Positions 1 through 64,000 of a DNA stretch of 64,000 bases are shown here, piece after piece (within the stretch, counting starts at the first letter, position 1; the number at the start of each line of letters is the position of its first letter). The position numbers were made by a program, and so were the translations under genes. The notes beneath the pieces are model-generated. The model did not search any database and was not told the origin of the DNA. It saw nothing but the letters and a program-made list of their open reading frames with translations. Source of the DNA: a virus (lineage: Duplodnaviria; Heunggongvirae; Uroviricota; Caudoviricetes); the IMG/VR virus record IMGVR_UViG_3300046002_003930, positions 1 to 64,000 of that record; one strand, 5' to 3'.

Positions 1-118
1 AACCCGCGGCCCTATTCTTACCGGGACTTTGCCGCAAAAAATCTTTTCACGGTGAAATAAGTAAAAGCGGGCGGGTGAAAGCCCCGCCACCTTTCCCCAT
101 TTAATAACGAGAGAATAA

Positions 119-379
119 ATGTCCGATTTTGAAATCTTCGCCTTTACACCGGAACGCCAACAAACGGCCGAAATTATTAAGTTTCCGGTCCCTGATACTG
201 TTGGCGTTGCTCCGCTTTACTTTGTTCTGGATGGGGAGGATGAGATCTGTACTATGCTCAACTTGCCGAACGCTAGAAACATTGCGCGGCTTCTAGCAGC
301 GGACTGGCCCGATCAAGTGTTCACGGTTGTGGACGAATGGAATGTGGTCCTGTTTACTTCGGGGTCCGAAGTAAACTAA
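119..379 (+). CDS. hypothetical protein (pre-early-like region)
   Basis: 86-aa ORF, first gene of window, followed by palindromic repeat element. Confidence 0.45.
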   Translation: MSDFEIFAFTPERQQTAEIIKFPVPDTVGVAPLYFVLDGEDEICTMLNLPNARNIARLLAADWPDQVFTVVDEWNVVLFTSGSEVN

Positions 380-384
380 CGCTT

Positions 385-460
385 GACAAACCCTAAGTCA
401 TTGATTTCATTGATGATTTGGGGCCCCTCCAAAAAAGCCTTATAAATCAAAGACTTATGC
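385..460. repeat. large imperfect palindromic element copy 1 (CTAAGTCATTGA...GGGGCCCC...TCAATGACTTAG-like)
   Basis: GGGGCCCC core at 420-427 flanked by inverted CTAAGTCATTGA / ATCAAAGACTTA arms; same architecture recurs 4 more times. Confidence 0.6.
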
Positions 461-528
461 AAGACAATCGTAGGGCGTATGTGGCGCCGATTTTACACCT
501 AAAACTCCCGCCTGTCAAGAGCGAGAAA

Positions 529-546
529 CATTACAAATTTGTAATG
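529..546. promoter_or_regulatory. 18-bp perfect palindrome CATTACAAATTTGTAATG (operator-like), copy 1
   Basis: Exact palindrome; second identical copy at 1697-1714, each just upstream of a gene start. Confidence 0.4.
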
Positions 547-612
547 AAGAAAATGCTTGCCTTTCTGCTAAATTGCGCGTATTATAATGAGACTGAAACA
601 AAGGAGGCCGAC

Positions 613-1131
613 ATGGGCCAAGGTTACGAAATCTTCAAAGCACGTTCCGCCAAGCAAGCCCCCATCGTCATTTTCGACCTTGACGGGACTGTGATTTGTT
701 CGCAACACCGCCACCTGTCCAAGCCGGACGGCTCGCTCGATCTAGCGCATTGGATTGAGAACTGCACCCCGGAAAAGATTTTCGCGGATAAGCTGCTGCC
801 GCTGGCTCGCTCGATGCGTGCGATGCACAAGGCCGGTCATCACGTCGTCATCTGCACGGCTCGCGTTATGAGCGAGCATGACCTCGCCTATCTGGCGAAT
901 AACGGCCTTCCGTATCACGGTCTGCTGTCGCGGGCTGAAGGTGATCGCCGCGCGGATGCGGAAATGAAGGTTTGCCTTCTTAATCGTTATTTGTTCAATC
1001 TGGGTTACGGCTCAATCCGTGAAGCAAACTGCATCATGTTTGATGATAACTTGGCCGTACTGGAAGCAATGCGCCAGCAAGGCGTTATCGTTATCAACGC
1101 CACTAACGAAAATGCACGGAGGGTTGCATGA
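613..1131 (+). CDS. HAD-superfamily phosphatase, T5 Dmp-like 5'-deoxyribonucleotidase
   Basis: RBS AAGGAGG then ATG 613; N-terminal FDLDGTV (HAD motif I DxDGT) and downstream HAD-like motifs; ORF-track start 418 is an upstream over-extension. Confidence 0.65.
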   Translation: MGQGYEIFKARSAKQAPIVIFDLDGTVICSQHRHLSKPDGSLDLAHWIENCTPEKIFADKLLPLARSMRAMHKAGHHVVICTARVMSEHDLAYLANNGLPYHGLLSRAEGDRRADAEMKVCLLNRYLFNLGYGSIREANCIMFDDNLAVLEAMRQQGVIVINATNENARRVA

Positions 1132-1319
1132 CGATTATTGCACCTCGCCCTGACTATACTTGGTCAGATGAAATGAGCGAGGCCGATAACGTCGGCCAGC
1201 TTATTCAAATCATGGACGAAACCGAAGATCGGTGGGGTGGTTACGTCTATGATTACTACTCTATGGCACATTGGGTGCTGACTTTTGTTAATGAAAATAC
1301 TTGGGAGGTAGGACCTTAA
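1128..1319 (+). CDS. hypothetical protein
   Basis: 63-aa ORF, start overlaps previous stop (ATGA). Confidence 0.45.
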   Translation: MTIIAPRPDYTWSDEMSEADNVGQLIQIMDETEDRWGGYVYDYYSMAHWVLTFVNENTWEVGP

Positions 1320-1577
1320 ATGCGTAAGATAATTTTTCAGGCCCACGCTGATACTGTGGGAACCGATACGGCGGAGATTGTTCTTTATCCCGACGATGTA
1401 AAGGACAAGGAACTTGATGACGATGTTCAACAGTTTGGGCAGAATCACTGGGATAGCTACGACTCTTCTGAAACTGAGGAAGAAAGCGACGAGTATTATG
1501 AAGCTTGCGATGCTTGGTGGGAAGATTACGACCCAGTAAAACACGCCGGACTGGTTGACGACCCGGACGAAGAATAG
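1320..1577 (+). CDS. highly acidic small protein (D/E-rich; DNA-mimic-like composition)
   Basis: 85 aa, very acidic with runs such as DDDVQQ and SSETEEESDEYYEACDAWWEDYD. Confidence 0.45.
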   Translation: MRKIIFQAHADTVGTDTAEIVLYPDDVKDKELDDDVQQFGQNHWDSYDSSETEEESDEYYEACDAWWEDYDPVKHAGLVDDPDEE

Positions 1578-1587
1578 TCGGATAAGC

Positions 1588-1650
1588 CCTTGAAATCGTT
1601 AGATTTTTGGGGCCCCCCGAAAATTCCCTTATAAATCAATGACTTAGCGG
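1588..1650. repeat. palindromic element copy 2 (GGGGCCCCCC core 1609-1618)
   Basis: TTTTGGGGCCCCCCGAAAA flanked by CTTATAAATCAATGACTTAG. Confidence 0.55.
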
Positions 1651-1696
1651 CTTTCCGCCTCTACACGAAAAACCTAGCCGAGTCAAGCCACGCAAA

Positions 1697-1714
1697 CATT
1701 ACAAATTTGTAATG
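1697..1714. promoter_or_regulatory. palindrome CATTACAAATTTGTAATG copy 2
   Basis: Identical to 529-546; about 90 nt upstream of the CDS starting at 1804. Confidence 0.4.
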
Positions 1715-1803
1715 AAAAACCTGTTGTGTTCTTCGGCCCGTTTCCCTATATTCAAGAGGTCGGGGGGATGGGCCTCCCGCGCAAAAGGAACTAAAGAAAC
1801 ATC

Positions 1804-2124
1804 ATGGCTAAACAAGCTGTCTCGAAATACACCGCCGCTATGGAACAAGCTATCCGTGACGAGCCGGTCCTGAACCAAGCCGTCGCCAATCGTCTGGCCG
1901 CGTCTTTCGGCCCGACCTTTACGGGTCGCATGGTCATCGCGAAAATTAACTCGATGAAACTGCCCTATCAGAAGAAGGTCGCCACCACCAAAACGGGTGA
2001 GCCGGTCGAACGCAAGGAACTTCTGGTTGCGGAGATCGCCAAGTTCGTCGAGGGTAACCTCGATGGTCTGGACAAGGCTCCGAAACCCGCTCTGCAAGCT
2101 ATCCGGGACGCCTTCGCGGCCTAA
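1804..2124 (+). CDS. small protein, paralog family member 1 (about 80 percent identical to 4231-4554)
   Basis: MAKQAVSKYTAAMEQAIRDEPVLNQAVANRLA... almost colinear with the product of 4231-4554; RBS AAAGGAAC upstream. Confidence 0.6.
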   Translation: MAKQAVSKYTAAMEQAIRDEPVLNQAVANRLAASFGPTFTGRMVIAKINSMKLPYQKKVATTKTGEPVERKELLVAEIAKFVEGNLDGLDKAPKPALQAIRDAFAA

Positions 2125-2351
2125 CGGATAGGGTTAACTATTGAGGGTGGGGCCGTCAGTAATGGCCGCTCTACTAATAAAGCGAGAATAGCCTTCTACA
2201 TGGGTCAGGTTCTCGCCACCCCGATAGTTACCACATGAACAGCGGCCCTCCCTCGCACTAAGGGAAACGTGGCTCTGTTGAATGCGCGATAGTGGGGTCG
2301 AACCCGCTCGCCGTTCTTGTGGTAACTATTCTCAAACAAAAAGGAACTAAA

Positions 2352-2699
2352 ATGCAACTTTCTCCCTCCACCATCTCGACCATCATCGCCGTTCTGTCCG
2401 CTCAAGGCGTCAACGTCACCGGCGATCAAGTCCGGTCGGCTCTGGCTTCACTGGTTGGCGAAACCCCGCCGCCCTCGCCGGTTAATCTGCAACCGGGCGA
2501 AAAGGTCATCGTTCAGAACCACGCCGACGGCGAAACCGAAACCTTCAGCACGATCGACGCGGCCCGCGAATACATCGTGGACAACTCGGAAACCGGCTAT
2601 AGCGGCCGCCTCCGCGACTCCTCGGACTTTTCGGCTTACATCGTTCGCCGGAAACTGAATGTCGAACTCGAACAGGCAACGACTGTCACGTTCGAATAA
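2352..2699 (+). CDS. hypothetical protein
   Basis: RBS AAAGGAAC then ATG 2352 (MQLSPSTIS...); the ORF-track start 2292 lies upstream of the RBS. Confidence 0.5.
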   Translation: MQLSPSTISTIIAVLSAQGVNVTGDQVRSALASLVGETPPPSPVNLQPGEKVIVQNHADGETETFSTIDAAREYIVDNSETGYSGRLRDSSDFSAYIVRRKLNVELEQATTVTFE

Positions 2700-2705
2700 T
2701 AAGGC

Positions 2706-2741
2706 TTGACCGTGGCTTTCGGGCCACGGTCTCCACTTTTG
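2706..2741 (+). terminator. stem-loop plus T-run after the 2352-2699 CDS
   Basis: CCGTGGC-TTTCG-GGCCACGG followed by TCTCCACTTTT. Confidence 0.4.
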
Positions 2742-2742
2742 G

Positions 2743-2822
2743 GCTTGACAATGCTAAGTCATTGAAAACGTTCAACTTTTGGAGCCCCTCGCTTTTTTCC
2801 TTATAAATCAAGGACTTACGCT
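2743..2822. repeat. palindromic element copy 3 (degenerate GGAGCCCC core 2781-2788)
   Basis: CTTGACAATGCTAAGTCATTGAAAACG...TTTTGGAGCCCCTCGC...CTTATAAATCAAGGACTTACG. Confidence 0.55.
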
Positions 2823-2832
2823 GTAACAATAC

Positions 2833-3291
2833 GTGACTAGCTTTCTTTCTCAAATGCGATATTATGGACCTATGAAAATCACTGCCTGCAACGAAACCTT
2901 TTACAATGCCGCCGTTTGGTATGCCAACGCGCTTGGTATCGCTGACCATGAGTTTGACCTAACCATTGATTACGCGGACAGCGTGGATATGGTTGGCGCG
3001 GCACAAATCCTTTATCATAAAGGTGTCGCGGTCATTACCATGAACACGACGCAAGATGAAAGCGACGACGAACTAGAACTGCTGGCGCATGAGATGGTGC
3101 ACCTGAAACAATATGTTACCGGACAAATGATTGACCTGCTGCTGACAGGGGTTGTCATTTGGGAAGGCACGGCCTATGATGCTTGCACTGACGCGAACTC
3201 GTGGGCCTACTGGAACGCCCCTTGGGAGTTGGAGGCTTTCAGCCGTCAACGTGGTCTTAACTGGATGAGGACTGTTAAAAATGTGGCTTGA
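2833..3291 (+). CDS. putative HExxH zinc metallopeptidase-like protein
   Basis: LLAHEMVHLKQY (HExxH); true start may be the internal MKITACN. Confidence 0.4.
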   Translation: MTSFLSQMRYYGPMKITACNETFYNAAVWYANALGIADHEFDLTIDYADSVDMVGAAQILYHKGVAVITMNTTQDESDDELELLAHEMVHLKQYVTGQMIDLLLTGVVIWEGTAYDACTDANSWAYWNAPWELEAFSRQRGLNWMRTVKNVA

Positions 3292-3487
3292 TTTTGTAGA
3301 AATGAGCTGGGATAACGATGGACAGGAGGGCCATTTTTCTTTTGGCATGACTATGGCCGATGCTCAAGAAATCGTGAACAAAGGTTCGCTTGAGGACCGC
3401 CATGCTGAAATCATCGTGGCAGCCGCTAAGTATTTGGCGGCGAAGGACGCTCCGTTTTTCCGTGATACTAACAAGGATGAAGACTAA
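3281..3487 (+). CDS. hypothetical protein
   Basis: 68-aa ORF overlapping previous stop. Confidence 0.4.
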   Translation: MWLDFVEMSWDNDGQEGHFSFGMTMADAQEIVNKGSLEDRHAEIIVAAAKYLAAKDAPFFRDTNKDED

Positions 3488-3654
3488 TGGAAGCGAATAC
3501 CTACCTTTTTACTGAGGAACAACTGAGAAAATACGCGGAAAACTGGTTTCTGCTCGCCTTGGATGACGTAGGCACGTTCGATGAACTGTGGGCGATGCAC
3601 GAACGTCAAAATAATACTTGACAGGGCGAAAGGGAGGGTCTAAAGAGGCCCTCC

Positions 3655-3725
3655 CGCTAAGTCCTTGAATTCATTGAACTTTTGGGGCCCCGCGGAAAAC
3701 CCCTTATATATCAAAGACATAGGTA
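3655..3725. repeat. palindromic element copy 4 (GGGGCCCC 3684-3691)
   Basis: GCTAAGTCCTTGAATTCATTGAACTTTTGGGGCCCCGCGG...CTTATATATCAAAGACAT. Confidence 0.55.
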
Positions 3726-3779
3726 CGGGGTTGGAAAATGCCAGCAAAAACAAACACTTAGCTAACCCATTGATATTGC

Positions 3780-3835
3780 TCACTTTTTTGCAGGGGCCCC
3801 AAAAAGCTAATGAAATCAAGGACTTATTTCAGCTC
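3780..3835. repeat. palindromic element copy 5 (TTTTTGCAGGGGCCCCAAAAAGC; core 3793-3800), plus a partial arm at 3868-3900
   Basis: Near-perfect inverted repeat TTTTTG-GGGGCCCC-AAAAA followed by ATCAAGGACTTAT. Confidence 0.5.
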
Positions 3836-3920
3836 TCCTGAACTTAATGTTAAACCTTAAGAGTTGGCGCTAAGTCATTGAAATCGTTCAGCTTTTCGGA
3901 AAAGTGCGCGCAGCGCCGAG

Positions 3921-4100
3921 TAGAGTGTCAAGTCAATTTTCAATTTTGCCGCGAATAAGTGCTTCTGCGCCGGGGCCAGTGCGAAGTCAAGTCCTATTTT
4001 AACGAGTGCCAAAATAAGTGCTGCGTTTTGCGCCGATTTTACAGTGCGAAAGCAATGGTGTCAAGATTACAAATTAGCAAGTGCTAAAACAATGCCGCTA
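3921..4100. repeat. three tandem ~58-bp direct repeats (AGTGCGAAGTCAAGTC...GCCAAAATAAGTGCTGCG...)
   Basis: Three consecutive units share GTCAAGTC-ATTTTAA-G-C-AAATAAGTGCT. Confidence 0.5.
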
Positions 4101-4230
4101 GCATGAGTCTCGGGCATCAAAACAACGCCTGCTGCGATTTTTCTTGATTTTCCCAGTCAAACCCCCTATTATTAGAAAGTCAAGAGGGCGAGGAATAGTC
4201 CCCGCCCCAGCAAAAAGGAAAACTACCACT

Positions 4231-4554
4231 ATGGCTAAGCAAGCTAAGACCTCGAAGTACACTGCCGCTATGGAGCAGGCCATCCGCGATGAGCCCGTTC
4301 TGAACCAAGCGGTTGCCAATCGTCTCGCCACCGAGTTCGGTGTTGAGTTCACCGGCCGCATGGTGATCGCGAAGATCAACTCGATGAAGCTGCCCTACGA
4401 GCGTAAGGCCGCGACGACCAAGGCCGGCACTCCGGTTGAGCGCAAGGACGCCCTGGTTACCGAGATTGCCAAGTTCGTTGAGGGCAACCTCGACGGCCTG
4501 GACAAGGCCCCTAAGGCTGCCCTGCAAGCCGTTCGCGACGCGCTGGCTGCCTAA
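4231..4554 (+). CDS. small protein, paralog family member 2
   Basis: RBS AAAAGGAAAAC then ATG 4231; MAKQAKTSKYTAAMEQAIRDEPVLNQAVANRLATEFG... paralog of 1804-2124. Confidence 0.6.
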   Translation: MAKQAKTSKYTAAMEQAIRDEPVLNQAVANRLATEFGVEFTGRMVIAKINSMKLPYERKAATTKAGTPVERKDALVTEIAKFVEGNLDGLDKAPKAALQAVRDALAA

Positions 4555-4584
4555 GCATCTTGGGACCGAAAGTTAAAAAAGTTC

Positions 4585-4613
4585 TTGACTTTCGGTCCCA
4601 CTCGCGCTATACT
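4585..4613 (+). promoter_or_regulatory. T5-type sigma70 promoter P1 (TTGACT-17-TATACT); -35 sits inside an 11-bp hairpin GGGACCGAAAG/CTTTCGGTCCC
   Basis: AAAAAAGTTCTTGACTTTCGGTCCCACTCGCGCTATACTT. Confidence 0.65.
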
Positions 4614-4736
4614 TATTAAAGATGAGGAAAACGAGGGGCCTTCAATGGTCTGAGTGTTTATACTAGACGAGCACGCTTTAGTAGTGGTCGAGTGGGCCTG
4701 AGGGAAGGATTGACCAGGTTTCCTTATTTTAGTTCT

Positions 4737-4765
4737 TGACTTTCGAGTCGAAGTTTAGTATTATA
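4737..4765 (+). promoter_or_regulatory. T5-type promoter P2 (TTGACT-17-TATTAT)
   Basis: TTTTAGTTCTTGACTTTCGAGTCGAAGTTTAGTATTATATAAG. Confidence 0.6.
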
Positions 4766-4845
4766 TAAGACTGAGACGGGCGCAGGCCCCACCGTGCTTC
4801 GGCAAAGATTGAAATAAGCATGTTTCAATGTCTCGAAAATAGTTC

Positions 4846-4874
4846 TTGACTTTGCAGTCAACTTGAACTATACT
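4846..4874 (+). promoter_or_regulatory. T5-type promoter P3 (TTGACT-17-TATACT)
   Basis: AAAATAGTTCTTGACTTTGCAGTCAACTTGAACTATACTTATT. Confidence 0.6.
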
Positions 4875-4983
4875 TATTAAAGATTGAGGCGGGCCCGACA
4901 CTAAGTCTGTTTTACACAAGTCTTTCCCCAGGTGGGTCTTCTTGAAAACAGCACTGGTCACCCGCGTAATCTGAAAAAAGTTC

Positions 4984-5012
4984 TTGACTTGTCCCGCTGA
5001 ATGCGGTATAAT
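4984..5012 (+). promoter_or_regulatory. T5-type promoter P4 (TTGACT-17-TATAAT)
   Basis: GAAAAAAGTTCTTGACTTGTCCCGCTGAATGCGGTATAATAGAG. Confidence 0.65.
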
Positions 5013-5029
5013 AGAGAAAGCCTCCCGGG

Positions 5030-6260
5030 CGGGCTGCCAATACACCGGGACCAATTTGTGGGGGAGGCAACGCAAGCTGCCCATCAGCGCGACCTCCCCC
5101 ATGTACGAAATTGTGGTACCTATGAAGCTAATTAGGTAAATGACCGTGAGCGGTCCCAGCCACTCCAAGTTTGCCGAAACTATACTAATCTACTTCGAGG
5201 TCAATGGGCAGGGAGGTCGTACGCCCTGTTTATGCGAGCATACATCGACCCTGGTAGAGACCATCCCGAATAGGTGTGCACAGCCTAGGTCGGCTCTGGT
5301 TCCATGATAGTAGGCAATTCAATAGGCTACGGCCTGCGGCACGGATTTACATGGACTGGAGCGCTTGCGCGACAGGACTAACACAATTTAAACATCTAGC
5401 TCGTGAGGCTAGACTGTCGTCGCGAAAATTTGAGACTAGCAGATGCGGAGGAGTCAAGCTGTGAGGCCGGTTGCAGGTGCGAGCAGGGACAGTTCAAGGA
5501 TCGCAGTGTCTACCCGAAAGCCTTGCAACGGTGAGTACGGAGGGGGAACTTGGAAGGGTGATCAACCAACCTTGGAGAACCTGTCTCAAACCGCTTTCTG
5601 ATGAGGCTGTAAGGCCGAAATGTGGAGTTGGCACGAAATTGAAAGAGGGACTTTGCCAGCCCTCACCACATAAAAGCGTGGAATAAGTTGTGGGTGCGCG
5701 TTCTGCGTTATTGAGTAACCCTCCGTCCTAAGGTTTAACGATTAAACCCAGTGGGTCGAAGTCATGAGCGACTTGCCGCGTTACTAGTGCGTGAAAATCT
5801 AGCTAGAAAGGCCAGTGTGCCCGACAAACTAGTGCGGTACTCCCGTCTGGAGTGTAGGTTGTGAGTTAGCCGAATGTAGAACTCTCCGTGTGGAACCCGC
5901 GTATGAGACCCCGGAAGATGGTGCCGTGCACATAGTGCTAAAACCTCGCGTGATTGCAGCTGCAATCAGACCAGAATAGTTCGCAGTAGTTTAGGTGCAA
6001 GTCCTAATGGTCAATTCGGCGCTAAAGGTACTTTAGCTTAATTGTACGAAACCAGGACGTACTGCCATTCAATCCGACCTGTGAAGGTCCGATTATAGGC
6101 TGGGTCTTTAGGAACAAGTTCCTAAAGTTAGAGTATACCAGAGCGCAACACGGGCACGTCCTGGAGTTGGTCTGCGAAAACCTTATTAAGGACAACCATA
6201 ACCGGAACCGAGCTGCGGCTCGCCGGAGGCGGCTTTTATACCGCTCAGAACAAGGGTTTC
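5030..6260 (+). other. about 1.2-kb ORF-free, GC-richer tract downstream of the four tandem promoters (candidate long non-coding transcript or decayed gene)
   Basis: No ORF longer than 71 aa in any frame. Local GC looks near 50 percent, against a visibly AT-richer flanking genome. Contains GC-rich hairpins such as GGGGGAGG...CCTCCCCC and ends at two intrinsic terminators. Confidence 0.3.
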
Positions 6261-6290
6261 ACCCGCTGACCGAGGTCAGCGGGTTTTTTC
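6261..6290 (+). terminator. rho-independent terminator
   Basis: ACCCGCTGACC-GAG-GTCAGCGGGT followed by TTTTTTC. Confidence 0.7.
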
Positions 6291-6370
6291 GGCAGAAAAC
6301 TAACCCGAGTGGAGGATAGGAGCGATCCATCTGATAGTAATGATCGGGAGCGGCCGCGAGAACATGTTTT

Positions 6371-6402
6371 AGCAGGATAGTTGCAACTATCCTGCTTTTT
6401 TG
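6371..6402 (+). terminator. rho-independent terminator
   Basis: AGCAGGATAGTTGCAACTATCCTGCT followed by TTTTTTG. Confidence 0.7.
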
Positions 6403-6697
6403 TGTCCATTTCATTTAATTTGGGTCAGCCCCTCCCCACCCTGGTATAATAGCACAGCTTTTGAAGCGGGTCAAGATTATAAATTCGCGAGAGCTGAATT
6501 TTCTGCGCCGAGCAGTAGTAAGTCAACAACTGTTTTACCGCGTGTTGAAGATGATTTGGGAAAACTTGGGAAAACTTGGGTTAAGCGGGTTTCGGCCGAC
6601 TTATTTCGAGCTGTGCACCGTGATTTGAAATAAATGCGCCGAAATTGCTTGAGTCGCCCAATAACACCGTGAAAATCGACTCAGGTGAATACTTATC

Positions 6698-6726
6698 TTG
6701 ACTTTGATGTTTGGGTAATCTATACT
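6698..6726 (+). promoter_or_regulatory. T5-type promoter (TTGACT-17-TATACT) for the gene block starting at 6749
   Basis: ACTTATCTTGACTTTGATGTTTGGGTAATCTATACTTTAG. Confidence 0.6.
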
Positions 6727-6748
6727 TTAGACTGAATCGGAGAGAAAA

Positions 6749-6988
6749 ATGCGAGAACCTACACAACAAGAGATTTGGGAGTGCGAAGATCGCTTCAGTA
6801 TGGCAAATGATGTGGCTGATGTAGATATTTCCTTAATTGACTATACGGAAACAGGCTGGAAAGTTGATATTCACTATAACATTATCGAAGATAATGAAAT
6901 TGTGGACACTGTGCTTCTGGGCGGGTTTCTGTGGCTAGACATAGCTGAAGATGAGTTCCATCTCAACACTGACGGGAAGGTTTACTAA
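6749..6988 (+). CDS. hypothetical protein
   Basis: RBS GGAGAGAAAA then ATG; 79 aa. Confidence 0.5.
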   Translation: MREPTQQEIWECEDRFSMANDVADVDISLIDYTETGWKVDIHYNIIEDNEIVDTVLLGGFLWLDIAEDEFHLNTDGKVY

Positions 6989-7170
6989 TGTTTGAAGTAA
7001 TTTGGATGCCCTCGGGAGAAGTTCATAGTAATCACTCTACTGAAGAAGCTGCCCGTAACTACATCGAAAACAACTTTAGCATGATTACTCGTCAGTATTA
7101 TGGCGTGCGCTTGTGTGAAGACCGCTGGCCCGAATATGAATCAGTTATGGAAATGGAGAAGTATCAGTGA
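6988..7170 (+). CDS. hypothetical protein
   Basis: ATG overlaps previous stop (TAATG). Confidence 0.45.
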   Translation: MFEVIWMPSGEVHSNHSTEEAARNYIENNFSMITRQYYGVRLCEDRWPEYESVMEMEKYQ

Positions 7171-7394
7171 TTCGGATTAGTATGATGGCCGTACCTCAGG
7201 GTATCGGTATACTGCGCTTTGATATTCTCGCTGGTCAGATTTGGACCTCTGACTGTGGCAACTTCCACTGTTACTGCCTGGAAATGGCGGACGAGACTAT
7301 TCATCAAGGTCAGTTCGTGAAGACCTTTAGCGCACACAAGAACCCTTTCCGCATTCTAGCAAAAATTTATGAGGATATTCAGAATGGAACATGA
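7167..7394 (+). CDS. hypothetical protein
   Basis: 75-aa ORF, overlapping start. Confidence 0.4.
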   Translation: MIRISMMAVPQGIGILRFDILAGQIWTSDCGNFHCYCLEMADETIHQGQFVKTFSAHKNPFRILAKIYEDIQNGT

Positions 7395-7617
7395 AATCGA
7401 CGAATACTACGACACGTATGGGCGTGAGTACGGAAGCTATTTCACTGACGAGATTGATCTCATGTACTGCCATTCGCAGTATGAAATCATGTTGGCTGGA
7501 GGAATTGTGCCCGAAGAGGCTCTGATTGCTATCAAAGTTATGATGCAGGGTGCTGCCGATCAAGCTGAGTGGAATATGGTCAACGGCTATGACGACGAAG
7601 ATGGAGAAGATTATTGA
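7369..7617 (+). CDS. hypothetical acidic protein
   Basis: 82-aa ORF. Confidence 0.4.
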   Translation: MRIFRMEHEIDEYYDTYGREYGSYFTDEIDLMYCHSQYEIMLAGGIVPEEALIAIKVMMQGAADQAEWNMVNGYDDEDGEDY

Positions 7618-7931
7618 TTAAGCCTATTTCACCGGACAATATCGCCAGTGCTAAGGCGGATATCTTTCCAGATTATGTAATTGAATCTGTAAACGAGCTA
7701 ATTGCAGCCAATTTCAGTGCTGGGAGCGCTAACTTCACACAGGACGAAGTAATTGACGCGATTATGTCAAAAGCTGGTGACCTTACTAGAGCATTTATCT
7801 TCTCTAAGGGTTATCTCAACTTCGAGGAACTCTACGAGGCTCAGGGCTGGAAAGTAGTTTACGATAAGCCGGCCTATAACGAAAGTTATAAGGCCAACTT
7901 CACATTTATTAAACCTCCAAGAGGTTGTTAA
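7614..7931 (+). CDS. hypothetical protein
   Basis: 105-aa ORF, start overlaps previous stop. Confidence 0.45.
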   Translation: MIKPISPDNIASAKADIFPDYVIESVNELIAANFSAGSANFTQDEVIDAIMSKAGDLTRAFIFSKGYLNFEELYEAQGWKVVYDKPAYNESYKANFTFIKPPRGC

Positions 7932-8097
7932 TGTTCGACGAAACTGGAAGCACTTGGCGTATCATTGATACGAAGTATAAAGAAGATATTCAAGGCGGCT
8001 TTAAGACTGAGTTTGCCGCTCTTGAGTTCGTACTGAAACACTTGGGCGCGTCAGACGCTCAGTTTATTATTCGCAACTATGGAGTGTATAACCGCTA

Positions 8098-8667
8098 ATG
8101 TTTGAATTCAAGATTGATAACGCACACGCTGCATATAAGCTAATGCAGGATGGCTGGCCAACGAAGATCGTAAGTCTCGTTGGCCCAGACATTAACTTCG
8201 AGCTGCCTGAGCAAGGCGACCATCACATCATCCGAGTTTTCCATGATTTCGAGGGTCCAGTTGACCCAGCTACGCTTGCTGGCACGACTTGGGACCTGAA
8301 AGGTCACGATGTTATTCTGCCAACAAAAGACATGGTCTTTGATGTTCTGCAGCACTGCTGGGACCTTAAAGAGGGTGATCGTCTACTTATTCACTGTCAT
8401 GCAGGGCGCAGCCGAAGTGCTGCAATGCTCATTGGCATTATCTTTGACCATATGCGCGGCAATAGCATCGAAGATGCTCGACGTGCGCTAAAGATGGTTG
8501 AGAAGGTGCGACCTACAATGATTCCTAACCGTCTCATGATTGAGATGATGGATGAGATTATGTGCAACTCGGAGAATCAGCTCCAGGTTGTTGTTAAGGA
8601 ATATTGGGATTCGTATGTCGGTGCTGATAAGGACCTGCGTACTAAATATAGCGGATGGAAAGCATGA
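8098..8667 (+). CDS. CX5R protein tyrosine/dual-specificity phosphatase-like protein
   Basis: LLIHCHAGRSRSAAMLIG matches the HCxxGxxRS phosphatase P-loop. Confidence 0.6.
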   Translation: MFEFKIDNAHAAYKLMQDGWPTKIVSLVGPDINFELPEQGDHHIIRVFHDFEGPVDPATLAGTTWDLKGHDVILPTKDMVFDVLQHCWDLKEGDRLLIHCHAGRSRSAAMLIGIIFDHMRGNSIEDARRALKMVEKVRPTMIPNRLMIEMMDEIMCNSENQLQVVVKEYWDSYVGADKDLRTKYSGWKA

Positions 8668-8856
8668 AAACAGCTAGACAATCGAACGCTGTTGGTTATA
8701 TATTAGTGTTTCTTATAGGCTACGGAGCATTGTCTCTTTTCTTCGATATTTTGAGGTTTATTTCCTGATGATTACGATTCCAATATGGCTTTGGTATACT
8801 ATGTGCTTTATTTGTGGCTCATGGGTAGTGCTAGTGATAAAGGAGCTTAAACGCTA

Positions 8857-9063
8857 ATGCACGTACTGATCTACAAGGGTGATGAGTATTGCTCGGTTAT
8901 GGGTATTTGCTTCACTAAAAAAGGTGCGAAAAAGGTTCGTGACCGTCTAATTAAACAGGACTGTAGGAAGTACCCGCAGTTCAAACATCGTCTACAACAA
9001 CAAAAAGCTGCGTATGTAATTACGCAGCCTCAGAAGGGTCATAAAGATGTTTATTCTACTTGA
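8857..9063 (+). CDS. hypothetical basic protein
   Basis: 68-aa ORF. Confidence 0.4.
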   Translation: MHVLIYKGDEYCSVMGICFTKKGAKKVRDRLIKQDCRKYPQFKHRLQQQKAAYVITQPQKGHKDVYST

Positions 9064-9556
9064 GAAATCCAAGTTTAAATGGGTAACTCCAGATGGCTTG
9101 GACGCAACACCAGAGTTCGAGACTGAACTAGAAGCTGAAGAGTTTCGGGATGAGTACAACCTTGTCGATGCAGCAATTTTTGAACTAAAAGGGTGGATGT
9201 AATGAAATTTGAAGCGTGGAAACAGGAACTTAACACTCTCTTTGTTGGGGAGTTCGGCATGGATAGTGATAGTTTCGAAGACTATCTCTGGCGAGACGCT
9301 TGGGAGGGCTGGCTCACTCCGGAGCAAGCTTTCGATGACTGGATGGAATATGTATATAATCGCTAAATATAACCTAGGGGCCTACTACCCCACTCCGTGG
9401 GCATTTCCCACACTAGAGCACGCTCAAGGTTGGATTATGCAAAACGCTTTGCCCACGTATATTGTCCTATATTTGGCAATCCAACAAGCTCAGGCTGCCT
9501 AATTGGCGCGCTACGCGCGCAAGCCTAAAGATAGCTTTTCAACCCCGAAACTAAAG

Positions 9557-9588
9557 AAACCGATTAGTCTTTCGACTAATCGGTTTTG
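9557..9588 (+). terminator. rho-independent terminator
   Basis: AAACCGATTAGTC-TTTCG-ACTAATCGGTTT followed by TGGC; then about 450 nt of AT-rich non-coding DNA. Confidence 0.65.
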
Positions 9589-10070
9589 GCTAGCGCGGAC
9601 CGGGTGCTCGTAATAGCATGGTCCAAATTTACGTCATGGAATGGAAACTTCTCTTAAAACGTAGATAAAAATTTTCATAGTTGGTAATTGCGTAGCAGAC
9701 ATAGTGGTAGCATCGAACCCGTAATATAGACTTAAGAACTTTGTTTAGCTTATATCACGTTCGAAGTGGCTTATCTTTAGCTTGTCGAAGCTCGATTAAG
9801 CTCTACGGGAGGCTTGCATAAAAGGAATCAATTGGTTCCATGCGGCTTCGTCGCTAACGCTCCTAGCCGCAGGACCGATACTGTAAAGATCCTTTTCTTC
9901 AGACTCCCGTTTTTCTTAATCTTTAACACCACTACTTCATATATATTACACCACCGGAGGCAAAAAGTAAAGACTTATTTTAGAATGCTATGGTATTAAA
10001 AACGCTAGTATGGCCATAACGTATTGTTCGTTTTTTGACTTTGGTATTTCGACAGTTCAAAAATAAGTTC

Positions 10071-10099
10071 TTGACTTTGCCGCCTCGGTGTGCTAAGAT
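10071..10099 (+). promoter_or_regulatory. T5-type promoter (TTGACT-17-TAAGAT)
   Basis: AAAAATAAGTTCTTGACTTTGCCGCCTCGGTGTGCTAAGATACTTAAATG. Confidence 0.55.
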
Positions 10100-10105
10100 A
10101 CTTAA

Positions 10106-10603
10106 ATGATCGCACTAGAGCCGCCGCAAATTCGCCAACCAACTTATTACGAGTGTTCGCGAGGTCACCTAATTCGAGCAATCGACCCCACGCGCTGCGC
10201 GCATTGTGATGGGGTAATCAGCTACCATACACCCGGTTTTCGCGTTGAGAAGATCGTCGGGGCAGAGATTATGCTGATTGACCCAATCGGACGTAAGCAC
10301 GTGATGAAGATTGCAGATGTTGCAAATGGTCTCTTGCCGGGGCGCGACCTACCAGACTTTCCCGGGCGTTGGCTGTACTTTATGAAAACTTACTCCGGGC
10401 ACTATCAGATTGGAGTTTCGAGAAACCCCTACCGCCTTACGCATGGCGAGATTCTAGATACCAAGTTCTTTTCTAGCCTAGCTGCTGCGAACCGCGCGCA
10501 GGATGGAATCCGAGCGAACTATCCTAGCTTGCGTGTTGAGAATCCGTCGGCGAATGCATATAAGACTGTTACTCCAATTAAACCATTTGAAAGGCTGCCA
10601 TGA
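10106..10603 (+). CDS. hypothetical protein (Cys/His cluster near N-terminus)
   Basis: 165-aa ORF directly after promoter. Confidence 0.5.
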   Translation: MIALEPPQIRQPTYYECSRGHLIRAIDPTRCAHCDGVISYHTPGFRVEKIVGAEIMLIDPIGRKHVMKIADVANGLLPGRDLPDFPGRWLYFMKTYSGHYQIGVSRNPYRLTHGEILDTKFFSSLAAANRAQDGIRANYPSLRVENPSANAYKTVTPIKPFERLP

Positions 10604-10729
10604 AGATTATCACGACTCGCGAACAAGCCAAGTGCCTGCTCAAGTTTCTAAACGACAATCTCTACAATGCAGAAACTGAAGACGACTATCTACTACTTGA
10701 AACCTTTTATGACCTTTTGAAAGCAAAAT

Positions 10730-11062
10730 ATGACCAAGTCTGATGTATTCTATTTCGTAATCGCGCATCTTCGTGCGCAAGGTGTGCAGGCCAAGAATGA
10801 GATTGGCTCATGCAGCTATCGTACGCCCGAAGGCTTGAAGTGTGCAGCTGGCTGCCTTATTCCTGACGATGAGTATAACCCTGAGTTTGAGGGTTCATCT
10901 TGGGCAACAATTGCTAGCCACTTCCCACAATATGAAGAATATAGAGACATGATCACGGACTTGCAGCTTCTGCATGATGGCTGCTACCAAGGATTTGACT
11001 CCCTGCGTTTCAGTCTTGCGGTAGCTGTGCTAGAAACTGAACATCTTCACCGGAAAGGCTGA
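10730..11062 (+). CDS. hypothetical protein
   Basis: 110-aa ORF. Confidence 0.45.
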   Translation: MTKSDVFYFVIAHLRAQGVQAKNEIGSCSYRTPEGLKCAAGCLIPDDEYNPEFEGSSWATIASHFPQYEEYRDMITDLQLLHDGCYQGFDSLRFSLAVAVLETEHLHRKG

Positions 11063-11280
11063 TGAAAAAGATACTTATTATACTGACTGCACTCACTCTA
11101 GCTGGGTGCACGTATAAGCCTAGAGACCTTGATGATCTCTACGTATTTGCTAAACATGACGAAACCGGTCTATGTTTCTTCGGAGAAGACTGGGACAATG
11201 ATGGAAGACTAGACAGCGGTACTGCGGGCAATGTGCCTTGCACTTCTGAAGTTGAAGCATGGATTGAGGCCCGCAAATGA
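11062..11280 (+). CDS. small lipoprotein
   Basis: MKKILIILTALTLAGC signal peptide with lipobox. Confidence 0.55.
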   Translation: MKKILIILTALTLAGCTYKPRDLDDLYVFAKHDETGLCFFGEDWDNDGRLDSGTAGNVPCTSEVEAWIEARK

Positions 11281-11912
11281 TTATTGCAATCGGAGATATT
11301 CACGGACGCTTTGACAAGCTCCAAGAACTACTCGCACTTCTTCCCGAAGAAGGCGAGCTGGTGTTTCTTGGCGACTATGTCGATCGCGGGCCACAATCAG
11401 CTGAAGTAGTCGCGCTTCTGCGCGAAACTGCACACATCTGCCTGTTAGGCAATCATGAAGAACTCATGATTGACGCGATTCTACATGGCCAAACGTATAT
11501 GTGGCATATCAATGGCGGTCTAGAAACCATTCAATCGTACAAAAACTTGTACGGTGAGGATAAAGCCTGGATGATGATGGAATCGGACGCTGAATGGATG
11601 CAGACTCTTCCATGCTCTTACACTACGGATACGCATATCTTTGTTCACGCTGGACTTAACCCCCGTAGGGAAGTTCAGACGCGTGAAGATATGATCTGGA
11701 TTAGGGATTTGTTTCTGCGCTCAGATAAAGACTTTGGGCGTCACGTTGTACATGGACACACTCACTCCCATGAAACGAAGAAGTATCATGACGTAGAGCT
11801 TCTTGCTAATCGCACGAATCTAGATACTGCAGCATTTCATACTGGCATTCTTAGTGCCGCTATAATCGACGGCGACACTACGATTGTTGTTCAAACTGAG
11901 GCTGATGAATGA
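11277..11912 (+). CDS. Ser/Thr protein phosphatase (calcineurin-like metallophosphoesterase, lambda-PPase type)
   Basis: IGDIHG, GDYVDRG and GNHE motifs in canonical order. Confidence 0.75.
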   Translation: MIIAIGDIHGRFDKLQELLALLPEEGELVFLGDYVDRGPQSAEVVALLRETAHICLLGNHEELMIDAILHGQTYMWHINGGLETIQSYKNLYGEDKAWMMMESDAEWMQTLPCSYTTDTHIFVHAGLNPRREVQTREDMIWIRDLFLRSDKDFGRHVVHGHTHSHETKKYHDVELLANRTNLDTAAFHTGILSAAIIDGDTTIVVQTEADE

Positions 11913-12062
11913 AAGAGGCGCTTTATCACACACTAGACCTTACTTGGGAAGAGCTTCAACTTCTTAAAGGTTTAGTGTACACTGAAATCAATAACGAGAT
12001 TCGCCCAGAGGAATCTCGTATTCTCGATAATCTTCACAACTCACTCCAAAGGCTAGATAAAT

Positions 12063-12269
12063 ATGCGATTTAATTGTGGTCCAGATAAGTGGACAAGGCG
12101 ACGGATTAAAGAGGCAAAAATGCTTGGCTGGCACAAGCATTTTGCTTGGCTGCCAATTCGTATAGGTGAAAACGATTGCCGCTGGCTAGAAACCGTAGAG
12201 CGTAAGTTTGACTACTGGAACAGGTATGGTGATTATGGTTCCCATCCGGAGTATCGCGAATGTACGTAA
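12063..12269 (+). CDS. hypothetical protein
   Basis: 68-aa ORF. Confidence 0.4.
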   Translation: MRFNCGPDKWTRRRIKEAKMLGWHKHFAWLPIRIGENDCRWLETVERKFDYWNRYGDYGSHPEYRECT

Positions 12270-12685
12270 CAATTCCAACTGATGGGTACTGGTTCAAAAC
12301 GGATGGTATTCGTACGATTGAAGAGCGCTACGGCGCTAAGTATATGGGGTATTGGTGTACACGTAACTCGCGTGGTGGGTGGAATGAGCGCCCGGTAGAT
12401 GTTTTCTATCAGCCTAATCCTAAGACTGAGCTTGGACATAGCCATTACTTCGGTATGTTCATTCAAGATGACTCAGTGTACATCACGAACGCTGAATCAG
12501 CCTTCTCCGAAGGAATGACGGGCGCACTATGTGCTGATGGCGAGGTAATCATTTCTCGTTATGTACATGATTACATCGAGAAGAAAGGCGTTATGATTGA
12601 TGGTGGACGAGACTATGTGCGCTCTACTACTGGCAAGCTTGTGCGTGTTACTGTAGAAGGTTCGGAGTTCGTCTTTGAAAAATAA
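12260..12685 (+). CDS. hypothetical protein
   Basis: 141-aa ORF. Confidence 0.45.
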   Translation: MYVTIPTDGYWFKTDGIRTIEERYGAKYMGYWCTRNSRGGWNERPVDVFYQPNPKTELGHSHYFGMFIQDDSVYITNAESAFSEGMTGALCADGEVIISRYVHDYIEKKGVMIDGGRDYVRSTTGKLVRVTVEGSEFVFEK

Positions 12686-12955
12686 GTCTTGACTTTTCTC
12701 CTGATCGAGTATACACTTAATACTTAATCAGGAGATTTCAAATGCTGAATAAACTATTAGACCACCTACTTAAGGACTTGTTCCCATGGATTTGACTAGC
12801 CAACAAAAAACTACGCTGCTCGCTCTAGTTAACGCAGAGATCGCGGACCTGAACGATACACACATGCTTGAACCTAAAATACAAGCATTGGTTACGGCAG
12901 AAAAAGATCGTTTAAAAGAAATTGTTGAAGCTCTATCGCCTCCTAGTTACTACCG

Positions 12956-13213
12956 ATGATTTGTTACAGCGACACAGAACTTAAAGGTCCGGGTGGCGCT
13001 ATTCGTGTTGACCCGACGAAGGCATATTTGCGACATTACGACAACTATCTGTACCTTCAGTTCTTGTCGCGCAAATCATCGGACCCAAGAGAGCGCGGTC
13101 AAGCGTTGCGGGAACTCACTATTGCTGAAAGAAAATTAAAATTCCACTATAGAGATGCTAATAAAGAAGAAGTACTAAAGGGTGTCCAGAACTTGCGAAG
13201 ACGTTGGCTCTAA
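12956..13213 (+). CDS. hypothetical protein
   Basis: 85-aa ORF. Confidence 0.4.
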   Translation: MICYSDTELKGPGGAIRVDPTKAYLRHYDNYLYLQFLSRKSSDPRERGQALRELTIAERKLKFHYRDANKEEVLKGVQNLRRRWL

Positions 13214-13846
13214 TCCTAGAATATCGTATTCGAAAAGTTCAGTAGAGCCGTTAGATTTAAGAAAGCCTTTAAGGTTCTGCCTTTCATCTTTATATTTGAT
13301 AAGAAGCTCTTTTTCTCGTATCAAAGCGTTGTAGCCGGTATCAAAATGTCTTATAGCTAAAACGGTAAAAGTTTTATCTGTGTCAGACTTAAACCTTTCT
13401 TTGATGGTAGTACCAGTTACTCCTATTTTATAATAAGTTTCATTGTCTTTAGTGACTTTAATATAATATAAATCACAAGGGTTGCTGTAGTTAAAAGAGC
13501 TAGTAGAGCAGAATGGACAGCCAGTTCCATCTAATAAACGAGCGGGAGCGACCAACCATTCATGGCCTTCGGAACAAGCATGAAGTATTTTGCTAAAAGA
13601 CCCCTCATATTTTTCAACGGGGTAATAATCTATTTCTTTTAGCATTAGTTGCTCCTCATACCACTCATGTGTTCTAACACGTTTGCCGTTTGGATTACCA
13701 GCTACCTTTAAGTTAAGACGATTTGCTTTATTAACTATAGAAGGAACACTTCTATTAAGGTTCTCGGCACAATATTTAGCACCATGAATAGGATAATTTT
13801 CTGTTAAAAACTCGATTTCTTTTGTAGTGTAAATTTTATTGGTCAT
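13175..13846 (-). CDS. free-standing homing-endonuclease-like protein (zinc-ribbon repeats plus T5orf172/GIY-YIG-like C-terminal domain), opposite strand
   Basis: Paired Cys motifs (CPFC etc.), YYIKVTKD...YKIGVTGT resembling the T5orf172 domain; own minus-strand promoter CTTGACT-17-TATAAT at about 13860-13905; paralog of 49445-50107. Confidence 0.55.
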   Translation of the reverse strand: MTNKIYTTKEIEFLTENYPIHGAKYCAENLNRSVPSIVNKANRLNLKVAGNPNGKRVRTHEWYEEQLMLKEIDYYPVEKYEGSFSKILHACSEGHEWLVAPARLLDGTGCPFCSTSSFNYSNPCDLYYIKVTKDNETYYKIGVTGTTIKERFKSDTDKTFTVLAIRHFDTGYNALIREKELLIKYKDERQNLKGFLKSNGSTELFEYDILGLEPTSSQVLDTL

Positions 13847-14084
13847 AAAAACATTATAGATGAAATATCATGAGAAGTCAAGAAAATTTTACAACAATTA
13901 AAATTTAATTCAAAAAGGAAATGGCTGTGACACCTGAAAATGCTTATATAGAGGCAGTAAACGAACTTGGTCTTGACGCCTCGGCTCAGGACATTTTCGA
14001 CTATGCGGTAGATATTTATGAAGCTGAAAATAAGCCTATTAAATATTTTAAAGCACGAGAAGTTATGCAGGAGTGGTATGAGGC

Positions 14085-14330
14085 ATGAACCGAGAAAAAC
14101 AAGCAATCGCATTCGTTAACGCACTCCGTGCATATGAAAAAGCTCTAGAGCCTATTATCGAATTCGATCGTATGCTAGATAAATGGAAGAACCAACGCCA
14201 ATTTGTGTGGGCCGGTGTAAAGCTAGAAATGACTGATGAAGCTGCTAAAGCTTTTCGCAGTCAAGTAGCGCAGAATATGGAAAACTTGCGTCAAGAACTT
14301 AATATTGCTAGGGAAGCGTTAAATGATTAG
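14085..14330 (+). CDS. hypothetical protein
   Basis: 81-aa ORF. Confidence 0.45.
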   Translation: MNREKQAIAFVNALRAYEKALEPIIEFDRMLDKWKNQRQFVWAGVKLEMTDEAAKAFRSQVAQNMENLRQELNIAREALND

Positions 14331-14659
14331 ATTTCTGAAACAAATGGCCCTAGGTGCGCTTATCTTATTCCCAATAGCTGTCTTTAAAGCTTTGGCCGAA
14401 AAACATTTTGGCTGGGACCTTGATTTTGCGTATGGGTGGGCGGGGGCAACAACCTGGTTTCTAATTTATTTTTGGGATGATATTCGTACATGAAATTCTG
14501 GACAATTCTCCTAAACGGATGCCCGCGTCTTGATATTACGGGCGTAGAGATAGAAGATGCACGTCAACGTGCTGCCAAAGTTCTTGGTGGGCGCGAATTT
14601 GCGTATCACGTCCAACATGGACAAATCAAATTTATTCAAGTTAAACTAGAGGTTATGGT

Positions 14660-15196
14660 ATGAATTGGTTTAAAAAGTTTGATCGTCGTATGAAACAACC
14701 CGTTACACAGGGTCCGGCCATAGGCACGGCGGTAGCACAGATCCCTGTCGGAGTAACACCGTTATTCGATCTTGAGAAAAAGATCGCAGAAGGCGTAAAA
14801 GCCGCTATGTATTCTGCAAAGTATAAAGACGTTAATGCAAAGCTTGATGCTTTGCTTACGACATACGTGCCAAAAGGTCCACGATATAAAATTCGTCAAC
14901 ATCCTGAAGGTGGTAATATTATTCTTCAGCTTAAAGTTGTGCATAAGAATGTTAGTGATGCTTCTACAAAATACGATGTGTATAACCGCAAGCTTCTGCC
15001 TACACTTACAGACCTAGAAGCTTTTGACCCCACGCCCGTAGAAAAGTACGTTTCAATCCGCATGACCGATGACTATGGCAAAATGATTGAGCGGCGCTTT
15101 GACAGTCTTACCTTGGCTGAGTATTACCTGTACCGTCTTGCCGACCCGGAAATGTTTGAAACATGCTATGATGGGGACCCTCTTAAACGATTATGA
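14660..15196 (+). CDS. hypothetical protein
   Basis: 178-aa ORF. Confidence 0.5.
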   Translation: MNWFKKFDRRMKQPVTQGPAIGTAVAQIPVGVTPLFDLEKKIAEGVKAAMYSAKYKDVNAKLDALLTTYVPKGPRYKIRQHPEGGNIILQLKVVHKNVSDASTKYDVYNRKLLPTLTDLEAFDPTPVEKYVSIRMTDDYGKMIERRFDSLTLAEYYLYRLADPEMFETCYDGDPLKRL

Positions 15197-15504
15197 ATGT
15201 AAAGCGCATTGAAGCCGCAGGTAAGCTAGTTCAGCTAAAGATTGGCGAAACCGACTTGTCCATAGGAGATGCGCGCGAGCTTGCTAAAACTATTCTAGGA
15301 CATACTGACCCCACATACTCGCATGAACGTCTAGTACATGATCTAGCTCGCGCAATCTATCCCCGTTCCTGGGAAGACCATGGCGCGGTGTACGAACCTA
15401 ACACCGCTATTAGCATTGCAAAGACGGTCATTCAAAAGATGCGACAATCTGGCTGGACTTTAGTTAAACTTCGACGCGAAGATTTCACCGCTCAAACGCC
15501 TTAA
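15193..15504 (+). CDS. hypothetical protein
   Basis: 103-aa ORF, overlapping start. Confidence 0.45.
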   Translation: MNVKRIEAAGKLVQLKIGETDLSIGDARELAKTILGHTDPTYSHERLVHDLARAIYPRSWEDHGAVYEPNTAISIAKTVIQKMRQSGWTLVKLRREDFTAQTP

Positions 15505-15516
15505 GGTATTGATCAC

Positions 15517-16017
15517 TTGGACCAGCACTTAAAATCCAGAGGAATGCAACCTGACTTCTATCCGGGATACGGATGGAAGGGTGATGTTGCGCGCTTTCCG
15601 CTGCGCAATTTCGCTGGAATGATGACTGGATATATTCAGTACCGCCCCGATGGGGATAAAAAGGCTCAAAACGCTGAGACTGGGCGATATTACACTTTCA
15701 TCACCAAAGGTGAAATCGGCATTTTCGGTATGGAGTCACTACATCTTAGCCATACAATCTACCTTACTGGTGGAATGTTTAAAGCCTCAACGCTACATCG
15801 CCTAGGTTTTGCAGCGCTACACGTGTCGTCAGTATCACCTAAAGTACTAAAGCATCAGCTCTATATCCTTAATCGCCCGTATATCGCCATTGGAGATAAT
15901 GATGACGAAGGCAGAACTTTTGTCCGTCGCTTTGGAGGCTTCACTAGTCCAGTCGACGTCGACGAAATGGCTGACAGCGATGTGTTGGAGATGCTTAAGG
16001 CTCACGATTGTAGCTAA
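15517..16017 (+). CDS. hypothetical protein (possible TOPRIM-like IGDNDDEG acidic motif)
   Basis: 166 aa; YIAIGDNDDEG resembles a DxD TOPRIM motif, weak. Confidence 0.4.
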   Translation: MDQHLKSRGMQPDFYPGYGWKGDVARFPLRNFAGMMTGYIQYRPDGDKKAQNAETGRYYTFITKGEIGIFGMESLHLSHTIYLTGGMFKASTLHRLGFAALHVSSVSPKVLKHQLYILNRPYIAIGDNDDEGRTFVRRFGGFTSPVDVDEMADSDVLEMLKAHDCS

Positions 16018-16021
16018 CGTA

Positions 16022-16207
16022 ATGATGTTAGTGTATATGTTTGTAGGCCTGTGCATCTTTGTATATCACTTAGGCGAAGCATGGCTGAGCGGGAATGCAC
16101 TTGGAGGTGCTTGGAATACTACTCTAGGGGTAGTTTATGGGCTTACGTGGCCAGCGATTCTGGTCGGCTTTTTAATTTGGATTATTTGGGATGCATACAA
16201 ACGGTGA
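16022..16207 (+). CDS. small membrane protein
   Basis: MMLVYMFVGLCIFVYHL... two hydrophobic helices; ORF-track start 15890 is an upstream extension overlapping 15517-16017. Confidence 0.4.
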   Translation: MMLVYMFVGLCIFVYHLGEAWLSGNALGGAWNTTLGVVYGLTWPAILVGFLIWIIWDAYKR

Positions 16208-16354
16208 AACAATAGGCACTGGAGTCGATGCAGGAAAACTTAGACAGTTTCGCATTATTCAGTATGATGGCCTATTCGTATGGGTAGAAGCCCTGAACGG
16301 GCACTCTAAAGGTGAACGCTTGACCTTTCGCAAGTGTGATTTAAAGGAAGTAAA

Positions 16355-16546
16355 ATGAAGAAATCTGAAATCCGCGTACTCGCAAATATTATGGGCGAGA
16401 TTGAGCTGCCAAAAAGCGTAATTCGTGAGAATTACAACTGTAAGTACGTTGGTGATATTATCGACGCTAAAACACTAAAGAAGATGGCTAAAGTCCTGCT
16501 GAAGCAAGGTGAGGCTATTATTGAACAGGAAAAGCAATGCTCGTAA
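16355..16546 (+). CDS. hypothetical protein
   Basis: RBS AAGGAAG then ATG. Confidence 0.45.
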   Translation: MKKSEIRVLANIMGEIELPKSVIRENYNCKYVGDIIDAKTLKKMAKVLLKQGEAIIEQEKQCS

Positions 16547-16866
16547 CCCTAATGGCGATTCTCGCCCTACAAACAGCCACCCCACAAGCCCGAACTGCTA
16601 ACTGCTTTGTTAACGGTGCTCAGACTTCGGTACGATGTGCAATCGTTGTTAACAGAACTATTCCTGGAACAGTGATCGTTAGTTACGGTTTTGGTGTAGA
16701 CAATAATGTCCACTATGTTGGGCCAAAAGTTGACGCGCGTAGTAGCCAAGTAACTTCGATTCAGGTTCGCAATGCGCCACGAGTGCCAGATACAGGGGTC
16801 TGTATTGCTGACTCCGAGGCTGCCTCTTGCATGGTTGATGGGCTTCAAATCATCGGAATCTATTAA
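16537..16866 (+). CDS. hypothetical protein
   Basis: 109-aa ORF. Confidence 0.45.
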   Translation: MLVTLMAILALQTATPQARTANCFVNGAQTSVRCAIVVNRTIPGTVIVSYGFGVDNNVHYVGPKVDARSSQVTSIQVRNAPRVPDTGVCIADSEAASCMVDGLQIIGIY

Positions 16867-16928
16867 GTTTCTTGACTTTTCCGCTAATCGAGCTTATACT
16901 TTAAGTTCAATCGCAAAGGAGATATACA

Positions 16929-17258
16929 ATGCTGCTTGTTAAGTTTAATTCCAATTGGGCCGATGAGTTCGATGTAAATGGCTTCGCTCTTATGGAGCAG
17001 GAGCAGTACGACCTGCTGGTGCGTTATTACTCGCATCCTCGGGCCTCGTTTAATTTCGGCACTAACGAAGGTTTTGAAAACGAAAACGGCGACACTATTG
17101 CTCGTGGCTTTAGTGCAGAAGAAGTCTCGGACGAGACTATCTATGTCCTCCGCCAAGCATTCCCAGACCTGAATCGGTCTTACAACCCAAGCTACGGAAT
17201 TTTCCCATATATGGACGACGCCTGTGAAGAAGGCATCGCTGAACTCGACGAGGACTAA
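16929..17258 (+). CDS. hypothetical acidic protein
   Basis: Preceded by T5-type promoter (TTCTTGACTTTTCCGCTAATCGAGCTTATACTT) and RBS AAGGAGA. Confidence 0.5.
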   Translation: MLLVKFNSNWADEFDVNGFALMEQEQYDLLVRYYSHPRASFNFGTNEGFENENGDTIARGFSAEEVSDETIYVLRQAFPDLNRSYNPSYGIFPYMDDACEEGIAELDED

Positions 17259-17533
17259 TGCACTACACATTTCGCCAAATAGCTGACAGGACGTACGAAG
17301 TCACCAAGTGGGACGGCGAGCCTATTGACACGTATACCATTGAGTGGCGCAAGGGCACCCTCAGTGCCCATATGTGTGACTGTCCTGCACGTGTACCTTG
17401 TCGGCATTTGCATATGCTAAAAGAAGCTATCGACACTGGCAAAATGGACGAGCCGTGGTTGTGGATTTATGAAGATGATTGGGTACGTGTATTCGATCAA
17501 ACTGTTTGTGTTTACGCGGAGTTAGTAGAGTGA
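17258..17533 (+). CDS. SWIM-type zinc-finger protein
   Basis: CDCPARVPCRHLH fits the CxCxnCxH SWIM pattern. Confidence 0.45.
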   Translation: MHYTFRQIADRTYEVTKWDGEPIDTYTIEWRKGTLSAHMCDCPARVPCRHLHMLKEAIDTGKMDEPWLWIYEDDWVRVFDQTVCVYAELVE

Positions 17534-17775
17534 AAGAACAAGTTATTGTAGATGCTATTAATGCGCAGGGGCTTATTGCGTCTGATGCTGCAAGAAAAAT
17601 TACTGAACTGTATAATCTATTAAGAACAACTTGTTCTCACCCTAAGATTATCTTTAAGGAGTCTTATTCAGAAGGTTCCTATTATGATCGCGAAGAGTGG
17701 ATTACGGAAGAAATCTGTACATATTGCCAGCACAACTTTGGCATTGTTAAACGTACTATTGGAGGATATGGATGA
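17530..17775 (+). CDS. hypothetical protein (GTG start)
   Basis: In-frame part of ORF 17479-17775 beginning at GTG 17530 after previous stop. Confidence 0.35.
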   Translation: MKEQVIVDAINAQGLIASDAARKITELYNLLRTTCSHPKIIFKESYSEGSYYDREEWITEEICTYCQHNFGIVKRTIGGYG

Positions 17776-18014
17776 AGAATATACAGACTAAGAGTCGTCA
17801 CCACTTCCCTGTAGGGTTGCTAGAAAGTTTTGAGTCTGACGTCAATGACGGTTCGGCAGAACCACCACGTGTTGCGTTTATTATGTGGGATAAAGCCGCT
17901 CCTTCTACATACTCAGTAGTTTTCTATCAAGGTGGGCATCAAACCGAGATTCGTGAGTATACGCGCTCTCTGGATTGGGTCGAGCCACAGGATACTGGCC
18001 CACAGGCTGCTTAA
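17772..18014 (+). CDS. hypothetical protein
   Basis: 80-aa ORF. Confidence 0.45.
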   Translation: MKNIQTKSRHHFPVGLLESFESDVNDGSAEPPRVAFIMWDKAAPSTYSVVFYQGGHQTEIREYTRSLDWVEPQDTGPQAA

Positions 18015-18073
18015 AAAGTTCTTGACTTTTGAGTTGAGCTTGGCTATACTTGAGAATAATCAGAGAGGGAAAT

Positions 18074-18463
18074 ATGTTCGTTTACGAAGTGCAAGAAATC
18101 GCCAATAAGCTGAAAGATGCTATTGAACGTTTCCATAAAGAAGTATTGACTAATAAGGAGGCTTTCACGCTAGATGAGCGTTGGACCGCTTACGAAAAAG
18201 TAGCAGAGTTGTTGCCTATCGGTTACGACTATTGTGGTAACGCCTTCGAGGAAGTTCTTGGGGATATTTCTCTATACGACGAATTTTACATTGAACGCTA
18301 TCAAACTGCTAAATACGTGAACCAAGTGGAAGGCCTCGAAGACGATTTGGCTTCTGCTGAAGAAGACGTTGCTTATGAGCCGCGCTATACTCGTGAACTA
18401 GTTGATGCTATTAAAGAAGCTATTCTAGCCTCTGGAATGCAAGGATTCATCTATGACTGGTAG
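18074..18463 (+). CDS. hypothetical protein
   Basis: T5-type promoter 18022-18050 then RBS GAGAGGGAAAT then ATG 18074. Confidence 0.5.
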   Translation: MFVYEVQEIANKLKDAIERFHKEVLTNKEAFTLDERWTAYEKVAELLPIGYDYCGNAFEEVLGDISLYDEFYIERYQTAKYVNQVEGLEDDLASAEEDVAYEPRYTRELVDAIKEAILASGMQGFIYDW

Positions 18464-18821
18464 TTATTTTTACGCAACCGGCGATGATAAAGCAGGTAAC
18501 CTGCTTATCACGTCGTACAAGAAAGAAGACCAAGCGAAGAAATATCGTGCAGGTTGCGAGGTTTTTGAAGGTCTAAAGTATCTTGACGTTGTAGAAAGCA
18601 AAGTCACTGGTAACTATACCGGCCTTCTGCTGCGTACTCTCATTGCTAAGCGTGATGCATCTGAGAAAATGGCGGGTAACTTCGTCATTTATGCTCGCAT
18701 CAACGGTGAGTGGTTCCAGACTGAATTCCGCTATGGCACTTATAGTGCAGCTAACACAGCTGTAAAAGGTGCTCTTATTCAACTTTATGATGCTTGTGCG
18801 GTGATTGAAGAAGATGATTGA
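18453..18821 (+). CDS. hypothetical protein
   Basis: 122-aa ORF. Confidence 0.45.
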   Translation: MTGSYFYATGDDKAGNLLITSYKKEDQAKKYRAGCEVFEGLKYLDVVESKVTGNYTGLLLRTLIAKRDASEKMAGNFVIYARINGEWFQTEFRYGTYSAANTAVKGALIQLYDACAVIEEDD

Positions 18822-19135
18822 CGAATACTTCGCAGAGCAACTTTACTGTGATCAGCACGGTCCTAGCGCATGGCACGTACTAACTGATGCAGGACGTGAA
18901 ATGTATGTTAAACGCTATCAAGCCGCGTTTGATCGTGCTGATCTACTTCGCCGTGAACACAATGGAGAATTCGATTGATTAAAGAAATGTATGATGACTA
19001 CGCCATAGAAACACAATTATTTTATGAGAACGTTGTGGACGGGCATGGGCAGATGTATCCAGAAGATGAAGAAATCTACGAACGTAGATTACGTATTCAA
19101 GAGAGCGTAGCTGAATGGTTACTGGAGCATAGACT

Positions 19136-19402
19136 GTGAGAGTATTTATTCCACTAATTATTATGTACGGAGCCTGCTATATCGCTATCGCAGTGCACTT
19201 GAAACGTCTTACAGCCAAGCTTGCGGTCTTCGCCGCTATCTTAACGTCTATTGCTATGGCAGCTCTCGCACTCGCAGCTCTGCTTCTAGATCAAGGGTAC
19301 GTCTGGACACAGTTCGTCCTTCCTATTCTCGCCGTTTTTGGCCTTCTTGGCTTCTACAAAATCGCATCCATGATGGCTGCGAATCTTAACAAAGGAAAAT
19401 AA
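19136..19402 (+). CDS. small three-TM membrane protein (holin-like topology)
   Basis: 88 aa with three hydrophobic segments and charged C-terminus. Confidence 0.4.
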   Translation: MRVFIPLIIMYGACYIAIAVHLKRLTAKLAVFAAILTSIAMAALALAALLLDQGYVWTQFVLPILAVFGLLGFYKIASMMAANLNKGK

Positions 19403-19404
19403 AC

Positions 19405-20223
19405 TTGAAGAAAATTCTTATGGTTACGGCCGCTATTATGGCTGCTGTGTCGCTCTCGGCTTGTGGTGAAACCGTTCAACCCGGCTCCGGCGGTGTAAAG
19501 ATCAACAGCCTCGCCGGTGGCGTTCAACAAGAAGCTCTAGGTTCTGGCTGGCATGGTGCCATGCCTTTCGTCGAGCGTATTGAACAGTATCCGACGATTC
19601 AGCGTACTTATACCTATACGCGCGAAGAAAATGCTGATGGTGCTGAGAACGAAGAAATCACCTTCACTGACCGTACTGGCCTGGCAATGACCGCAGACGT
19701 TCAGCTGGTTCTCTCGGCAAACCAAGCTACGCTTCCCCGCCTGTACACGAAGTACCGCCTGACCTTCGATCAGCTTCTGGACGGTCCGATTCGTAACGAT
19801 GTGCGTACTGCCATCGCTGCTGAAACTGAGCGCGTTGGTGTCGATCAACTTCTGGCCGGTGGACGTCAGGAAGTCATTCGTCGCGCGTTCCTGCGAGTTC
19901 AGCGTAAGTGGGCTGCTGAAGGCGTCACCATCTCCCAGCTCGACTGGATTGGTGCGATTCGCTTCCCGAACGTGATTACTGCGGCAATTCAGGCGCGTAC
20001 TCAAGCCGATCAGCAAGTGAACTCGGCACGTGCTCGTGTTGCCGTTGCTGAAGCCCAAGCCGCTGAAAAGATCGCGGTTGCTCGTGGTGACGCGGAAGCC
20101 TATCGTCTGCGCTCTAGCGAACTTACTCCGCTGATCGTACAGCAACAAGCTATCGCTAAGTGGGACGGCCGCCTGCCTACGACTATGGCTGGAGATGCTC
20201 CTCCGTTTCTGAGCCTGCGTTAA
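19405..20223 (+). CDS. SPFH/band-7 (HflK/C-like) domain lipoprotein
   Basis: MKKILMVTAAIMAAVSLSAC lipobox; C-terminal alanine-rich coiled segment typical of the SPFH family. Confidence 0.55.
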   Translation: MKKILMVTAAIMAAVSLSACGETVQPGSGGVKINSLAGGVQQEALGSGWHGAMPFVERIEQYPTIQRTYTYTREENADGAENEEITFTDRTGLAMTADVQLVLSANQATLPRLYTKYRLTFDQLLDGPIRNDVRTAIAAETERVGVDQLLAGGRQEVIRRAFLRVQRKWAAEGVTISQLDWIGAIRFPNVITAAIQARTQADQQVNSARARVAVAEAQAAEKIAVARGDAEAYRLRSSELTPLIVQQQAIAKWDGRLPTTMAGDAPPFLSLR

Positions 20224-20231
20224 TCTGAGAA

Positions 20232-20259
20232 AGCCCGCTACACTTTGGTGTAGCGGGCT
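20232..20259 (+). terminator. stem-loop terminator after the SPFH gene
   Basis: AGCCCGCTACAC-TTTG-GTGTAGCGGGCT. Confidence 0.5.
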
Positions 20260-20276
20260 AAGTCAGTAGAAAAGGA

Positions 20277-20663
20277 TTGAAAATGTTTCCCCTAACTGAA
20301 CGCGAACATAACTTTATCGAAGAACGTATTCAGGCTATTCCTGAACTCATCGTAGCTGCTGCTGTGCGCTACGGCCGTCAGATCATGTTTGTAGAGCGCC
20401 CCGGCAGACACCACGATTCGTTTATAAATCGTGGAAAAGGTGTCGAAGGGGAATGCGGCTTTGTGACTAGCCGTGGGCGTTTTGTAGGGCGTGTAGAAGC
20501 TGGACGAATTGCGCTGACCAACTGGCAGGGCAGCCCTAGACCGGGTAAATCTAATCCGAATGGCTGCTTATTTTCAGAGGATATGTGGCATAATTCTAGC
20601 ATTGAAGGTCCGTTTGCAACAGAACAATATAAGGCAGAGCTCGTTGAACACTATAACTCGTAA
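20277..20663 (+). CDS. hypothetical protein
   Basis: 128-aa ORF. Confidence 0.45.
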   Translation: MKMFPLTEREHNFIEERIQAIPELIVAAAVRYGRQIMFVERPGRHHDSFINRGKGVEGECGFVTSRGRFVGRVEAGRIALTNWQGSPRPGKSNPNGCLFSEDMWHNSSIEGPFATEQYKAELVEHYNS

Positions 20664-20872
20664 AGAACATCGACAATTTTGTAAAGGTGCTGTATTGGCG
20701 TATCTTTATGGTACACGAAACGCATCCATAATTGCTGTGCGTCCTGAATTTAGACAGCCGTCATTGCTTAGTAATGAATCGTTAGGGTTAGAGCCTTATA
20801 GTAACCCAAAATAAAGCCCTTGACTTTTGCCGGTCAAGGGCCTATACTGTTTAAAGATTAGGAGAAAATCAA

Positions 20873-21718
20873 TTGAAACAACGCAGCAACCCACTTTCTT
20901 GGATTACAGTAGACGACGCAGAACTCTCGGTTGATAAGTTCCCGGATGGTTCGTTCCGATTTACTATCAGTAACATCAATACCGTCTATTCTAGCATTGT
21001 TGGGCCTAGATTTAATGTAACACTTAAAAGCACCTTGCCGGAAGCGCTACATGCCTGTTTCCAAGTGTGTAGTGCACTGCTTGATAGCTTTAATACTTGC
21101 TATATTGCTCTTACAGTTCAAACCTTCCCAGACCAACGTGCTGATCGCTCAGAAAAGCCCGGTATGGCTATTCCGGCAATCGCTACATGCACATTTCTGG
21201 CTGCTATGCCCGTAGATGAAATCGTTATTTTCGATATTCACAATAAGTCTGTTCTGGAAGCACTTAAAATTGGCTGCAAATATAACGAAATTAAAGTCCG
21301 CCATGTGGAGCCGCTTGATTGTTTAATTGAGGCTTTAAAGCTTGATGATCTTGACCCTGCAACATCAATCGACTATGTTGTAGCAGTTGATAAAGGTGCG
21401 GTTCATCGTGCTGAAACGGTTGCAGAGTACTATGGCGCTGAAGTCATTTACTGCGATAAAAAGCGTGTTGATGGTAAAATTATCGGGCACGAAATTGTAG
21501 CTCAACCAGACGGGCCTATGGCCGGAAAAAACATCTGGGTTGTGGATGACCTGTGCGACGGTGGTGCTACCTTTATTAGTGTTGCCAAGTTGTTGCGCGA
21601 ACATTACAACTTTCACGATCTAAATCTTTACGTAACTCATGGACTGTTCTCCAAAGGCAAGGAAGAACTGTTCCAACACTATACCACTATCCTTGCCCTT
21701 TTCGATTATGGAGCCTAA
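20873..21718 (+). CDS. ribose-phosphate pyrophosphokinase-like / phosphoribosyltransferase-domain protein
   Basis: Promoter-in-hairpin GCCCTTGACTTTTGCCGGTCAAGGGCCTATACT upstream; PRPP-binding motif VVDDLCDGGAT. Confidence 0.6.
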   Translation: MKQRSNPLSWITVDDAELSVDKFPDGSFRFTISNINTVYSSIVGPRFNVTLKSTLPEALHACFQVCSALLDSFNTCYIALTVQTFPDQRADRSEKPGMAIPAIATCTFLAAMPVDEIVIFDIHNKSVLEALKIGCKYNEIKVRHVEPLDCLIEALKLDDLDPATSIDYVVAVDKGAVHRAETVAEYYGAEVIYCDKKRVDGKIIGHEIVAQPDGPMAGKNIWVVDDLCDGGATFISVAKLLREHYNFHDLNLYVTHGLFSKGKEELFQHYTTILALFDYGA

Positions 21719-23216
21719 CTTGAACTATTCTGTCCCCGCTATTTTCGCTACCGATGCTTACAAACTGAGCCATTCGGAAATGTACCCTGAGGGTATGGAG
21801 CTGCTGTTCTCCACTTGGGTTCCTCGCTCGGACCGCCTTGCTAGGACGACTTCGCGTCAACTCGACGGCGATAACTCTGTCGTGTTCTTTGGCATCACGC
21901 AAACCATGAATAAGATGGAAAGCATCTTTGGTGAGTGGTTTGACCGCGACACTGAAGAAGTTGTGGATGAATACATCGACTTTATCAAGCTGTTCCTTAA
22001 AGTTACGCCAAATGCGCTGCAAGTTGAACGCATTCGTGACCTGCATGAACTTGGTTATCTGCCGATTAAAGTCTTGTATCTTCCGGAAGGCACAGTCACC
22101 AAAACCGGCGTCTGCCAAGCTGTAATTTTCAATACTCTGCCAGAGTTCGCGTGGGTTACTAACTATCTGGAAACTCTCTTCTCCACTCTGCAGTGGAATG
22201 CGCAAACCGTCGCGTCTATCGCACGGAACTACCGCAAGCTGTGTGACGAGTTTGCTGAACTCACTTGCGAAAACAACCTGCACGTTGACTGGCAGTGCCA
22301 CGACTTCTCTATGCGCGGTCTTTCCTCGCTAGAGACTTCGTCGACTGCTCAGCTGGGCCACCTGCTGTATTTCAACGGTACGGACACGCTGCCGACACTG
22401 TTCGAAGGTCAGAAGCTGTATGAAGATTTCGATATCGCCACCTTTGGCTCGGTACCAGCTTCGGAACACAGCGTTATGTGTGCGCACGGTGAAATGTCGG
22501 AAACGGATACTTTCCGTCACATCATGAATGCATTCCCCGTGGGCATTGCTTCTATCGTGTCTGATACGTGGGATTTCTGGAAAGTTCTGACGGTAACTCT
22601 GCCAGAACTCAAAGACGAAATCATGCAGCGCGATGGCAAGATTGTTATTCGTCCGGACAGTGGAGACCCGGTTGACATCATCTGCGGTGACGCAAATGCT
22701 GAGTGGGGCTCTCCTGCTTCGCAGGGCGCAATCCAACTTCTGTGGAATGTGTTTGGCGGCACTGTGAACGCCAAGGGCTACAAAGTTCTTGACCAACACA
22801 TTGGCCTGATCTATGGTGACTCGATCACTCTTGATCGTGCTAAGCGCATCTTTGAACGCCTTGCCGCGAATGGCTTTGCTTCGTCAAACGTTGTTCTTGG
22901 TGTTGGTTCGTTCACGTATCAATGCAACACGCGTGACACTTATGGCTTCGCCATGAAAGCCACTGGTGCCATTGTTAACGGTGAAGAACGCGCACTGTTC
23001 AAAGACCCGGTCACTGATGACGGCACTAAGACGTCCTTCAAGGGCTTCCTTAGCACTCGTTATGATGAAGTGCGCGACGAGTACTACACTGTTGATCGTC
23101 TGACTTTCGACGAAGCCGTGTTTGACCCGGAAAGCGCGTTCATTGAGCACGACTTCGAGTTTGTCAGCAATACTGCAAACTCATGGGAAGAGGTGCGCTG
23201 GCTTGCACGCCAGTAA
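21708..23216 (+). CDS. nadV: nicotinamide phosphoribosyltransferase (NadV/NAMPT-like)
   Basis: About 500 aa; IVIRPDSGDPVDII matches the NAMPT RPDSGDP signature; start overlaps the PRPP-synthetase stop. Confidence 0.6.
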   Translation: MEPNLNYSVPAIFATDAYKLSHSEMYPEGMELLFSTWVPRSDRLARTTSRQLDGDNSVVFFGITQTMNKMESIFGEWFDRDTEEVVDEYIDFIKLFLKVTPNALQVERIRDLHELGYLPIKVLYLPEGTVTKTGVCQAVIFNTLPEFAWVTNYLETLFSTLQWNAQTVASIARNYRKLCDEFAELTCENNLHVDWQCHDFSMRGLSSLETSSTAQLGHLLYFNGTDTLPTLFEGQKLYEDFDIATFGSVPASEHSVMCAHGEMSETDTFRHIMNAFPVGIASIVSDTWDFWKVLTVTLPELKDEIMQRDGKIVIRPDSGDPVDIICGDANAEWGSPASQGAIQLLWNVFGGTVNAKGYKVLDQHIGLIYGDSITLDRAKRIFERLAANGFASSNVVLGVGSFTYQCNTRDTYGFAMKATGAIVNGEERALFKDPVTDDGTKTSFKGFLSTRYDEVRDEYYTVDRLTFDEAVFDPESAFIEHDFEFVSNTANSWEEVRWLARQ

Positions 23217-23284
23217 GCTCTAAAATAGCACTTGACTTTGGTCTCTCCTTAGGTTATTATTAATAATCATCAAGGGAGAGACCA

Positions 23285-23473
23285 ATGTACATTTTTACGC
23301 AAACTTTCAAGTCTACAAAAGACGTTCGACATTTGGTTGTTGAGCTAAAAACCGACGAAGAGGCTCGCGCATATGCAGAGGCTCTTCTAGACTCTAGTGT
23401 TGATATTACTAGCGTGCGCGTGTTTAAAGAGCTGGCATTTGTCCGTAAAGTAGAAAGCAAGGTGTGGTCGTGA
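23285..23473 (+). CDS. hypothetical protein
   Basis: T5-type promoter at about 23228-23262, RBS GGGAGAG then ATG. Confidence 0.45.
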   Translation: MYIFTQTFKSTKDVRHLVVELKTDEEARAYAEALLDSSVDITSVRVFKELAFVRKVESKVWS

Positions 23474-23724
23474 AGTTGACCCAAGAACAACTCAATGAAC
23501 TCATTTATGCGCTGCAAGGCTCATGCTCGACTATTGCTGAGCAACTTGAGATGCGTTGGGAAATGAGTGAAGATGACCTAACTATGGAGGACTGTCTCGC
23601 AATTGATGACGCTATTTTCTGTTGCTCAGTGTGCAGCTGGTGGTGCCCGGTTAGTGAAGAAACTGCCACCGCTCAAGGAGAGTCCGACTTAGGCTGTTCC
23701 GACTGTTTTCCAGAAGAAGACTAG
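23464..23724 (+). CDS. Cys-rich small protein
   Basis: CCSVCSWWCPV...CSDCF cysteine cluster. Confidence 0.45.
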   Translation: MVVKLTQEQLNELIYALQGSCSTIAEQLEMRWEMSEDDLTMEDCLAIDDAIFCCSVCSWWCPVSEETATAQGESDLGCSDCFPEED

Positions 23725-24005
23725 TGGAGTTTATGAAAGCTAAACGCCCTCCTCCACCACAGACGGTGGAGGAGGTTTTGGCGTGGTGGGAAGACCGCGC
23801 GTTTGATATGCCAGATTGGTATTGGGAGCCACCAAATTGATATTTCTATTTTTCTTTTCACTATTTGCCGCTATTTGGAACTATTCTTTATGGGCGGCGT
23901 ATAGTCAGTCGAATGATTATTATTATAACCAACAGAAAAATGGCTGGTGGACTATATTCTACGCTTGTTTGATGTTGTATTGTGCTTTTAAATTGGATTT
24001 TTAAT

Positions 24006-24599
24006 ATGACTACCTCTTGGGTCGTAGCCGACCCACATTTTGGCCATCTAGGCGTGTGCAAATTTCTGCACCCCAATGGCACTGACCCCTTGCGACCTTG
24101 GGATACTCCCGAGGAAATGGACGAAGCTTTAGTTGAGAACTGGAACGAAGTTGTGCGTCCGGCTGACCGCGTTAACCTGCTTGGTGACGTGGTGATTAAC
24201 CGCCGCTGCCTAGTAACTCTGGGCAGGTTGAATGGGCGTATTCGTCTGGTTAAAGGCAACCACGACATTTTCAAGCTTGCTGATTACCTTCCGTATGTAG
24301 ACGACATTGCTGCTTATCATGTGACCAAAGGCCCACAGGGCGGCAAAGTTATCATGAGTCATATTCCAATTCATCCAGAGTCTCTGGGACGTTTTGGAGT
24401 AAATATTCATGGCCACCTTCATGCCCATGTTGTAACAAAAACAACACAGCGCAAGTCTGAACTGGAAGGTTGGACAGAAACAGTACCAGATCTACGGTAT
24501 GTTTGCGTCTCTGTAGAGCAGACAAACTGGAGACCAATCACGCTTGAAGAAGCAATGTCAAGAGCAGAGCCAACAGATGAGAGTGCATATTCTCACTAG
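24006..24599 (+). CDS. calcineurin-like metallophosphoesterase
   Basis: VVADPHFGH, GDVV and GNHD motifs; start at internal ATG 24006. Confidence 0.6.
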   Translation: MTTSWVVADPHFGHLGVCKFLHPNGTDPLRPWDTPEEMDEALVENWNEVVRPADRVNLLGDVVINRRCLVTLGRLNGRIRLVKGNHDIFKLADYLPYVDDIAAYHVTKGPQGGKVIMSHIPIHPESLGRFGVNIHGHLHAHVVTKTTQRKSELEGWTETVPDLRYVCVSVEQTNWRPITLEEAMSRAEPTDESAYSH

Positions 24600-24664
24600 T
24601 AGCTTTGAAAATAGTACTTGACATTTGAGTCGAAAGTTGCTATTATGTTTTATAAAGGATTATT

Positions 24665-24931
24665 ATGATTAATAAAGATACACGACTACACCCCTTCGAA
24701 GTTAGTTTTGCTGCAATGGTGAAGAAGGCCAGAGCGTCTGCACGAGAGCGTGTACTAAGACCGCGCGCTAAAGAAATCCCAGCGCATATTCTTCCACGAA
24801 TGGATGAAGAGCTTGGCTATGGGATGTACAACTATCGTCTCGATCAGTGGGTTAAGGAAGAATATGCGCAATATCATCGTATTTTCCGAACAGAAGCTCT
24901 AGCAGAGACTTGGTACCGAGGACTAATTTAA
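24665..24931 (+). CDS. hypothetical protein
   Basis: Promoter TACTTGACATTTGAGTCGAAAGTTGCTATTATG upstream. Confidence 0.45.
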   Translation: MINKDTRLHPFEVSFAAMVKKARASARERVLRPRAKEIPAHILPRMDEELGYGMYNYRLDQWVKEEYAQYHRIFRTEALAETWYRGLI

Positions 24932-24959
24932 GACGGAGATAAACCTCCAAAGGAGGCAC

Positions 24960-25298
24960 GTGACTTACACGCCTGATTTAACTAAACAAATTATTAGCGA
25001 CTACGAAGCTAATCCTACAAGAGAAAACGTAGATGTAATTGCAGACCGGATTGGAAAGCCTTCCCGGTCTGTTATTGCAAAACTAGCCGCCGCTGGTGTT
25101 TATAACACACCAGCTAAGACGACTAAAACGGGCGACCTTATTATTAAAAAGGAAGAGCTCGTAGCTGATATTGAGAAGTGGCTCAACATTGTAGCCCCTA
25201 GCCTCGCAAAAACTAACAAACTCGATCTTCGTGAACTTCATAGGGCAGTAGAATGCAAGACTGGAAATACGCACACAAAGGCTCTGACGAATACGTGA
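24960..25298 (+). CDS. small protein, paralog family member 3 (GTG start)
   Basis: Strong RBS AAAGGAGG then GTG; VIADRIGKPSRSVIAKLAAAGVY and KEELVADIEKWL modules shared with 1804, 4231, 47533 and 51651. Confidence 0.5.
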   Translation: MTYTPDLTKQIISDYEANPTRENVDVIADRIGKPSRSVIAKLAAAGVYNTPAKTTKTGDLIIKKEELVADIEKWLNIVAPSLAKTNKLDLRELHRAVECKTGNTHTKALTNT

Positions 25299-25433
25299 GC
25301 CTCGTAGGGCTAATTCGAAATATGTTTCGAGTTAAATTTGAAGAAGATATTCTGACAATCGCCACTAGGGATTCTGAAGTAAGAATCAAAACAAAAGATG
25401 GCTGGGCTATGCTTGGTCAAGAGGAAGAAGTAT

Positions 25434-25754
25434 ATGAAATCTAAAGAAAATACTTTAGCAATGATTCTTGCTGCCAGCATTATCGTAATAGGCGCTGTAG
25501 TAGGAATTGGTGCTATCATCTGGATGTCAGCAGTGACATTAACATGGCTATGGATGTGGTTTATAGTGCCTCTAGGCGTTATGCAGCTATCTTTGGCTCA
25601 CGCTTTTGGTATTTCAGGTATTGTTTACTACCTTACGTACCGCCCAATTACCCACACAGTAGATAAAGAACAAGCCGTTAAAGCTATGGTTCAAACGGCG
25701 CTTGTTCCATTCACTGCTCTTGGTCTTGGGTATATCTATCAACTATTTATGTAA
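25434..25754 (+). CDS. membrane protein
   Basis: RBS GAGGAAGAAG then ATG 25434; three hydrophobic helices. Confidence 0.45.
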   Translation: MKSKENTLAMILAASIIVIGAVVGIGAIIWMSAVTLTWLWMWFIVPLGVMQLSLAHAFGISGIVYYLTYRPITHTVDKEQAVKAMVQTALVPFTALGLGYIYQLFM

Positions 25755-25783
25755 ACAGCGGCTTCCGGGCCTTTAGGATAATA

Positions 25784-25993
25784 ATGACCATACTTGCGTT
25801 TAAACCGCGACCAAAACCAGCCGTAATTGAACTTCCACCAACCAATCATGTCCCGCCTAGCATAACTACAATGGTGGCTAAAATCACACAGTGGGCAGCT
25901 GATATGGGTGTAGATGTAGAAACTACAGACTTTAAATACGAAACCGCTACTATTATGACGGTTATGCAAGGAATGATACATAAAGTAAAATGA
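25784..25993 (+). CDS. hypothetical protein
   Basis: 69-aa ORF. Confidence 0.4.
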   Translation: MTILAFKPRPKPAVIELPPTNHVPPSITTMVAKITQWAADMGVDVETTDFKYETATIMTVMQGMIHKVK

Positions 25994-26355
25994 TTGAACT
26001 TTTTGAAAAAACCGCATCTGACGAATACAAACATTTCGATGCTTTTACCTTGCGGCTTGACGAATGCAACCCAAATATTGCCACATTGCTAGGAGCAGGC
26101 ATCGGCCTTTCCGGTGAAGTTGGTGAATTTAATGAAATTCTCAAGAAACACGTATTTCAAGGTAAGGACTTCGATGAAGTCCATGCAAAGAAAGAGCTTG
26201 GAGACATTCTCTGGTATTTTCTAGCAGCTTGTTATGCGCTAGATACGACTCCCGAAGAAATCTACACGATTGTCTCGGATAAACTCCACGCCAGGTATAG
26301 TACTGGCAAATTTACCATCGCCGAAAGCGAAAACAGAAAAGAAGACGACGTATGA
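25990..26355 (+). CDS. MazG-like nucleotide pyrophosphohydrolase
   Basis: GEVGEFNEILKKH...KKELGDILWYFLAACYAL, the EExxE/D-GD pattern of the MazG family. Confidence 0.55.
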   Translation: MIELFEKTASDEYKHFDAFTLRLDECNPNIATLLGAGIGLSGEVGEFNEILKKHVFQGKDFDEVHAKKELGDILWYFLAACYALDTTPEEIYTIVSDKLHARYSTGKFTIAESENRKEDDV

Positions 26356-26561
26356 GAGTAGAAGTTCGAAATGGCAATCTAGAGCGTGCCATGAAAGTGT
26401 TGAAGCGCAAGCTTGTTGATGACGGTATGTTCCGTGAACTCCAAGCACGTCAGGCCTATGAAAAGCCTAGCGATAAACGCAAACGTGAGCACACTAATGC
26501 AGTTCTAAGGCAGCGTAAAGCTGATAAAGAACGTACTGAACACATTCTACCCAACGTATAA
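26352..26561 (+). CDS. rpsU: 30S ribosomal protein S21 (bS21) homolog
   Basis: 69 aa; VEVRNGNLERAMKVLKRKLVDDGMFRELQARQAYEKPSDKRKRE aligns with the E. coli RpsU core (ALRRFKR...YEKPT.ERKR). Confidence 0.7.
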   Translation: MRVEVRNGNLERAMKVLKRKLVDDGMFRELQARQAYEKPSDKRKREHTNAVLRQRKADKERTEHILPNV

Positions 26562-26570
26562 GGAAAAACT

Positions 26571-26996
26571 ATGAATATTGCACTTGTTAAACACGACGGT
26601 ACGGCTCTTAATATGCCTGCTAAAAGCATCCAAGGTATTCTGCCTGTTGAACCAACCGAAGATGCGGCCGATCTAAACTCGGTTCTATTTTCCGGTTTCC
26701 GTGGCGGTGCCACTTTCTACCTTCAAGACTCTGCAAATGACGTCTTTGAGGCGATTAAGGCACAGTCAAAAGAAGTTGAGGGATGGGCACAGTTCTCTCA
26801 CATTATCGAAGGTCAGAACATCTATCTGAAAACTCCGCTGGTCGAAGGCTACGACGAAGTGAAGACCGCCGATGATATGTTTTATCGCGTTTGGGTCAAC
26901 AACGGAACCGGACTAGAGACTATGGAGACTTGTAAGCATACCCCAGAAAATCTAGAAGCATTGACTGCAGCTATTGCCGCGAAAGGTGTCGTTTAA
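26571..26996 (+). CDS. hypothetical protein
   Basis: RBS AAGGAAAAAC then ATG. Confidence 0.5.
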   Translation: MNIALVKHDGTALNMPAKSIQGILPVEPTEDAADLNSVLFSGFRGGATFYLQDSANDVFEAIKAQSKEVEGWAQFSHIIEGQNIYLKTPLVEGYDEVKTADDMFYRVWVNNGTGLETMETCKHTPENLEALTAAIAAKGVV

Positions 26997-27133
26997 TGTT
27001 CCATAAGCGAAAAGATAAGGGCTGTGAAGCTAAAATCATGGCTGTTGTAGGTGAGCGGGTTCTTATTGAATCCCGCTGGCCTAAAAATGGTCGGAATATC
27101 CTCTTCGTATCAAAAGATTATTTCCAGGAGCGT

Positions 27134-27338
27134 TATGGAATCGCCGCTTGACCCTAAGGTCGCCCATCAGATTAAGATGGCAGCAAAAGAAATGCTGCGA
27201 GCTCGACGCTATGAAACGGAGTATAATCCGATTTTGTATATTCCAGCAAATCTGAGCGCAAACCATCCAGATAGTGGTATGTCAATGGCAGACCACGAAA
27301 AGGAAAAAGAAGCAAGGAAAACCCAAAAAAGTTCTTGA
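27134..27338 (+). CDS. hypothetical protein
   Basis: RBS CAGGAGCG then ATG 27134; stop TGA lies inside the -35 TTGACT of the next promoter. Confidence 0.4.
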
Positions 27339-27363
27339 CTTTTTGGGCAGATCTTGCTATTAT
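27335..27363 (+). promoter_or_regulatory. T5-type promoter (TTGACT-17-TATTAT) driving the tmRNA locus
   Basis: AAAAAAGTTCTTGACTTTTTGGGCAGATCTTGCTATTATAAGAG. Confidence 0.65.
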
Positions 27364-27369
27364 AAGAGA

Positions 27370-27760
27370 TAGTCGTAGACGACTGATAAAGGCGTAAAAG
27401 ACGCGAGTTCGACTCTCGCCGCCTCCACCATAAGTCCATCCTAGAGCAGTTCGCGACCTTGCAGGGACAAGATAGCTCGAAAAGATGAAGTCCTGGCTCC
27501 TGCAAGAGTCGAAGCATATCTCCCTGTGGTAAGGGACGGATTCGTTTGGGGCGACGTTCGCTGGCATGGGCCGGTGTAGTGTAAGTATCTGGGTGGCTTT
27601 ATGATGGGGGCGACATGGCATTCGATTTTACGAGAAATAAACAGTAAGAGACTAGTGACTGGCAAAGTGCCATTTTAAATGCAAACGATAATGTTGCGTT
27701 TGAAGATTTCCGCGTAGCGGCTTAATCTTCTTGGGTCCGCGGGTACCTCGAAACAGAAAC
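27370..27760 (+). ncRNA. ssrA: circularly permuted (two-piece-type) tmRNA (ssrA). Acceptor piece about 27370-27430 ends in T-arm/acceptor/CCA; coding piece starts GGGGGCG at 27606; tag ORF 27681-27725 encodes ANDNVAFEDFRVAA-stop
   Basis: T-arm GCGAG-TTCGACT-CTCGC then CGCCTCC-A-CCA (27403-27430). Downstream GGGGGCGACAUGGCAUUCGAUUUUACG resembles the tmRNA 5' end GGGGCUG...GGAUUCGAC. P1 pairing GGGGGCG/CGCCUCC and P2 pairing UUUUACG(27626-32)/CGUAAAA(27393-99). Tag reading frame GCA AAC GAT AAT ... GTA GCG GCT TAA. Confidence 0.7.
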
Positions 27761-27783
27761 CCGTACTTAATTTTAGAGGAAAT

Positions 27784-27936
27784 ATGAAATACTCAATCGG
27801 TTACAGAAACGCCAAAGGGCACTTAGTTTGCGAACTTTTCCCTGACTGGCCCTCGACATTCAAGCGTCTTGAAGGGCTTGATCATTTAAGTAAGACGGTC
27901 TTCGAAATCGTCCAAGGAGAAGATGAACCTATTAGC
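27784..27936 (+). CDS. hypothetical small protein
   Basis: RBS AGAGGAAAT then ATG; 50 aa; stop overlaps start of the spanin gene. Confidence 0.4.
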
Positions 27937-28462
27937 TAAAGCAGCTGAATTTAGAACTCAACTTATTATCGGCGGCATAGCTTTAACAGCTGTTGCCGTC
28001 GCTTTTGCTGCGACCTATAATATAGCCTATAATAAAGGCTTGAATGTCTCTGAAGTAGAGATTGCAGAATATCAAGGCAAAGTTGAAAAACTCAGTAATA
28101 GGCTTAAAGAGGCTCAAGGTCGAGTTACAACGCGTATTCAAACGCAGTATCTTGATCGTGTTGTAGAACGCGAACGCATTGTTTATCGTAATCGTGATGT
28201 AGTTGTTACTCAAGTCCCTGAGCAGTATATTTTGTCTCAAGGATGGGTAGACGCTCACGATGCTAGTGTACGTAATACTGTATTAGAACCAGAAGTTGCT
28301 GCGAACGCATTCCCATCTGGATACACAGATCGTGATGTTCTAGAAGTAATTACTCGCAATTATGGTCAAGTTTGCCTTGCAAATGCTGATCAACTAACCG
28401 CCCTGCAATCATGGGTTACAGAACAGAGGAAAGTAAATGAAGAAGCTATTGCTAATCGCTAG
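27923..28462 (+). CDS. i-spanin (Rz-like; N-terminal TM plus coiled coil)
   Basis: N-terminal TM IIGGIALTAVAVAFAA followed by coiled-coil-like periplasmic region; o-spanin gene overlaps its 3' end. Confidence 0.55.
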   Translation: MNLLAKAAEFRTQLIIGGIALTAVAVAFAATYNIAYNKGLNVSEVEIAEYQGKVEKLSNRLKEAQGRVTTRIQTQYLDRVVERERIVYRNRDVVVTQVPEQYILSQGWVDAHDASVRNTVLEPEVAANAFPSGYTDRDVLEVITRNYGQVCLANADQLTALQSWVTEQRKVNEEAIANR

Positions 28463-28583
28463 TTTGTTACTTGTATCGGCGTGCTGCCCTACAGTAATGA
28501 CTCCAGAACCACAGACTTGGCCACCGGCACCAGCCGAACTAATGCGCCCCGCGCAAACTCTAACTCCGGTGCAGCCTCAATGA
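28437..28583 (+). CDS. o-spanin (Rz1-like proline-rich lipoprotein), overlapping +1 frame
   Basis: MKKLLLIASLLLVSACC lipobox then Pro-rich PTVMTPEPQTWPPAPAELMRP; absent from ORF track (under 60 aa). Confidence 0.55.
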   Translation: MKKLLLIASLLLVSACCPTVMTPEPQTWPPAPAELMRPAQTLTPVQPQ

Positions 28584-28945
28584 GTCCTGAAACAGAATTT
28601 AAACACCTGGATAAACTTACACCACGATATGTGCGTTATGCTGGAGTTACGGAAGAAAGCGTGTATAATGCTCCAGACATTTCTGCTACACTAGCAGAAC
28701 GCGGTGGACGCTATGGTAAATTTATTCACCATTCTCAAATCTCACAGGGCATGCAAGATGTAATGCGCGATGCTCCTAATTGGGACAAACTTGATGTGGA
28801 TATGCGTCAAGCCCTTACAACTATTGTTGATAAGATCGCTCGTATTTTAAACGGCGACCCCTATTACGATGACTCCTGGCACGATATCAGTGGCTATGCT
28901 ACTTTGGTTGAACGCCGGTTGTTAGAAGAAAAAGCCCCGCAATAA
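28580..28945 (+). CDS. hypothetical protein
   Basis: Start taken at MSPETEFKHL after the o-spanin stop; ORF-track start 28481 overlaps the spanins. Confidence 0.45.
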   Translation: MSPETEFKHLDKLTPRYVRYAGVTEESVYNAPDISATLAERGGRYGKFIHHSQISQGMQDVMRDAPNWDKLDVDMRQALTTIVDKIARILNGDPYYDDSWHDISGYATLVERRLLEEKAPQ

Positions 28946-28958
28946 CGCGGGGCTTTTA
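28931..28958 (+). terminator. rho-independent terminator
   Basis: AAAGCCCCGC-AATAA-CGCGGGGCTTTT. Confidence 0.65.
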
Positions 28959-29020
28959 CGTCACCGATACTCTCTCTAGGTGGCACAGGACATTACAGTC
29001 CGAATCTCAGAGGAGAAAAC

Positions 29021-29485
29021 ATGAAACGAATATTAATTGGGTTAATCGCCCTAAGTTTAAGTAGTACCACCGCGCTTGCTGCGCCACGAATCGTTGAAGC
29101 AGTAAGCACGCCGCAGTACATACAGAATATAAGTGCTAATGTTAGGGAGACCGTGTGTCTCTCACTAAATGTATACCACGAGGCACGTGGCTCTACGCGA
29201 CAAGACCAGATTGGCGTCGCATGGGTTACTAAAAATCGAGCGGCGCGTACCGGCCGTTCATATTGCCGTACTATTTGGGAGCCAGGACAATTTTCTTGGA
29301 CCCCACGATCGGCTTCCAGCTTAATGCCTCGCGAAATGGCGGCGTGGCATAGAGCGGTTCACATCTCTAGTCAAGTAATGGCAGGCGAGATCGCGGACCC
29401 CACTGGAGGCGCACGAAACTTCAGAGCATCACGTATGGGTGGCGGTAGAGGATACCGCGTTATTGGAGCCCACGCGTACTGGTAA
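29021..29485 (+). CDS. secreted cell-wall hydrolase (SleB/Hydrolase_2 family), candidate endolysin
   Basis: Signal peptide MKRILIGLIALSLSSTTALAA; LNVYHEARGSTRQDQIGVAWVTKNRAA matches the SleB-type hydrolase motif. Confidence 0.55.
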   Translation: MKRILIGLIALSLSSTTALAAPRIVEAVSTPQYIQNISANVRETVCLSLNVYHEARGSTRQDQIGVAWVTKNRAARTGRSYCRTIWEPGQFSWTPRSASSLMPREMAAWHRAVHISSQVMAGEIADPTGGARNFRASRMGGGRGYRVIGAHAYW

Positions 29486-29527
29486 AACAATTCTTGACTA
29501 ATGAGCTTAGAAAGGCTAATATAGGAT

Positions 29528-29782
29528 ATGAAATTTTGTATAGACTGTTCTAATTACGGCATCGGTAATAAATGTGATAGGTTGAAAAAAGCCGCACCAA
29601 GTTTAGTTACTGGTAAAGTTGAGTATAAAGGTAAAAGTTTATCCTGCGAGGATGAACGTGATAGTTGGGGTGGAGGATGCGGACCTAATGCCCAATTTTT
29701 TAGGTCCAAACGCTTACTCAAGCCTCCAACTGGCGGCAGTAGTGTTTCTAAGCCTAAAAGATCGGACCCAGTCCGTATATGA
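29528..29782 (+). CDS. hypothetical Cys-containing protein
   Basis: 84-aa ORF. Confidence 0.4.
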   Translation: MKFCIDCSNYGIGNKCDRLKKAAPSLVTGKVEYKGKSLSCEDERDSWGGGCGPNAQFFRSKRLLKPPTGGSSVSKPKRSDPVRI

Positions 29783-30333
29783 ACCTTTTTATTCTAGACT
29801 ATGACCTTGACAAGAACGCAGAATATCATATCGACAAACACGTAACCAAAATGCAGCTTGAAGCTGCTCAAATGCTGGCTACAACTGTGTGGGTTGATAA
29901 ACTACTAGGCTATGTACCTAGGAAGCTGGATAGTGAGGAACTAAGTGTAATTAAAGCCGAAATGGCCGCACTCCCTGCTATTGATGAGAGACAGTTTCTT
30001 AGGTACAAGGCCGCACATATTAACCATCCATGTACTATCTGGATGCGAGAAAGTTATGACAATTTTGAGTGGGCGCAGATTTACGTCAACTCTCTTAACG
30101 AAGAAGCACAGTACCGCGGGTATAAACCACACGCGAGTTGCGCCGAAGTCAACAAAATGCCACTCCCAACTCGTTTGCCGCGTAAAGGCCTGACCGAGTT
30201 TGCGCAGGCAATGCCAGAAGATTACAAACAGAAAGACCCAGTAGAAGCCTATAGGCTATACTATCAAATGGATAAATCAGAAATTGCATCTTGGAAGATT
30301 CGTGGCGTGCCAGAGTGGTGGGAAAATGTTTAA
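29779..30333 (+). CDS. hypothetical protein
   Basis: 184-aa ORF. Confidence 0.5.
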   Translation: MNLFILDYDLDKNAEYHIDKHVTKMQLEAAQMLATTVWVDKLLGYVPRKLDSEELSVIKAEMAALPAIDERQFLRYKAAHINHPCTIWMRESYDNFEWAQIYVNSLNEEAQYRGYKPHASCAEVNKMPLPTRLPRKGLTEFAQAMPEDYKQKDPVEAYRLYYQMDKSEIASWKIRGVPEWWENV

Positions 30334-30466
30334 TCCTTGGAAATTAGAATTAGAGAATAGGCAGCTTAGAGAAGCTTTAGTCTATTATATGAACAGAAAC
30401 GAATCATTAGAAAGGCGTATTTCAGCAATGAATAAGCGCGTAAAGGAGGCACTTCGTGCACGCTAA
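30326..30466 (+). CDS. hypothetical small coiled-coil protein
   Basis: Internal start MFNPWKLELEN of ORF 30284-30466. Confidence 0.3.
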   Translation: MFNPWKLELENRQLREALVYYMNRNESLERRISAMNKRVKEALRAR

Positions 30467-31118
30467 AGTAGTTGCTATATCGTACCCGCTCAATATTGAG
30501 GGAGTTACAACCGCAGAAGAGTTTATTGCTTACGCCGCCAGGGTGAGCAATCCTACCGGACAAGTAAACAATCTAACAGCAGATAAACTGATTCGTTATT
30601 TGATTGTTAACAAACATTGGTCGCCGCTAGAAATGGTTTCGGTGACTATGGAGATTGAAACGACACGCGATATTGGGCGGCAGATTTTGCGCCACGCGTC
30701 GTTCCGATTCCAAGAGTTTAGTCAGCGCTATGCCTCTGTCGAGGTAATTGACGAGAATTATCCAGTGCTTAGACAAGCACGTATTCAAGATACTAAAAAT
30801 CGCCAGAATAGCTTTGAAACTCGTGATGAGTTTGTCATAAGTGACTGGGAGCGTATGCAAGTTAATTTAGCAGATCATGCTATGGAAATGTACAAGCAAG
30901 CTTTAGCGATGGGAATTGCTAAAGAACAAGCTCGTGCAGTTCTACCTGAAGGCTTAACACCTACACGAATGTACATGGCTGGAACGCTGCGAAGCTGGAT
31001 TCACTATTGTGATCTGCGATGCTCAAATGGCACACAAGCAGAGCACATGGAAGTTGCACATGAAGTACGCAAGCAGCTAGAACAATACTTCCCTAACGTG
31101 GTTAAAGCATGTACGTGA
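30456..31118 (+). CDS. thyX: flavin-dependent thymidylate synthase ThyX
   Basis: EEFIAYAARVSNP N-terminal region and LRHASFRFQEFSQRY (ThyX RHR...S motif region); 220 aa. Confidence 0.6.
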   Translation: MHAKVVAISYPLNIEGVTTAEEFIAYAARVSNPTGQVNNLTADKLIRYLIVNKHWSPLEMVSVTMEIETTRDIGRQILRHASFRFQEFSQRYASVEVIDENYPVLRQARIQDTKNRQNSFETRDEFVISDWERMQVNLADHAMEMYKQALAMGIAKEQARAVLPEGLTPTRMYMAGTLRSWIHYCDLRCSNGTQAEHMEVAHEVRKQLEQYFPNVVKACT

Positions 31119-31396
31119 TTCATAAGTTTAAAGTCCCAAAAATTGGAGAGCCTTTTACTCTAGAGAACGTAGATAAAGTTGTACGTTTCGGTATACAAGG
31201 TTCGGAGTATTTTGTATGGGGCGTAGTCTATAAAAATTCCGTCCCTGGAAAATCCCGTCGCTACGTAGTGATTGGTACAGGTCAGGAGTATGATTACAAC
31301 TGGGAGCATCAGTATACAATCATTACACATAGCGGACTTGTATGGCATCTTTTAAAGGAACGTAAAGTTTCGGAACATTTGTTCCCCCTCTTTTAA
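31109..31396 (+). CDS. hypothetical protein
   Basis: 95-aa ORF. Confidence 0.45.
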   Translation: MYVIHKFKVPKIGEPFTLENVDKVVRFGIQGSEYFVWGVVYKNSVPGKSRRYVVIGTGQEYDYNWEHQYTIITHSGLVWHLLKERKVSEHLFPLF

Positions 31397-31458
31397 AAAT
31401 AATTCTTGACTTTTATCCTGAAACTGTTTAGAATGTATATTCAAACATGGAGATATAA

Positions 31459-32142
31459 GTGGCACTTGCTAAGCGAGTCAAAGTCAAAGTTGGCGAAAAG
31501 CTAACAAACGATAATATTGAGCGAGTTATTAAACTCCTTAATCAGCCGAAGCCAATTACGAAAAAAGAAGCCTGTGAGGTTCTCAATATTTCGTACAATA
31601 CTGGGCGTCTGGCCACTATTATCGAAAACTATCAAGCCCGTCAAGAGGCTGATTCAAAGCGTAGGGCTGCCAATAGAGGTAAGCCTGCATCGCCTGAAGA
31701 GATCAAAAGCGTGATCAATGGTTATCTCACTGGAGATACTGTTTCCGATCTTGCTAATGAACTATACAGGTCAACAACGTTCGTACGGAACATTATTGAA
31801 ACTGTGGGAGTTCCACAGCGCGGCGTAGGTGAGGATTACTTCAATTTCTCGCCCCTACCAGAACAATGTATTTCTGATTCTTTTGAACTAAACGAGATTG
31901 CTTGGTCCGCAAGGCACCAAGGCCCTTGTATTATTGATAAAGCTTTAGGAAAAACCAAAGACGGTCTAGCGAATCTATATCGTGTTTACGTTATCGAACC
32001 TTTCGAAGCCCCGGATAAGCTCTACGTTAGATCGTGGGGAACTCCTGGGCATTATGACACTCAACCAGCATTTGAGCTGGGTAGACTGGAGCACCTGCGC
32101 GAGTATGGTGTGAACGTAGAAAGGAATTTTAATGCCACTTAA
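31459..32142 (+). CDS. hypothetical protein
   Basis: Promoter TTCTTGACTTTTATCCTGAAACTGTTTAGAATG upstream; 227 aa. Confidence 0.5.
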   Translation: MALAKRVKVKVGEKLTNDNIERVIKLLNQPKPITKKEACEVLNISYNTGRLATIIENYQARQEADSKRRAANRGKPASPEEIKSVINGYLTGDTVSDLANELYRSTTFVRNIIETVGVPQRGVGEDYFNFSPLPEQCISDSFELNEIAWSARHQGPCIIDKALGKTKDGLANLYRVYVIEPFEAPDKLYVRSWGTPGHYDTQPAFELGRLEHLREYGVNVERNFNAT

Positions 32143-32503
32143 GCACAAGCACGTCATTGTAAAAGCAGACGTAAACAATCCCCCTTTTGAAACAGGCCCG
32201 GTCGAAGAATGGCTAAGACAGCTAATCTCCGACTTGGGCATGAATATTCTTAGAGGCCCGTACGCAGATTATTGCGAACTGGAAGATAACGAAGGGATGA
32301 CAGCAATGTGCATTCTTAGCACCTCACACTGTGTTCTGCACACGTGGGATAAATGCGAACAGCCGTTTATTCAGTTTGATTTGTATACGTGCTCCGAACT
32401 AGACCTTAGCCTAATCTGGAAAGCCTTGGAGTTCTTCGACGCTTTCAACATTGAGTATAAGTTTCTTGATCGCGAACATGGGTTAGTAGAAATTACTTCT
32501 TGA
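32132..32503 (+). CDS. hypothetical protein
   Basis: 123-aa ORF; stop inside the next promoter -35. Confidence 0.45.
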   Translation: MPLKHKHVIVKADVNNPPFETGPVEEWLRQLISDLGMNILRGPYADYCELEDNEGMTAMCILSTSHCVLHTWDKCEQPFIQFDLYTCSELDLSLIWKALEFFDAFNIEYKFLDREHGLVEITS

Positions 32504-32595
32504 CTTTGTAGCCTATCCGGGCTATAATGTTTAAATAGTGAGACGAGCGTGTACCGCCTTGCGAGAAGATCGCTCGTCTCACTTACAAGTTTTAT

Positions 32596-32670
32596 GCCCA
32601 AATAGCTCAGCGGAAGAGCGCCTCCTTTACACGGAGGATGTCGGGGGTTCGATCCCCTCTTTGGGTACCA
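32596..32670 (+). tRNA. tRNA-Val (anticodon TAC), CCA encoded
   Basis: Acceptor GCCCAAA/TTTGGGT, D-arm GCTCAGCGGAAGAGC, anticodon loop TTTACAC, T-arm GGGGG-TTCGATC-CCCTC; preceded by promoter 32500-32530 and a 12-bp hairpin. Confidence 0.75.
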
Positions 32671-32674
32671 TTTT

Positions 32675-32749
32675 AGTCCTGTAGCTCAACGGAAGAGCGC
32701 CACATTGACATTGTGGAGGTCGCCGGTTCGACACCTGCCAGGACTACCA
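32675..32749 (+). tRNA. tRNA-Val (anticodon GAC)
   Basis: Acceptor AGTCCTG/CAGGACT, anticodon stem CCACA/TGTGG loop TTGACAT, CCA encoded. Confidence 0.65.
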
Positions 32750-32750
32750 T

Positions 32751-32824
32751 GCTTCCTTAGCTAAGTGGTATAGCAGGCGACTGATAATCGCCAGTCACAA
32801 GTTCGATTCTTGTAGGAAGTACCA
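32751..32824 (+). tRNA. tRNA-Ile (anticodon GAT)
   Basis: Acceptor GCTTCCT/AGGAAGT, anticodon stem GGCGA/TCGCC loop CTGATAA, T-arm ACAAG-TTCGATT-CTTGT. Confidence 0.75.
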
Positions 32825-32961
32825 ATAATTCGCCCGTAGTGCATGCAACTACCGGCTAAGAACACGGATGACCTCTTCGGCAGACGAGGGGTAGTGCAAG
32901 TGGGCGGTCGCCCCGCACTTCTATTTCGGGGTAAAAGTCCTCATAGTCTGTCGACAATTTT

Positions 32962-33046
32962 TGCAGGATAGCCTAATGGTAAGGCAACGGTTTTTGGTGC
33001 CGTCAGCGAAAGCTAACTCTAGGTTCGAGTCCTAGTCCTGCATCCA
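32962..33046 (+). tRNA. tRNA with long variable arm, anticodon loop TTTTGGT (TTG, Gln-like but class-II shape)
   Basis: Acceptor TGCAGGA/TCCTGCA, T-arm CTAGG-TTCGAGT-CCTAG, CCA encoded; identity uncertain. Confidence 0.5.
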
Positions 33047-33047
33047 C

Positions 33048-33135
33048 GGAAGGTAGCGCTCAGGTGAGCAAACTGGTCTTGAAAACCAGGCCAAGGTGAT
33101 GAGTCTTGAGGTTTCGATTACTTTACCTTCCTCCA
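33048..33135 (+). tRNA. tRNA-Ser (anticodon TGA), class II
   Basis: Acceptor GGAAGGT/ACCTTCC, anticodon stem CTGGT/ACCAG loop CTTGAAA, long variable arm, CCA encoded. Confidence 0.65.
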
Positions 33136-33139
33136 TTTC

Positions 33140-33211
33140 CGTTAGTGCGCTGGGACGCAGCTGAGGCTCATATCTTCGGCGTGGGTGGTTCAATTCCACC
33201 ACTAACGACCA
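33140..33211 (+). tRNA. tRNA-Met or Ile2 (anticodon CAT)
   Basis: Acceptor CGTTAGT/ACTAACG, loop CTCATAT, T-arm GGTGG-TTCAATT-CCACC, CCA encoded. Confidence 0.6.
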
Positions 33212-33275
33212 TCTTAAAAAGTTCTTGACTTTTTGCCTCAAACATCGTATTCTATACTTATAGAAGGAGATTAAA

Positions 33276-33719
33276 ATGCAAAAAGGCCAAATGATTGGTA
33301 AAATGATTGTTCTTGCTACGAACGCCCACGCGGGGCAGTTCGACAAAGGCGGTCGTCCCTATATTCTACACCCTCTGTCGGTAATGCACATTCTGAACTC
33401 CGATGACGAAGAGTTGCAGTGCATGGCAGTTGGGCACGACATTCTAGAAGACACTGATACTACTATCGAGCAGCTTGTTGAAGCTGGCATGACAAAGCGT
33501 GTCATCGAAGGTATTCTGGCAGTCACTAAAATGCCGGGCGAATCTAAAGACACATACAAAGCTAAGGTTATGGCAAGTCAAGACGCGATGCGCGTCAAAA
33601 AGGCCGATCTTAAGCACAACAGCGACTTTAGTCGTCTGAAGGGTGTGAAAGAAAAAGACTTCGCTAGAATGGCCGCCTATATGCTGTTCTATCAAGAGAT
33701 TGAAGATCGCTTAAATTAA
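33276..33719 (+). CDS. HD-domain (p)ppGpp hydrolase (SpoT/Mesh1-like small alarmone hydrolase)
   Basis: Promoter 33225-33253; NAHAGQFDKGGRPYILHP and AVGHDILEDT match the Rel/SpoT HD hydrolase motifs. Confidence 0.6.
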   Translation: MQKGQMIGKMIVLATNAHAGQFDKGGRPYILHPLSVMHILNSDDEELQCMAVGHDILEDTDTTIEQLVEAGMTKRVIEGILAVTKMPGESKDTYKAKVMASQDAMRVKKADLKHNSDFSRLKGVKEKDFARMAAYMLFYQEIEDRLN

Positions 33720-33757
33720 TCCTTGACTTTTATCTCATTTCAGAGTATTATATAAAA

Positions 33758-33958
33758 ATGAAAGATTCTCTGGAAAGACTGTATCAAGACCGAGACGAGG
33801 CAGAACAACTTGTGTTCGATCTCGAAGAAGAAATCCGTAACCACGAAGAAGAGTCCGATGAATGGTGCTCTCTCTTCCATGAGTTGACGGAAGCAGAAAA
33901 CAACGTAAGCTACATTCAGGCATGGATTACCAGCCATGAAGGTGGCTACGAAGAATAA
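33758..33958 (+). CDS. hypothetical acidic protein
   Basis: Promoter CCTTGACTTTTATCTCATTTCAGAGTATTATATAAAA upstream. Confidence 0.45.
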   Translation: MKDSLERLYQDRDEAEQLVFDLEEEIRNHEEESDEWCSLFHELTEAENNVSYIQAWITSHEGGYEE

Positions 33959-33959
33959 T

Positions 33960-34036
33960 ACGCCACTAGCACAATTGGTAGTTGCGGGGGACTCTTAATC
34001 CCTAGGTTCCGAGTTCGACCCTCGGGTGGCGTACCA
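33960..34036 (+). tRNA. tRNA-Lys (anticodon CTT)
   Basis: Acceptor ACGCCAC/GTGGCGT, anticodon stem GGGGA/TCCCT loop CTCTTAA, T-arm CCGAG-TTCGACC-CTCGG, CCA encoded. Confidence 0.65.
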
Positions 34037-34038
34037 TT

Positions 34039-34656
34039 ATGATTGGCAATTTATATTTAATATCTAACTCTATAAATAATAAAGTTTACGTAGGTAAAAC
34101 TTACGAAGCTTTAGACAAACGATTTTCAGAGCACAAGAGAGAAAGTAAAAAACAGTTAACTAGACCCTTATACAAAGCTATGAATAAGCATGGTGCTGAT
34201 AATTTTAATATAGAATTAATAGGTACATTTATTCAGGGCGAATTAGAAGAATATGAGCAGGTCGCTATTGCGGAGTTTGATTCTTTTACTAACGGTTATA
34301 ATGCTACACTGGGTGGTGATGGAAAACGTTATCTAACTATTACAGATGCAGAAATTATAAATACTTATACTGTATTGAAAAACGCAGATGCTACTGCTAA
34401 GAAGTTAAAGATTAGTGAAGATTCGGTATTTAAGGTTTTAAAAGCCAATAATATTAAATCTCTATTTACTAATCCAGGAATATCTGTATTCTTTGTGGAA
34501 GAAAACACACGATTTGATAGAATATCAGATTGTGCTAGATATTTAATAGAAAATAACTATACTAATATAAGTTCAATCCCATCATTAGTTTATTCGATTA
34601 AACGGGTTATGGATAAACAAAGAAAAGCATACAAAAAGCTTCATTTTACCTATTAA
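34039..34656 (+). CDS. GIY-YIG homing endonuclease
   Basis: N-terminal NLYLISNS...KVYVGKT (GIY...YIG) followed by RFSEHK; inserted between two tRNA genes. Confidence 0.75.
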   Translation: MIGNLYLISNSINNKVYVGKTYEALDKRFSEHKRESKKQLTRPLYKAMNKHGADNFNIELIGTFIQGELEEYEQVAIAEFDSFTNGYNATLGGDGKRYLTITDAEIINTYTVLKNADATAKKLKISEDSVFKVLKANNIKSLFTNPGISVFFVEENTRFDRISDCARYLIENNYTNISSIPSLVYSIKRVMDKQRKAYKKLHFTY

Positions 34657-34665
34657 ATACATTAT

Positions 34666-34750
34666 CGACGCGTTGGACAATTGGTGGTCCAGTGGGCTTT
34701 TAATCCACCTCCGTAAGGACTTGTCGGTTCGAACCCGACCGCGTTGACCA
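34666..34750 (+). tRNA. tRNA-Lys (anticodon TTT) with unusually long variable region
   Basis: Acceptor CGACGCG/CGCGTTG, D-arm GGAC-AATTGGTG-GTCC, loop CTTTTAA, T-arm GTCGG-TTCGAAC-CCGAC, CCA encoded. Confidence 0.6.
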
Positions 34751-34791
34751 AACTAACGTGCCTAAATTAACATTAACAGCAGAAAAGCAAA

Positions 34792-35361
34792 ATGAACACC
34801 TCTAAACTTACCAACTTGATGTTTCAAAACATCAACAATGTTTCCTATGACCTGGCTACAGGTGCTACAGCAATTAAAACCGATTCCGGTCTAATTTCGC
34901 TGAGCAAAGATCACAATAGTCTGGAACAAAACCCTTTTGATTCCTTCGCTATGGAAATCCCTGCGTTTGCCATTCTGACCCCTATTAAAGATATTGCGGT
35001 AGGTGATCTAATCGTCTCTAACGGAAAGGCCGTCGGTTTCGTAGTTCTCGCTGAGGGCGATGATCTAGAAGTTCTTTCGGTTGATGGAAACCTTAACAGC
35101 CACCGTCCTCGTACTATTCAGTTCCTTGGACAAGCTGCTGGTGTGCAAGTTGTTAAGTCTCTGCTAAGCTTTGGCAATAACAGCGAAGGTCCAAACGGTC
35201 TTTTCAGCAACCCTCTCATGCTTATGATGATGATGGGCGATGGTAAAAAAGACCTGAGCAAAATGCTCCCTTTTCTACTCATGGGGAACTCCGGCGCGAG
35301 CTCGGGTATGAACCCCTTGATGCTTATGGCTATGATGGGCGATAAAAGCCCTTTTGCCTAA
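34792..35361 (+). CDS. hypothetical protein with Met-rich C-terminal repeats (NPLMLMMMMGDGK / NPLMLMAMMGDK)
   Basis: 189-aa ORF; RBS-like AAAAGCAAA then ATG. Confidence 0.5.
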   Translation: MNTSKLTNLMFQNINNVSYDLATGATAIKTDSGLISLSKDHNSLEQNPFDSFAMEIPAFAILTPIKDIAVGDLIVSNGKAVGFVVLAEGDDLEVLSVDGNLNSHRPRTIQFLGQAAGVQVVKSLLSFGNNSEGPNGLFSNPLMLMMMMGDGKKDLSKMLPFLLMGNSGASSGMNPLMLMAMMGDKSPFA

Positions 35362-35510
35362 CTGAGAGCGGGCCTAACGAACCCGCTCCAAGTGTTCTCC
35401 TCGGAGGCACAGCAGATACCCTAGATAAAAATCGTATTAGATCAACTGGACCCAGCTTCTCGTCGTGGGGTGGGTATTTAGGTGACCGTTCGATTTATCG
35501 CATCAAAGGT

Positions 35511-35801
35511 ATGCTATATCGTTCAGGCGAAGTACAGCGTCTTTTCAAAGATAAGTCTAGTGGAACTATTATTCTGCTAAAACGCGAAAAGGGGAATGCG
35601 CATGATGCTAATGCTATTGCGGTCTACTCAGCCCTAACCCCATCCGGGACTAAGACTTATGAGTGGACTAAAGTCGGCTATGTTGATAAAGAAATTGCCA
35701 GAGAAGAGTTCTATGGATTACCTCTAGATACGGTTCTTGAGTGTACAAAGTACGGCCAAGATACTTTCCAATTGAGTGGAAAAACTAGAGAGTACAAATA
35801 A
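35511..35801 (+). CDS. HIRAN-domain-like protein
   Basis: NAHDANAIAVY...KVGYVDKEIA resembles the HIRAN motif (NpyDpnAI.V...iGYv). Confidence 0.4.
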   Translation: MLYRSGEVQRLFKDKSSGTIILLKREKGNAHDANAIAVYSALTPSGTKTYEWTKVGYVDKEIAREEFYGLPLDTVLECTKYGQDTFQLSGKTREYK

Positions 35802-35847
35802 TATTGATGCTGTTAGGCGCATTTTATAAAGAAAGAAGGTGACTATT

Positions 35848-36015
35848 TTGACCACGTCGCCTAACAGCATCATCACTCCTTGTACATTGATTTGTAAGAT
35901 TGAAGACGGCTGTTGTGTTGGGTGTCTCCGCACCATACCAGAAATTGCTGGCTGGCGTAGAATGTCTGACGAAGAGCGCATCGCAATTATGACCGACTTG
36001 AAAAATAGGTCTTGA
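35848..36015 (+). CDS. small Cys-rich protein, DUF1289-like (TTG start)
   Basis: RBS AAGGTGA then TTG; SPCxxxCxxxxxxCCxGCxRTxxEIxxWxxMSxEER pattern; stop TGA inside next promoter -35. Confidence 0.4.
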   Translation: MTTSPNSIITPCTLICKIEDGCCVGCLRTIPEIAGWRRMSDEERIAIMTDLKNRS

Positions 36016-36097
36016 CTTTGGTGCCCAAATATCGTATTATATAATCTGTGGTTCGGGACTGTCGCCCGATTAAATGAGCTTCAGCTCTAGCCATTTT

Positions 36098-36176
36098 CCG
36101 AGTGTAGCTCAGTCTGGTAGAGCGCTCCGTTTGGGACGGAGAGGTTTCAGAGGTTCGAATCCTCTCACTCGGACCA
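36098..36176 (+). tRNA. tRNA-Pro (anticodon TGG)
   Basis: Promoter 36006-36040 upstream; acceptor CCGAGTG/CACTCGG, D-arm GCTC-AGTCTGGTA-GAGC, anticodon stem CTCCG/CGGAG loop TTTGGGA, T-arm AGAGG-TTCGAAT-CCTCT, CCA. Confidence 0.7.
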
Positions 36177-36485
36177 ATTACGCGGTGATAGAATAAATTC
36201 TGTCTATTAATGTGGATGAAAAATCCCACAGCCGCATCAAGTGCGACGGAGTAACCGACACTGCGATCAGGGTCCGCTAGTAACGGGTAGCCTCGCATTC
36301 GCCTCCGCCCTCACCAGCCTGATTTAACTAATCAGTAAGGTCTCAAGAAGAGGGGAGCTGCTCAACGGTGCAGCAGGCGAGAGGGTCACGCCCCTCAACC
36401 GTTCCAGTTTTATGTGGTGCTTGCACATCCGGTGGCAAGTTGAATGAGGCGCAGTCTCAGCCACTCCAATTTACGAAAGAAGACG

Positions 36486-36797
36486 ATGCATTCCTACTTT
36501 TTTGTTCGACAAGATATTAGTCCAGAACAACAGACTGTACAACTACAGCATGTTTCCTTGGAACTAGGCAATTGCCTGACACGTCGAGAAACATTAGGAC
36601 TCAACTTCGTTACATGTGGTGTTCCCGATCTAGAAGCTCTTGAAAACATTGAAAGCTATTTAGTAGCAAAAGAGTTAGAGTATGTTCTCTATCGGGACTC
36701 CCACTTTTACAACGAGATTACAGCAATCGCTGTATTTCCAATTAACGCGGAAGACCGCGAGCATTTCCGTTTCGGAAAATTATTGAAATTTAAATGA
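36486..36797 (+). CDS. hypothetical protein
   Basis: RBS GAAAGAAGACG then ATG 36486; 103 aa. Confidence 0.45.
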   Translation: MHSYFFVRQDISPEQQTVQLQHVSLELGNCLTRRETLGLNFVTCGVPDLEALENIESYLVAKELEYVLYRDSHFYNEITAIAVFPINAEDREHFRFGKLLKFK

Positions 36798-36991
36798 AAC
36801 TATTAGCCATCCTCTTTACTCTACTTGCCGGAAATCCTTCGGAAGGTGTAAACACGCCAACTGATAGACTATGGGCAAAGAGTGAAGGTCATGCTACAGT
36901 TTTATCGGCCAACGAGGTTAAGCTATTTGCTTATACGTGGCCGCATGAAGACGATTCAAAATCAGATTAACTGTTAGTTAATCCTACTTTG

Positions 36992-37025
36992 AGCCGTCTT
37001 CCTGAAAAGGAGGGCGGCTTTTTTA
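36992..37025 (+). terminator. rho-independent terminator
   Basis: AGCCGTCTTCCTGAAAAGGAGGGCGGCT followed by TTTTTTAG. Confidence 0.6.
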
Positions 37026-37046
37026 GTTAAGTAAATTATTAATCAT

Positions 37047-37128
37047 ACCCCGTTGGCGGAACGGTAGACGCGCTGCGCTTAGGACGCAGTTCTTAGGAGT
37101 GAGAGTTCGAATCTCTTGCGGGGTACCA
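37047..37128 (+). tRNA. tRNA-Leu (anticodon TAG), class II
   Basis: Acceptor ACCCCGT/GCGGGGT, anticodon stem CTGCG/CGCAG loop CTTAGGA, long variable arm, T-arm GAGAG-TTCGAAT-CTCTT, CCA. Confidence 0.65.
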
Positions 37129-37191
37129 TTAATAATTTAATTCTTGACATAAATCAATATTTTTGGTATACTCTAAAAATGGAGTTACCAT

Positions 37192-37632
37192 ATGTCTTAT
37201 GAAAAACGCTTTCCCGATTGGGAACAACAAATAATTAACGCTGCAAATAGCACAGGTTCTGCTAGTGCTGCGGCCGCATTTTTAGGTATTAAATACGATA
37301 CCTATAGAAAATACGCACTCAGATACAACTGTTTAAAGACTAATCAGTCCGGAAAAGGAATAAGTAAAAAGTCTGCAAACAGCTACGCATTAGAAGATAT
37401 TTTGGCCGGAGAGCATCCGCAATATCCTAGTGCAAAACTAAGGGTGCGCTTGATTAAAGAAGATATATTTCCTGCAAAATGCAATAAATGTGGATTAGAA
37501 GAATGGTTAAATAAGCCCATCCCTCTAGAACTAGAGCATAAAGATGGGGATCATCATAATAATCTTTTAGAGAATTTAGAGCTATTATGTCCTAATTGTC
37601 ATGCTCAGACTGAGACTTATTGTAGAAAATAA
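37192..37632 (+). CDS. HNH homing endonuclease
   Basis: Promoter AATTCTTGACATAAATCAATATTTTTGGTATACTC upstream; CNKCG...LELEHKDGDHHNN...LLCPNCH HNH motif. Confidence 0.7.
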   Translation: MSYEKRFPDWEQQIINAANSTGSASAAAAFLGIKYDTYRKYALRYNCLKTNQSGKGISKKSANSYALEDILAGEHPQYPSAKLRVRLIKEDIFPAKCNKCGLEEWLNKPIPLELEHKDGDHHNNLLENLELLCPNCHAQTETYCRK

Positions 37633-37633
37633 T

Positions 37634-37709
37634 GCCCGTCTAGCCCAGCGGCAGAGGCACCAGACTTAAAATCTGTACAGGCTCGGTTCGAATCCGAGGA
37701 CGGGTACCA
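37634..37709 (+). tRNA. tRNA with anticodon TAA (Leu-type anticodon) but class-I short variable loop
   Basis: Acceptor GCCCGTC/GACGGGT, loop CTTAAAA, T-arm CTCGG-TTCGAAT-CCGAG, discriminator A, CCA encoded. Confidence 0.55.
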
Positions 37710-37879
37710 ATTCCAAGGGATACAATGTATAAAACAAGTTACACATATACTCTTAGAGATAAAATAGTCTCAGAAAGTTCGTCAGTGCCAATGGGTACGT
37801 TAGAGGACTTTAATAAGAAAGTTAACGCTATTCTTGATTATTATGGGCATAAGCCAAATTTCAAGTTTAGTGCAAGTTT

Positions 37880-37963
37880 TGGGTAGGTAAAGCCGATGGT
37901 TTCGGCACGGGGCCTGTAAAGCCTTTCCGCAAGGGAGTGATTCGATTTCGCACCTGCTCACCA
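37880..37963 (+). other. tRNA-like structured element (GTA anticodon-like loop, non-canonical T-arm, ends ...CTCACCA)
   Basis: Hairpins GCCGA-TGGTT-TCGGC and GGGGC-CTGTAAA-GCCTT; no consistent acceptor stem found. Confidence 0.3.
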
Positions 37964-37964
37964 T

Positions 37965-38035
37965 GCTAGAGTCCGGAGGACGGTTGCTGGGTTGTGTCCC
38001 CGGTGAATAGGTTTCGACTACCTACTCTAGTTCCA
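37965..38035 (+). tRNA. tRNA-like gene, possibly His (anticodon GTG), reduced D-arm
   Basis: Acceptor GCTAGAG/CTCTAGT, anticodon stem CTGGG/CCCGG loop TTGTGTC, T-arm TAGGT-TTCGACT-ACCTA, CCA encoded. Confidence 0.4.
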
Positions 38036-38039
38036 TAAT

Positions 38040-38232
38040 TTAGGATAGTTCAGCATACCAAATGTTTGCAATACAGAACCCGAAAGGGGCTATCCTGTTT
38101 AGTTTTAGAATGGTCCAGCAACTCAATTACTGTGATTGGTTCACAATTTGTCTTAGAAACAAACCTAGCGGGTTCAATTCCCGCGTAAAAACAACCATTC
38201 TGTTTTAAGGAGATACATATGCTTAAGGGATA
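38040..38232 (+). other. two further tRNA-like/structured elements (closed stem AGGATAG...CTATCCT around a GAAA-tetraloop hairpin; then a roughly 90-nt element with T-arm GCGGG-TTCAATT-CCCGC)
   Basis: Acceptor-like 7-bp closures and a canonical T-arm but no clean cloverleaf. Confidence 0.3.
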
Positions 38233-38267
38233 TATCATGTTATAGAGCACCAAGGAGGGCTCATAAC

Positions 38268-38537
38268 ATGAAGCAACAATATAAGATCAACACACCGTCA
38301 TGGTACCTCTACAATGGGGTATATGAGGAGTGGAAATCTAAAGGAATGTATGTCCATCGTTATCGCTGGATGCGCAACCCTAGAACACACCTTAATCGTA
38401 AGCGCCTCGCAGCGCACCCAGAGTTTACTCGCGGTAAGCAGCGAAAACTTCCTAGCAACTGGGATGACATGAACCTTTCGTTCAACCATTCCAACTGCTG
38501 GAAACGCTTCACTAAGAAGCGAAAACAACATTCTTAG
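38268..38537 (+). CDS. hypothetical basic protein
   Basis: RBS CAAGGAGGG then ATG; 89 aa, rich in K/R/W. Confidence 0.45.
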   Translation: MKQQYKINTPSWYLYNGVYEEWKSKGMYVHRYRWMRNPRTHLNRKRLAAHPEFTRGKQRKLPSNWDDMNLSFNHSNCWKRFTKKRKQHS

Positions 38538-38578
38538 GCTCCAGACCGCAACTCAATTAGCATTGTAAGCTCGTTGTT

Positions 38579-38635
38579 ATTGGTTCGATTCCAATATCCT
38601 CCACCACTGGGGAGGATTAGCTCAATTGGTAGAGC
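38579..38635 (+). ncRNA. anticodon-less, circularly closed tRNA-like module (T-arm - acceptor stem closed by 8-nt loop - D-arm); Y-RNA (YrlA-type) effector-domain candidate
   Basis: ATTGG-TTCGATT-CCAAT then ATCCTCC-ACCACTGG-GGAGGAT then TA then GCTC-AATTGGTA-GAGC. Acceptor strands perfectly complementary but in 3'-then-5' order; no anticodon arm. Confidence 0.45.
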
Positions 38636-38657
38636 ACGAAAAACAGGAACCTGTATT

Positions 38658-38690
38658 AAAACTCTTGACTTTGAAGCTGAAAGCTTCTAT
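38658..38690 (+). promoter_or_regulatory. T5-type promoter (TTGACT-17-TATACT) upstream of the Ro60-like gene, with a roughly 270-nt leader
   Basis: AAAACTCTTGACTTTGAAGCTGAAAGCTTCTATACTATTT. Confidence 0.55.
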
Positions 38691-38965
38691 ACTATTTAAA
38701 GACTTAGGGATAAGTACTGCACTACATTTATCGCAGGGTAATGCCTGTATTAAGCAAAGTTACTTAAATGTAACCCCACAGGATTTCAGCCGCTGTATAA
38801 ATACGGTTGACAGTAGATCGAGCTGTGTAAAACGATCGACACTATCCCGTACTAATTTAGAATGAAGACTGCAACTCAAAACTAACGGGGTTACCCGTTT
38901 CCAGGCTTGGGTACGCCACGAAAAGGCCCACAACATTCATTCTGTTCATAAAAAGGAAAACTACA

Positions 38966-40441
38966 ATGACCATGACTTTTGCTAACGCGGTTGCGCGTTC
39001 TAACGCTCCTTCGATGGATCGTGGATATACCCGTACCGAAAACGGTATGCGCTCTCTTAAGAGCACTCTTTCCGCGACTGTGGACCTCTTCGGGTCTCTA
39101 ACGCGAGGTAAGAACCTTGTTCCTGCTTTCGAAGCAGCTTTTCAGGAAAACCCTGATGTAGCTATGCGTCTGGCGCAGTATGCGCGTGACGTGCGTGGTG
39201 GACAAGGTGAACGTAAGATTTTCCGTGACTTTATGCTCCACCTTGAGCGTACTCGTCCCGACATTCTGGTGGATTCTAACATTCTGAAGAATGTTGCTGA
39301 AGTTGGTCGTTTCGACGATCTTCTGATCTTCTCTAACCCAGAAGTTAAAGCTGTTGCTTACACGATTGTTGCTAAGGCACTTTCGGAAGGTAACGGACTA
39401 GCTGCAAAGTGGATGCCTCGTAAGGGTGCAATCGCTATCGAGCTACGTAACTTCATGGAGCTTTCGCCTAAACAATATCGTAAGCTGCTAGTTCGGCTGA
39501 CGAATGTTGTTGAAACGCAAATGTGCGCACGCAACTGGAATGAGATTAACTTCTCGCACGTTCCTTCGGTTGCTATGTCGCGCTATATGACTGCGTTCCA
39601 CAAGCGCGCTCCTGAAGCCTTCGCGGCATTCAAGGCTGCCCTAGTTCGTGGCGACAAGGGTGTTAAGGTCAACGCTTCGGCTGTTTACCCACATGAAGTT
39701 GTTAAGCTGGCTGGCGGTGCTATGTCGTGCAACAACTACGGTAGCTATTCTCGTTTCAACGAGTATGGCGCTAAGGCTGAAAACCCAGTAGCCGAAGCTA
39801 TGTGGAAGGCCCTGCCTGACTACATGAACGGCGAAAGCGTTCTAGCTATGATCGACACTTCGGGGTCGATGGAAAGCAATTACTACAATACTTCGGTTCG
39901 TCCTCTGGACGCGGCTGTTTCTATTGGTCTGTATGTTGCTGAGCGTAGCAAGAACCCTGCTTTCCGTAACCTTATCCTTTCGTTCTCTGAGCGTCCGGAA
40001 ATTGTTAAGCTGGAAGGTAGCCTGGCCGCACGCCTGCATAGAATGTCGCAAGTTGCATGGGGTGGAAACACTAACCTGCACGCCGCATTCGATAAGATCC
40101 TAGACGTTGCTGTTAGCAACAACGTTCCAGAGTCTGAAATGCCAGGCACACTGCTAATCCTGTCGGATATGCAGTTTGATTCCTGCGCTCGTTACGATGA
40201 CACTGCTCTGCAGATGATGCGTCGTAAGTACGAAGCCGCGGGCTACACAATGCCTCGCATTGTGTTCTGGAACCTGAATGATAAGGGTGACAAACCAGTT
40301 CGTTTCGGCGAAAATGGAGTTGCTCTAGTCTCTGGCTTCTCGCCAGCAGTCATGAAGTCGGTGCTTGCATCGGACCTTGACAAGTTCACTCCAGAGAGCG
40401 TAATGCTCAAGGCCTTAATGGTCGATCGCTATAACTGGTGA
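38966..40441 (+). CDS. Ro60-like (TROVE-like helical N-region plus C-terminal vWA/MIDAS) RNA-binding protein candidate
   Basis: 491 aa; RBS AAAAGGAAAAC then ATG; C-terminal vWA with MIDAS LAMIDTSGSMES...; alpha-helical N-terminal two thirds; sits in the middle of the tRNA cluster. Confidence 0.5.
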   Translation: MTMTFANAVARSNAPSMDRGYTRTENGMRSLKSTLSATVDLFGSLTRGKNLVPAFEAAFQENPDVAMRLAQYARDVRGGQGERKIFRDFMLHLERTRPDILVDSNILKNVAEVGRFDDLLIFSNPEVKAVAYTIVAKALSEGNGLAAKWMPRKGAIAIELRNFMELSPKQYRKLLVRLTNVVETQMCARNWNEINFSHVPSVAMSRYMTAFHKRAPEAFAAFKAALVRGDKGVKVNASAVYPHEVVKLAGGAMSCNNYGSYSRFNEYGAKAENPVAEAMWKALPDYMNGESVLAMIDTSGSMESNYYNTSVRPLDAAVSIGLYVAERSKNPAFRNLILSFSERPEIVKLEGSLAARLHRMSQVAWGGNTNLHAAFDKILDVAVSNNVPESEMPGTLLILSDMQFDSCARYDDTALQMMRRKYEAAGYTMPRIVFWNLNDKGDKPVRFGENGVALVSGFSPAVMKSVLASDLDKFTPESVMLKALMVDRYNW

Positions 40442-40444
40442 TCA

Positions 40445-40540
40445 AAGATAGCGGAGTCCGATACCTTCCGAGGGTGTCCGGCTCCGCCGTCTCTCGGAAG
40501 TGATACGGTGGCTATAAAGTTATGCCACCTGTCACAATTT
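40445..40540 (+). other. multi-hairpin structured region immediately 3' of the Ro60-like gene
   Basis: GCGGAGTCCG...CGGCTCCGC, TTCCGAG...CTCGGAA, GGTGGC-TATAAAGTTAT-GCCACC. Confidence 0.35.
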
Positions 40541-40630
40541 TGCTCTGCCGAGCTGAACTAGGTGGACGGGCCTGACTGTTAATCAGGATACGCGAGGTTC
40601 GAATCCTCGCGGCAGAGCAAAATTGTGACT
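40531..40630 (+). tRNA. tRNA-Asn (anticodon GTT; body 40544-40617) embedded in a perfect 20-bp extended stem
   Basis: 5' GTCACAATTTTGCTCTGCCG ... 3' CGGCAGAGCAAAATTGTGAC are exact reverse complements; inner cloverleaf has anticodon stem CCTGA/TCAGG loop CTGTTAA and T-arm CGAGG-TTCGAAT-CCTCG; no encoded CCA. Confidence 0.65.
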
Positions 40631-40634
40631 TCAT

Positions 40635-40712
40635 GCACCCGTCGTCTAAATGGAATAGGATACCACACTTTCAATGTGGCAGATGCCGGTTCAAGTCCGG
40701 TCGGGTGTTCCA
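40635..40712 (+). tRNA. tRNA-Glu (anticodon TTC)
   Basis: Acceptor GCACCCG/CGGGTGT, anticodon stem CCACA/TGTGG loop CTTTCAA, T-arm GCCGG-TTCAAGT-CCGGT, CCA. Confidence 0.65.
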
Positions 40713-40717
40713 ACTTT

Positions 40718-40792
40718 GCCTCTATAGTGGTAATGGTAGCACGAGCCCTTGGTATGGGTTTAGTATAAGTTCAATTCTTATTGGAGGCACCA
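40718..40792 (+). tRNA. tRNA-Thr (anticodon GGT)
   Basis: Acceptor GCCTCTA/TGGAGGC, anticodon stem AGCCC/GGGTT loop TTGGTAT, T-arm ATAAG-TTCAATT-CTTAT, CCA overlapping the next ATG. Confidence 0.65.
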
Positions 40793-41034
40793 TGGATAAT
40801 ATTAAGCTATCAGACCAAACTCGTGAGATAGGTAAGCCTTCCAACTGGAATGAAGAAGTTCATGGAAGTTGTATTTCAATATCTGTACATGATCGCCATA
40901 CTTCTATAGGTAACTTTATGGTTACTGGATGGAAACCAACCTGTGGTGAACTAGAAGTTCTTAATCAGGACGGGCATATTTGGTTAGAAATTAACGGGGA
41001 AATTCACCCAGTGATTAAAATCTATGCAGCTTGA
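40792..41034 (+). CDS. hypothetical protein
   Basis: ATG overlaps tRNA CCA end (CACCATGG); 80 aa. Confidence 0.45.
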   Translation: MDNIKLSDQTREIGKPSNWNEEVHGSCISISVHDRHTSIGNFMVTGWKPTCGELEVLNQDGHIWLEINGEIHPVIKIYAA

Positions 41035-41227
41035 ATTCATTTGGTGCAGAGAATGTGGCAAAGTTATCTCTGATGACGAGTATGTTGTAAACTGGGGTAG
41101 TTGTTCAGACTGTTTCGATAAACACTATTTTTTATATTGCGAACTTAATCCGGAGCAGCTAGAGTTATATGAAAGTAAAGATTGGCAAGCCAAAAGAGAA
41201 TCAGAAAGTTTCGATTCAAATCCATGA
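41024..41227 (+). CDS. small Cys-rich protein
   Basis: CRECGKV...CSDCFDK zinc-ribbon-like. Confidence 0.4.
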   Translation: MQLEFIWCRECGKVISDDEYVVNWGSCSDCFDKHYFLYCELNPEQLELYESKDWQAKRESESFDSNP

Positions 41228-41549
41228 CTACGATGTAGAGGCTATGGATTACACGCTGGCGCTAATCATTGCTCCAATGCTGCGAAAGTTTAAGACTACT
41301 CGGGATTGCTCTCCTTTTGTCGAGGATGAAGACGTTCCAGAAGCTATTCGCACTACAGCTGCAAGAGTTACTGATAAAGAATATGAAGAAGATGAGTTCC
41401 TGCATGATCGCTGGGACTGGGTATTAGACGAAATGATCGCGGCCTTTGAAGCAATTGCTGAAGACCAAGAATCAACAAAAGAACGTGAAATGCGGGTAGA
41501 CCGAGGGCTTAGGTACTTCGGCAAATACTATCGCAGTTTGTGGAATTAA
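41169..41549 (+). CDS. hypothetical acidic protein (start uncertain)
   Basis: 126-aa ORF; alternative internal start about 41244. Confidence 0.4.
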   Translation: MKVKIGKPKENQKVSIQIHDYDVEAMDYTLALIIAPMLRKFKTTRDCSPFVEDEDVPEAIRTTAARVTDKEYEEDEFLHDRWDWVLDEMIAAFEAIAEDQESTKEREMRVDRGLRYFGKYYRSLWN

Positions 41550-41624
41550 GGCCAGGTAGCTCAGGGGTAGAGCAGGAGACTGAAAATCTCCGTGTCGGTG
41601 GTTCGAGACCGCCTCTGGCCACCA
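41550..41624 (+). tRNA. tRNA-Phe (anticodon GAA)
   Basis: Acceptor GGCCAGG/TCTGGCC, D-arm GCTC-AGGGGTA-GAGC, anticodon stem GGAGA/TCTCC loop CTGAAAA, T-arm GGTGG-TTCGAGA-CCGCC, CCA. Confidence 0.75.
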
Positions 41625-41690
41625 CAAAATTTAGTTCTTGACTTTGTCCTAAAAGCGTGGCATAATGTTTATCTTAAGTCGGGAAAGCAA

Positions 41691-41879
41691 ATGCCATTCT
41701 GTAAAAAATGTGACGAACAATTCAGCCGCGCTCGTGCGCAGCTGGGGTATAAAACCTGCTTGAAGTGCGGGTCGCCAAAACAAGAATTTCTAGCAATTCC
41801 TGTGGCAAAGTCTAACTATATCGTTGGCTTTCCCAAAGATTTGCTTAATAACAATCATAAGGGGCCTCGTGTCCATTAA
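41691..41879 (+). CDS. zinc-ribbon small protein
   Basis: Promoter TTCTTGACTTTGTCCTAAAAGCGTGGCATAATG upstream; MPFCKKCDEQF...CLKCGSP two CxxC pairs. Confidence 0.5.
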   Translation: MPFCKKCDEQFSRARAQLGYKTCLKCGSPKQEFLAIPVAKSNYIVGFPKDLLNNNHKGPRVH

Positions 41880-41955
41880 GGTTCTGTAGCTCAATTGCGA
41901 GAGCGTCCGGTTGTCAACCGGAAGGTAGAGGGATGGAAACCCTTCAGAACCGCCA
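41880..41955 (+). tRNA. tRNA-Asp (anticodon GTC), atypical T-loop ATGGAAA
   Basis: Acceptor GGTTCTG/CAGAACC, anticodon stem TCCGG/CCGGA loop TTGTCAA, CCA encoded. Confidence 0.6.
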
Positions 41956-41957
41956 TA

Positions 41958-42066
41958 ATTCCTTGCGTAGGTCAATGTGGCAATCTGTGGTCTAGACGTG
42001 ACTGTCTAGAATATTGTGGGTTAGTCACTCACAGCAGAGCGCAAACCTTGCAAGGAAACGTCTTTA
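41958..42066 (+). ncRNA. about 110-nt structured element closed by 7-bp stem TCCTTGC/GCAAGGA (small RNA candidate)
   Basis: Internal hairpins TCTAGAC-GTGAC-TGTCTAGA and GTGACT...AGTCAC; no T-loop, no ORF. Confidence 0.3.
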
Positions 42067-42067
42067 T

Positions 42068-42143
42068 GCCTCTATAGCTCATCTGGTAGAGCAGCTGTTT
42101 TGTAATCAGCAGGCGGTGGGTTCGAGTCCTGCTGGGGGCACCA
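42068..42143 (+). tRNA. tRNA-Thr (anticodon TGT)
   Basis: Acceptor GCCTCTA/TGGGGGC (two G-U pairs), D-arm GCTC-ATCTGGTA-GAGC, loop TTTGTAA, T-arm GTGGG-TTCGAGT-CCTGC, CCA. Confidence 0.55.
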
Positions 42144-42148
42144 TTTAT

Positions 42149-42234
42149 GTGATCGTGGCTCGAACGATTAGGCAGCTGACTGCAACTCAGCTTCATGCAG
42201 GTTTGAATCCTGTCGATCACTCCAACGAAAGATA
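42149..42234 (+). tRNA. tRNA-Cys (anticodon GCA)
   Basis: Acceptor GTGATCG/CGATCAC, anticodon stem GCTGA/TCAGC loop CTGCAAC, T-arm GCAGG-TTTGAAT-CCTGT, CCA. Confidence 0.6.
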
Positions 42235-42236
42235 AA

Positions 42237-42509
42237 ATGAAACAGTTAGTATTCAATCTCGGTGATAAAGTTTGGCTTCATGGCGCACATAATCCGCCAC
42301 TAAAACTAAAGCTATTCCCTTGGCCGCGTATGGTTCCAGAGCATAGTAAGGGCGGACTCTTTGAAGGTACCGTAGTTCACATCTTTGAGCGATTTAGTAC
42401 GGAATATGTTGTAGAAGTTGATACTCATATCGAGCCAATGCTATATGTACGCGACGGTTTTACACTTAGCGACGCCCCAAACAAGCCCATTGGATTATTC
42501 CGACGTTGA
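42237..42509 (+). CDS. hypothetical protein
   Basis: 90-aa ORF, RBS GAAAGATAAA then ATG. Confidence 0.45.
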   Translation: MKQLVFNLGDKVWLHGAHNPPLKLKLFPWPRMVPEHSKGGLFEGTVVHIFERFSTEYVVEVDTHIEPMLYVRDGFTLSDAPNKPIGLFRR

Positions 42510-42868
42510 GAGTTCTAGTTTACGGTGGTCGTGATTTCGCCAAACAAAATCTAGGGTTCCGAGCGCTTGACCAGCTTCATGCTGAGTTTGGTTTCACACT
42601 TGTAATCGACGGTATGGCACGCGGTGCTGATACAATCGGATACAATTGGGCGCAAAAAGAAGAATTACCAAGCGAGCGCTATCCTGCGCAATGGGATAAA
42701 TATGGCAGAAGTGCCGGGCCTATTCGCAACAAGCAGATGCTTGATGAAGGTAAACCTGATATTGCTGTAGCTTTTCCCGGAGGTACGGGAACCAGCAATA
42801 TGACAAAACAATTACTTGAGGCTGGCGTACTTGTAAAGTTCGTCATTCCTAAGGGCAAGACGCGCTAA
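42506..42868 (+). CDS. SLOG/DUF2493 (YspA-like) family protein
   Basis: VYGGRDF...VIDGMARGADTIGYNWAQ...AFPGGTGTS resembles the YspA-like SLOG nucleotide-binding fold. Confidence 0.4.
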   Translation: MRVLVYGGRDFAKQNLGFRALDQLHAEFGFTLVIDGMARGADTIGYNWAQKEELPSERYPAQWDKYGRSAGPIRNKQMLDEGKPDIAVAFPGGTGTSNMTKQLLEAGVLVKFVIPKGKTR

Positions 42869-42930
42869 GGTAGCCAATTTCTTTTGCAAGGAAATATCAG
42901 TGGGTTCGATTCCCATCTTGTCCACCAATT
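42869..42930 (+). other. short tRNA-like element A (T-arm GTGGG-TTCGATT-CCCAT, 3' end ...CTTGTCCACCAA)
   Basis: About 60 nt; shares architecture and the 3' motif GTCCACCAATT with element B at 43085-43140. Confidence 0.3.
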
Positions 42931-43084
42931 TGAACGTGTGTGCTGTAACCCAAACGAGATTCCTTATGTTTACTCCGGGAATCTTTAGTCCGATGTCAGT
43001 AGCAGAAGGTTTTAGACCTTGCAGCCAAGCGATGTAAACAGTAGCTTGGCGGTTCAAATACAATTACGGGCTCGCATGTACCAA

Positions 43085-43140
43085 GTAGCGAGAAGCAATG
43101 CATCTGTGTTGGGCTCAATTCCCATCGAGTCCACCAATTA
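43085..43140 (+). other. short tRNA-like element B (T-arm TGGG-CTCAATT-CCCA, 3' end ...CGAGTCCACCAATT)
   Basis: Paralogous to element A; 5' parts both begin (A)GTAGC. Confidence 0.3.
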
Positions 43141-43141
43141 A

Positions 43142-43212
43142 GTTCCCAGCCGAGGATGGAGCATAGGCCTTCGAAGCCTGTTGACTAGTTTCGATTGCTA
43201 GTGGGAACGCCA
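43142..43212 (+). tRNA. tRNA-Arg (anticodon TCG), compact
   Basis: Acceptor GTTCCCA/TGGGAAC, anticodon stem TAGGC/GCCTG loop CTTCGAA, T-arm CTAG-TTTCGATTG-CTAG, CCA. Confidence 0.5.
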
Positions 43213-43229
43213 TTTTAATAAGGAAAATA

Positions 43230-43424
43230 ATGACAAGTACTGTAACAATCACAGCCCATCCCGCGCACGCAAATGATGGAACCCCTCTTATCGTAGAAGT
43301 GCTAGAGTTCGATGGCACTAATTGTATTAAAGAGACTTATCTAAAATCTGGCGGCAACTACAGCTGTGCTGTTTGGGAAGGTCGTTCAGTATCCATCGAA
43401 GAGGTTAAAGATGACCGCTCGTGA
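43230..43424 (+). CDS. hypothetical protein
   Basis: RBS AAGGAAAATA then ATG. Confidence 0.45.
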   Translation: MTSTVTITAHPAHANDGTPLIVEVLEFDGTNCIKETYLKSGGNYSCAVWEGRSVSIEEVKDDRS

Positions 43425-43617
43425 GTTTTGCTACTGGCTACAAGGAATGTTCGAGCTAAATGGTGCTCCATCACTTGATGAACGTCAGACGAAAATGATT
43501 AAAAATCATCTTGATATGGTTTTTATTCACGATATTGACCCCTCTTATCCAGAGGGTGATAAACTAAATAAGGCACATTACGAGGGCTTAGAAAAGCCAA
43601 TGTTAATGCGCTGCTAA
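43411..43617 (+). CDS. hypothetical protein
   Basis: RBS GAGGTTAAAG then ATG 43411 (MTAREFCYWLQ...). Confidence 0.45.
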   Translation: MTAREFCYWLQGMFELNGAPSLDERQTKMIKNHLDMVFIHDIDPSYPEGDKLNKAHYEGLEKPMLMRC

Positions 43618-43619
43618 CA

Positions 43620-45020
43620 GGATTTGGCAGTATAGTGTCAATAAGGATAAGCACAGTAATGTGCCTAAAGGAAGAATTTCTACATACTTCCGCTAGAAAT
43701 AGTCCATCTATAAAAGCTTAGCTTAGGCCACCCGGAGTTGTCCGTAGGTTGCCCCATCTTCCAAGGTGGTGTATAGTAAGTCGAGTAATTTGCCCGGAAA
43801 CGGATAGGACAGAGCCAATCGGTGAGTCTAATGGAAGTAGCATTTCAGTGAATTCAGCTAAATCGGCGAATATAGAATAGCAATAAGTAGTTATATAGTT
43901 CGATCACGCAAGAAAGAGCATATGGCAGTATAAGCGAAGAAGGTGTAATAGCCCCAACCGTAAAGTACAGTTGAGTAGTCCGCAAGACGAAAGACAGGAG
44001 GTGTGTTGTATATTGTATCTAACAAGATATGAAGCAACAGAAGTAGCACATCTCGGTAGATTCGCAAATTGCAGAAATGGTAAATGCAACAGTTTTAGAT
44101 ACTGTAGATTCTAGGTTCGATCCCTAGTTTGTATAACAAAAGCGAAAGACTACTTCAGTATATTACGAAAGATGCTTAATACCTCACTTATGAATGGGGT
44201 CTTTGATAGCTCGCAAGGCTTGAGAAGTTGCTTGGATAGAGATCGTAAGGGTTTAGCGGCCCTGAACTGCCGGGAGGTAGGCGAAGGATAGAACGGCGAG
44301 TAGTAATGTATGATAGGTCAAAAGCCAGACCTTATAAACGGCAGCATTGAGAGATACTAGATAATTCTAGTGGATAACGGATTAACGTTCGCCCGCAAGC
44401 GAAACGGTACGGTTCAAAGGCTCTCACTAAACGGTGTAATCTCAGCCCGTTTGAAACTGCATAGATAATCTCAAAAGGGCTTATCTATTCAGTTTATATG
44501 AGTTAGGTCGATCAGGGATGACAGCAGCCTCCAAAACTGCCGAGGAGAGTTCGAGTCTCTCAACTCATGCCAATTAACTTAGGCAAGGAAAGTCAGGACG
44601 CTGAGCGGCGTAATTAACCGTAAACGGAGGATGGGCAAGTCTACTCCCGGCAAGGGACGAGGGCCAGATACCCCACCGGCCTAAGTTACAAAATTCGCAG
44701 AAGTACCGAACGCGGGAGGCATCTAGGGTCAGTGAGACGGCCCTAGGGAAAGCTGCCAGTAGGTCCGGAGATTAATTCTCACCTTGCTCTGGCTGCGATA
44801 CTTATTTACTCAACTACCTTGCAGCTGCGGGTCGCAATGTTGAGAACGTCGGGGCAAAACGTAAACCCTTACACCAATTCGCTTCGGGTTACCGACTAGA
44901 TTATAGGCAGGACCAAGCTTTACGTAAGCACCCTATAATAGCATTCGTTCCTGAACGTAAATCAGGTGGTGGAGCTGCCGGAAGGCGGCCTAGCGTCCCC
45001 GCGCTATATCGGGGCAAGTT
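43620..45020 (+). other. about 1.4-kb ORF-free tract inside the tRNA cluster (purine-rich first half, GC-rich second half) with dispersed T-arm-like motifs
   Basis: No plus-strand ORF of 60 aa or more; contains GGTTCGATCCCTAG (44108) and tRNA-Trp; repeated AGTCAGGAC(A/G)GCT motif at 44596 and 45037. Confidence 0.3.
44498..44572 (+). tRNA. tRNA-Trp (anticodon CCA)
   Basis: Acceptor ATGAGTT/AACTCAT, D-arm GTCG-ATCAGGGA-TGAC, loop CTCCAAA, T-arm GAGAG-TTCGAGT-CTCTC, CCA. Confidence 0.6.
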
Positions 45021-45022
45021 TA

Positions 45023-45101
45023 TGCGGAGTGGAGCAGTCAGGACAGCTCGTTTGGCTCATAACCAAAAGGTCGATGGTTCGAATCCATCCTCTCGCACCC
45101 A
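45023..45101 (+). tRNA. tRNA-Met-like (anticodon CAT) with a bulged U in the acceptor 3' strand
   Basis: Acceptor TGCGGAG / CTC(T)CGCA, D-arm GAGC-AGTCAGGACA-GCTC, anticodon stem TTTGG/CCAAA loop CTCATAA, T-arm GATGG-TTCGAAT-CCATC, CCA. Confidence 0.45.
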
Positions 45102-45136
45102 ATCAGAGCAATAACGCTCAACTCATAGGTTACACC

Positions 45137-45595
45137 ATGAAGTACGAAAAAGCAATTGAAGCAATCTTGAAGTCTGCCTCAGACAGCACTGTCTATGTTG
45201 GCTGTGACTCTGTGCGTTTCAAAAAGAACGGTAAGTGGTTTGCAAGATATGCAACCGTTGTTGTTCTACACCACGCTACTCGCAATGGTGGCTCTATCTT
45301 CTCTCATGTTGAAGTTCAACCGGACTACGGTAATATCAAGATGCGAATGATGATGGAAGCCGGATACGCTGTTGAAGCCGCACTTGAAGTTGTGGACTGG
45401 CTTGAAGGTCGGACTATGGAAATTCACCTGGACATTAATCCTAACCCAAAACATAAGTCAAACGTTGCTCTTAAAGAAGCACTTGGCTATGTTCTTGGAA
45501 ATACTGGTATTCAAGCTAAACACAAGCCAGATGCTTGGGCAGCATCACACGCTTCCGATCACTGTGCTAGGCTGAAGCCACTAGTACACGCATAA
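45137..45595 (+). CDS. hypothetical protein (possible RNase H-like fold; weak)
   Basis: ATG 45137 just after the tRNA; ORF-track start 44966 would overlap the tRNA. Confidence 0.4.
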   Translation: MKYEKAIEAILKSASDSTVYVGCDSVRFKKNGKWFARYATVVVLHHATRNGGSIFSHVEVQPDYGNIKMRMMMEAGYAVEAALEVVDWLEGRTMEIHLDINPNPKHKSNVALKEALGYVLGNTGIQAKHKPDAWAASHASDHCARLKPLVHA

Positions 45596-45596
45596 C

Positions 45597-45679
45597 GCAT
45601 CAGTAGCCGACGGGGATTACGAATCTCTGACACGTAACTGGACCTGAAAATGCTGGTTCGACTCCAGCCTGATGCGCCA
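45597..45679 (+). tRNA. tRNA, 80-nt body, anticodon arm unresolved
   Basis: Acceptor GCATCAG/CTGATGC, T-arm GCTGG-TTCGACT-CCAGC, discriminator G, CCA; interior does not fold into a canonical D/anticodon arrangement by eye. Confidence 0.45.
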
Positions 45680-45683
45680 CTTT

Positions 45684-45758
45684 GTCCCTGTCGTTCAATG
45701 AATAGGACCTGTGACTTCTAATCACAAGATGAGGGTTTGATTCCTTCCAGGGACGCCA
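45684..45758 (+). tRNA. tRNA-Arg (anticodon TCT)
   Basis: Acceptor GTCCCTG/CAGGGAC, anticodon stem TGTGA/TCACA loop CTTCTAA, T-arm GAGGG-TTTGATT-CCTTC, CCA. Confidence 0.65.
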
Positions 45759-45759
45759 T

Positions 45760-45854
45760 ACTAGTATAGCTTAATGGTTAGAGCGAGGAGCTTATACCTT
45801 CTGTATGCAGCGGATTACTGCGCGATCTCGGTTCGAGTCCGGGTACTAGTACCA
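45760..45854 (+). tRNA. tRNA with anticodon TAT (Ile/AUA-reading) and long extra arm
   Basis: Acceptor ACTAGTA/TACTAGT, D-arm GCTT-AATGGTTA-GAGC, anticodon stem AGGAG/CTTCT loop CTTATAC, extra arm GCAG-CGGATTA-CTGC, T-arm CTCGG-TTCGAGT-CCGGG, CCA. Confidence 0.5.
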
Positions 45855-45855
45855 T

Positions 45856-45932
45856 GCTCTCGTCGCCAAGCGGTCCAAGGCCGTCGGCTCATAACCGATT
45901 TATCGTAAGTTCGAATCTTACCGGGAGCACCA
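45856..45932 (+). tRNA. tRNA-Met (anticodon CAT)
   Basis: Acceptor GCTCTCG/CGGGAGC, anticodon stem TCGG/CCGA loop CTCATAA, T-arm GTAAG-TTCGAAT-CTTAC, CCA. Confidence 0.65.
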
Positions 45933-46224
45933 TTTTGGTCAGTTATAGATACCTACAACAGCACGTTGATGAGGTTTTCCGTGTTAAACATGGAAGTAAG
46001 CACGTGAACCACAAGTGTCCAACTTGTAAGCGTTCTGTGCACTTTTTTGAAGATACTATAGCTGATAATGTTAACGGCGTGCTTTCGCGTCATGTATGCA
46101 ATATGAAAGGCCGTTTTAATGAACTCCAACGACGATGATTGGCAGCCACCACAATGGCCACTCTGGGGAATCATTCTCCTAGTTCTGTTTGGTGCAATTA
46201 CTACGTGTACAAATCAAATTTTTG

Positions 46225-46314
46225 GGTGAGCGGGCAGGATGGTAATGCAACGCACTGCTAATGCGTAGAACCCGTTAAACGGTTCACAGGGTTCGACTCC
46301 CTGGCTCACCGCCA
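46225..46314 (+). tRNA. tRNA-Ser (anticodon GCT), class II
   Basis: Acceptor GGTGAGC/GCTCACC, anticodon stem ACGCA/TGCGT loop CTGCTAA, variable arm AACCG-TTAA-ACGGTT, T-arm CAGGG-TTCGACT-CCCTG, CCA. Confidence 0.7.
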
Positions 46315-46332
46315 TTTTAAGTAAGGAATGTA

Positions 46333-46587
46333 ATGACAACTGTTATCTCTGCTATCGCAACACTTGAAGAACAATCACGCGCTGAAACCGCAATGGAAAT
46401 TGCTAAACGCGTAATTACCATGAGAGAAAAATTCGCATCAATTAGCGTTACGCAAGCTGAATTAGATAAAAGGTTAATGGCTGCAACAAGCGTAGATATT
46501 AACGATTCTGACGCTGTTTATAATATTCTTCGAGACACTAGGGATTTTTCTTCGGAAAATTATATGACGTATCATCGTCCACGTTAA
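46333..46587 (+). CDS. hypothetical protein
   Basis: RBS AAGGAATGTA then ATG. Confidence 0.45.
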   Translation: MTTVISAIATLEEQSRAETAMEIAKRVITMREKFASISVTQAELDKRLMAATSVDINDSDAVYNILRDTRDFSSENYMTYHRPR

Positions 46588-46588
46588 T

Positions 46589-46664
46589 GCGGATATAGTT
46601 CTAGTGGTAAAACAAGGCGTTGCCAACGCTTAGTCCCCAGTTCGAGCCTGGGTGTCCGCGCCAC
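46589..46664 (+). tRNA. tRNA-Gly (anticodon GCC)
   Basis: Acceptor GCGGATA/TGTCCGC, loop TTGCCAA, T-arm CCCAG-TTCGAGC-CTGGG, CCA. Confidence 0.7.
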
Positions 46665-46673
46665 GGAGATAAA

Positions 46674-46832
46674 ATGAAAGACACACATCCAAATGACAGA
46701 ACCGACTGGGTAGTACAACGTAAGTTGTTTCTATTTACATTTGAGAAGTCTTTCGACACAGAGTCACAAGCGCGTAAATGGATGCGTAACGGCGATAAAA
46801 TATATAAGGTAACTAATGAAACATATCACTGA
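46674..46832 (+). CDS. hypothetical small protein
   Basis: RBS GGAGATAAA then ATG 46674; 52 aa. Confidence 0.35.
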   Translation: MKDTHPNDRTDWVVQRKLFLFTFEKSFDTESQARKWMRNGDKIYKVTNETYH

Positions 46833-46955
46833 CTCACAATTCAACCAGATGGTTGCCCCTGCAGGTAAACGTTTAAGCGGACCCGGTACCCGCAGTAAGA
46901 ACCCTGCTAGATACGATGCTAATAAGCATCTCTCTAAGAACGCTAAATAAAAATT

Positions 46956-47030
46956 GCGTGTGTAGTGCTAAAGGTAACACACTTGGCTTCCAACCAAGAA
47001 TTGAGAGTTCGATTCTCTCCACCCGCGCCA
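46956..47030 (+). tRNA. tRNA-Gly (anticodon TCC)
   Basis: Acceptor GCGTGTG/CACCCGC, anticodon stem CTTGG/CCAAG loop CTTCCAA, T-arm GAGAG-TTCGATT-CTCTC, CCA. Confidence 0.65.
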
Positions 47031-47039
47031 TAAAACGAA

Positions 47040-47187
47040 GTATCGACAAGATTCCCGTAGTTTAATCACTAAAACAGGCACCCCTTGTGGGAGCCAAGCT
47101 CCCGGTAGGGCAAAGTCCGGGCGGGCTAAAAAAGAATGCGTGATACAGTGCCAACAGAAGCCCACACAGAAATGTGTGGGCATTTTC
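47040..47187 (+). ncRNA. structured non-coding segment ending in an intrinsic terminator (small RNA candidate)
   Basis: Nested stems CCCGG...CCGGG and AGCC...GGCT, then GCCCACACA-GAAA-TGTGTGGGC followed by ATTTTCT. Confidence 0.3.
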
Positions 47188-47293
47188 TATTGTGGCGCCG
47201 ACTCACCATTTTTAGTACTAAATATACCGCACGCGAATATGTGTCTTGACTTTCGTGCTTAATTCTCATATTATGTTATCTAAGGAGAAGATT

Positions 47294-47476
47294 ATGTTAC
47301 TTAGTAAAACACAAAAAATTTACCTTATTAATCGTGAAAAGACTTTAATCGAGATCATCGCTAGTAAGCCCGCTAAAGGCTTTCTTAGCTATCAAATAGA
47401 ACTTGAGCTAGTGCGATTGCTGGGTGATCTTCACCTAGTTGAAGTTAAAGCAGCCAATGCACAAAAAAGTTCTTGA
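47294..47476 (+). CDS. hypothetical protein
   Basis: Promoter TGTCTTGACTTTCGTGCTTAATTCTCATATTATG; RBS AAGGAGAAG then ATG 47294. Confidence 0.45.
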   Translation: MLLSKTQKIYLINREKTLIEIIASKPAKGFLSYQIELELVRLLGDLHLVEVKAANAQKSS

Positions 47477-47532
47477 CTTTTAGCACTTAATATTCTATAA
47501 TACTTATTCAATCAATTTCAAAGGAACTACAC

Positions 47533-47895
47533 ATGGCCGAATGGACCGACGCACTAAAACAAACCGCAATTGACCTGTATCTTAAAGGCGAGCCTACTCC
47601 AGAAAACAGTATGGAAGTCGTAAAAGAAGTTGCTGACGCTATGGACCAATCTCCAAATGGCGTTCGCATGATTCTTTCCAAGGCTGGCGTTTACGTCAAG
47701 AAAGAAGCAGCTTCGGGCGCGAAGAAAGCAACTTCCTCAACTGCAAGCACGAGCACTCGTGTTAGCAAAGAAGATGCTCACGCACAACTTGTTGCCGCGA
47801 TCGAAAGCCGCGGCGCAACCGTAGACATGGAAATCGTGTCGAAGCTGACTGGTAAGGCCGCGATTTATCTCGCCGGTGTTCTAGGAGCTGAATAA
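47533..47895 (+). CDS. small protein, paralog family member 4
   Basis: Promoter AAAAAGTTCTTGACTTTTAGCACTTAATATTCTATAATAC; EVVKEVADAMDQSPNGVRMILSKAGVY module. Confidence 0.5.
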   Translation: MAEWTDALKQTAIDLYLKGEPTPENSMEVVKEVADAMDQSPNGVRMILSKAGVYVKKEAASGAKKATSSTASTSTRVSKEDAHAQLVAAIESRGATVDMEIVSKLTGKAAIYLAGVLGAE

Positions 47896-47903
47896 TTAGC
47901 TAA

Positions 47904-47930
47904 ACCCGGGAAGTTATCTTCCCGGGTTTT
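47904..47930 (+). terminator. rho-independent terminator
   Basis: CCCGGGAAG-TTAT-CTTCCCGGG followed by TTTT. Confidence 0.7.
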
Positions 47931-47971
47931 AGTCGTGTAAAGCTAAGCCAGCCTGCCGCGACTGGAGTTAA

Positions 47972-48238
47972 ATGAGAAAAGAAGACTTACGAGAATTAAT
48001 AGATACTTATGGCGAAGCTATAATTACCTATAGAAGTCAAGAGTCAAAGAAGATTAAGTACAATGTATGTACATTAGACTTCTCCAACGCTTACATTAGT
48101 ACAAAACAAAACAGAGCTGAAGAAACTGAAGATACACTATTAGTCTTCTGCTGGGACGTTGACGCATATCGCCTTCTAAAGGCAAATAGCGTAACTTCTG
48201 TAGCACCACTAGCAAAAGCTCTAAAAGAGCCAGAGTAA
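47972..48238 (+). CDS. hypothetical protein
   Basis: 88-aa ORF. Confidence 0.45.
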   Translation: MRKEDLRELIDTYGEAIITYRSQESKKIKYNVCTLDFSNAYISTKQNRAEETEDTLLVFCWDVDAYRLLKANSVTSVAPLAKALKEPE

Positions 48239-48516
48239 TGGCGGATATCTATTACAGGGTGATTCACGAAACCCCTGATAAGCAAATACGTTTAGTAATA
48301 AACGAGTTTCGTGAAGTAGAATATCTACATGTTCGAGAATATTATCTCGATTTTGACGAAATTTGGCAAGCATCTAATAAAGGGGTATCAATGCCGCTTT
48401 CATTAGAAAATAGTAAGGAACTATTTGCCGGACTTCTTGAGATTCTATCTCTTGCTGAAAGTAAAGAACTAATCCTAGAAACATTCAAAGAACTTATTGA
48501 AGGCACATACGTTTGA
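48238..48516 (+). CDS. hypothetical protein
   Basis: 92-aa ORF. Confidence 0.45.
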   Translation: MADIYYRVIHETPDKQIRLVINEFREVEYLHVREYYLDFDEIWQASNKGVSMPLSLENSKELFAGLLEILSLAESKELILETFKELIEGTYV

Positions 48517-49436
48517 AAAACTTCCTAGATTATGCGAGCCAACGGTACTTCGCCGGAAATCCGATTATCTCGGACGACGAGTTCGATAAGCTAGCAGAAG
48601 CTCACTCGTACGAATATGTGGGGAGCCCTGTGCGTGACGGAGTTCCCCACTCCTATCCAATGTACTCACTTAAGAAGTGTTATGTTGGCGAAAAGCCGAT
48701 TGAACTAAACGGAGAGACAATCGAATCTCCTAAGATCGACGGAGCCGCAGTTGCCCTAACTTATGTTAACGGTAACTTCGTTCTAGGTCTGACTCGCGGT
48801 GATGGAAAACGCGGTCAAGATATTACAGAGAACATTCGGCATCTTGTACCACAGGCAGTAGGCACTCCTACTGCTTTAATCCAAATTACAGGAGAGGTAG
48901 CTGCTCCTAAGTCTATCCCTAATGCTCGTAATTATGCTGCTGGTGCTCTTAACTTAAAGAATCCCGTTGAAGTTCGCACTAGAGAGCTTAAGTTTATTGC
49001 TTATGGGCTTACTGATACTACGGAGTGGCTGAACTACGACGAGGATATGAGCTGGCTACGGTCACAAGGATTTGCTACAGTACTAGACTCTACTTGGGAA
49101 GACTACCCACAAGATGGCCGTGTATTTCGCCTTAACTCCAATGCAGCCTTCGCGGAAGCCGGATTCACCGCCTCTCACCCGCGAGGAGCTTACGCTCTTA
49201 AAGAGCGCTCTGAAGGGGTGATTACAACCCTATCCAATGTGGTATGGCAAGTTGGGCGAACCGGAGCAGTTAGTCCAGTAGCAATTCTAGAGCCTGTAAT
49301 GGTTGGAGACGCGCAAGTATCGCGAGCTACGCTGCATAATATGCGCTACATTGAAGAGCTTGGTCTCGAAATCGGATGCCAAGTCGAAATTATTAGATCG
49401 GGAGAAATTATTCCAAGAGTGGTACGTCGTGTATAA
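48513..49436 (+). CDS. ligA: NAD-dependent DNA ligase, N-terminal (adenylation plus OB) subunit, T5 LigA-like
   Basis: KxDG motif PKIDGAAV, PMYSLKK, and OB-fold region VSRATLHN typical of bacterial LigA; ends before the zinc-finger/HhH/BRCT part. Confidence 0.75.
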   Translation: MKNFLDYASQRYFAGNPIISDDEFDKLAEAHSYEYVGSPVRDGVPHSYPMYSLKKCYVGEKPIELNGETIESPKIDGAAVALTYVNGNFVLGLTRGDGKRGQDITENIRHLVPQAVGTPTALIQITGEVAAPKSIPNARNYAAGALNLKNPVEVRTRELKFIAYGLTDTTEWLNYDEDMSWLRSQGFATVLDSTWEDYPQDGRVFRLNSNAAFAEAGFTASHPRGAYALKERSEGVITTLSNVVWQVGRTGAVSPVAILEPVMVGDAQVSRATLHNMRYIEELGLEIGCQVEIIRSGEIIPRVVRRV

Positions 49437-49444
49437 GGAACATA

Positions 49445-50107
49445 ATGGGTGTTGCAATATCTCATGAGAAATATGAAGAAAAGCTTTTTGAAAAAGAAAT
49501 AGAATTCTTTCCTCTGGAAAGATATATTAATTCTTATACACATATTGAGCACATATGTTTGAATGATCATGTATGGAAGGCTAGGCCCGATAGCATATTA
49601 AATGGTCATGGTTGTCCACATTGTTTTGGTAATGCTAAGCTAACCGATGAAATGTTCAGAGCTAGGTTGCCAGACACTTTGAAAGCTTTGGAGCCTTATA
49701 AAGGTACTTCTCATAAAATTAAACATGAATGTTTAATTTGTAGCCATGTGTGGAAAGTAGAGCCTCATAGCACTATGCGCGGCCACGGATGCCCAAAATG
49801 TGCTAAATATGGACTTAGCCCAAATGAGCCGTGCTATTTGTATTTAGTATCATTTGAAAATGATGAGATATTATACTATAAATTAGGTATTTCTAAAAAT
49901 TCTGATTTATCTTATAGATATAAAGGTGATTGGAATAGATTTGCCATGAAAAAATTGTGGGACGTATATCTTCCTACAGGTGACATAGCTAAAGCTTTGG
50001 AACAGAGTTTATTATCTATGAACAGTAATTTTTTATTAAACACGGGACTACTTAAGTCCGGTAACACAGAAAGTTTATCTGTTTATATAGATAAACCTAC
50101 AATATAG
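49445..50107 (+). CDS. homing-endonuclease-like protein (tandem zinc ribbons plus T5orf172/GIY-YIG-like domain) inserted between ligA and ligB
   Basis: HGCPHCFG and HGCPKCAKYG zinc ribbons; YLYLVSFEN...YYKLGISKN; paralog of the minus-strand gene 13175-13846. Confidence 0.55.
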   Translation: MGVAISHEKYEEKLFEKEIEFFPLERYINSYTHIEHICLNDHVWKARPDSILNGHGCPHCFGNAKLTDEMFRARLPDTLKALEPYKGTSHKIKHECLICSHVWKVEPHSTMRGHGCPKCAKYGLSPNEPCYLYLVSFENDEILYYKLGISKNSDLSYRYKGDWNRFAMKKLWDVYLPTGDIAKALEQSLLSMNSNFLLNTGLLKSGNTESLSVYIDKPTI

Positions 50108-50222
50108 GGGAAAGTATGATATTTTGGGATTTCGACCCACGTAGATGGGTCCTAGGCATTGGCGTTGATTTTCGCGCTCAAGAAGCCTTCATCGAAGTTG
50201 GCCCATTCAGCGTTAATTATAG

Positions 50223-50588
50223 GTGGTGGAAATGGAACTAGCTATCCATATGTTCAGCACTAGTAAGTGTCCTAACTGCTTACCAGTTAAGCAGTCTCTA
50301 AATGTTTTAAAGGATAACTATCATAACCTAAACCTCAGCTTTACAGTAGTAGATAAAGAAGCTGATGGTATGGTAAAGGCACAAGAGTGGGGAATTAGTG
50401 CAGTTCCAACGCTTATTTTTATTGTAGATGCTACAGAAGTGTATCGTCAAGTTGGTGCGCTGCCAATGAGTGAGCTTGAAACCCATGTCAAAAGGTATTT
50501 ACAACCAGACGTACTTCAAGAATCATCCGGAGGAAGCGACGAAACCAGCCCTGCTCTATTGTGTGGTGTTGGTCAACAAAGCGACTGA
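50223..50588 (+). CDS. thioredoxin/glutaredoxin-fold protein (CPNC active site), long C-terminal tail overlapping next gene
   Basis: MFSTSKCPNCLPV...VPTLIFIVDATE thioredoxin-fold pattern. Confidence 0.5.
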   Translation: MVEMELAIHMFSTSKCPNCLPVKQSLNVLKDNYHNLNLSFTVVDKEADGMVKAQEWGISAVPTLIFIVDATEVYRQVGALPMSELETHVKRYLQPDVLQESSGGSDETSPALLCGVGQQSD

Positions 50589-50853
50589 CGAACGCGTATG
50601 CATAAAAATTGGTATTACTCAAGGAACCAGCTTTAAAGACGTTATAAAGCGTGCAGGCGGTTTCAAAGGTTATGAAGCTAGATTGCAAAAGCTAGTAAAA
50701 GGTACTCTAGAAGAAATATTTTATCTTGAAGACTACCTTCACGAACTCTGGGCACATAAGAAATATAAATCGCCGTGGGCATTTGGTGGTCATACCGAAT
50801 TATTTGAGTTAGACGACGAAATAATTAGAAGCATTCCTATAAAAAGTTCTTGA
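50470..50853 (+). CDS. GIY-YIG/T5orf172-like small endonuclease-domain protein (start uncertain, about 50470-50485)
   Basis: ALLYCVVLVNKATDERVCIKIGITQG...R; stop TGA inside the -35 of the ligB promoter. Confidence 0.45.
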   Translation: MSLKPMSKGIYNQTYFKNHPEEATKPALLYCVVLVNKATDERVCIKIGITQGTSFKDVIKRAGGFKGYEARLQKLVKGTLEEIFYLEDYLHELWAHKKYKSPWAFGGHTELFELDDEIIRSIPIKSS

Positions 50854-50878
50854 CTTCATGCCTCAACCCTGCTATTAT
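50850..50878 (+). promoter_or_regulatory. T5-type promoter (TTGACT-17-TATTAT) for ligB
   Basis: AAAAAGTTCTTGACTTCATGCCTCAACCCTGCTATTATACTT. Confidence 0.6.
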
Positions 50879-50903
50879 ACTTATATTGAATAAAGAGAAA
50901 TTA

Positions 50904-51647
50904 ATGATTGAGCCACCGACACATTGTCCTAGCTGTGCCTCTCCTTTGGAGTGGGTCAAAGATACTCTTTATTGCAGAAATGAAGAATGTGGCGCGTCTA
51001 GCAGTAAGCGTATTGAACACTTCGCTAAGACCCTTAAGATTAAAGGCTTAGGGCCCGCCGCAATCGAAAAGCTAAACATTAGCACAATTCAAGAAATTTA
51101 TGAACTTGATATTGCTTATATTACTCTTTCACTGAACTCAGCAAAACTTGCTGTAAAGCTCTTTGAAGAAATAAAGAAATCCGAGCATGAACCGTTAAAC
51201 ACTGTACTACCCGGTTTCGGAATCTCCCTCGTGGGGAGAACTGCATCTGACAAGCTATCTAAAGTATGTAATGGCGTGTTTGATATTAATGAGAATACCT
51301 GTAAAAAAGCAGGACTCGGTGAGAAAGTAACTCACAATCTACTTACTTGGTTATCGAATGAATTTGATAGGTATTGTTATTTGCCTTTTTCGTTCGAGTT
51401 TGAACAATCCCAACAAGCACAAAATAAGGGAGTCGTTTGCATTAGCGGTAAGCTAACCAGCTTTAAAACTAAGGCGGATGCAACTAAAGTTCTAGAGGCT
51501 CTAGGTTATATTGTTAAAGATAGCCTAACTAAAGACGTTACTATACTTGTAAACGAAAGCACTCGGGAAACCGAAAAAACCACAAAAGCCAGATTGTCTG
51601 GCATAACAATTGTAAACAATCTTAAAGATTATTTGGAGACTATATAA
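50904..51647 (+). CDS. ligB: NAD-dependent DNA ligase, C-terminal (Zn-finger/HhH/BRCT) subunit, T5 LigB-like
   Basis: ATG 50904 (MIEPPTHCPSCASPLEW...CRNEEC zinc finger), HhH-like GLGPAAIEKL, BRCT-like KGVVCISGKLTSF...ILVNEST. Confidence 0.7.
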   Translation: MIEPPTHCPSCASPLEWVKDTLYCRNEECGASSSKRIEHFAKTLKIKGLGPAAIEKLNISTIQEIYELDIAYITLSLNSAKLAVKLFEEIKKSEHEPLNTVLPGFGISLVGRTASDKLSKVCNGVFDINENTCKKAGLGEKVTHNLLTWLSNEFDRYCYLPFSFEFEQSQQAQNKGVVCISGKLTSFKTKADATKVLEALGYIVKDSLTKDVTILVNESTRETEKTTKARLSGITIVNNLKDYLETI

Positions 51648-51650
51648 AAT

Positions 51651-52376
51651 ATGACTACCCTACCTAAGTGGACCGACGAACGCACAGCTACTCTAACTGC
51701 CGGTGTTGGTTCTGAATCCCCTGTTTCGCGCGATACTGTCGCTCGTCTCGCAGCAGAACTAGAAACTAACGCTCGCTCGGTCTCGGCCAAGCTTCGTAAC
51801 CTGGGCATCGAAGTAGAAGCTGTTACAGCTACTGCCAAGGCCTTCAGTGACGAGCAGTCCGAAGCTCTTGCCGAGTTCGTTGAAGAAAATTCGGGGCGCT
51901 ACACATACGCTCAGATCGCAGAAAACTTTGCTGACGGACACTTCAGTGCTAAGCAAATTCAGGGCAAGATTCTTTCGCTTGAACTGACCGCAGAAGTTGC
52001 TCCTACCCCTAAGGCGGAGACACAAAAGACGTATTCGGACGCTGAAGAAGCGGTCGTTATCGCCGCTGTAAATGCCGGTAAGTTCGTTGAAGAAATCGCT
52101 GAATCAGTTGGTCGCACTGTTCCTTCCGTTCGTGGTAAGGCTCTGAGCCTTCTGCGTTCGGGCGCAATCACTGCGATGCCTGCTCAACGTGACGTTAAGG
52201 GTGATGCCCCTGACGCGCTGGAAGCTCTTGGAGACGTAAGCAAGCTTACTGTTGCCCAAGTTGCTGAAGCCCTTAGCAAGACAGAGCGTGGAGTTAAGAC
52301 CATGCTTACTCGTCGCGGTGTGACAGTTGCGGACTATGATGGAGCTGCTCGTAAGGAAAAAGCCTCAGCCGCTTAA
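51651..52376 (+). CDS. paralog family member 5 (three tandem copies of the about 35-aa module)
   Basis: DTVARLAAELETNARSVSAKLRNLGI; EIAESVGRTVPSVRGKALSLLRSG; VAQVAEALSKTERGVKTMLTRRGV. Confidence 0.5.
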   Translation: MTTLPKWTDERTATLTAGVGSESPVSRDTVARLAAELETNARSVSAKLRNLGIEVEAVTATAKAFSDEQSEALAEFVEENSGRYTYAQIAENFADGHFSAKQIQGKILSLELTAEVAPTPKAETQKTYSDAEEAVVIAAVNAGKFVEEIAESVGRTVPSVRGKALSLLRSGAITAMPAQRDVKGDAPDALEALGDVSKLTVAQVAEALSKTERGVKTMLTRRGVTVADYDGAARKEKASAA

Positions 52377-52436
52377 TCTCCTTACCCCTCTAGAATATAT
52401 TGGCCGGGTAGGGTATCTCTACCCGGCTAATTCCGT

Positions 52437-52628
52437 TTGGGAGTACAGGAAATGGAATGTAAAGTAAGACTGCGAGATAAGCAAGTAGCCCATCTACGGG
52501 CAGACCTAGAAGGTCTCACACTTGAAGAAAAACTTGGCATTGCTAAGTCTCTAATAAATTCGCTTCTACAGGGTGATTATAAGCTGATCGATAATGACTA
52601 TCAGAAGTCAAGGGGGCAGTTTAGTTGA
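52437..52628 (+). CDS. hypothetical protein
   Basis: 63-aa ORF. Confidence 0.4.
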   Translation: MGVQEMECKVRLRDKQVAHLRADLEGLTLEEKLGIAKSLINSLLQGDYKLIDNDYQKSRGQFS

Positions 52629-54007
52629 ACCTGAGTAGCGCACTAATAAAGCAAGTTTTAGAGTTAAGTGACTTTGATACTTGGGCTAGAGTGCGTAAGC
52701 ATTATCTTCCGAGTGAATATCATCAGTTATTTGATGCTATCAATAAACACACGACCAAATATCATAAGCTTCCTAAAGTAGAGGAGCTGAAACTATCTGT
52801 TCGCGACTCCACAACTTTAGATAAAGTTTATGCTCTAGACGCCATCGTAACAGATGCGGAACCGTTTCTGTTACTAGACTATCTTAAGAACGAATATGCT
52901 CAGAAAGAGGCCCTATTTCAACTGGATAAATGGGTAGACCAAACAATTGCTTTTGAATCCGCTGAAGAAGTGGTTAAAAGCCTGCAAGGAATATCTATGG
53001 ACTTAGAACGCAAAGTAGAGATTCAACCAGAAAGTGAATCTATGCAGAAGCTATCTCTGTTTGAGTCCGAAGAACAATTTGCTAAACATATTCGTCTTGG
53101 CCTTAATGCCGAGTTCGACGCTACATACGACTTCCTAGGTAATGATTATATCATGATGGGAGGTAAGCGCGGTTCGGGTAAGTCCATTACATGTAATAAC
53201 TTGGCCGTAACGTGTATCAATAATGGAAAGTCCGCGGTCTATTTCTCTATCGAAATGGACGCTAGACAAGTGCTACAACGCCACGTCTCCATTATGACCG
53301 GAATTCCTTATAGCAAGCTTAGAAACAAGAAGCTTAGTGTTATTGAGTGGGAATTAGTTGCCAAGTTTTGGGCTTCTCGTTATGAGAATGGCGATGAACA
53401 TTTTGCCTCATACAAAACGCATCACGATTTTGATCTCTTCCACAAGGCAATTAGCCGGGAAGAACTAGTAGGCCCTCAACTAATTATTGTGTATGACCCT
53501 CACCTTACTTTAAGTAAGATTAGGGCTGCGCTAAATAAGCTAATCGCACAAGAAATAGAGCTTGGTGTGGTTATCGTAGACTACCTTAACCAAATCGAAA
53601 GAGAAGGGAACGGTAGCACCTCTGGCATGTATGACTGGAAAGAGCAAATTGAGACTTCAAAAGGTATCAAGTTGTGTGCTCAAGATTACGAGCTGCCATT
53701 CTTTACACCGTATCAAACCGATGCCGCTGGCGAAGCCAGATTTGCTAAAGGTATTCTAGACGCCGCTGACGCTGCTATGGTACTAGAAGCTCATGATAAC
53801 TGTATTACTTTCAAAGTTACAAAGATGCGTAACGCAGATGATGAAGTAGTTTTCTGTTCTACGATGAACTGGAGCACACTTACAATCGGTCCAGGTTCGG
53901 CAACACCACCGGCTAAGGAAGAGGAAGACTCTGACGAAGACGCCCCTAAGAAGCGTATGAGTAAAAAGCGTGTACCTGCCGGGGTTTACGACGATCCACC
54001 ATTTTAA
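52625..54007 (+). CDS. DnaB-like replicative DNA helicase (TTG start)
   Basis: RBS AAGGGGGCAG then TTG; Walker A GGKRGSGKS, SIEMD, RecA-like C-terminal domain. Confidence 0.7.
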   Translation: MNLSSALIKQVLELSDFDTWARVRKHYLPSEYHQLFDAINKHTTKYHKLPKVEELKLSVRDSTTLDKVYALDAIVTDAEPFLLLDYLKNEYAQKEALFQLDKWVDQTIAFESAEEVVKSLQGISMDLERKVEIQPESESMQKLSLFESEEQFAKHIRLGLNAEFDATYDFLGNDYIMMGGKRGSGKSITCNNLAVTCINNGKSAVYFSIEMDARQVLQRHVSIMTGIPYSKLRNKKLSVIEWELVAKFWASRYENGDEHFASYKTHHDFDLFHKAISREELVGPQLIIVYDPHLTLSKIRAALNKLIAQEIELGVVIVDYLNQIEREGNGSTSGMYDWKEQIETSKGIKLCAQDYELPFFTPYQTDAAGEARFAKGILDAADAAMVLEAHDNCITFKVTKMRNADDEVVFCSTMNWSTLTIGPGSATPPAKEEEDSDEDAPKKRMSKKRVPAGVYDDPPF

Positions 54008-54016
54008 GGAAGTCAC

Positions 54017-54871
54017 ATGACACCAGAAGAACTGTTAATCAGTAAAAAGATCGAGTATCTGCCTAGAGGCGCTGATCTACAAGTAAGGTGTTTTAATCCA
54101 CAACACGACGATAAAAATCCCAGTATGAGAATTGATCGTATTACTGGGATTTTTAACTGTCTTTCGTGTGGATTTGCCGGAAACTTATTTCAGCACTTTG
54201 GCCATAAAGTCAATGTACTAGGAATGAAACGCCAGAAGTTCAAAGCCAAGATATTAGATAAGCTATCCGAGAATATCGGTCTAGACCTTCCAGAAAACTA
54301 TGTACCATATGACGACTCTTGGCGCGGAATTTCTCCAGAAACCTACAAGGCTTTTGGTGCATTTCAGCACAGTAACAAAGAGTTTATTGGCCGAGTAGTA
54401 TTTCCTATTCGTACAATGTCAGGTAAAATATCTGGCTTTAATGGTCGACATATGACCATGAACCACGATCCTAAGTACCTAATCTACCCTCCCGGTGCGA
54501 AGCTACCACTGTTCCCTGCTAACCCAGAGGTAATTCTTGGTAGAATCATTCTTGTGGAAGGCATATTTGATATGCTTAATCTATATGATAAAGGCTTACG
54601 CAATGCTGTATGCTGCTTTGGCACAGTAAAGCTTCTTGGTAAAAACAATACAGACGCTAAAAATAAGCTAAACCTGCTGAAACTTAAAGGAGTTGGTGGG
54701 ATTGACATTTTCTTCGATGGCGACGAGGCCGGGCAAACAGCCGCAGAAGGTGTAAAAGACCTATGCGAACAATTAGAATTTGACGTTAGAAATATCTGCT
54801 TTAAAAACAAAGACCCAGGTGAATTGACAGCCTCACAAGTGCTCAAACTTAAGGAAAAATTATATGAATAA
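54017..54871 (+). CDS. DnaG-type DNA primase (zinc finger plus TOPRIM)
   Basis: CFNPQHDDKNPSMRID...FNCLSCGFAGN zinc finger; TOPRIM LVEGIFDMLNL and FFDGDEAGQ. Confidence 0.7.
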   Translation: MTPEELLISKKIEYLPRGADLQVRCFNPQHDDKNPSMRIDRITGIFNCLSCGFAGNLFQHFGHKVNVLGMKRQKFKAKILDKLSENIGLDLPENYVPYDDSWRGISPETYKAFGAFQHSNKEFIGRVVFPIRTMSGKISGFNGRHMTMNHDPKYLIYPPGAKLPLFPANPEVILGRIILVEGIFDMLNLYDKGLRNAVCCFGTVKLLGKNNTDAKNKLNLLKLKGVGGIDIFFDGDEAGQTAAEGVKDLCEQLEFDVRNICFKNKDPGELTASQVLKLKEKLYE

Positions 54872-57212
54872 AGTTGCTCTAATTGAGACCAAGCCAAGTC
54901 GCACTAAGTTTGACGAAGCTTTCGACAATAAATTTACGTTTGACAGATATGCTCTATGTTCTGACGCCTCTCTCAAGAAAGTCTTGAAGAAAGATGTGGA
55001 TATTGAATTTGACCCAGACTCCTATGAGTGGGTAATTCTAGTAGGCTCGGATGCATTTAAATATTATACTAAAAACTCATCGGTTAGTGAATATAGCGGT
55101 AAAGTAGTAGATGAGAAATTCCTACCAATTATCAACCCAGCCATGCTTTCCTTCAAACCTGAAATGGAAAAGGTCTGGCAAGAATCAAAAGAAAGTGTTA
55201 TCAAATATGTCACAGGCGAACAAACCGTTGTCAAGTACAACACAGACAAGCTCCATGGTATCACGGACACTGAAGTGGCTATTGCGTATGTGCAAGCGGC
55301 TATTGACAGTCCCAACACCTTCGTAGCACTTGACTCCGAAACCTCGTCTCTTTATCCGCGCAATGGGTATGTTCTAGGTATTTCGCTTTGTTATGAAAGA
55401 GACCACGGCGCATATATTAGCACAGAGTGCTTTACTCCCGAACTAGAAGAGCTTCTTCAGTCTCTGTTCAATCAGAAGAAAGTTGTCTTCCATAACGCAA
55501 AGTTCGATATTGCGTTCTTCGAGTATCATTTCGACTGGAAGTTCCCAGACTACGAAGATACTATGCTTCTGCACTATCTGCTAGATGAAAATCCTGGCAA
55601 CCACGGTCTTAAGCAGCTTGCGCTAAAGTATACCCCATACGGGGATTATGAGCGCCCGCTACATGAGTTTATCGACGAGTATCGCAAGAAGCACGGCGTT
55701 CTGAAAGATGATTTTAGCTGGGAAGTAATCCCGTTCGAAGTAATGGTTCCGTACGCGGCACTAGACTCGGTAGTAACTTTCCTACTGTACTGTAAATTTA
55801 AGCCAGCTATTATGAAGAATAAGAAACTGGACTGGGTATACAACAATCTTCTGATTCCCGGCTGTACCGCGATTACAAAGATGCAAGATAACGGCGTGCC
55901 GTTTGATACTGTGCGCTTGAAGAAAGCACAGCGTATGATGCAAACCGATATCGACGCAGCAATCGAGAAGCTTTATAAGCACGAAGTAATCAGAGACTTT
56001 GAAAAGTTTCAAGGTAAAGACTTCAACCCTGGCAGTACTCAGCAACTTCGCAAGCTTCTATTCGACTTTGTTGGTCTAAAGCCTACAGGCAAAAAGACAG
56101 GCACTCAAGCTGACTCTACCGATAAGGAAGTTTTAGCCGAGTTAGGGCTACAGCATGAAATTCCAAATCTTATTCTTGACATTCGTCAACGCTCTAAGAT
56201 TAAGAACACCTACTTGGATAAAATCATCCCTAATCTTGATAGGGACAATCATCTTCGTACCAACTTCAATCTACATAGTACTACATCTGGTCGCCTATCG
56301 TCTAGTGGCAAGCTAAACATGCAGCAGCTTCCTCGGGACAACCCCGCGGTTAAAGGCTGTATTAAAGCTGCCCCTGGACACACTATCGTATCTATGGACT
56401 TGACCACAGCCGAAGTTTATGTCGCGGCAGTTCTGTCTAACGACAAAGAACTTATGAACGTTTTCCAAAGCGGTGGCGACTTCCACAGTACTATCGCTAA
56501 GAAAGTATTCAAACTTGACTGTGAAGCTAAGGATGTTAAGAAGTTTTATCCTCTGCTAAGACAAGCTGCTAAAGCTATTACCTTCGGTATCATGTATGGT
56601 GCCGGACCTAATAAGATCAGTCAGCAAGTAACTCTTGATGCGCGTAAAGACGACCCACATGCTCCTGAATTTACAAAAGCCGAAGCAGAAAGCGCTATTA
56701 AAGATTACTTCCGTATGTTCAAGGGCCTAGCTAAGTGGATTGAAACAAGCCAGAAGTTTATTAACGAAAATGGCTTCACTTATAGCCACTTCGGACGCAA
56801 GCGTCGTCTGCCTAACGTGTTCTCAACTGACCGCGCTATCCAAGGTCACACAACACGTTCCGGACTAAACTTCCTGGTGCAATCAGCGGCTTCGGATGTA
56901 AACCTACTAGCTGCCATTGATATGATGGCATTTGTAGAAAAGCATAAGATGGGGGCTAAAGTTTTCGCTCTTGTGCACGACTCCATCCTGGCGGAAGTGC
57001 CAAACGATGAGATCGAGCTGTACTGTGAGGCTCTGCGCGGCTTTGTTCAAGCTGATAGAGGTCTGTCTATTCCTGGCACTCCAATTGGCTGCGACTTCGA
57101 ACTCGCAGAAGATTATAGCATGGGTCTGGGTAGTGAAGATTACCCTGAAATGACTAAGTATGAAATCTATGAAATGAAGTGGGATAATGCTAGAAATCGC
57201 ACGGAAACTTGA
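54864..57212 (+). CDS. family A DNA polymerase with 3'-5' exonuclease domain
   Basis: Exo I ALDSETSSL, Exo II HNAKFDIAF, Exo III YAALDS; pol motif B RQAAKAITFGIMYG, motif C LVHDSIL. Confidence 0.85.
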   Translation: MNKVALIETKPSRTKFDEAFDNKFTFDRYALCSDASLKKVLKKDVDIEFDPDSYEWVILVGSDAFKYYTKNSSVSEYSGKVVDEKFLPIINPAMLSFKPEMEKVWQESKESVIKYVTGEQTVVKYNTDKLHGITDTEVAIAYVQAAIDSPNTFVALDSETSSLYPRNGYVLGISLCYERDHGAYISTECFTPELEELLQSLFNQKKVVFHNAKFDIAFFEYHFDWKFPDYEDTMLLHYLLDENPGNHGLKQLALKYTPYGDYERPLHEFIDEYRKKHGVLKDDFSWEVIPFEVMVPYAALDSVVTFLLYCKFKPAIMKNKKLDWVYNNLLIPGCTAITKMQDNGVPFDTVRLKKAQRMMQTDIDAAIEKLYKHEVIRDFEKFQGKDFNPGSTQQLRKLLFDFVGLKPTGKKTGTQADSTDKEVLAELGLQHEIPNLILDIRQRSKIKNTYLDKIIPNLDRDNHLRTNFNLHSTTSGRLSSSGKLNMQQLPRDNPAVKGCIKAAPGHTIVSMDLTTAEVYVAAVLSNDKELMNVFQSGGDFHSTIAKKVFKLDCEAKDVKKFYPLLRQAAKAITFGIMYGAGPNKISQQVTLDARKDDPHAPEFTKAEAESAIKDYFRMFKGLAKWIETSQKFINENGFTYSHFGRKRRLPNVFSTDRAIQGHTTRSGLNFLVQSAASDVNLLAAIDMMAFVEKHKMGAKVFALVHDSILAEVPNDEIELYCEALRGFVQADRGLSIPGTPIGCDFELAEDYSMGLGSEDYPEMTKYEIYEMKWDNARNRTET

Positions 57213-57298
57213 TCAAGCCTTAAATGATAAGTGGGAGACTAGGTGTGACCTAGAGATCTACACACTTGCTATGGCTTTGATCAGGTCAGTAAAAGAAA

Positions 57299-57793
57299 AT
57301 GCTAAAGACGTATAAAGACTTTCATAAGATAAAGTTCCCTATCTATGTGCTGCCTAGTGATAATTGGTGGTACCAAGATAGGGTGCTTTTTCTAGATAAT
57401 CGAGTAGTAGATGAGAAAAATATGCCGGGAGCTACTCTTGGCGTAAGAAGGCTACAATGTGGTAGATCTGATCTTCTCCCACTAAGAAAAGCTTTACTCG
57501 ATGTTTCGGACCTTGTGCACTGTAAAACAAAAAAATTCATTGATAGTAACGGAACACCGTTCACATATGTAAAAGAGTATAGTAGCCTTTTAAAGTGTTA
57601 CCGTATAAAAAGAATTGATAGGAAAGAAATCGCTTCAATCCTATGGCTATATGATTGGCCAACCCCAATAACAATTCCACGCCCGCCTTTGAACAATCCA
57701 GAGTACGTGCGCCTCCTTCATGTTAATGGAGCGCCTTGGATAGTCTATGATTATGTACGTTGTCAGGTAAAAGACACATACAGGAGAATATAA
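57299..57793 (+). CDS. hypothetical protein
   Basis: 164-aa ORF. Confidence 0.45.
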   Translation: MLKTYKDFHKIKFPIYVLPSDNWWYQDRVLFLDNRVVDEKNMPGATLGVRRLQCGRSDLLPLRKALLDVSDLVHCKTKKFIDSNGTPFTYVKEYSSLLKCYRIKRIDRKEIASILWLYDWPTPITIPRPPLNNPEYVRLLHVNGAPWIVYDYVRCQVKDTYRRI

Positions 57794-57796
57794 CAC

Positions 57797-58489
57797 TTGG
57801 CTAAAAATAGTCCTAACCGCCGCGAGGCGAGAAGAAAAACCACAACCGATTTTCATCTGCAGTTATCCCCGATTACTGCTCTAACTGAAAATCAGGCACG
57901 CGTACTTAAGTACGAAGGTAATCAGGTTCTACATGGTTGCGCCGGTTCAGGGAAAACATTTCTTTCCTCATACCTCGCGTACAGAGACCTAACTAACAAA
58001 AAGTTTGGAAAGGTAATCTATATCAGAAGTGCGGTTGCAACTAGAAATGTCGGGTTCTATCCTGGAACAGAAGCAGAGAAGTCTGCTGTGTATGAACTAC
58101 CTTACAAAGATATTGCCAATGAGTTATTTGATCGAGGCGGAACTTACGACGATCTAAAGAAGAAAGGCATTGTTGAGTTTATGACTACCTCCCACGTTAG
58201 AGGTATCACTATTAACGATGCAGTAGTGATTGTAGACGAAATTCAGAACATGAGCTTCCATGAGTTAGACTCGATTATCACTCGTTACGGCGCAGATTGT
58301 AAATACTTCTTCTGCGGTGATTTCAAACAATCTGATCTACAAGTAAATGGAATCAAAGAATTCTTGAACATTCTTAAAACTATGCCAGATGATTTCCAGT
58401 TCACTGATTTCACTGAAGACGACATTGTCAGAAGCGGACTTGTAAAGCGATATATTATTGCTAGGAACAAATATGAAGGCGGTACTTAG
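57797..58489 (+). CDS. PhoH-like ATPase
   Basis: TTG start; Walker A GCAGSGKT; VVIVDEIQN Walker B region. Confidence 0.6.
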   Translation: MAKNSPNRREARRKTTTDFHLQLSPITALTENQARVLKYEGNQVLHGCAGSGKTFLSSYLAYRDLTNKKFGKVIYIRSAVATRNVGFYPGTEAEKSAVYELPYKDIANELFDRGGTYDDLKKKGIVEFMTTSHVRGITINDAVVIVDEIQNMSFHELDSIITRYGADCKYFFCGDFKQSDLQVNGIKEFLNILKTMPDDFQFTDFTEDDIVRSGLVKRYIIARNKYEGGT

Positions 58490-59747
58490 TAACAGAATAT
58501 TTTTGGAAGTAACTAGGGAGTACGGTAGCTTTTTGCAAGATGAGCTATCGTACGCCATCCCCAGTTTTCAGAACCCAGACCAGCCGCAGATTCTAAGAAA
58601 CTTTACTACTGTTAGGCCCGGACTTATGTCTATTCCTATCGGAAGAACTGATCTTATCCCAGAAGGTTATGAGATCAAAGATAAAAGACTATTAGTTCCT
58701 GCTGAGTTTCCAAACTTTAATGGTACATTGCGAGAAAGCCAACAGTCAGTACATGATCAATTAAACGACAACTGCATCATCAATGCTAAACCTAGTTGGG
58801 GGAAGACCTATGCTGGTTTAAAAATCGCCGGGAAACTAGGACAGAAAACATTAGTTGTTGTTCATACAGTGCCACTGCGAAACCAGTGGGCTAGAGAAGT
58901 TGAGAAAGTCTACGGAATTACTCCAGGAGTAATTGGGTCATCTAAGTTTAATATAACGCCGCCTATTGTGATTGGAAACGTACAGTCCTTATATAACTGT
59001 ATGCCACAGATACAAAAGACTTTCGGAACTATTATTCTAGATGAGATGCACCACGTATCTAGCCCAACGTTCTCTCGAGTAATTGATAAAACTTATTCCA
59101 GATATAAGATTGGCCTATCCGGTACTATTAAAAGAAAAGACGGTAAAGACGTTGTTTTCTGTGACTATTTTGGCAAGACAATTTTCCGGCCTCCGCCGGA
59201 AAATGCAATGACTCCAGAAGTTGATGTTATTGACTGTGGAATTGCATTACCAGAAGTTATAGGAAACAATTGGGCCCAGCGAATAAACCAACTAATGGAT
59301 ATTCCTGAATACAAAGCTCTAGTTATGCGCTTGGCTGACTACTATGCTAAGAAAGGCCACAAGATATTAGTAGTACAAGATAGAGTAGAATTTGCTAAAT
59401 CTTGTGTCGAGAATCGACCTAAGGCCGTTGCTATCACTGGTGCTCTAAAAGATGGCCGTGAAGAAGAAATGGATAGAATCTTCACTGATATTGATGAAAT
59501 CTGGGGCATTACCTCGATCTTTAAAGAGGGGATTTCAAAGGACATTCTTAGCTGCTTGATTCTGGCAGGCCCAATTAACAATGAGCCAATGCTAGAACAG
59601 TTAGTTGGCCGAATCCAGCGCCCGCAACCTAATAAACTCCCGCCCAAGGTAGTAGATATTAAACTAGCTGGGTGGACTGGTTCTAAGCAATTTCAGGCGC
59701 GTTTGGGATTCTATATGAGAATGGGATATAAGATAAACTACTTGTAA
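58458..59747 (+). CDS. SF2 (DExH-box) DNA helicase
   Basis: Motif I AKPSWGKTY, motif II ILDEMHH, motif VI QLVGRIQRP. Confidence 0.7.
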   Translation: MLGTNMKAVLSNRIFLEVTREYGSFLQDELSYAIPSFQNPDQPQILRNFTTVRPGLMSIPIGRTDLIPEGYEIKDKRLLVPAEFPNFNGTLRESQQSVHDQLNDNCIINAKPSWGKTYAGLKIAGKLGQKTLVVVHTVPLRNQWAREVEKVYGITPGVIGSSKFNITPPIVIGNVQSLYNCMPQIQKTFGTIILDEMHHVSSPTFSRVIDKTYSRYKIGLSGTIKRKDGKDVVFCDYFGKTIFRPPPENAMTPEVDVIDCGIALPEVIGNNWAQRINQLMDIPEYKALVMRLADYYAKKGHKILVVQDRVEFAKSCVENRPKAVAITGALKDGREEEMDRIFTDIDEIWGITSIFKEGISKDILSCLILAGPINNEPMLEQLVGRIQRPQPNKLPPKVVDIKLAGWTGSKQFQARLGFYMRMGYKINYL

Positions 59748-59848
59748 AAAAGTTCTTGACATTATGCTTGGAGATTGCTATAATACTATTTGATTGGAAA
59801 AAGATCTACCGTTTCTCGAAAGGGCAGCCTTCCCGGGTAATACTGGCT

Positions 59849-60187
59849 TTGCGCGCTTTAGTCGGAGAAACTCCAGTCCATAACTATGACCCGTTATACT
59901 TTGCTTATATCAAAGATTTTACGGGCAAAAGTTTCTTAGTTAACCCTGAAAAGTTAATTGAAGAAAGCTTCTTCTACAAAGCAAAAGAAATAGCTGAATA
60001 TACAGCCTTAGCTAGTTTTAGAAGTTACGCCAACTATACTATGACAAACAACAAAACCTTAGACTTGTTACACGTTCCAGTGAGACAAGAGCTTATCACA
60101 AACAATAGACTACTTAGCATTGAGAACGGAAAAGTTCTGTTCAAATTTGAAGAAGTCACGGAGAAAAAACATGGCATTAGCCTTTAA
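59849..60187 (+). CDS. hypothetical protein (start uncertain; ORF-track start 59756 lies inside promoter TTGACA-17-TATAAT at 59757-59785)
   Basis: In-frame TTG at 59849 downstream of the predicted TSS; alternative later ATG. Confidence 0.3.
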   Translation: MRALVGETPVHNYDPLYFAYIKDFTGKSFLVNPEKLIEESFFYKAKEIAEYTALASFRSYANYTMTNNKTLDLLHVPVRQELITNNRLLSIENGKVLFKFEEVTEKKHGISL

Positions 60188-60809
60188 TAAATCAAAAGGC
60201 GGATTCGTAAAGGACCGCGCAGACAGCTACCAATACAAAGACGGAGAGAACCGTATTCGACTAGTAGGCGACGTACTCGCACGCTACGTATACTGGATTA
60301 AGGGCGAGAACAACAAGAGTTTGCCTTTTGAGAATCTCGAATTCAACCGTCAAACTGAAAAGTTTGATAAGGCAGAAGTTAACCACGTCCCCGAGTTCTA
60401 TCCCGATCTTAAGAGTTCTTGGGGCTACGCTATGCAGTGTATTGCTCTGGATTCCGGCGAACTGAGAATCCTTAATCTCAAGAAGAAGCTGATGGATCAA
60501 ATCCTTAGCACCGCGGACGACCTAGGGCTTGACCCTACGGACCCCGAGAACGGCTTCGACGTAGTATTTGAGAAGAAGAAGACTGGACCTCTGCCTATCA
60601 ACGTAGAGTACAGCGTCAAGGCTCTTAAGTGCAAGGCCCGTGCTCTTTCTGAAAAGGAAATGGAGCTGATTAAGGACCTGAAGAGCATGGATGAAATCCT
60701 TCCACGTCCAACCGCAGAAGCTCAGCTTGCCCTACTTCAAAAGCTGCAAACTGGTTCAACGGACGAGAGCATCGACGAAGACGTCGATCAGGAGTTCACC
60801 ACCACATGA
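60170..60809 (+). CDS. hypothetical protein with acidic C-terminal tail (possible ssDNA-binding protein)
   Basis: RBS GGAGAAAAAAC then ATG 60170; C-terminus DESIDEDVDQEFTTT. Confidence 0.4.
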
Positions 60810-60985
60810 TTAGTGAAAGAGAACTAGCACTAGCTTTCGATCATTTAACGATTGAAAAAACTTTGGACCCAGAGCTTTATGCAGAGCGTTTAGACTTCGC
60901 ATATGAGACCCTAACAGATGAGGACAAGCCGATTAGCGCAGGTCGCATCTTAGCCAGAGTTTACGCCGACTTTCTAGCTGATTAA

Positions 60986-61024
60986 CAAAAAAGGCCGCTA
61001 TAGTTTTAAACTATAGCGGCTTTT
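60986..61024 (+). terminator. rho-independent (bidirectional-looking) terminator
   Basis: AAAAAAGGCCGCTATAGTTTTAAACTATAGCGGCTTTT. Confidence 0.7.
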
Positions 61025-61039
61025 GACCCTAAGGATACA

Positions 61040-61990
61040 ATGATTTTATTTACAGCAGACTTACACATAAAATTAGGGCAAAAGAATGTTCCAGTAGATT
61101 GGGCAATTAATCGCTATCGAATGTTCTTTCAACAAGTTTATGAATTAGAGCCGAAGATTGATCTACATATTATTGGTGGCGATATATTTGATAAGCTGCC
61201 AAATATGGAAGAGTTGAATCTATATTTTGAATTCGTAAAAGGTATGAAAGTTAGAACGTTACTTTATGCGGGTAACCATGAAGCTACGAAGAAAGGCAAG
61301 ACATTCTTTAGTCATCTAAAAGATGTTACAAATGCGATTAACCCGCTTGTAACAGTTATAGATGAGATATATGAAGAAGATAACTTCACAATAGTACCTT
61401 ACGAATTTATTCACAAGAATGGTATTTGGGATTCTTTAGATAAGAATAAAGTAGTATTTACTCACGTTAGAGGCGAGATTGAACCTCACGTAAAACCGGA
61501 GATAGACCTTGAGCTTCTTAGCGATTTTCCTCTTGTTTATGCTGGTGATCTGCATAGCCATTCGAATTGCCAAAGAAATATCATCTATCCAGGTTCCCCA
61601 ATGGTTACTAGCTTCCACAGGTCCTCTGTCACAACTGGCTACCTTCTTATTAATTCTGATGATCTCACTTCGTGGAGTTGGCATCAGTTTCAATTGCCTC
61701 AGCTAATTCGTAAGACGGTCACAGACCCTGCGGATATGCTACCTACCTACTATGATCACACAATTTATGAGTTAGAAGGTGACGTTATGTCTTTGGCAAA
61801 GATCAAAGACAACGAGCTACTAGATAAAAAGCTAGTAAAAAGAAGCTCGGATACTTCACTCATTTTACACAAAGATATGTCTATCGATGAAGAACTAGCA
61901 GAGTATTTAACATATATTCTGGAACTTCCTGACGATAAGATTAAGAAAGCAATAGGAGTGTTCCATGACTACGCAGCTAGAAACGCTTGA
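61040..61990 (+). CDS. sbcD: SbcD/Mre11-like nuclease (T5 D13-like)
   Basis: Phosphoesterase motifs DLH, GGDIFDK, GNHE, HVRG, GDLHS in order. Confidence 0.75.
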   Translation: MILFTADLHIKLGQKNVPVDWAINRYRMFFQQVYELEPKIDLHIIGGDIFDKLPNMEELNLYFEFVKGMKVRTLLYAGNHEATKKGKTFFSHLKDVTNAINPLVTVIDEIYEEDNFTIVPYEFIHKNGIWDSLDKNKVVFTHVRGEIEPHVKPEIDLELLSDFPLVYAGDLHSHSNCQRNIIYPGSPMVTSFHRSSVTTGYLLINSDDLTSWSWHQFQLPQLIRKTVTDPADMLPTYYDHTIYELEGDVMSLAKIKDNELLDKKLVKRSSDTSLILHKDMSIDEELAEYLTYILELPDDKIKKAIGVFHDYAARNA

Positions 61991-63767
61991 GTTCGATTGG
62001 TACTTTAGCTACGGTAAGGGCAATTCGATCAATTTTACCGATAATACGGTAACTCAGATCCTTGGCCCAAACGGTTATGGAAAGTCCTCTATCCCACTTA
62101 TCCTAGAAGAGATTTGTTTTAATAAGAACTCGAAAGGTATCTCTAAGGCCGATATTCCTAACCGATACGGTCCGGGCGGAACTTGGGGTAGGCTTACATT
62201 TACTAAAGACGCTGATGTATATGTTATTGAAGCTGATCGTAAGACCTCAATTAAAGTAAAGCTTTCCAAAAATGGTACAGACATATCGTCACATACCGCG
62301 ACTGGAACCTTTAAGCTGATTGAGGAACTTCTTGGAAACGACTTCAAGACGTTTAGCCAGTTGGTTTACCAAAATACAAATACCAGCTTACAGTTTCTTA
62401 GTGCGACCGATACAAACCGTAAGAAGTTCCTTATTGATCTCCTACAGCTTGACGAGTATGTAAAGTTTTTTGAGGTCTTCAAGGATGCAGCAAAGTCTCA
62501 CTCAGTACTGGCTGCAAAAACGGAGACACAGTTAGAAACTGTAGAGAACTGGCTTAAAACAAATCAGCTGACTGATACCACTGAACTGCCGACAGAGATA
62601 GCTACAGTAAGCCTCTTCGACGAAGAGAAAGAGCTAGCAAATCTGTCTGTTGAAATTGCGAACATTAAGAAAACTAATACGCAGATTGCTCAGAATAACA
62701 AGTATCGTGAACTTCTATCTGGCGTAGATATAGATACTATTAATAGCTTACCTATAGACGAGTACAAAACCTATGATGAAGAGCAGAAAGCGCTTGGAGA
62801 AATTGTTGGTCAAGAAAGATTAGTAGAGGCTCAACTTAAAAAGCTAAAAGCCTTAGCAAACTCCTGTCCTACCTGTGAGCAAGATATTCCTGTTGACTTT
62901 AAAGAGGGATTGATAGCTGCTGAAGAAGAAAAGGTTTCTAGCTTCTCTACTCGTAAGCAAGAGCTAACTCAGATTATCGCCAACATCAAGGCTGATAATA
63001 AGAATTACGAGTATAAGCGAGACAAAGTTAAAGAGTGGGAAGAGCTGTATAGATCAGTAAACTTCTCTCTGCCAGAGGAACTACTAGACAAGACTGATCT
63101 TGAAGGAAACTTCAAAGAACTTCAGACACGTATATCCTCTGTTAAAACTGAACTTGAGCGTGTGCGTAAGCACAACGAAACTGTAAATAAGCACAACAGT
63201 CGTATTCAGGTAATACTTGAACAGGCAGATGCTTTTAAAAAGCAACTTGAAGTTCTATCTAAAGATTTGGCTGAGCAGCAGGACTTCCTTAGTGATCTAG
63301 AACTACTTAAGAAGTCTTTCAGCACAAACGGCCTTCTTGCATATAAGATCGAGAATCTGGTTAAAGACTTAGAAAGTCTAACAAATGATTATCTTTCGGA
63401 ACTAAGTGACGGACGCTTTATGATTGACTTTAGTGTAGTGTCTGACAAGCTGAACGTAAATATTACGGACAACGGTAAAGCTATTAACATTGCTGCGTTG
63501 AGTTCCGGTGAGTTAGCGCGAGTTAACACTTCGACACTTCTAGCTCTCAGAAAACTTATGAATTCTATCTCTAAGTCCAAAATCAATGTTCTGTTCTTGG
63601 ACGAAGTTATCAGCGTATTAGATGAGCAGGGCAAGGAAAAGCTAGTAGAAGTTCTTCTTGAAGAAGACCTAAATACTTATATCGTATCGCATAGCTGGAC
63701 TCACCCTCTTCTGGCTAAGCTAGAAGTGATCAAAGAGGATAACATATCAAGGATTGAATATGCCTGA
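61965..63767 (+). CDS. sbcC: SbcC/Rad50-like ATPase (T5 D12-like)
   Basis: Walker A GPNGYGKSS, long coiled coil with CPTC zinc hook, signature LSSGELARV, Walker B VLFLDEV. Confidence 0.75.
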   Translation: MTTQLETLEFDWYFSYGKGNSINFTDNTVTQILGPNGYGKSSIPLILEEICFNKNSKGISKADIPNRYGPGGTWGRLTFTKDADVYVIEADRKTSIKVKLSKNGTDISSHTATGTFKLIEELLGNDFKTFSQLVYQNTNTSLQFLSATDTNRKKFLIDLLQLDEYVKFFEVFKDAAKSHSVLAAKTETQLETVENWLKTNQLTDTTELPTEIATVSLFDEEKELANLSVEIANIKKTNTQIAQNNKYRELLSGVDIDTINSLPIDEYKTYDEEQKALGEIVGQERLVEAQLKKLKALANSCPTCEQDIPVDFKEGLIAAEEEKVSSFSTRKQELTQIIANIKADNKNYEYKRDKVKEWEELYRSVNFSLPEELLDKTDLEGNFKELQTRISSVKTELERVRKHNETVNKHNSRIQVILEQADAFKKQLEVLSKDLAEQQDFLSDLELLKKSFSTNGLLAYKIENLVKDLESLTNDYLSELSDGRFMIDFSVVSDKLNVNITDNGKAINIAALSSGELARVNTSTLLALRKLMNSISKSKINVLFLDEVISVLDEQGKEKLVEVLLEEDLNTYIVSHSWTHPLLAKLEVIKEDNISRIEYA

Positions 63768-63960
63768 GAGACGAAAACCAGTTAATATGCAAACTGTGTA
63801 TTACTTATGCGATAATTGTGAAGTAGGCAGCCTACATGGAAGTGAAGAACCTACCTGCCTGCTAAACAACCCACCTCGGTATAAACATACATGTAGCAAT
63901 TGTAGGTCTATATATACCTTAAATAAGCTATATCCTTATGTGGAGTACGTAGATGCCTGA
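63754..63960 (+). CDS. small zinc-ribbon protein
   Basis: CDNCE...CSNC paired Cys. Confidence 0.4.
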   Translation: MNMPERRKPVNMQTVYYLCDNCEVGSLHGSEEPTCLLNNPPRYKHTCSNCRSIYTLNKLYPYVEYVDA

Positions 63961-64000
63961 AGTAATAGAAATTAGAGAGTTTGCCACATATCATTGTGAC

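Follow-up and report, generated by a model that had tools for sequence, protein, structure and literature searches.

Gene identity and boundaries

Our analysis identified an intact, circularly permuted ("two-piece") tmRNA gene of the alphaproteobacterial type on the + strand of a phage sequence; coordinates refer throughout to the window, that is, the whole 64-kb stretch of DNA that was analysed. tmRNA is the RNA that rescues stalled ribosomes and marks their unfinished proteins for destruction. We consider it probable, at about 0.85, that this locus is a functional phage-encoded ssrA gene of this permuted, alphaproteobacterial type.

ARAGORN called a permuted tmRNA (labelled tmRNA*) at 27338-27816 with the tag ANDNVAFEDFRVAA. 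Full-length matches were also obtained with the Rfam models RF04321 (tmRNA_permuted; 86.8 bits, E 3e-15, model positions 1-213) and RF01849 (alpha_tmRNA; 69.3 bits, E 8e-17, model positions 1-355), for which the gathering cut-offs are 47 and 50 bits, respectively, so that the window gene exceeds these curated thresholds by 19-40 bits. The gene order is permuted, with the encoded CCA (27428-27430) lying upstream of both G1 of the tRNA-like domain (27606) and the tag (27681). A sequence-only reading of this DNA had proposed a permuted two-piece tmRNA here, and the proposal was borne out by both programs, with scores above the gathering cut-offs and not below noise, and by the covariation in the T stem and P2 described below; the coordinates and sequences it gave were all correct when the window DNA was re-read.

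There is no competing protein-coding reading of the region. No + strand ORF of at least 30 aa lies inside the gene, and the sole one listed (27274-27372) extends only 3 nt past the predicted transcript start, while the next CDS begins with an ATG at 27784. On the - strand, three ORFs of 149, 102, and 74 aa that overlie the gene were rejected, since they are not conserved in a related phage whose tmRNA locus is 91% identical.

Structure of the two pieces

The acceptor piece, which forms the 3' half of the tRNA-like domain, covers about 61 nt (27370..27430) according to the RF04321 and RF01849 alignments, with its 5' end placed from the promoter. It comprises a 5' hairpin AGUCG-UAGA-CGACU (27371-27384), the 5' strand of P2, CGUAAAA (27393-27399), the trinucleotide GAC (27400-27402), a T-arm GCGAG/UUCGACU/CUCGC with a 5-bp stem and a 7-nt UUCGAnU loop (27403-27419), the acceptor 3' strand CGCCUCC (27420-27426), the discriminator A (27427), and the CCA end. 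The coding piece, of about 160 nt (27606..27767, the alpha_tmRNA match ending at 27767), opens with the acceptor 5' strand GGGGGCG (27606-27612), followed by the D-loop analogue ACAUGGCAUUCGA (27613-27625), the 3' strand of P2, UUUUACG (27626-27632), a linker that contains GACUA (27650-27654), complementary to UAGUC at 27370-27374, and a 5-bp hairpin UGGCA-AAG-UGCCA (27660-27672) upstream of the tag. GGGGGCG and CGCCUCC form the seven pairs of P1, the third being G-U, and the two P2 strands form 7 bp, exactly as the sequence-only reading had paired them. Of the elements that confer alanine identity, G3-U70 and A73 are both present, and the CCA is encoded in the gene. P2 is shortened in this tmRNA.

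The tag frame consists of 14 codons (27681..27725), as called by ARAGORN and as aligned by RF04321 through the UAA. It starts at the resume codon GCA (27681), which is preceded by U and A at positions -5 and -4, and ends in a hydrophobic residue followed by Ala-Ala and the stop TAA (27723-27725); the tag that the sequence-only reading had translated from GCA to TAA is the same as that returned by ARAGORN. This frame cannot be an ordinary ORF, as it has no start codon and is preceded by an in-frame stop at 27645.

Downstream of the tag, an H-type pseudoknot of the alpha type (27733..27764) matches the last 37 positions of RF01849. Its stem S2 pairs GGGU (27733-27736) with ACCU (27745-27748), its stem S1 pairs (G)CGGGU (27739-27744) with ACCCG(U) (27759-27764), and the conserved A-rich loop CGAAACAGAA occupies 27749-27758. 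This pseudoknot adds to the parts list of the sequence-only reading. In a comparison of 12 distinct viral sequences anchored on AACAGAA, the S1 helix, of 5-7 pairs and differing sequence, was the longest possible at the same register in 11, while in the window one alternative register allows a helix of equal length, and covariation across the 12 sequences supports the pseudoknot; inspection of S2 showed compensation among GGGU/ACCU, GAGU/ACUU, and GGGC/GCCU. Inspection of the window and of two related phages (L004 and L014, below) revealed no canonical PK1 upstream of the tag; the 5-bp hairpin at 27660-27672, which has no interleaved second stem, is the only element between P2 and the tag.

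Promoter and intervening segment

A sigma-70-type promoter lies on the + strand at 27335..27363, consisting of the -35 element TTGACT (27335-27340), a 17-nt spacer that contains an extended -10 TG (27355-27356), and the -10 element TATTAT (27358-27363). It agrees with the consensus at 10 of 12 positions in addition to the TG, which upholds the consensus promoter noted by the sequence-only reading, and from its position the transcript would start at about 27370. The same element is identical in L004. About ten sites of the form TTGACT-N17-TAT(T/A)AT, this one included, occur on the + strand from 20 to 39 kb, and many of them stand directly in front of an ORF or the tRNA array. The search beyond the 3' side of the tmRNA gene gave no intrinsic terminator.

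The segment between the two pieces (27431..27605, + strand, 175 nt) has a multibranched predicted fold and is predicted to be excised. In this fold its ends pair with each other (about 27429-27447 with 27585-27603), which would place the CCA beside G1 and is an indirect hint that the precursor is cut into two RNAs, and a short leader UGAU (27602-27605) stands upstream of G1, its first two bases joining the predicted closing helix. Between the window and L004, all 56 consensus pairs are kept despite about 25 substitutions, nine pairs being changed on one side and one on both, with fold Z-scores of -1.6 (window) and -3.2 (L004). An Rfam scan of the spacer for riboswitches and other RNAs gave no match even at E<=1. 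Elsewhere among viral permuted tmRNAs the spacer measures 11 to 193 nt and has no homology to this one; the window spacer is unusual in being both long (175 nt) and structured. Additionally, GGGGCGAC at 27548 within the spacer was considered as a partial duplicate of the 5' end and dropped, because P1 pairing is impossible for it and the resemblance is weaker in L004.

Conservation and covariation in related phages

Syntenic tmRNA genes were detected in other viral contigs. L004 (IMGVR_UViG_3300046002_004218) carries one with 91% DNA identity, and L014 and L034 (IMGVR_UViG_3300008113_002510 and 3300032092_000229) carry one at the same genomic position, the flanking proteins of L014 being 41-69% identical to those of the window. 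These phages belong to the same clade and share with the window the tmRNA architecture and the flanking S21, spanin-like ORF, endonuclease-V-like ORF, and ThyX. L004 departs from the window in the sequence of its T stem, in the middle of its tag, which has diverged, and in its 3' tail, which is of the ACCUUAUUAACCAAC type. In L014 the spacer is a 53-nt hairpin, against 175 nt in the window, and S21 lies on the opposite strand. The sequence-only reading had tied its case to conservation of the tag frame in related phages, and the 14-codon frame is indeed kept in L004 (ANDNFIADDFALAA) and L014 (ANDNNAYEGLALAA), with the ANDN start and the (V/L)AA end common to all three tags.

The helices of the tRNA-like domain are maintained by compensatory changes. 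Four of the five T-stem pairs are changed on both sides between the window and L004 (GCGAG/CTCGC to CGGTG/CACCG), and such changes occur in the T stem and P2 of both L004 and L014, as well as in the 3' pseudoknot of L014. Of the P2, T-stem, and P1 cells in 19 distinct viral permuted tmRNAs, 97% were paired, compared with 46-58% in slid controls; P1 pairing is uninformative on covariation, because its columns were fixed by the search pattern. Specifically, the T stem was 100% paired with four of five pairs covarying, P2 was 91.7% paired with six of seven pairs covarying, and a total of ten pairs were changed on both sides. The covariation score was 0.444, against 0.06-0.11 with the partner slid. 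In 500 shuffles the observed values for cells paired and for the covariation score were never attained, and those for the two counts of pairs and pair types were attained by one or two. One pattern scan of IMG/VR yielded 28 permuted calls. Of the 94 sequences scanned, almost all of which are viral stretches containing the 3' tmRNA motif, 42 returned no complete tmRNA, some of them being cut by locus ends. Purifying selection has maintained the tmRNA gene in phages with proteins only 41-69% identical.

Genomic context, lineage, and host

A gene for ribosomal protein S21 (rpsU-like; phrog_21469, E 1.8e-12) lies on the + strand at 26352..26561, about 0.8 kb upstream of the tmRNA promoter, and ARAGORN located a 29-tRNA array about 5 kb downstream of the tmRNA gene. 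S21 homologues occur within about 1.4 kb of the tmRNA in the relatives, on the same strand in L004 and on the opposite strand in L014 and L034. The sequence-only reading had suggested a translation module with rpsU; the support for this is that the proximity of S21 persists in the relatives, with S21 on the opposite strand in L014, and common descent would suffice to explain the proximity with no functional coupling.

The window PolA has its best matches in Demerecviridae, at 43-45% identity, so the description "T5-like" stands in the sense of a distant relationship only. The window also encodes an NAD-dependent ligase, a DnaB-like helicase, a primase, and a D5-like protein, and no structural genes or terminal repeats were found within its 64 kb. 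No integrase was found near the tmRNA gene. A tblastn search of the 64-kb window with an approximate E. coli SmpB query returned no SmpB gene, the best match (E 0.07) being on the non-coding strand, and function must therefore rely on the SmpB of the host.

Several further searches gave no relatives: blastn of the whole tmRNA gene against GenBank phages gave no match, megablast of the 20 kb around it gave only tRNA-sized matches, the upstream 141-aa neighbour had no relatives in IMG/VR, and two scans with family-specific patterns gave no match in a metagenome collection from which even the L004 contig is evidently absent. In bacterial genome contigs, 26 matches were obtained with the 20-nt 5' end of the tRNA-like domain, of which 25 were chance matches with no tmRNA and one was a 592-nt contig with a viral-type tag; save for this contig, which is probably viral, no counterpart was found in 185,579 bacterial species representatives, and these matches thus permit no inference of the host. 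The endonuclease-V-like neighbour has its best matches in a Roseobacter phage and a Caulobacter phage, followed closely by Rhizobium phages (36-40% identity). This affinity and the fit to the alpha-type model may be taken only as hints to the host; the phage Melnitz carries an alpha-type ssrA in a non-alphaproteobacterial host.

Proposed function and alternative explanations

We propose the following course for a functional ssrA gene of this form. Host RNA polymerase would transcribe it from the strong sigma-70-type promoter, of the class used across this phage region, into one precursor of about 400 nt, which would fold through pairing of CGCCUCC with GGGGGCG and of CGUAAAA with UUUUACG. RNase P would probably cleave 5' of G27606, 3' trimming would halt at the encoded CCA at 27430, and the structured 175-nt spacer would be discarded, leaving the acceptor piece and the coding piece joined by P1 and P2. 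Host AlaRS is expected to charge this RNA through G3-U70 and the A discriminator, and host SmpB and EF-Tu would bring it to ribosomes stalled on broken mRNAs. Translation would then resume at GCA 27681, add (A)ANDNVAFEDFRVAA, and end at the UAA, and the tagged product would presumably enter ClpXP-type proteolysis. We speculate that the phage would gain extra ribosome rescue capacity and amino-acid recycling during the destruction of host nucleic acids.

First, the tmRNA might chiefly serve counter-defence, rescuing ribosomes after abortive-infection nucleases have cut mRNAs or tRNAs, in concert with the 29-tRNA array and perhaps S21. Phage tRNAs are known to counter tRNA-cleaving defences. The tmRNA gene lies about 5 kb upstream of the 29-tRNA array; in addition, the viral contig L002 has a permuted tmRNA adjoining 22 tRNAs and a GOLLD RNA, and the ssrA of Sphingobium phage Lacusarx has a 24-tRNA array on one side and genes annotated as tadA and rtcB on the other. 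However, the window sequence does not separate this purpose from general ribosome rescue, the co-location with tRNAs may reflect only a shared region of small-RNA genes, and no defence system or host is known for the window phage; we regard a chiefly defensive role as possible and do not favour it. A wider version of the idea seems doubtful to us. In it, this clade of distantly T5-like phages would have assembled by horizontal transfer a coordinated system for taking over translation or for counter-defence, of which S21, the 29-tRNA array, GOLLD RNA, and the tmRNA would be the arms; the tmRNA would specifically rescue ribosomes stalled by abortive-infection RNases, and the unusually long, structurally conserved 175-nt spacer would be released as a third stable RNA. 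If it held, the spacer would be an RNA with its own function and not processing waste.

Second, the phage RNA could act as a decoy or competitor that titrates host SmpB or displaces host tmRNA, thereby blocking or redirecting trans-translation. Such an action recalls the mycobacteriophage DS6A RNA, reduced to the tRNA-like domain and reported to inhibit tmRNA (cited in PMC4131195 and PMC11915505), and the proposal of "counteracting host tmRNA-related tagging" made by the Lacusarx authors (PMC5648845); the 20-nt 5' end with no bacterial counterpart apart from the 592-nt contig would also suit it. Nevertheless, the tag frame is intact, and its length, ANDN, and (V/L)AA ends are kept in three diverged phages, none of which a pure decoy needs, and we judge this explanation unlikely.

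Third, the gene could be a neutral passenger, either a recently captured copy of a host ssrA or an attachment-site remnant with no role for the phage. Many temperate elements do integrate into ssrA and carry ssrA fragments, and some of the 42 sequences that gave no complete call may be of this kind. In the window, however, neither half is truncated, the promoter and tag are likewise intact, no integrase is nearby, and no close bacterial source sequence was found; moreover, the gene occupies the same position in phages with 41-69% protein identity, its helices kept by compensatory changes. This explanation is already disfavoured and we hold it to be very improbable. Finally, chance resemblance, that is, a tRNA-like hairpin beside an unrelated short frame, has only the general false-positive rate of tmRNA finders in its favour and is excluded for practical purposes by the far-above-chance agreement of two independent methods, ARAGORN and Rfam (E 3e-15 and 8e-17), and by the covariation in relatives.

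Comparison with known systems

The closest described system is the alpha_tmRNA family RF01849, whose prototype is the Caulobacter crescentus ssrA with the tag AANDNFAEEFAVAA. In both it and the window gene, the T-arm/CCA half comes first, the acceptor stem has 7 bp with G3-U70, P2 is present, the 5' end is promoter-like, and the 3' pseudoknot carries the ACCU-GNAACAGAA motif. The Caulobacter tag shares the form ANDN...F..VAA with ANDNVAFEDFRVAA, which agrees with the alphaproteobacterial type that the sequence-only reading had named for this tag. The window gene differs from the family in being phage-borne, in the deletion of both strands of two extended P2 helices (5 + 7 bp) and of about 45 model positions after the tag, in its 175-nt spacer where the consensus has a few tens of nucleotides, and in the lack of a recognised canonical PK1. 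In addition, its 5' tRNA-like sequence ACAUGGCAUUCGA departs more from the alpha consensus AAAUAGGAUCGA than from the consensus of permuted tmRNAs in general.

Permuted tmRNAs are established in phages. Among 133 unique phage tmRNA structures, 53 were two-piece forms (Buchholz et al., 2022; PMC9004378), and Lacusarx has an annotated ssrA; the rarity that the sequence-only reading had attributed to a permuted phage tmRNA was therefore overstated. The Lacusarx gene (KY629563, 74819-75212; tag ANDNDVVTAEVRLAA) scores 90.7 bits with RF04321 and 79.5 bits with RF01849, similar to the window. Cultured phages with permuted tmRNAs include Lacusarx, the phiCbK-like Caulobacter phages, Pelagibacter phages HTVC008M and Mosig, Methylophilales phage Melnitz, roseophages DSS3P8 and MD18, and Synechococcus myophages (PMC9004378, Table S1; PMC5648845). 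They resemble the window in gene form, Rfam families, and nearness to large tRNA arrays. The window phage, in contrast, belongs to an unrelated lineage, its PolA being only marginally similar to that of Lacusarx, and an Rfam scan found no glutamine riboswitch like the one in Melnitz and Mosig. The one-piece tmRNAs of the mycobacteriophage Bxz1 group and Bacillus phage G are likewise phage-borne and ssrA-derived but have the standard unpermuted gene order, and the DS6A RNA, also phage-borne and ssrA-derived, retains the tRNA-like domain only, with no tag frame (PMC4131195).

Phage two-piece tmRNAs, their tie to tRNA arrays, and their alpha-type ancestry have already been published, and the present gene forms no new category. 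Our non-systematic survey gave no earlier account of a T5-like (Demerecviridae-like) phage with a tmRNA, and the gene provides a clean and well-supported phage ssrA example in distant T5 relatives. Its retention across diverged phages argues against an accident of capture and for a benefit that lytic phages draw from additional trans-translation capacity. Furthermore, its trimmed build, with a short P2, a hairpin at the PK1 site, and one 3' pseudoknot, makes it a natural near-minimal two-piece tmRNA, which could inform what the ribosome and SmpB truly need.

Identification of the Permuted tmRNA Gene

The sequence-only reading had proposed a circularly permuted, two-piece tmRNA gene here, and inspection of 27200-27900 found its promoter, T-arm, acceptor strands, CCA, P2, tag and next CDS all in the places it had assigned. 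All these elements lie on the + strand. A -35 box (TTGACT, 27335-27340) and a -10 box (TATTAT, 27358-27363), separated by 17 nt and with a TG at 27355-27356, match the promoter consensus at 10 of 12 positions. Downstream are the T-arm GCGAG/TTCGACT/CTCGC (27403-27419), the acceptor 3' strand CGCCTCC (27420-27426), the discriminator A (27427) and CCA (27428-27430), and 175 nt beyond CCA the acceptor 5' strand GGGGGCG (27606-27612). The strands of P2, the helix joining the acceptor and coding pieces, are mutually complementary (CGTAAAA, 27393-27399; TTTTACG, 27626-27632). The tag frame, which opens with GCA at 27681 and closes with a TAA ending at 27725, encodes ANDNVAFEDFRVAA; its resume codon is preceded by U at -5 and A at -4, and the following CDS begins at 27784.

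A blind ARAGORN run over the whole window returned a single tmRNA (27338-27816), flagged as permuted and with a tag identical to ANDNVAFEDFRVAA. Rfam searches at gathering thresholds identified RF04321 (tmRNA_permuted; 27371-27725, 86.8 bits against a cut-off of 47, E 3e-15) and RF01849 (alpha_tmRNA; 27331-27767, 69.3 bits against a cut-off of 50, E 8e-17), both matches spanning the model end to end. The covariance models score the region above their cut-offs rather than below noise, the outcome that would have counted against the proposal. There is no protein-coding alternative at the locus: the gene contains no + strand ORF of at least 30 aa, the tag frame lacks a start codon and is preceded by an in-frame stop at 27645, and the - strand ORFs across the gene were rejected as coding, their extents differing in a 91%-identical relative. 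We conclude that this permuted tmRNA gene of the alpha type is real and intact, that selection maintains it, and that the phage clade carrying it is distantly T5-like.

Conservation and Covariation

The viral contig L004 (IMGVR_UViG_3300046002_004218), whose spanin-like gene is 91% identical to that of the window, carries a permuted tmRNA with tag ANDNFIADDFALAA at the syntenic position, the two tmRNA genes being 91% identical over 480 nt. The T stem GCGAG/CTCGC of the window is CGGTG/CACCG in L004, four double changes that keep the pairing. Conservation of the tag in related phages, on which the earlier proposal depended, was borne out: the tag of L004 retains 14 codons, begins with ANDN and ends in (V/L)AA, with a diverged middle, and a tag (ANDNNAYEGLALAA) is also present in L014/L034, a more distant clade member with flanking proteins 41-69% identical to those of the window. 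S21, an endonuclease-V-like ORF, ThyX and a D5-like ORF are common to the window and L014/L034 in the same order, and the tmRNA architecture is the same. Between the window and L014, P2 changes from CGUAAAA/UUUUACG to GCGGAAA/UUUUCGU and a T-stem A-U becomes G-C; these changes, and likewise those in the 3' pseudoknot, are compensatory. In addition, a 592-nt contig from a Vicinamibacterales MAG bin (JAURFE010000054.1) contains a permuted tmRNA with a ANDNNAYEGLALAA tag identical to that of L014/L034; this contig probably comes from a phage and was assigned to the bacterial bin in error.

A scan of IMG/VR with the pattern AAGAC-N5-TTCGANT-N5-CGCCTCCACCA gave 91 stretches, and ARAGORN found 52 tmRNAs, 28 of them permuted, among 93 viral loci plus the window (window counted). 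The tRNA-like domains of 19 distinct permuted sequences were aligned over 71 columns without gaps. In this alignment 97.0% of the cells held standard pairs, against 46-58% when the 3' partner was slid by 1-3 columns, and the covariation score was 0.444, against 0.06-0.11; ten pairs had changed on both sides, a count to which the sliding control does not apply. None of 500 shuffles reached the observed values for cells paired and covariation score, and 1-2 of 500 did so for counts of pairs and pair types. Six of seven P2 pairs and four of five T-stem pairs covary in these 19 sequences; the P1 columns were fixed by the search pattern, so covariation in this acceptor stem is uninformative.

A Trimmed Architecture and a Long Spacer

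We found an H-type pseudoknot 3' of the tag, with S2 formed by GGGU (27733-27736) and ACCU (27745-27748), S1 by (G)CGGGU (27739-27744) and ACCCG(U) (27759-27764), all on the + strand, and the loop CGAAACAGAA. In the alpha_tmRNA model this structure occupies the final 37 positions. Anchoring 12 distinct viral sequences on AACAGAA places a 5-7 bp helix at a constant register (i+j = 53 or 54). This helix is the longest possible in 11 of the 12 and ties with one alternative register in the window, and its sequence is different in each (e.g., GAGGGU/ACCCUC, GGGUUGU/ACAACCC, GGCCAGU/ACUGGCC); compensation in S2 was seen among the viral sequences by inspection. Upstream, no canonical PK1 was found between P2 and the tag, just a 5-bp hairpin (27660-27672), and the alignment shows that the gene lacks both strands of the alpha model's two extended P2 helices. 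The gene is a trimmed two-piece tmRNA. The tails after the tag stop differ sharply between the window (27726-27783) and L004 (5800-5861) despite the 91% gene identity: the former is the alpha-type ACCUCGAAACAGAAACCCG pseudoknot, and the latter a ACCUUAUUAACCAAC-type tail, present also in the viral contigs L002, L017 and L041. This difference suggests that tmRNA alleles have exchanged a cassette.

Spacers of viral permuted genes span 11-193 nt, and this one, with 175 nt, lies near the top of that range; the spacers of different families are not homologous. The predicted fold for the window and L004 is multibranched, with its ends paired, CCA beside G1 (27606) and a short UGAU leader left; about 25 substitutions separate the two without loss of any of the 56 consensus pairs, 9 of which changed on one side and 1 on both. 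L014 has a simple hairpin spacer of 53 nt that likewise juxtaposes CCA and G1. Judging from these folds, we read the spacer as a putative processing scaffold; it might also have a separate function, and no other Rfam family was found in it. Within the spacer, the segment GGGGCGACGUUCGCUGGCAUGG (27548-27572) was considered as a duplicate of the 5' end GGGGGCGACAUGGCAUUCGA and rejected: it is a loose echo only, P1 is impossible and L004 is less similar. It probably reflects chance or a decayed duplication.

Proposed Mechanism

The sequence itself shows the match to the promoter consensus, every helix of the tRNA-like domain, the U/A at -5/-4 and the tag frame. A single precursor from this promoter would yield an acceptor piece of ~61 nt and a coding piece of ~160 nt for ordinary trans-translation. 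By analogy with known two-piece tmRNAs, RNase P would cut 5' of G27606, the 3' end would be trimmed to CCA 27430, and alanylation would proceed via G3-U70 and A73. Delivery would be by SmpB and EF-Tu of the host; a search of the 64-kb window with an approximate query sequence found no SmpB gene, and the host partner is therefore assumed. Translation would resume at GCA 27681, adding (A)ANDNVAFEDFRVAA, and the tagged product may then undergo ClpXP-type degradation.

Genomic Context

All long ORFs of the window are on the + strand. It encodes a family-A DNA polymerase with 3'-5' exonuclease, NAD-dependent ligase, DnaB-like helicase, primase, a D5-like protein, ThyX-like, MazG-like and NAMPT-like proteins, endolysin, a spanin-like protein and ribosomal protein S21. 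The phage had been called T5-like. Its PolA has its best hits in Demerecviridae (T5-like phages), at only 43-45% identity, and no GenBank phage shares DNA similarity with the gene or, apart from tRNA-sized hits, with the 20 kb around it, so the name holds only for a distant relationship.

The S21 gene (26352-26561; phrog_21469, E 1.8e-12) has counterparts in L004 (4273-4464) and, on the opposite strand and adjoining a dUTPase-like ORF, in L014 (242-433, -); in all three clade members no more than about 1.4 kb separates it from the tmRNA. Within 20873-23216, the NAMPT-like ORF (NAPRTase family, E 1.3e-42) is directly 3' of a 281-aa phosphoribosyltransferase-domain ORF, and the two may form a phage NAD-salvage pair. 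About ten near-consensus + strand promoters of the type TTGACT-N17-TAT(T/A)AT occur within 20820-38693 (20820, 23232, 24618, 27335, 31406, 32500, 33723, 36012, 37144 and 38665), several immediately preceding an ORF or the first tRNA, which suggests many short transcription units dependent on host RNA polymerase.

ARAGORN identified 29 tRNA genes, all + strand (32596-47030), interspersed with small ORFs and including duplicated isoacceptors (Val x2, Lys x2, Met-type CAT x3, Leu x3, Arg(tct) x2). Mid-array, a 491-aa ORF (38966-40441) carries DUF2828, DUF7788 and VWA domains. The array also contains a GOLLD RNA (RF02032; 43998-44448, +, 171.8 bits, cut-off 150) with an embedded tRNA-Leu(tag) (44061-44137). 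The GOLLD RNA of L002 (3077-3542, -, 174.8 bits), with an embedded tRNA-Ile(tat), directly adjoins a permuted tmRNA and 22 tRNAs; at least two uncultivated phages that are unrelated to each other thus combine GOLLD RNA, tmRNA and tRNA arrays.

Comparison With Known Phage tmRNAs

This kind of gene is already known in phages, and the present one is a further case. What remains of interest is its trimmed architecture, the long conserved spacer, the apparent 3' tail swap between two 91%-identical phages, and its company of S21, 29 tRNAs and a GOLLD RNA. Catalogues of phage tmRNAs go back to 2014 or earlier (PMC4131195), and the tmRNA database holds 79 bacteriophage sequences (PMC11915505). Buchholz et al. 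(2022) surveyed 18,146 phage genomes and found tmRNA in 402, with 133 unique structures (PMC9004378). The rarity first attributed to a permuted phage tmRNA was overestimated, as 53 of these 133 structures are two-piece, carried among others by phiCbK-like Caulobacter phages, Sphingobium phage Lacusarx, roseophages, Pelagibacter phages, Synechococcus myophages and Melnitz (PMC9004378). A non-systematic look at the literature found no earlier description of tmRNA in T5-like phages. The alphaproteobacterial likeness proposed for the tag holds, ANDNVAFEDFRVAA resembling the Caulobacter ssrA tag AANDNFAEEFAVAA. The annotated ssrA of Lacusarx (74819-75212), adjoining a 24-tRNA array, was likewise identified by ARAGORN as permuted, with tag ANDNDVVTAEVRLAA, and scored 90.7 and 79.5 bits with RF04321 and RF01849. 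Lacusarx and the window thus have a permuted tmRNA and both Rfam families in common, whereas their PolA proteins are essentially unrelated; this kind of gene is therefore present in independent phage lineages.

What the first reader, a model, noticed from the sequence alone, without database searches (positions are those of the whole stretch)
38540..40640. Ro60-like (TROVE/vWA) protein gene in the tRNA cluster, flanked by an anticodon-less tRNA-like module and a tRNA on an extended helix
The 491-aa product of 38966-40441 has a long helical N-terminal region and a C-terminal vWA domain with a MIDAS motif (MIDTSGSMES). That combination defines Ro60/Rsr.

Bacterial and phage Ro60 orthologs work with Y RNAs encoded next to them, and Y RNAs carry a tRNA-like effector module.

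RNA elements next to the gene:
- Directly upstream (38579-38635) is a T-arm, then a perfectly paired acceptor stem (ATCCTCC/GGAGGAT) closed by an 8-nt loop, then a canonical D-arm. It has no anticodon arm. This is the YrlA-type architecture.
- Upstream of that lie further aberrant tRNA-like elements (37880-38232).
- Directly downstream, a multi-hairpin region is followed by a tRNA-Asn whose acceptor stem is extended to a perfect 20-bp helix.

These could be a phage Ro60-Y RNA RNP system. Possible roles are tRNA or ncRNA quality control, or decoy/anti-defence functions.
Basis: partly seen in the sequence, partly recalled or inferred. Interest (0 to 1): 0.85.

Follow-up and report, generated by a model that had tools for sequence, protein, structure and literature searches.

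The report
Phage Ro60-like protein with Y-RNAs
A phage gene for a ring-shaped RNA-binding protein of the Ro60 type sits beside a row of small structured RNAs, some of them tRNA mimics, that all share one conserved "handle"; the same protein-RNA pairing recurs in very different phages, including ones that infect E. coli and mycobacteria, and this handle is not in the Rfam RNA catalogue.

Summary

RNA "B" at 38535-38654 has a T-arm, a closed 7-bp acceptor stem and a D-arm. It scores 37.7 bits against Rfam YrlA (threshold 69). Across 25 homologues, 24 of 28 base pairs covary.

New here: B is one of five tandem modules (38041-38944). Each has a closing stem (5'-UUAG.../...CUGU-3') and a loop motif, CNGCA(AC), around a variable top.

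Evidence linking this scaffold to the gene:
- Every significant model hit lies on the gene's strand (119 and 100 hits).
- A module ends just upstream of the start codon in most related contigs.
- In the 64-kb window, significant hits occur only next to the gene.
- In an 87-kb Felixounavirus the pattern occurs four times, all within 1.2 kb of the gene.
- It also flanks the gene in mycobacteriophage Whirlwind and in Synechococcus, Ralstonia and Sinorhizobium phages.

Best reading: a phage Ro60-like/Y-RNA particle, a new variant of a known kind. Protein-RNA binding and function are inferred, not shown.

The parts
38966..40441 (+). Ro60-like protein gene (491 aa): N-terminal helical TROVE-like domain plus a C-terminal vWA domain with a complete MIDAS site. 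Sequence families: DUF2828 + DUF7788, PHROG 850.
38535..38654 (+). RNA module B, a YrlA-like tRNA mimic on the shared scaffold. Closing stem 38535-38542 / 38646-38653. Loop motif CCGCAACUCAA 38546-38556. Mini hairpin 38559-38571. Short stem 38571-38574 / 38636-38639. T-arm 38579-38595. Closed 7-bp acceptor 38596-38617 with a loop starting ACCA. D-arm 38620-38635.
   Evidence: Rfam YrlA 37.7 bits; own model R1 137.5 bits. Across 25 homologues 93.1% of cells are paired and 24 of 28 pairs change on both sides; slid controls give 38-46%.
38106..38202 (+). RNA module A. Same scaffold: stem 38106-38114 / 38194-38202, motif CAGCAACUCAA 38116-38126. It carries a nearly complete tRNA-like top (38127-38189) with a 4-bp acceptor, D-arm, anticodon-type loop CUUAGAA and T-arm.
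   Evidence: Rfam tRNA 31.3 bits with a truncated acceptor; stem found; R2 12.8 bits, E = 1.9; the homologous copy in L081 scores 32 bits.
38041..38097 (+). RNA module E, a minimal scaffold: stem 38041-38048 / 38090-38097, motif CAGCAUACCAA, small top hairpin.
   Evidence: R2 40.2 bits, E = 6e-7 in a filter-free scan of the whole window; fold.
38705..38849 (+). RNA module D. Long-range stem GGGAUA / UAUCCC around about 130 nt. The loop motif is degenerate here (CUGCAC) but intact (CAGCAACUCAA) in relatives.
   Evidence: Alignment with five relatives: invariant GACTTAGGGATAAG and ATTATCCCGT; stems in relatives.
38665..38693 (+). Sigma-70-type promoter, TTGACT-17 nt-TATACT. It would start a transcript carrying D, C and the Ro60-like ORF.
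   Evidence: Matches 10 of 12 consensus positions; TCTTGACTT is invariant in six relatives. Promoter activity is inferred.
38858..38944 (+). RNA module C. Scaffold stem 38858-38866 / 38936-38944, motif CUGCAACUCAA 38869-38879. It ends 21 nt before the ATG.
   Evidence: R2 27.1 bits, E = 8e-4. Equivalent modules end just upstream of the gene in most of the 80 IMG/VR loci.
40531..40629 (+). tRNA-Asn(GUU) embedded in a perfect 20-bp helix (40531-40550 / 40610-40629). Probably a precursor-processing stem. Not shown to belong to the Ro60-like system.
   Evidence: ARAGORN and Rfam; fold z = -7.2; flank pairing kept through base changes in L085 and L087, absent in L082 and L088.
37884..38036 (+). Two deviant tRNA-shaped elements. 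37884-37966 aligns with the tRNA-Tyr(GUA) of relatives. 37967-38036 is conserved and ends in UCCA. Their link to the system is unclear.
   Evidence: Alignment; no ARAGORN or Rfam tRNA call.

Best explanation
The locus encodes a phage ribonucleoprotein of the Ro60/Y-RNA type.

The 491-aa protein is a divergent Ro60-like ring protein: a TROVE-like helical domain followed by a vWA domain with a MIDAS site. Upstream of it lie five tandem small RNAs (E, A, B, D, C). They share a 'handle' and differ in their tops.

The handle has three parts:
- a 7-9-bp closing stem with conserved ends, 5'-UUAG... and ...CUGU-3';
- a conserved single-stranded CNGCA(AC) motif on the 5' side of the internal loop;
- an A-rich 3' side of that loop.

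The tops are a near-complete tRNA shape (A), a YrlA-like T-arm/closed acceptor/D-arm module (B), or plain hairpins (E, C, D).

Inferred mechanism:
1. The handle is the protein's binding site. It plays the part of the stem-bulge that Ro60 binds in Y RNAs.
2. The tRNA-like tops recruit or decoy tRNA-recognising host factors, such as nucleases, PNPase or defence effectors.
3. Module B has a 7-bp acceptor stem and an encoded ACCA. It is probably cut by RNase P in its acceptor loop, as M. smegmatis YrlA is. That would leave a two-piece tRNA mimic with a CCA end.
4. The module that abuts the start codon may also let the protein control its own translation.

Shown here: the protein fold, the RNA structures, and the tight two-way genomic coupling. 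Inferred: binding, processing and biological role.
For: Protein:
- Foldseek's only hits with E <= 1e-3 are eight Ro60/TROVE chains, aligned over the full length.
- The MIDAS residues are invariant. The profile aligns the family's MIDAS stretch (consensus VDVSGSM; MIDTSGSM in the window protein) with VDVSASM of human Ro60.

RNA B:
- 93.1% of cells are paired, against 67.2% in shuffles. 24 of 28 pairs change on both sides.
- All seven acceptor-stem pairs and seven of the eight closing-stem pairs covary.

Shared handle:
- The exact 9-mer GCAACTCAA occurs three times in 64 kb, all on the + strand, at 38118, 38548 and 38871.
- In 28 minimal modules the closing stem is 91.5% paired, against 25-41% in slid controls.

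Coupling to the gene:
- All 119 R1 hits and all 100 R2 hits are on the gene's strand.
- A module ends just upstream of the start codon in most of the 80 IMG/VR loci.
- A filter-free scan of the whole window gives significant hits only at 38034-38952.
- Reverse test from an 18-nt RNA motif: 29 of 36 hits with at least 4.5 kb of downstream sequence have the gene. In 28 of them it is downstream on the same strand.
- In Felixounavirus AYO145A the pattern occurs exactly four times in 87,372 bp, all 0.3-1.1 kb downstream of the gene.
- Modules also flank the gene in mycobacteriophage Whirlwind (70 bits) and in Synechococcus, Ralstonia and Sinorhizobium phages.

Precedents from the literature:
- YrlA RNAs are encoded next to Ro60. 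M. smegmatis YrlA, which has a 7-bp acceptor stem, is cleaved by RNase P and gains CCA (PMC4201824).
- Phage phiLo Ro60 binds two upstream Yrl RNAs and host PNPase (PMC12135203).
- Gp130 of the Felixounavirus Bas63 is structurally Ro60-like, sits directly upstream of the tRNA genes, and counters the Ppl defence system (PMC11482910).
Against: - No binding or expression data exist for this protein family with these RNAs.
- No sequence-level TROVE match was found. The profile against PDB sequences reaches Ro60 only at E = 0.63.
- The AF2 model has medium confidence (pLDDT 74.7, TM 0.35-0.54 to Ro60 structures), so ring closure was not verified.
- The handle does not resemble the known Ro60-binding helix. 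A CGAA motif is present in B and C but is not conserved across the family.
- Modules are interspersed among tRNA genes in several phages, which also fits a role in processing tRNA precursors.
- Ochrobactrum phage OC has the gene but no detected module within +/-4 kb.
- Many of the IMG/VR loci are close relatives of one another, so the counts are not independent events.
Confidence: 0.68

Rival explanations
1. The modules are cis-acting processing or stability elements of the long tRNA-array transcripts, such as RNase E, RNase III or RNase P entry sites or protective stems. On this reading they work without the Ro60-like protein, and the two co-occur only because both belong to phage tRNA clusters.
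For: - Modules often sit directly between tRNA genes in relatives and in Ralstonia phage RSP15.
- Their flanks are U-rich (UUUUAG......CUGUUUA).
- The tRNA-Asn next door has its own precursor helix.
Against: - In the window the tRNA array spans 32.6-47.0 kb, yet every significant module lies in the 1.1 kb upstream of the gene.
- In Felixounavirus all four copies lie within 1.2 kb of the gene, although tRNAs continue for another 4 kb.
- The module abutting the start codon is the most conserved position.
- Whirlwind has three modules next to the gene; the only tRNA in that 9.4-kb stretch lies about 2.7 kb upstream of them.
Confidence: 0.14
2. The modules act only in cis, as a regulatory leader of the Ro60-like mRNA, and are not trans-acting Y RNAs. 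The protein or a host factor would bind the handle next to the ribosome-binding site to set translation.
For: - A minimal module ends about 10-20 nt before the start codon in most loci, directly before the Shine-Dalgarno sequence.
- A conserved promoter precedes modules D and C and the ORF.
Against: - Many modules lie far from the start codon, up to several kb away, or downstream of the gene, as in Whirlwind, Felixounavirus and Synechococcus phage.
- Modules A and B lie upstream of the promoter and of an intervening ORF.
- Elaborate covarying tRNA mimicry is not needed for a leader.
Confidence: 0.12
3. The elements are decaying tRNA pseudogenes or recombination debris in a tRNA cluster and have no function of their own.
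For: - Phage tRNA arrays do contain pseudo-tRNAs; several are annotated in Felixounavirus.
- 37884-38036 looks like degraded tRNA-Tyr-type sequence.
Against: - Compensatory changes occur in 24 of 28 pairs of B and in the closing stems.
- The non-tRNA handle is conserved from mycobacteriophages to coliphages.
- Strand and position are strictly coupled to the gene.
Confidence: 0.03

Closest known systems
Bacterial Rsr (Ro60) with YrlA/YrlB Y RNAs (Rfam RF02553; Chen et al. 2014, PMC4201824), especially M. smegmatis YrlA
   Same: - A Ro60-fold protein with a vWA/MIDAS domain.
- One or more small RNAs encoded within a few kb on the same strand.
- A tRNA-like module built from a T-arm, an acceptor-like hairpin and a D-arm, with the RNA termini at the anticodon-stem position.
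- Several different Y RNAs per locus.
- A 7-bp acceptor stem, as in M. smegmatis YrlA, which RNase P cleaves and which then receives CCA.
   Different: - The protein belongs to Pfam DUF2828/DUF7788, not TROVE, at sequence level.
- The Rfam YrlA model matches only the tRNA-like part: 37.7 bits here and 33-39 bits in relatives, against a threshold of 69.
- The terminal stem and loop are a different, separately conserved handle (UUAG-stem, CNGCA(AC), A-rich 3' side).
- The handle is reused by up to five tandem modules, including one (A) where it is attached at the acceptor end of a tRNA shape.
- The acceptor loop encodes NCCA and tolerates 75-190-nt inserts.
Thermus phage phiLo Ro60 with Yrl1/Yrl2 (PMC12135203; PDB 9kop, 9l5y)
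   Same: - Two Y-like RNAs directly upstream of the gene.
- A stem / large internal loop / stem architecture.
   Different: - phiLo Ro60 is recognisable as TROVE by sequence.
- Its Yrl RNAs are defined by a CGAA motif and are not described as tRNA mimics or as sharing the CNGCA handle.
- Sequence identity to the protein here is about 16%.
Felixounavirus Bas63 gp130 (PhageMaP preprint, PMC11482910)
   Same: - Described as structurally Ro60-like and placed directly upstream of the tRNA genes.
- This matches the position of the 38%-identical homologue in Felixounavirus AYO145A.
- The authors guessed that some 'tRNA genes' there might be Y RNAs.
   Different: - That work names no RNA partner.
- Four handle-bearing modules are located here in a Felixounavirus, and they are not among its annotated tRNAs.
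- Identity of gp130 with this family is inferred from taxonomy and gene position. It was not tested directly.
Metazoan Ro60 with Y RNAs
   Same: A ring protein plus small RNAs with a conserved protein-binding stem and variable effector loops.
   Different: Metazoan Y RNAs have no tRNA-like module, the binding helix differs, and the biology is cellular rather than viral.

Membership tests
Ro60 / Rsr (TROVE + vWA proteins) | Sequence match to the Pfam TROVE domain (PF05731) | tested here: not met
   hmmscan at E <= 1 lists DUF7788, DUF2828, VWA_2 and RPAP3_C, but not TROVE. phmmer against PDB finds nothing. The family profile reaches human Ro60 only at E = 0.63, and only in the MIDAS stretch.
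Ro60 / Rsr (TROVE + vWA proteins) | TROVE-type helical-repeat fold N-terminal to the vWA domain | tested here: met
   [not shown]
Ro60 / Rsr (TROVE + vWA proteins) | C-terminal vWA domain with a MIDAS motif (DxSxS...T...D) | tested here: met
   [not shown]
Ro60 / Rsr (TROVE + vWA proteins) | Closed ring with a central cavity; binds Y RNA on the outer surface | not testable with these tools
Pfam DUF2828 + DUF7788 / PHROG 850 ('RNA-binding protein', 'Ro-like RNA binding protein' in phage annotations) | Significant matches to both Pfam models and to the PHROG profile over the full length | tested here: met
   DUF7788 1.2e-48 and DUF2828 2.6e-28. phrog_850 2.2e-135 over residues 5-491. Homologues occur in 711 phage records, some annotated 'Ro-like RNA binding protein'.
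YrlA (Rfam RF02553) | Score at or above Rfam's gathering threshold (69 bits) | tested here: not met
   37.7 bits at 38556-38663. Homologous RNAs in relatives score 29-39 bits.
YrlA (Rfam RF02553) | tRNA-like module in the order T-arm, acceptor-like hairpin, D-arm | tested here: met
   The module is aligned by the Rfam model. The T-arm is 100% paired, the acceptor 94.2% paired with 7 of 7 pairs covarying, and the D-arm 97% paired across 25 sequences.
YrlA (Rfam RF02553) | Encoded within about 4 kb of the Ro60 gene on the same strand (criterion of Chen et al. 2014) | tested here: met
   It lies 312 nt upstream on the same strand. All 119 and 100 homologous model hits are on the gene's strand.
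YrlA (Rfam RF02553) | YrlA-type terminal stems with the GNCGAAN0-1G motif (Ro60-binding module) | tested here: inconclusive
   The Rfam stem positions are mostly deleted or mismatched in the alignment. CACGAAAAAC is present in B, but relatives have CGUAAAA, GCUAAAA or GUCGUAAAA instead. A different handle is conserved in its place.
YrlA (Rfam RF02553) | Physically bound by the Ro60 orthologue; carries tRNA-type modifications | not testable with these tools
   Needs immunoprecipitation and modification mapping.
tRNA (RF00005) | Complete cloverleaf with a 7-bp open acceptor stem and an anticodon arm | tested here: not met
   ARAGORN calls nothing between 37709 and 40544. Module A scores 31.3 bits but has only a 4-bp acceptor closed off by the scaffold. 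Module B has a closed acceptor stem.

The most novel reading that the evidence does not exclude
The handle (closing stem UUAG.../...CUGU plus the CNGCA(AC) loop) is the specific ligand of a large, previously orphan branch of Ro60-like phage proteins (DUF2828/PHROG 850, present in at least 711 sequenced phages). It defines a new RNA class: modular 'handle + cargo' RNAs. Their cargoes include two-piece, CCA-ended tRNA mimics produced by RNase P cleavage. Phages would deploy them from their tRNA clusters as decoys or adaptors against tRNA-directed or nuclease-based host defences such as Ppl.
Probability: 0.4. Interest if true: 0.8.

Novelty: new variant of a known kind. Interest (0 to 1): 0.62.

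Why it matters
Ro60/Y-RNA particles are well known in animals and bacteria, and one phage example has a solved structure. The much larger DUF2828 branch of Ro60-like phage proteins has had no identified RNA partner. It is present in Felix O1-like, Listeria, Staphylococcus, Vibrio, Campylobacter and mycobacterial phages. One preprint could only guess that some neighbouring 'tRNA genes' might be Y RNAs.

The conserved handle found here does three things:
- It gives concrete, unannotated RNA candidates in tractable phage-host pairs: E. coli Felixounavirus, where the related Bas63 gp130 counters the Ppl defence, and M. smegmatis phage Whirlwind.
- It suggests what the protein recognises.
- It offers a covariance model for annotating these RNAs, which at least once are overlapped by a called 'hypothetical protein' gene.

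It also shows one protein-binding handle attached to several kinds of cargo RNA. That makes the tether/decoy model of Y RNAs directly testable in phage infection.

Tried and rejected
- Nucleotide search of 37600-41100 against 50,697 phage records found no match, so the phage is not a sequenced isolate.
- phmmer and a family-profile search against PDB sequences found no significant Ro60 match. Structure prediction was needed to see the relationship.
- A promoter reading of the repeated 'TTTAGAATG...GCAACTCAA' was considered. It was dropped because the TTAG-proximal bases pair with a covarying partner 50-270 nt downstream.
- Two foldings of module B's 5' region were compared: an anticodon-like mini hairpin and a YrlA-type short stem.
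  - The short stem is 80% paired across 25 sequences.
  - The hairpin exists in 13 of 25.
  - They overlap by one base in the window and can largely coexist, so no choice was forced.
- An Rfam scan at E <= 10 over 37600-40700 and 37870-38045 found no known family for modules A, C, D and E beyond a tRNA hit in A. A LOOT hit at 40424-40523 (E = 1.2) was treated as noise.
- Pfam and PHROG searches of eight neighbouring ORFs were uninformative, apart from an HNH endonuclease.
- The supplement of Chen et al. 2014, which lists the phages examined, is not held. The Sim et al. 2020 review is not held either.
- Literature searches for DUF2828, and for Ro-like + phage + Y RNA, found no description of these RNAs. 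The library is incomplete, so prior description cannot be excluded.
- Model R1 on Ochrobactrum phage OC found no module.
Full report
**Context.** The window looks like part of a large phage genome.
- It carries 29 tRNA genes between 32.6 and 47.0 kb.
- It also carries a permuted tmRNA and a GOLLD RNA.
- It has no close nucleotide relative among 50,697 sequenced phages.

**The protein.**

Sequence level:
- ORF 38966-40441 (+) encodes 491 aa.
- Pfam gives DUF7788 (1.2e-48, residues 292-469), DUF2828 (2.6e-28) and a sub-threshold VWA_2 match. There is no TROVE hit even at E <= 1.
- PHROG 850, 'RNA-binding protein', matches end to end at 2.2e-135.
- Sequence searches against PDB chains find nothing significant. 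The family profile touches human Ro60 only at E = 0.63. There it aligns the family's MIDAS stretch (consensus VDVSGSM) with Ro60's VDVSASM.

Fold level:
- An AlphaFold2 model built from 35 homologues has pLDDT 74.7 and pTM 0.66.
- With Foldseek, the only eight PDB hits at E <= 1e-3 are all Ro60 proteins: the phage phiLo TROVE protein, Xenopus and human Ro60, and D. radiodurans Rsr. They align over 512-588 columns.
- The N-terminal helical half is therefore TROVE-like in fold.
- The MIDAS residues D297, S299, S301, T369 and D401 are invariant.

Distribution:
- tblastn finds it in 711 phage records, all below 60% identity. They include Felixounaviruses and Listeria, Staphylococcus, Vibrio, Campylobacter and Mycobacterium phages.
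- A few are annotated 'Ro-like RNA binding protein' or 'Ro sixty-related'.

- The T-arm (38579-38595), the closed acceptor ATCCTCC-ACCACTGG-GGAGGAT (38596-38617) and the D-arm (38620-38635) are as described.
- Rfam's YrlA model aligns to 38556-38663 at 37.7 bits, E = 5e-6 for the region. That is well under the 69-bit gathering score. The match is good only in the tRNA-like part.
- Relatives at 66-87% protein identity were fetched and aligned. The T-arm is invariant. The acceptor stem changes by compensation: ATCCTCC/GGAGGAT, ATTCCCC/GGGGAAT, ACCCTTC/GAAGGGT, ACCCTCC/GGAGGGT, ATCCCCC/GGGGGAT.
- An outer stem, AGGYTCC (38536-38542) with GGAACCT (38646-38652), closes the whole RNA.
- A covariance model (R1) found 25 clear homologues, including four in cultured phages. 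On their alignment:
  - 93.1% of cells are paired, against 67.2% in shuffles and 38-46% when partners are slid.
  - 24 of 28 pairs change on both sides.
  - All 7 acceptor pairs and 7 of 8 closing-stem pairs covary.
- The alignment was fitted to the model, which favours it. The margins are nevertheless large.
- The acceptor loop begins NCCA in 16 of 25 sequences. In eight sequences it holds a 75-190-nt hairpin insert.
- M. smegmatis YrlA also has a 7-bp acceptor stem. It is cleaved by RNase P in vivo and in vitro, and its 5' half gains CCA (PMC4201824). I infer the same for module B. That would explain why this loop tolerates any insert.
- A 3-bp hairpin with a 7-nt loop (38559-38571) precedes the T-arm in the window and in 13 of 25 homologues. 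'No anticodon arm' is therefore only partly true.

- The exact 9-mer GCAACTCAA occurs three times in the 64-kb window, all on the + strand, at 38118, 38548 and 38871.
- Each copy lies 5-6 nt after a strand beginning (U)UUAG. That strand pairs with a partner 50-100 nt downstream which ends CUGU.
- Five tandem modules follow this plan:

| Module | Coordinates | Top / notes |
|---|---|---|
| E | 38041-38097 | Minimal hairpin |
| A | 38106-38202 | Near-complete tRNA shape with a 4-bp acceptor; Rfam tRNA 31.3 bits |
| B | 38535-38654 | YrlA-like T-arm / closed acceptor / D-arm |
| D | 38705-38849 | Loop motif degenerate here, intact in relatives |
| C | 38858-38944 | Hairpins; ends 21 nt before the ATG |

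- Relatives have a sixth module that is deleted in the window.
- A conserved sigma-70-type promoter, TTGACT-17-TATACT (38665-38693), precedes D, C and the ORF.
- In 28 minimal modules from different contigs:
  - CNGCA and the 3' CUG are invariant.
  - The closing stem is 91.5% paired, against 76% in shuffles and 25-41% in slid controls.
  - Five of eight pairs change on both sides.
- None of this matches any Rfam 15 family, in the window or in cultured phages.

**Coupling of the handle to the gene.**
- Model R1 gave 119 hits and model R2 (the minimal handle) gave 100 hits across about 0.65 Mb of related loci. Every one is on the gene's strand.
- In most of the 80 IMG/VR loci, a minimal module ends about 10-20 nt before the start codon, directly ahead of the Shine-Dalgarno sequence.
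- A filter-free R2 scan of the entire window found significant hits only at 38034-38105 and 38851-38952, plus a weak hit at module A. The tRNA array itself spans 14 kb.
- Reverse test: an 18-nt handle pattern hits 111 stretches in IMG/VR, of which the 80 returned loci (91 hits) were analysed.
  - Of 36 hits with at least 4.5 kb of downstream sequence, 29 have the gene in the locus.
  - In 28 of those it is downstream on the same strand.
  - In all 48 co-occurrences the strands agree.
- Cultured phages:
  - Mycobacteriophage Whirlwind: three modules in the unannotated gap just after its 'Ro-like RNA binding protein' gene (R1 70 bits).
  - Synechococcus phage BUCT-ZZ01, Ralstonia phage RSP15 and Sinorhizobium phage phiM12: modules beside the gene.
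  - Felixounavirus AYO145A: the pattern AGAAGACC-N-CAGCAA...GGTCTGG occurs exactly four times in 87,372 bp. All four are on the + strand at 26552-27355, 0.3-1.1 kb downstream of the gene. One of them carries a B-type tRNA mimic.
  - Ochrobactrum phage OC: none detected.
- Caveat: many of the metagenomic loci are related to one another, so the counts overstate the number of independent events. The cross-phylum recurrence is the stronger argument.

**Downstream elements.**
- After the stop codon comes a strong hairpin (40446-40492), then a second hairpin.
- Next is tRNA-Asn, on a perfect 20-bp helix (40531-40550 / 40610-40629). The region folds at z = -7.2.
- tRNA-Asn follows the gene in all five close relatives.
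- The flank pairing survives base changes in L085 and L087, is only partial in L081, and is absent in L082 and L088.
- The helix lacks the handle motif. I read it as a precursor-processing stem and cannot tie it to the protein.

**Upstream of module E.**
- 37884-37966 aligns with the bona fide tRNA-Tyr(GUA) of relatives.
- 37967-38036 is a conserved tRNA-shaped element ending in UCCA.
- Neither gets an ARAGORN or Rfam call.

**Mechanism.**

Shown:
- a Ro60-like fold;
- covarying RNA structures;
- a conserved handle;
- strict two-way genomic linkage.

Inferred:
- The handle is the protein's binding site, the analogue of the stem-bulge that Ro60 binds in Y RNAs.
- The tops act as effector or decoy modules. 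The tRNA mimics could recruit or distract tRNA-recognising nucleases or PNPase. Precedents are the bacterial Rsr-Y RNA-PNPase complex and the phiLo Ro60-Yrl-PNPase complex, which dampens PNPase (PMC4201824, PMC12135203).
- The start-proximal module may give feedback on translation.
- A functional lead comes from the Felixounavirus Bas63. Its Ro60-like gp130, placed directly upstream of the tRNA genes, counters the Ppl defence (PMC11482910). That gp130 belongs to this family is inferred from taxonomy and gene position.

**Comparison and novelty.**
- In function this is a Ro60/Y-RNA system.
- In membership it fails the sequence thresholds of both TROVE and YrlA. It belongs to the DUF2828/PHROG 850 branch.
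- Phage Ro60 with Y-like RNAs is known from mycobacteriophages (2014) and phiLo (2025).
- New here, as far as Rfam 15 and the searchable literature show:
  - specific RNA partners are assigned to the DUF2828 branch;
  - a common handle is shared by multiple cargo types;
  - the handle spans distant phage lineages.
- I rate it a new variant of a known kind, with interest 0.62.

Noticed in passing
window 43998-44448 (+): GOLLD RNA (Rfam RF02032, 171.8 bits against a threshold of 150). It encloses a tRNA-Leu(UAG) gene at 44061-44137, inside the same tRNA cluster.
   Followed up: no
window 27338-27816 (+): Permuted (two-piece) tmRNA with tag peptide ANDNVAFEDFRVAA. Relatives L003, L004 and L009 carry one near their Ro60-like gene too.
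   Followed up: no
window 37884-38036 (+): Two tRNA-shaped elements that neither ARAGORN nor the Rfam tRNA model calls. The first aligns with the genuine tRNA-Tyr(GUA) of four relatives. The second has a 7-bp acceptor, a loop UUGUGUC and a T-loop UUCGACU, ends in UCCA, and is conserved in L082, L085 and L087. The window has no called tRNA-Tyr or tRNA-His.
   Followed up: partly
window 40531-40629 (+): tRNA-Asn sits on a perfect 20-bp helix formed by its 5' leader and 3' trailer. There is no encoded CCA. The flank pairing is kept through base changes in L085 and L087. It may be an RNase III-type processing stem.
   Followed up: partly
L085 3465-3600, L087 3425-3580, L088 3405-3570, L009 2469-2670, L049 2496-2763, L040 2188-2458, L004 2433-2703, L050 2549-2734: The acceptor loop of the YrlA-like RNA carries 75-190-nt inserts that themselves form long hairpins. 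They come directly after an encoded NCCA. This suggests the loop is excised.
   Followed up: partly
L207 (Escherichia phage AYO145A) 26552-27355: Four unannotated handle-bearing RNAs lie between tRNA genes. The annotated minus-strand 'hypothetical protein' AVT61_gp131 (27195-27452) overlaps two of them and may be a miscall.
   Followed up: partly
window 38268-38537 (+): A very basic 89-aa ORF lies between modules A and B. It is conserved in L081 and L082 and matches only PHROG 12793. Its TAG stop codon forms the base of module B's closing stem.
   Followed up: partly
window 37192-37632 (+): An HNH homing-endonuclease ORF is inserted between the two tRNA-Leu genes. Relatives carry HNH or GIY-YIG genes at other positions around the Ro60-like gene.
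   Followed up: no
window 45760-45854 (+): ARAGORN reports a 95-nt tRNA-Ile with anticodon UAU. That is unusually long for a class I tRNA and may indicate an insert or intron.
   Followed up: no
L094 (Mycobacterium phage Whirlwind) 5445-5699: Three handle modules, one of them B-type at 70 bits, fill the unannotated 380-nt gap after gene 55 ('Ro-like RNA binding protein').
   Followed up: partly
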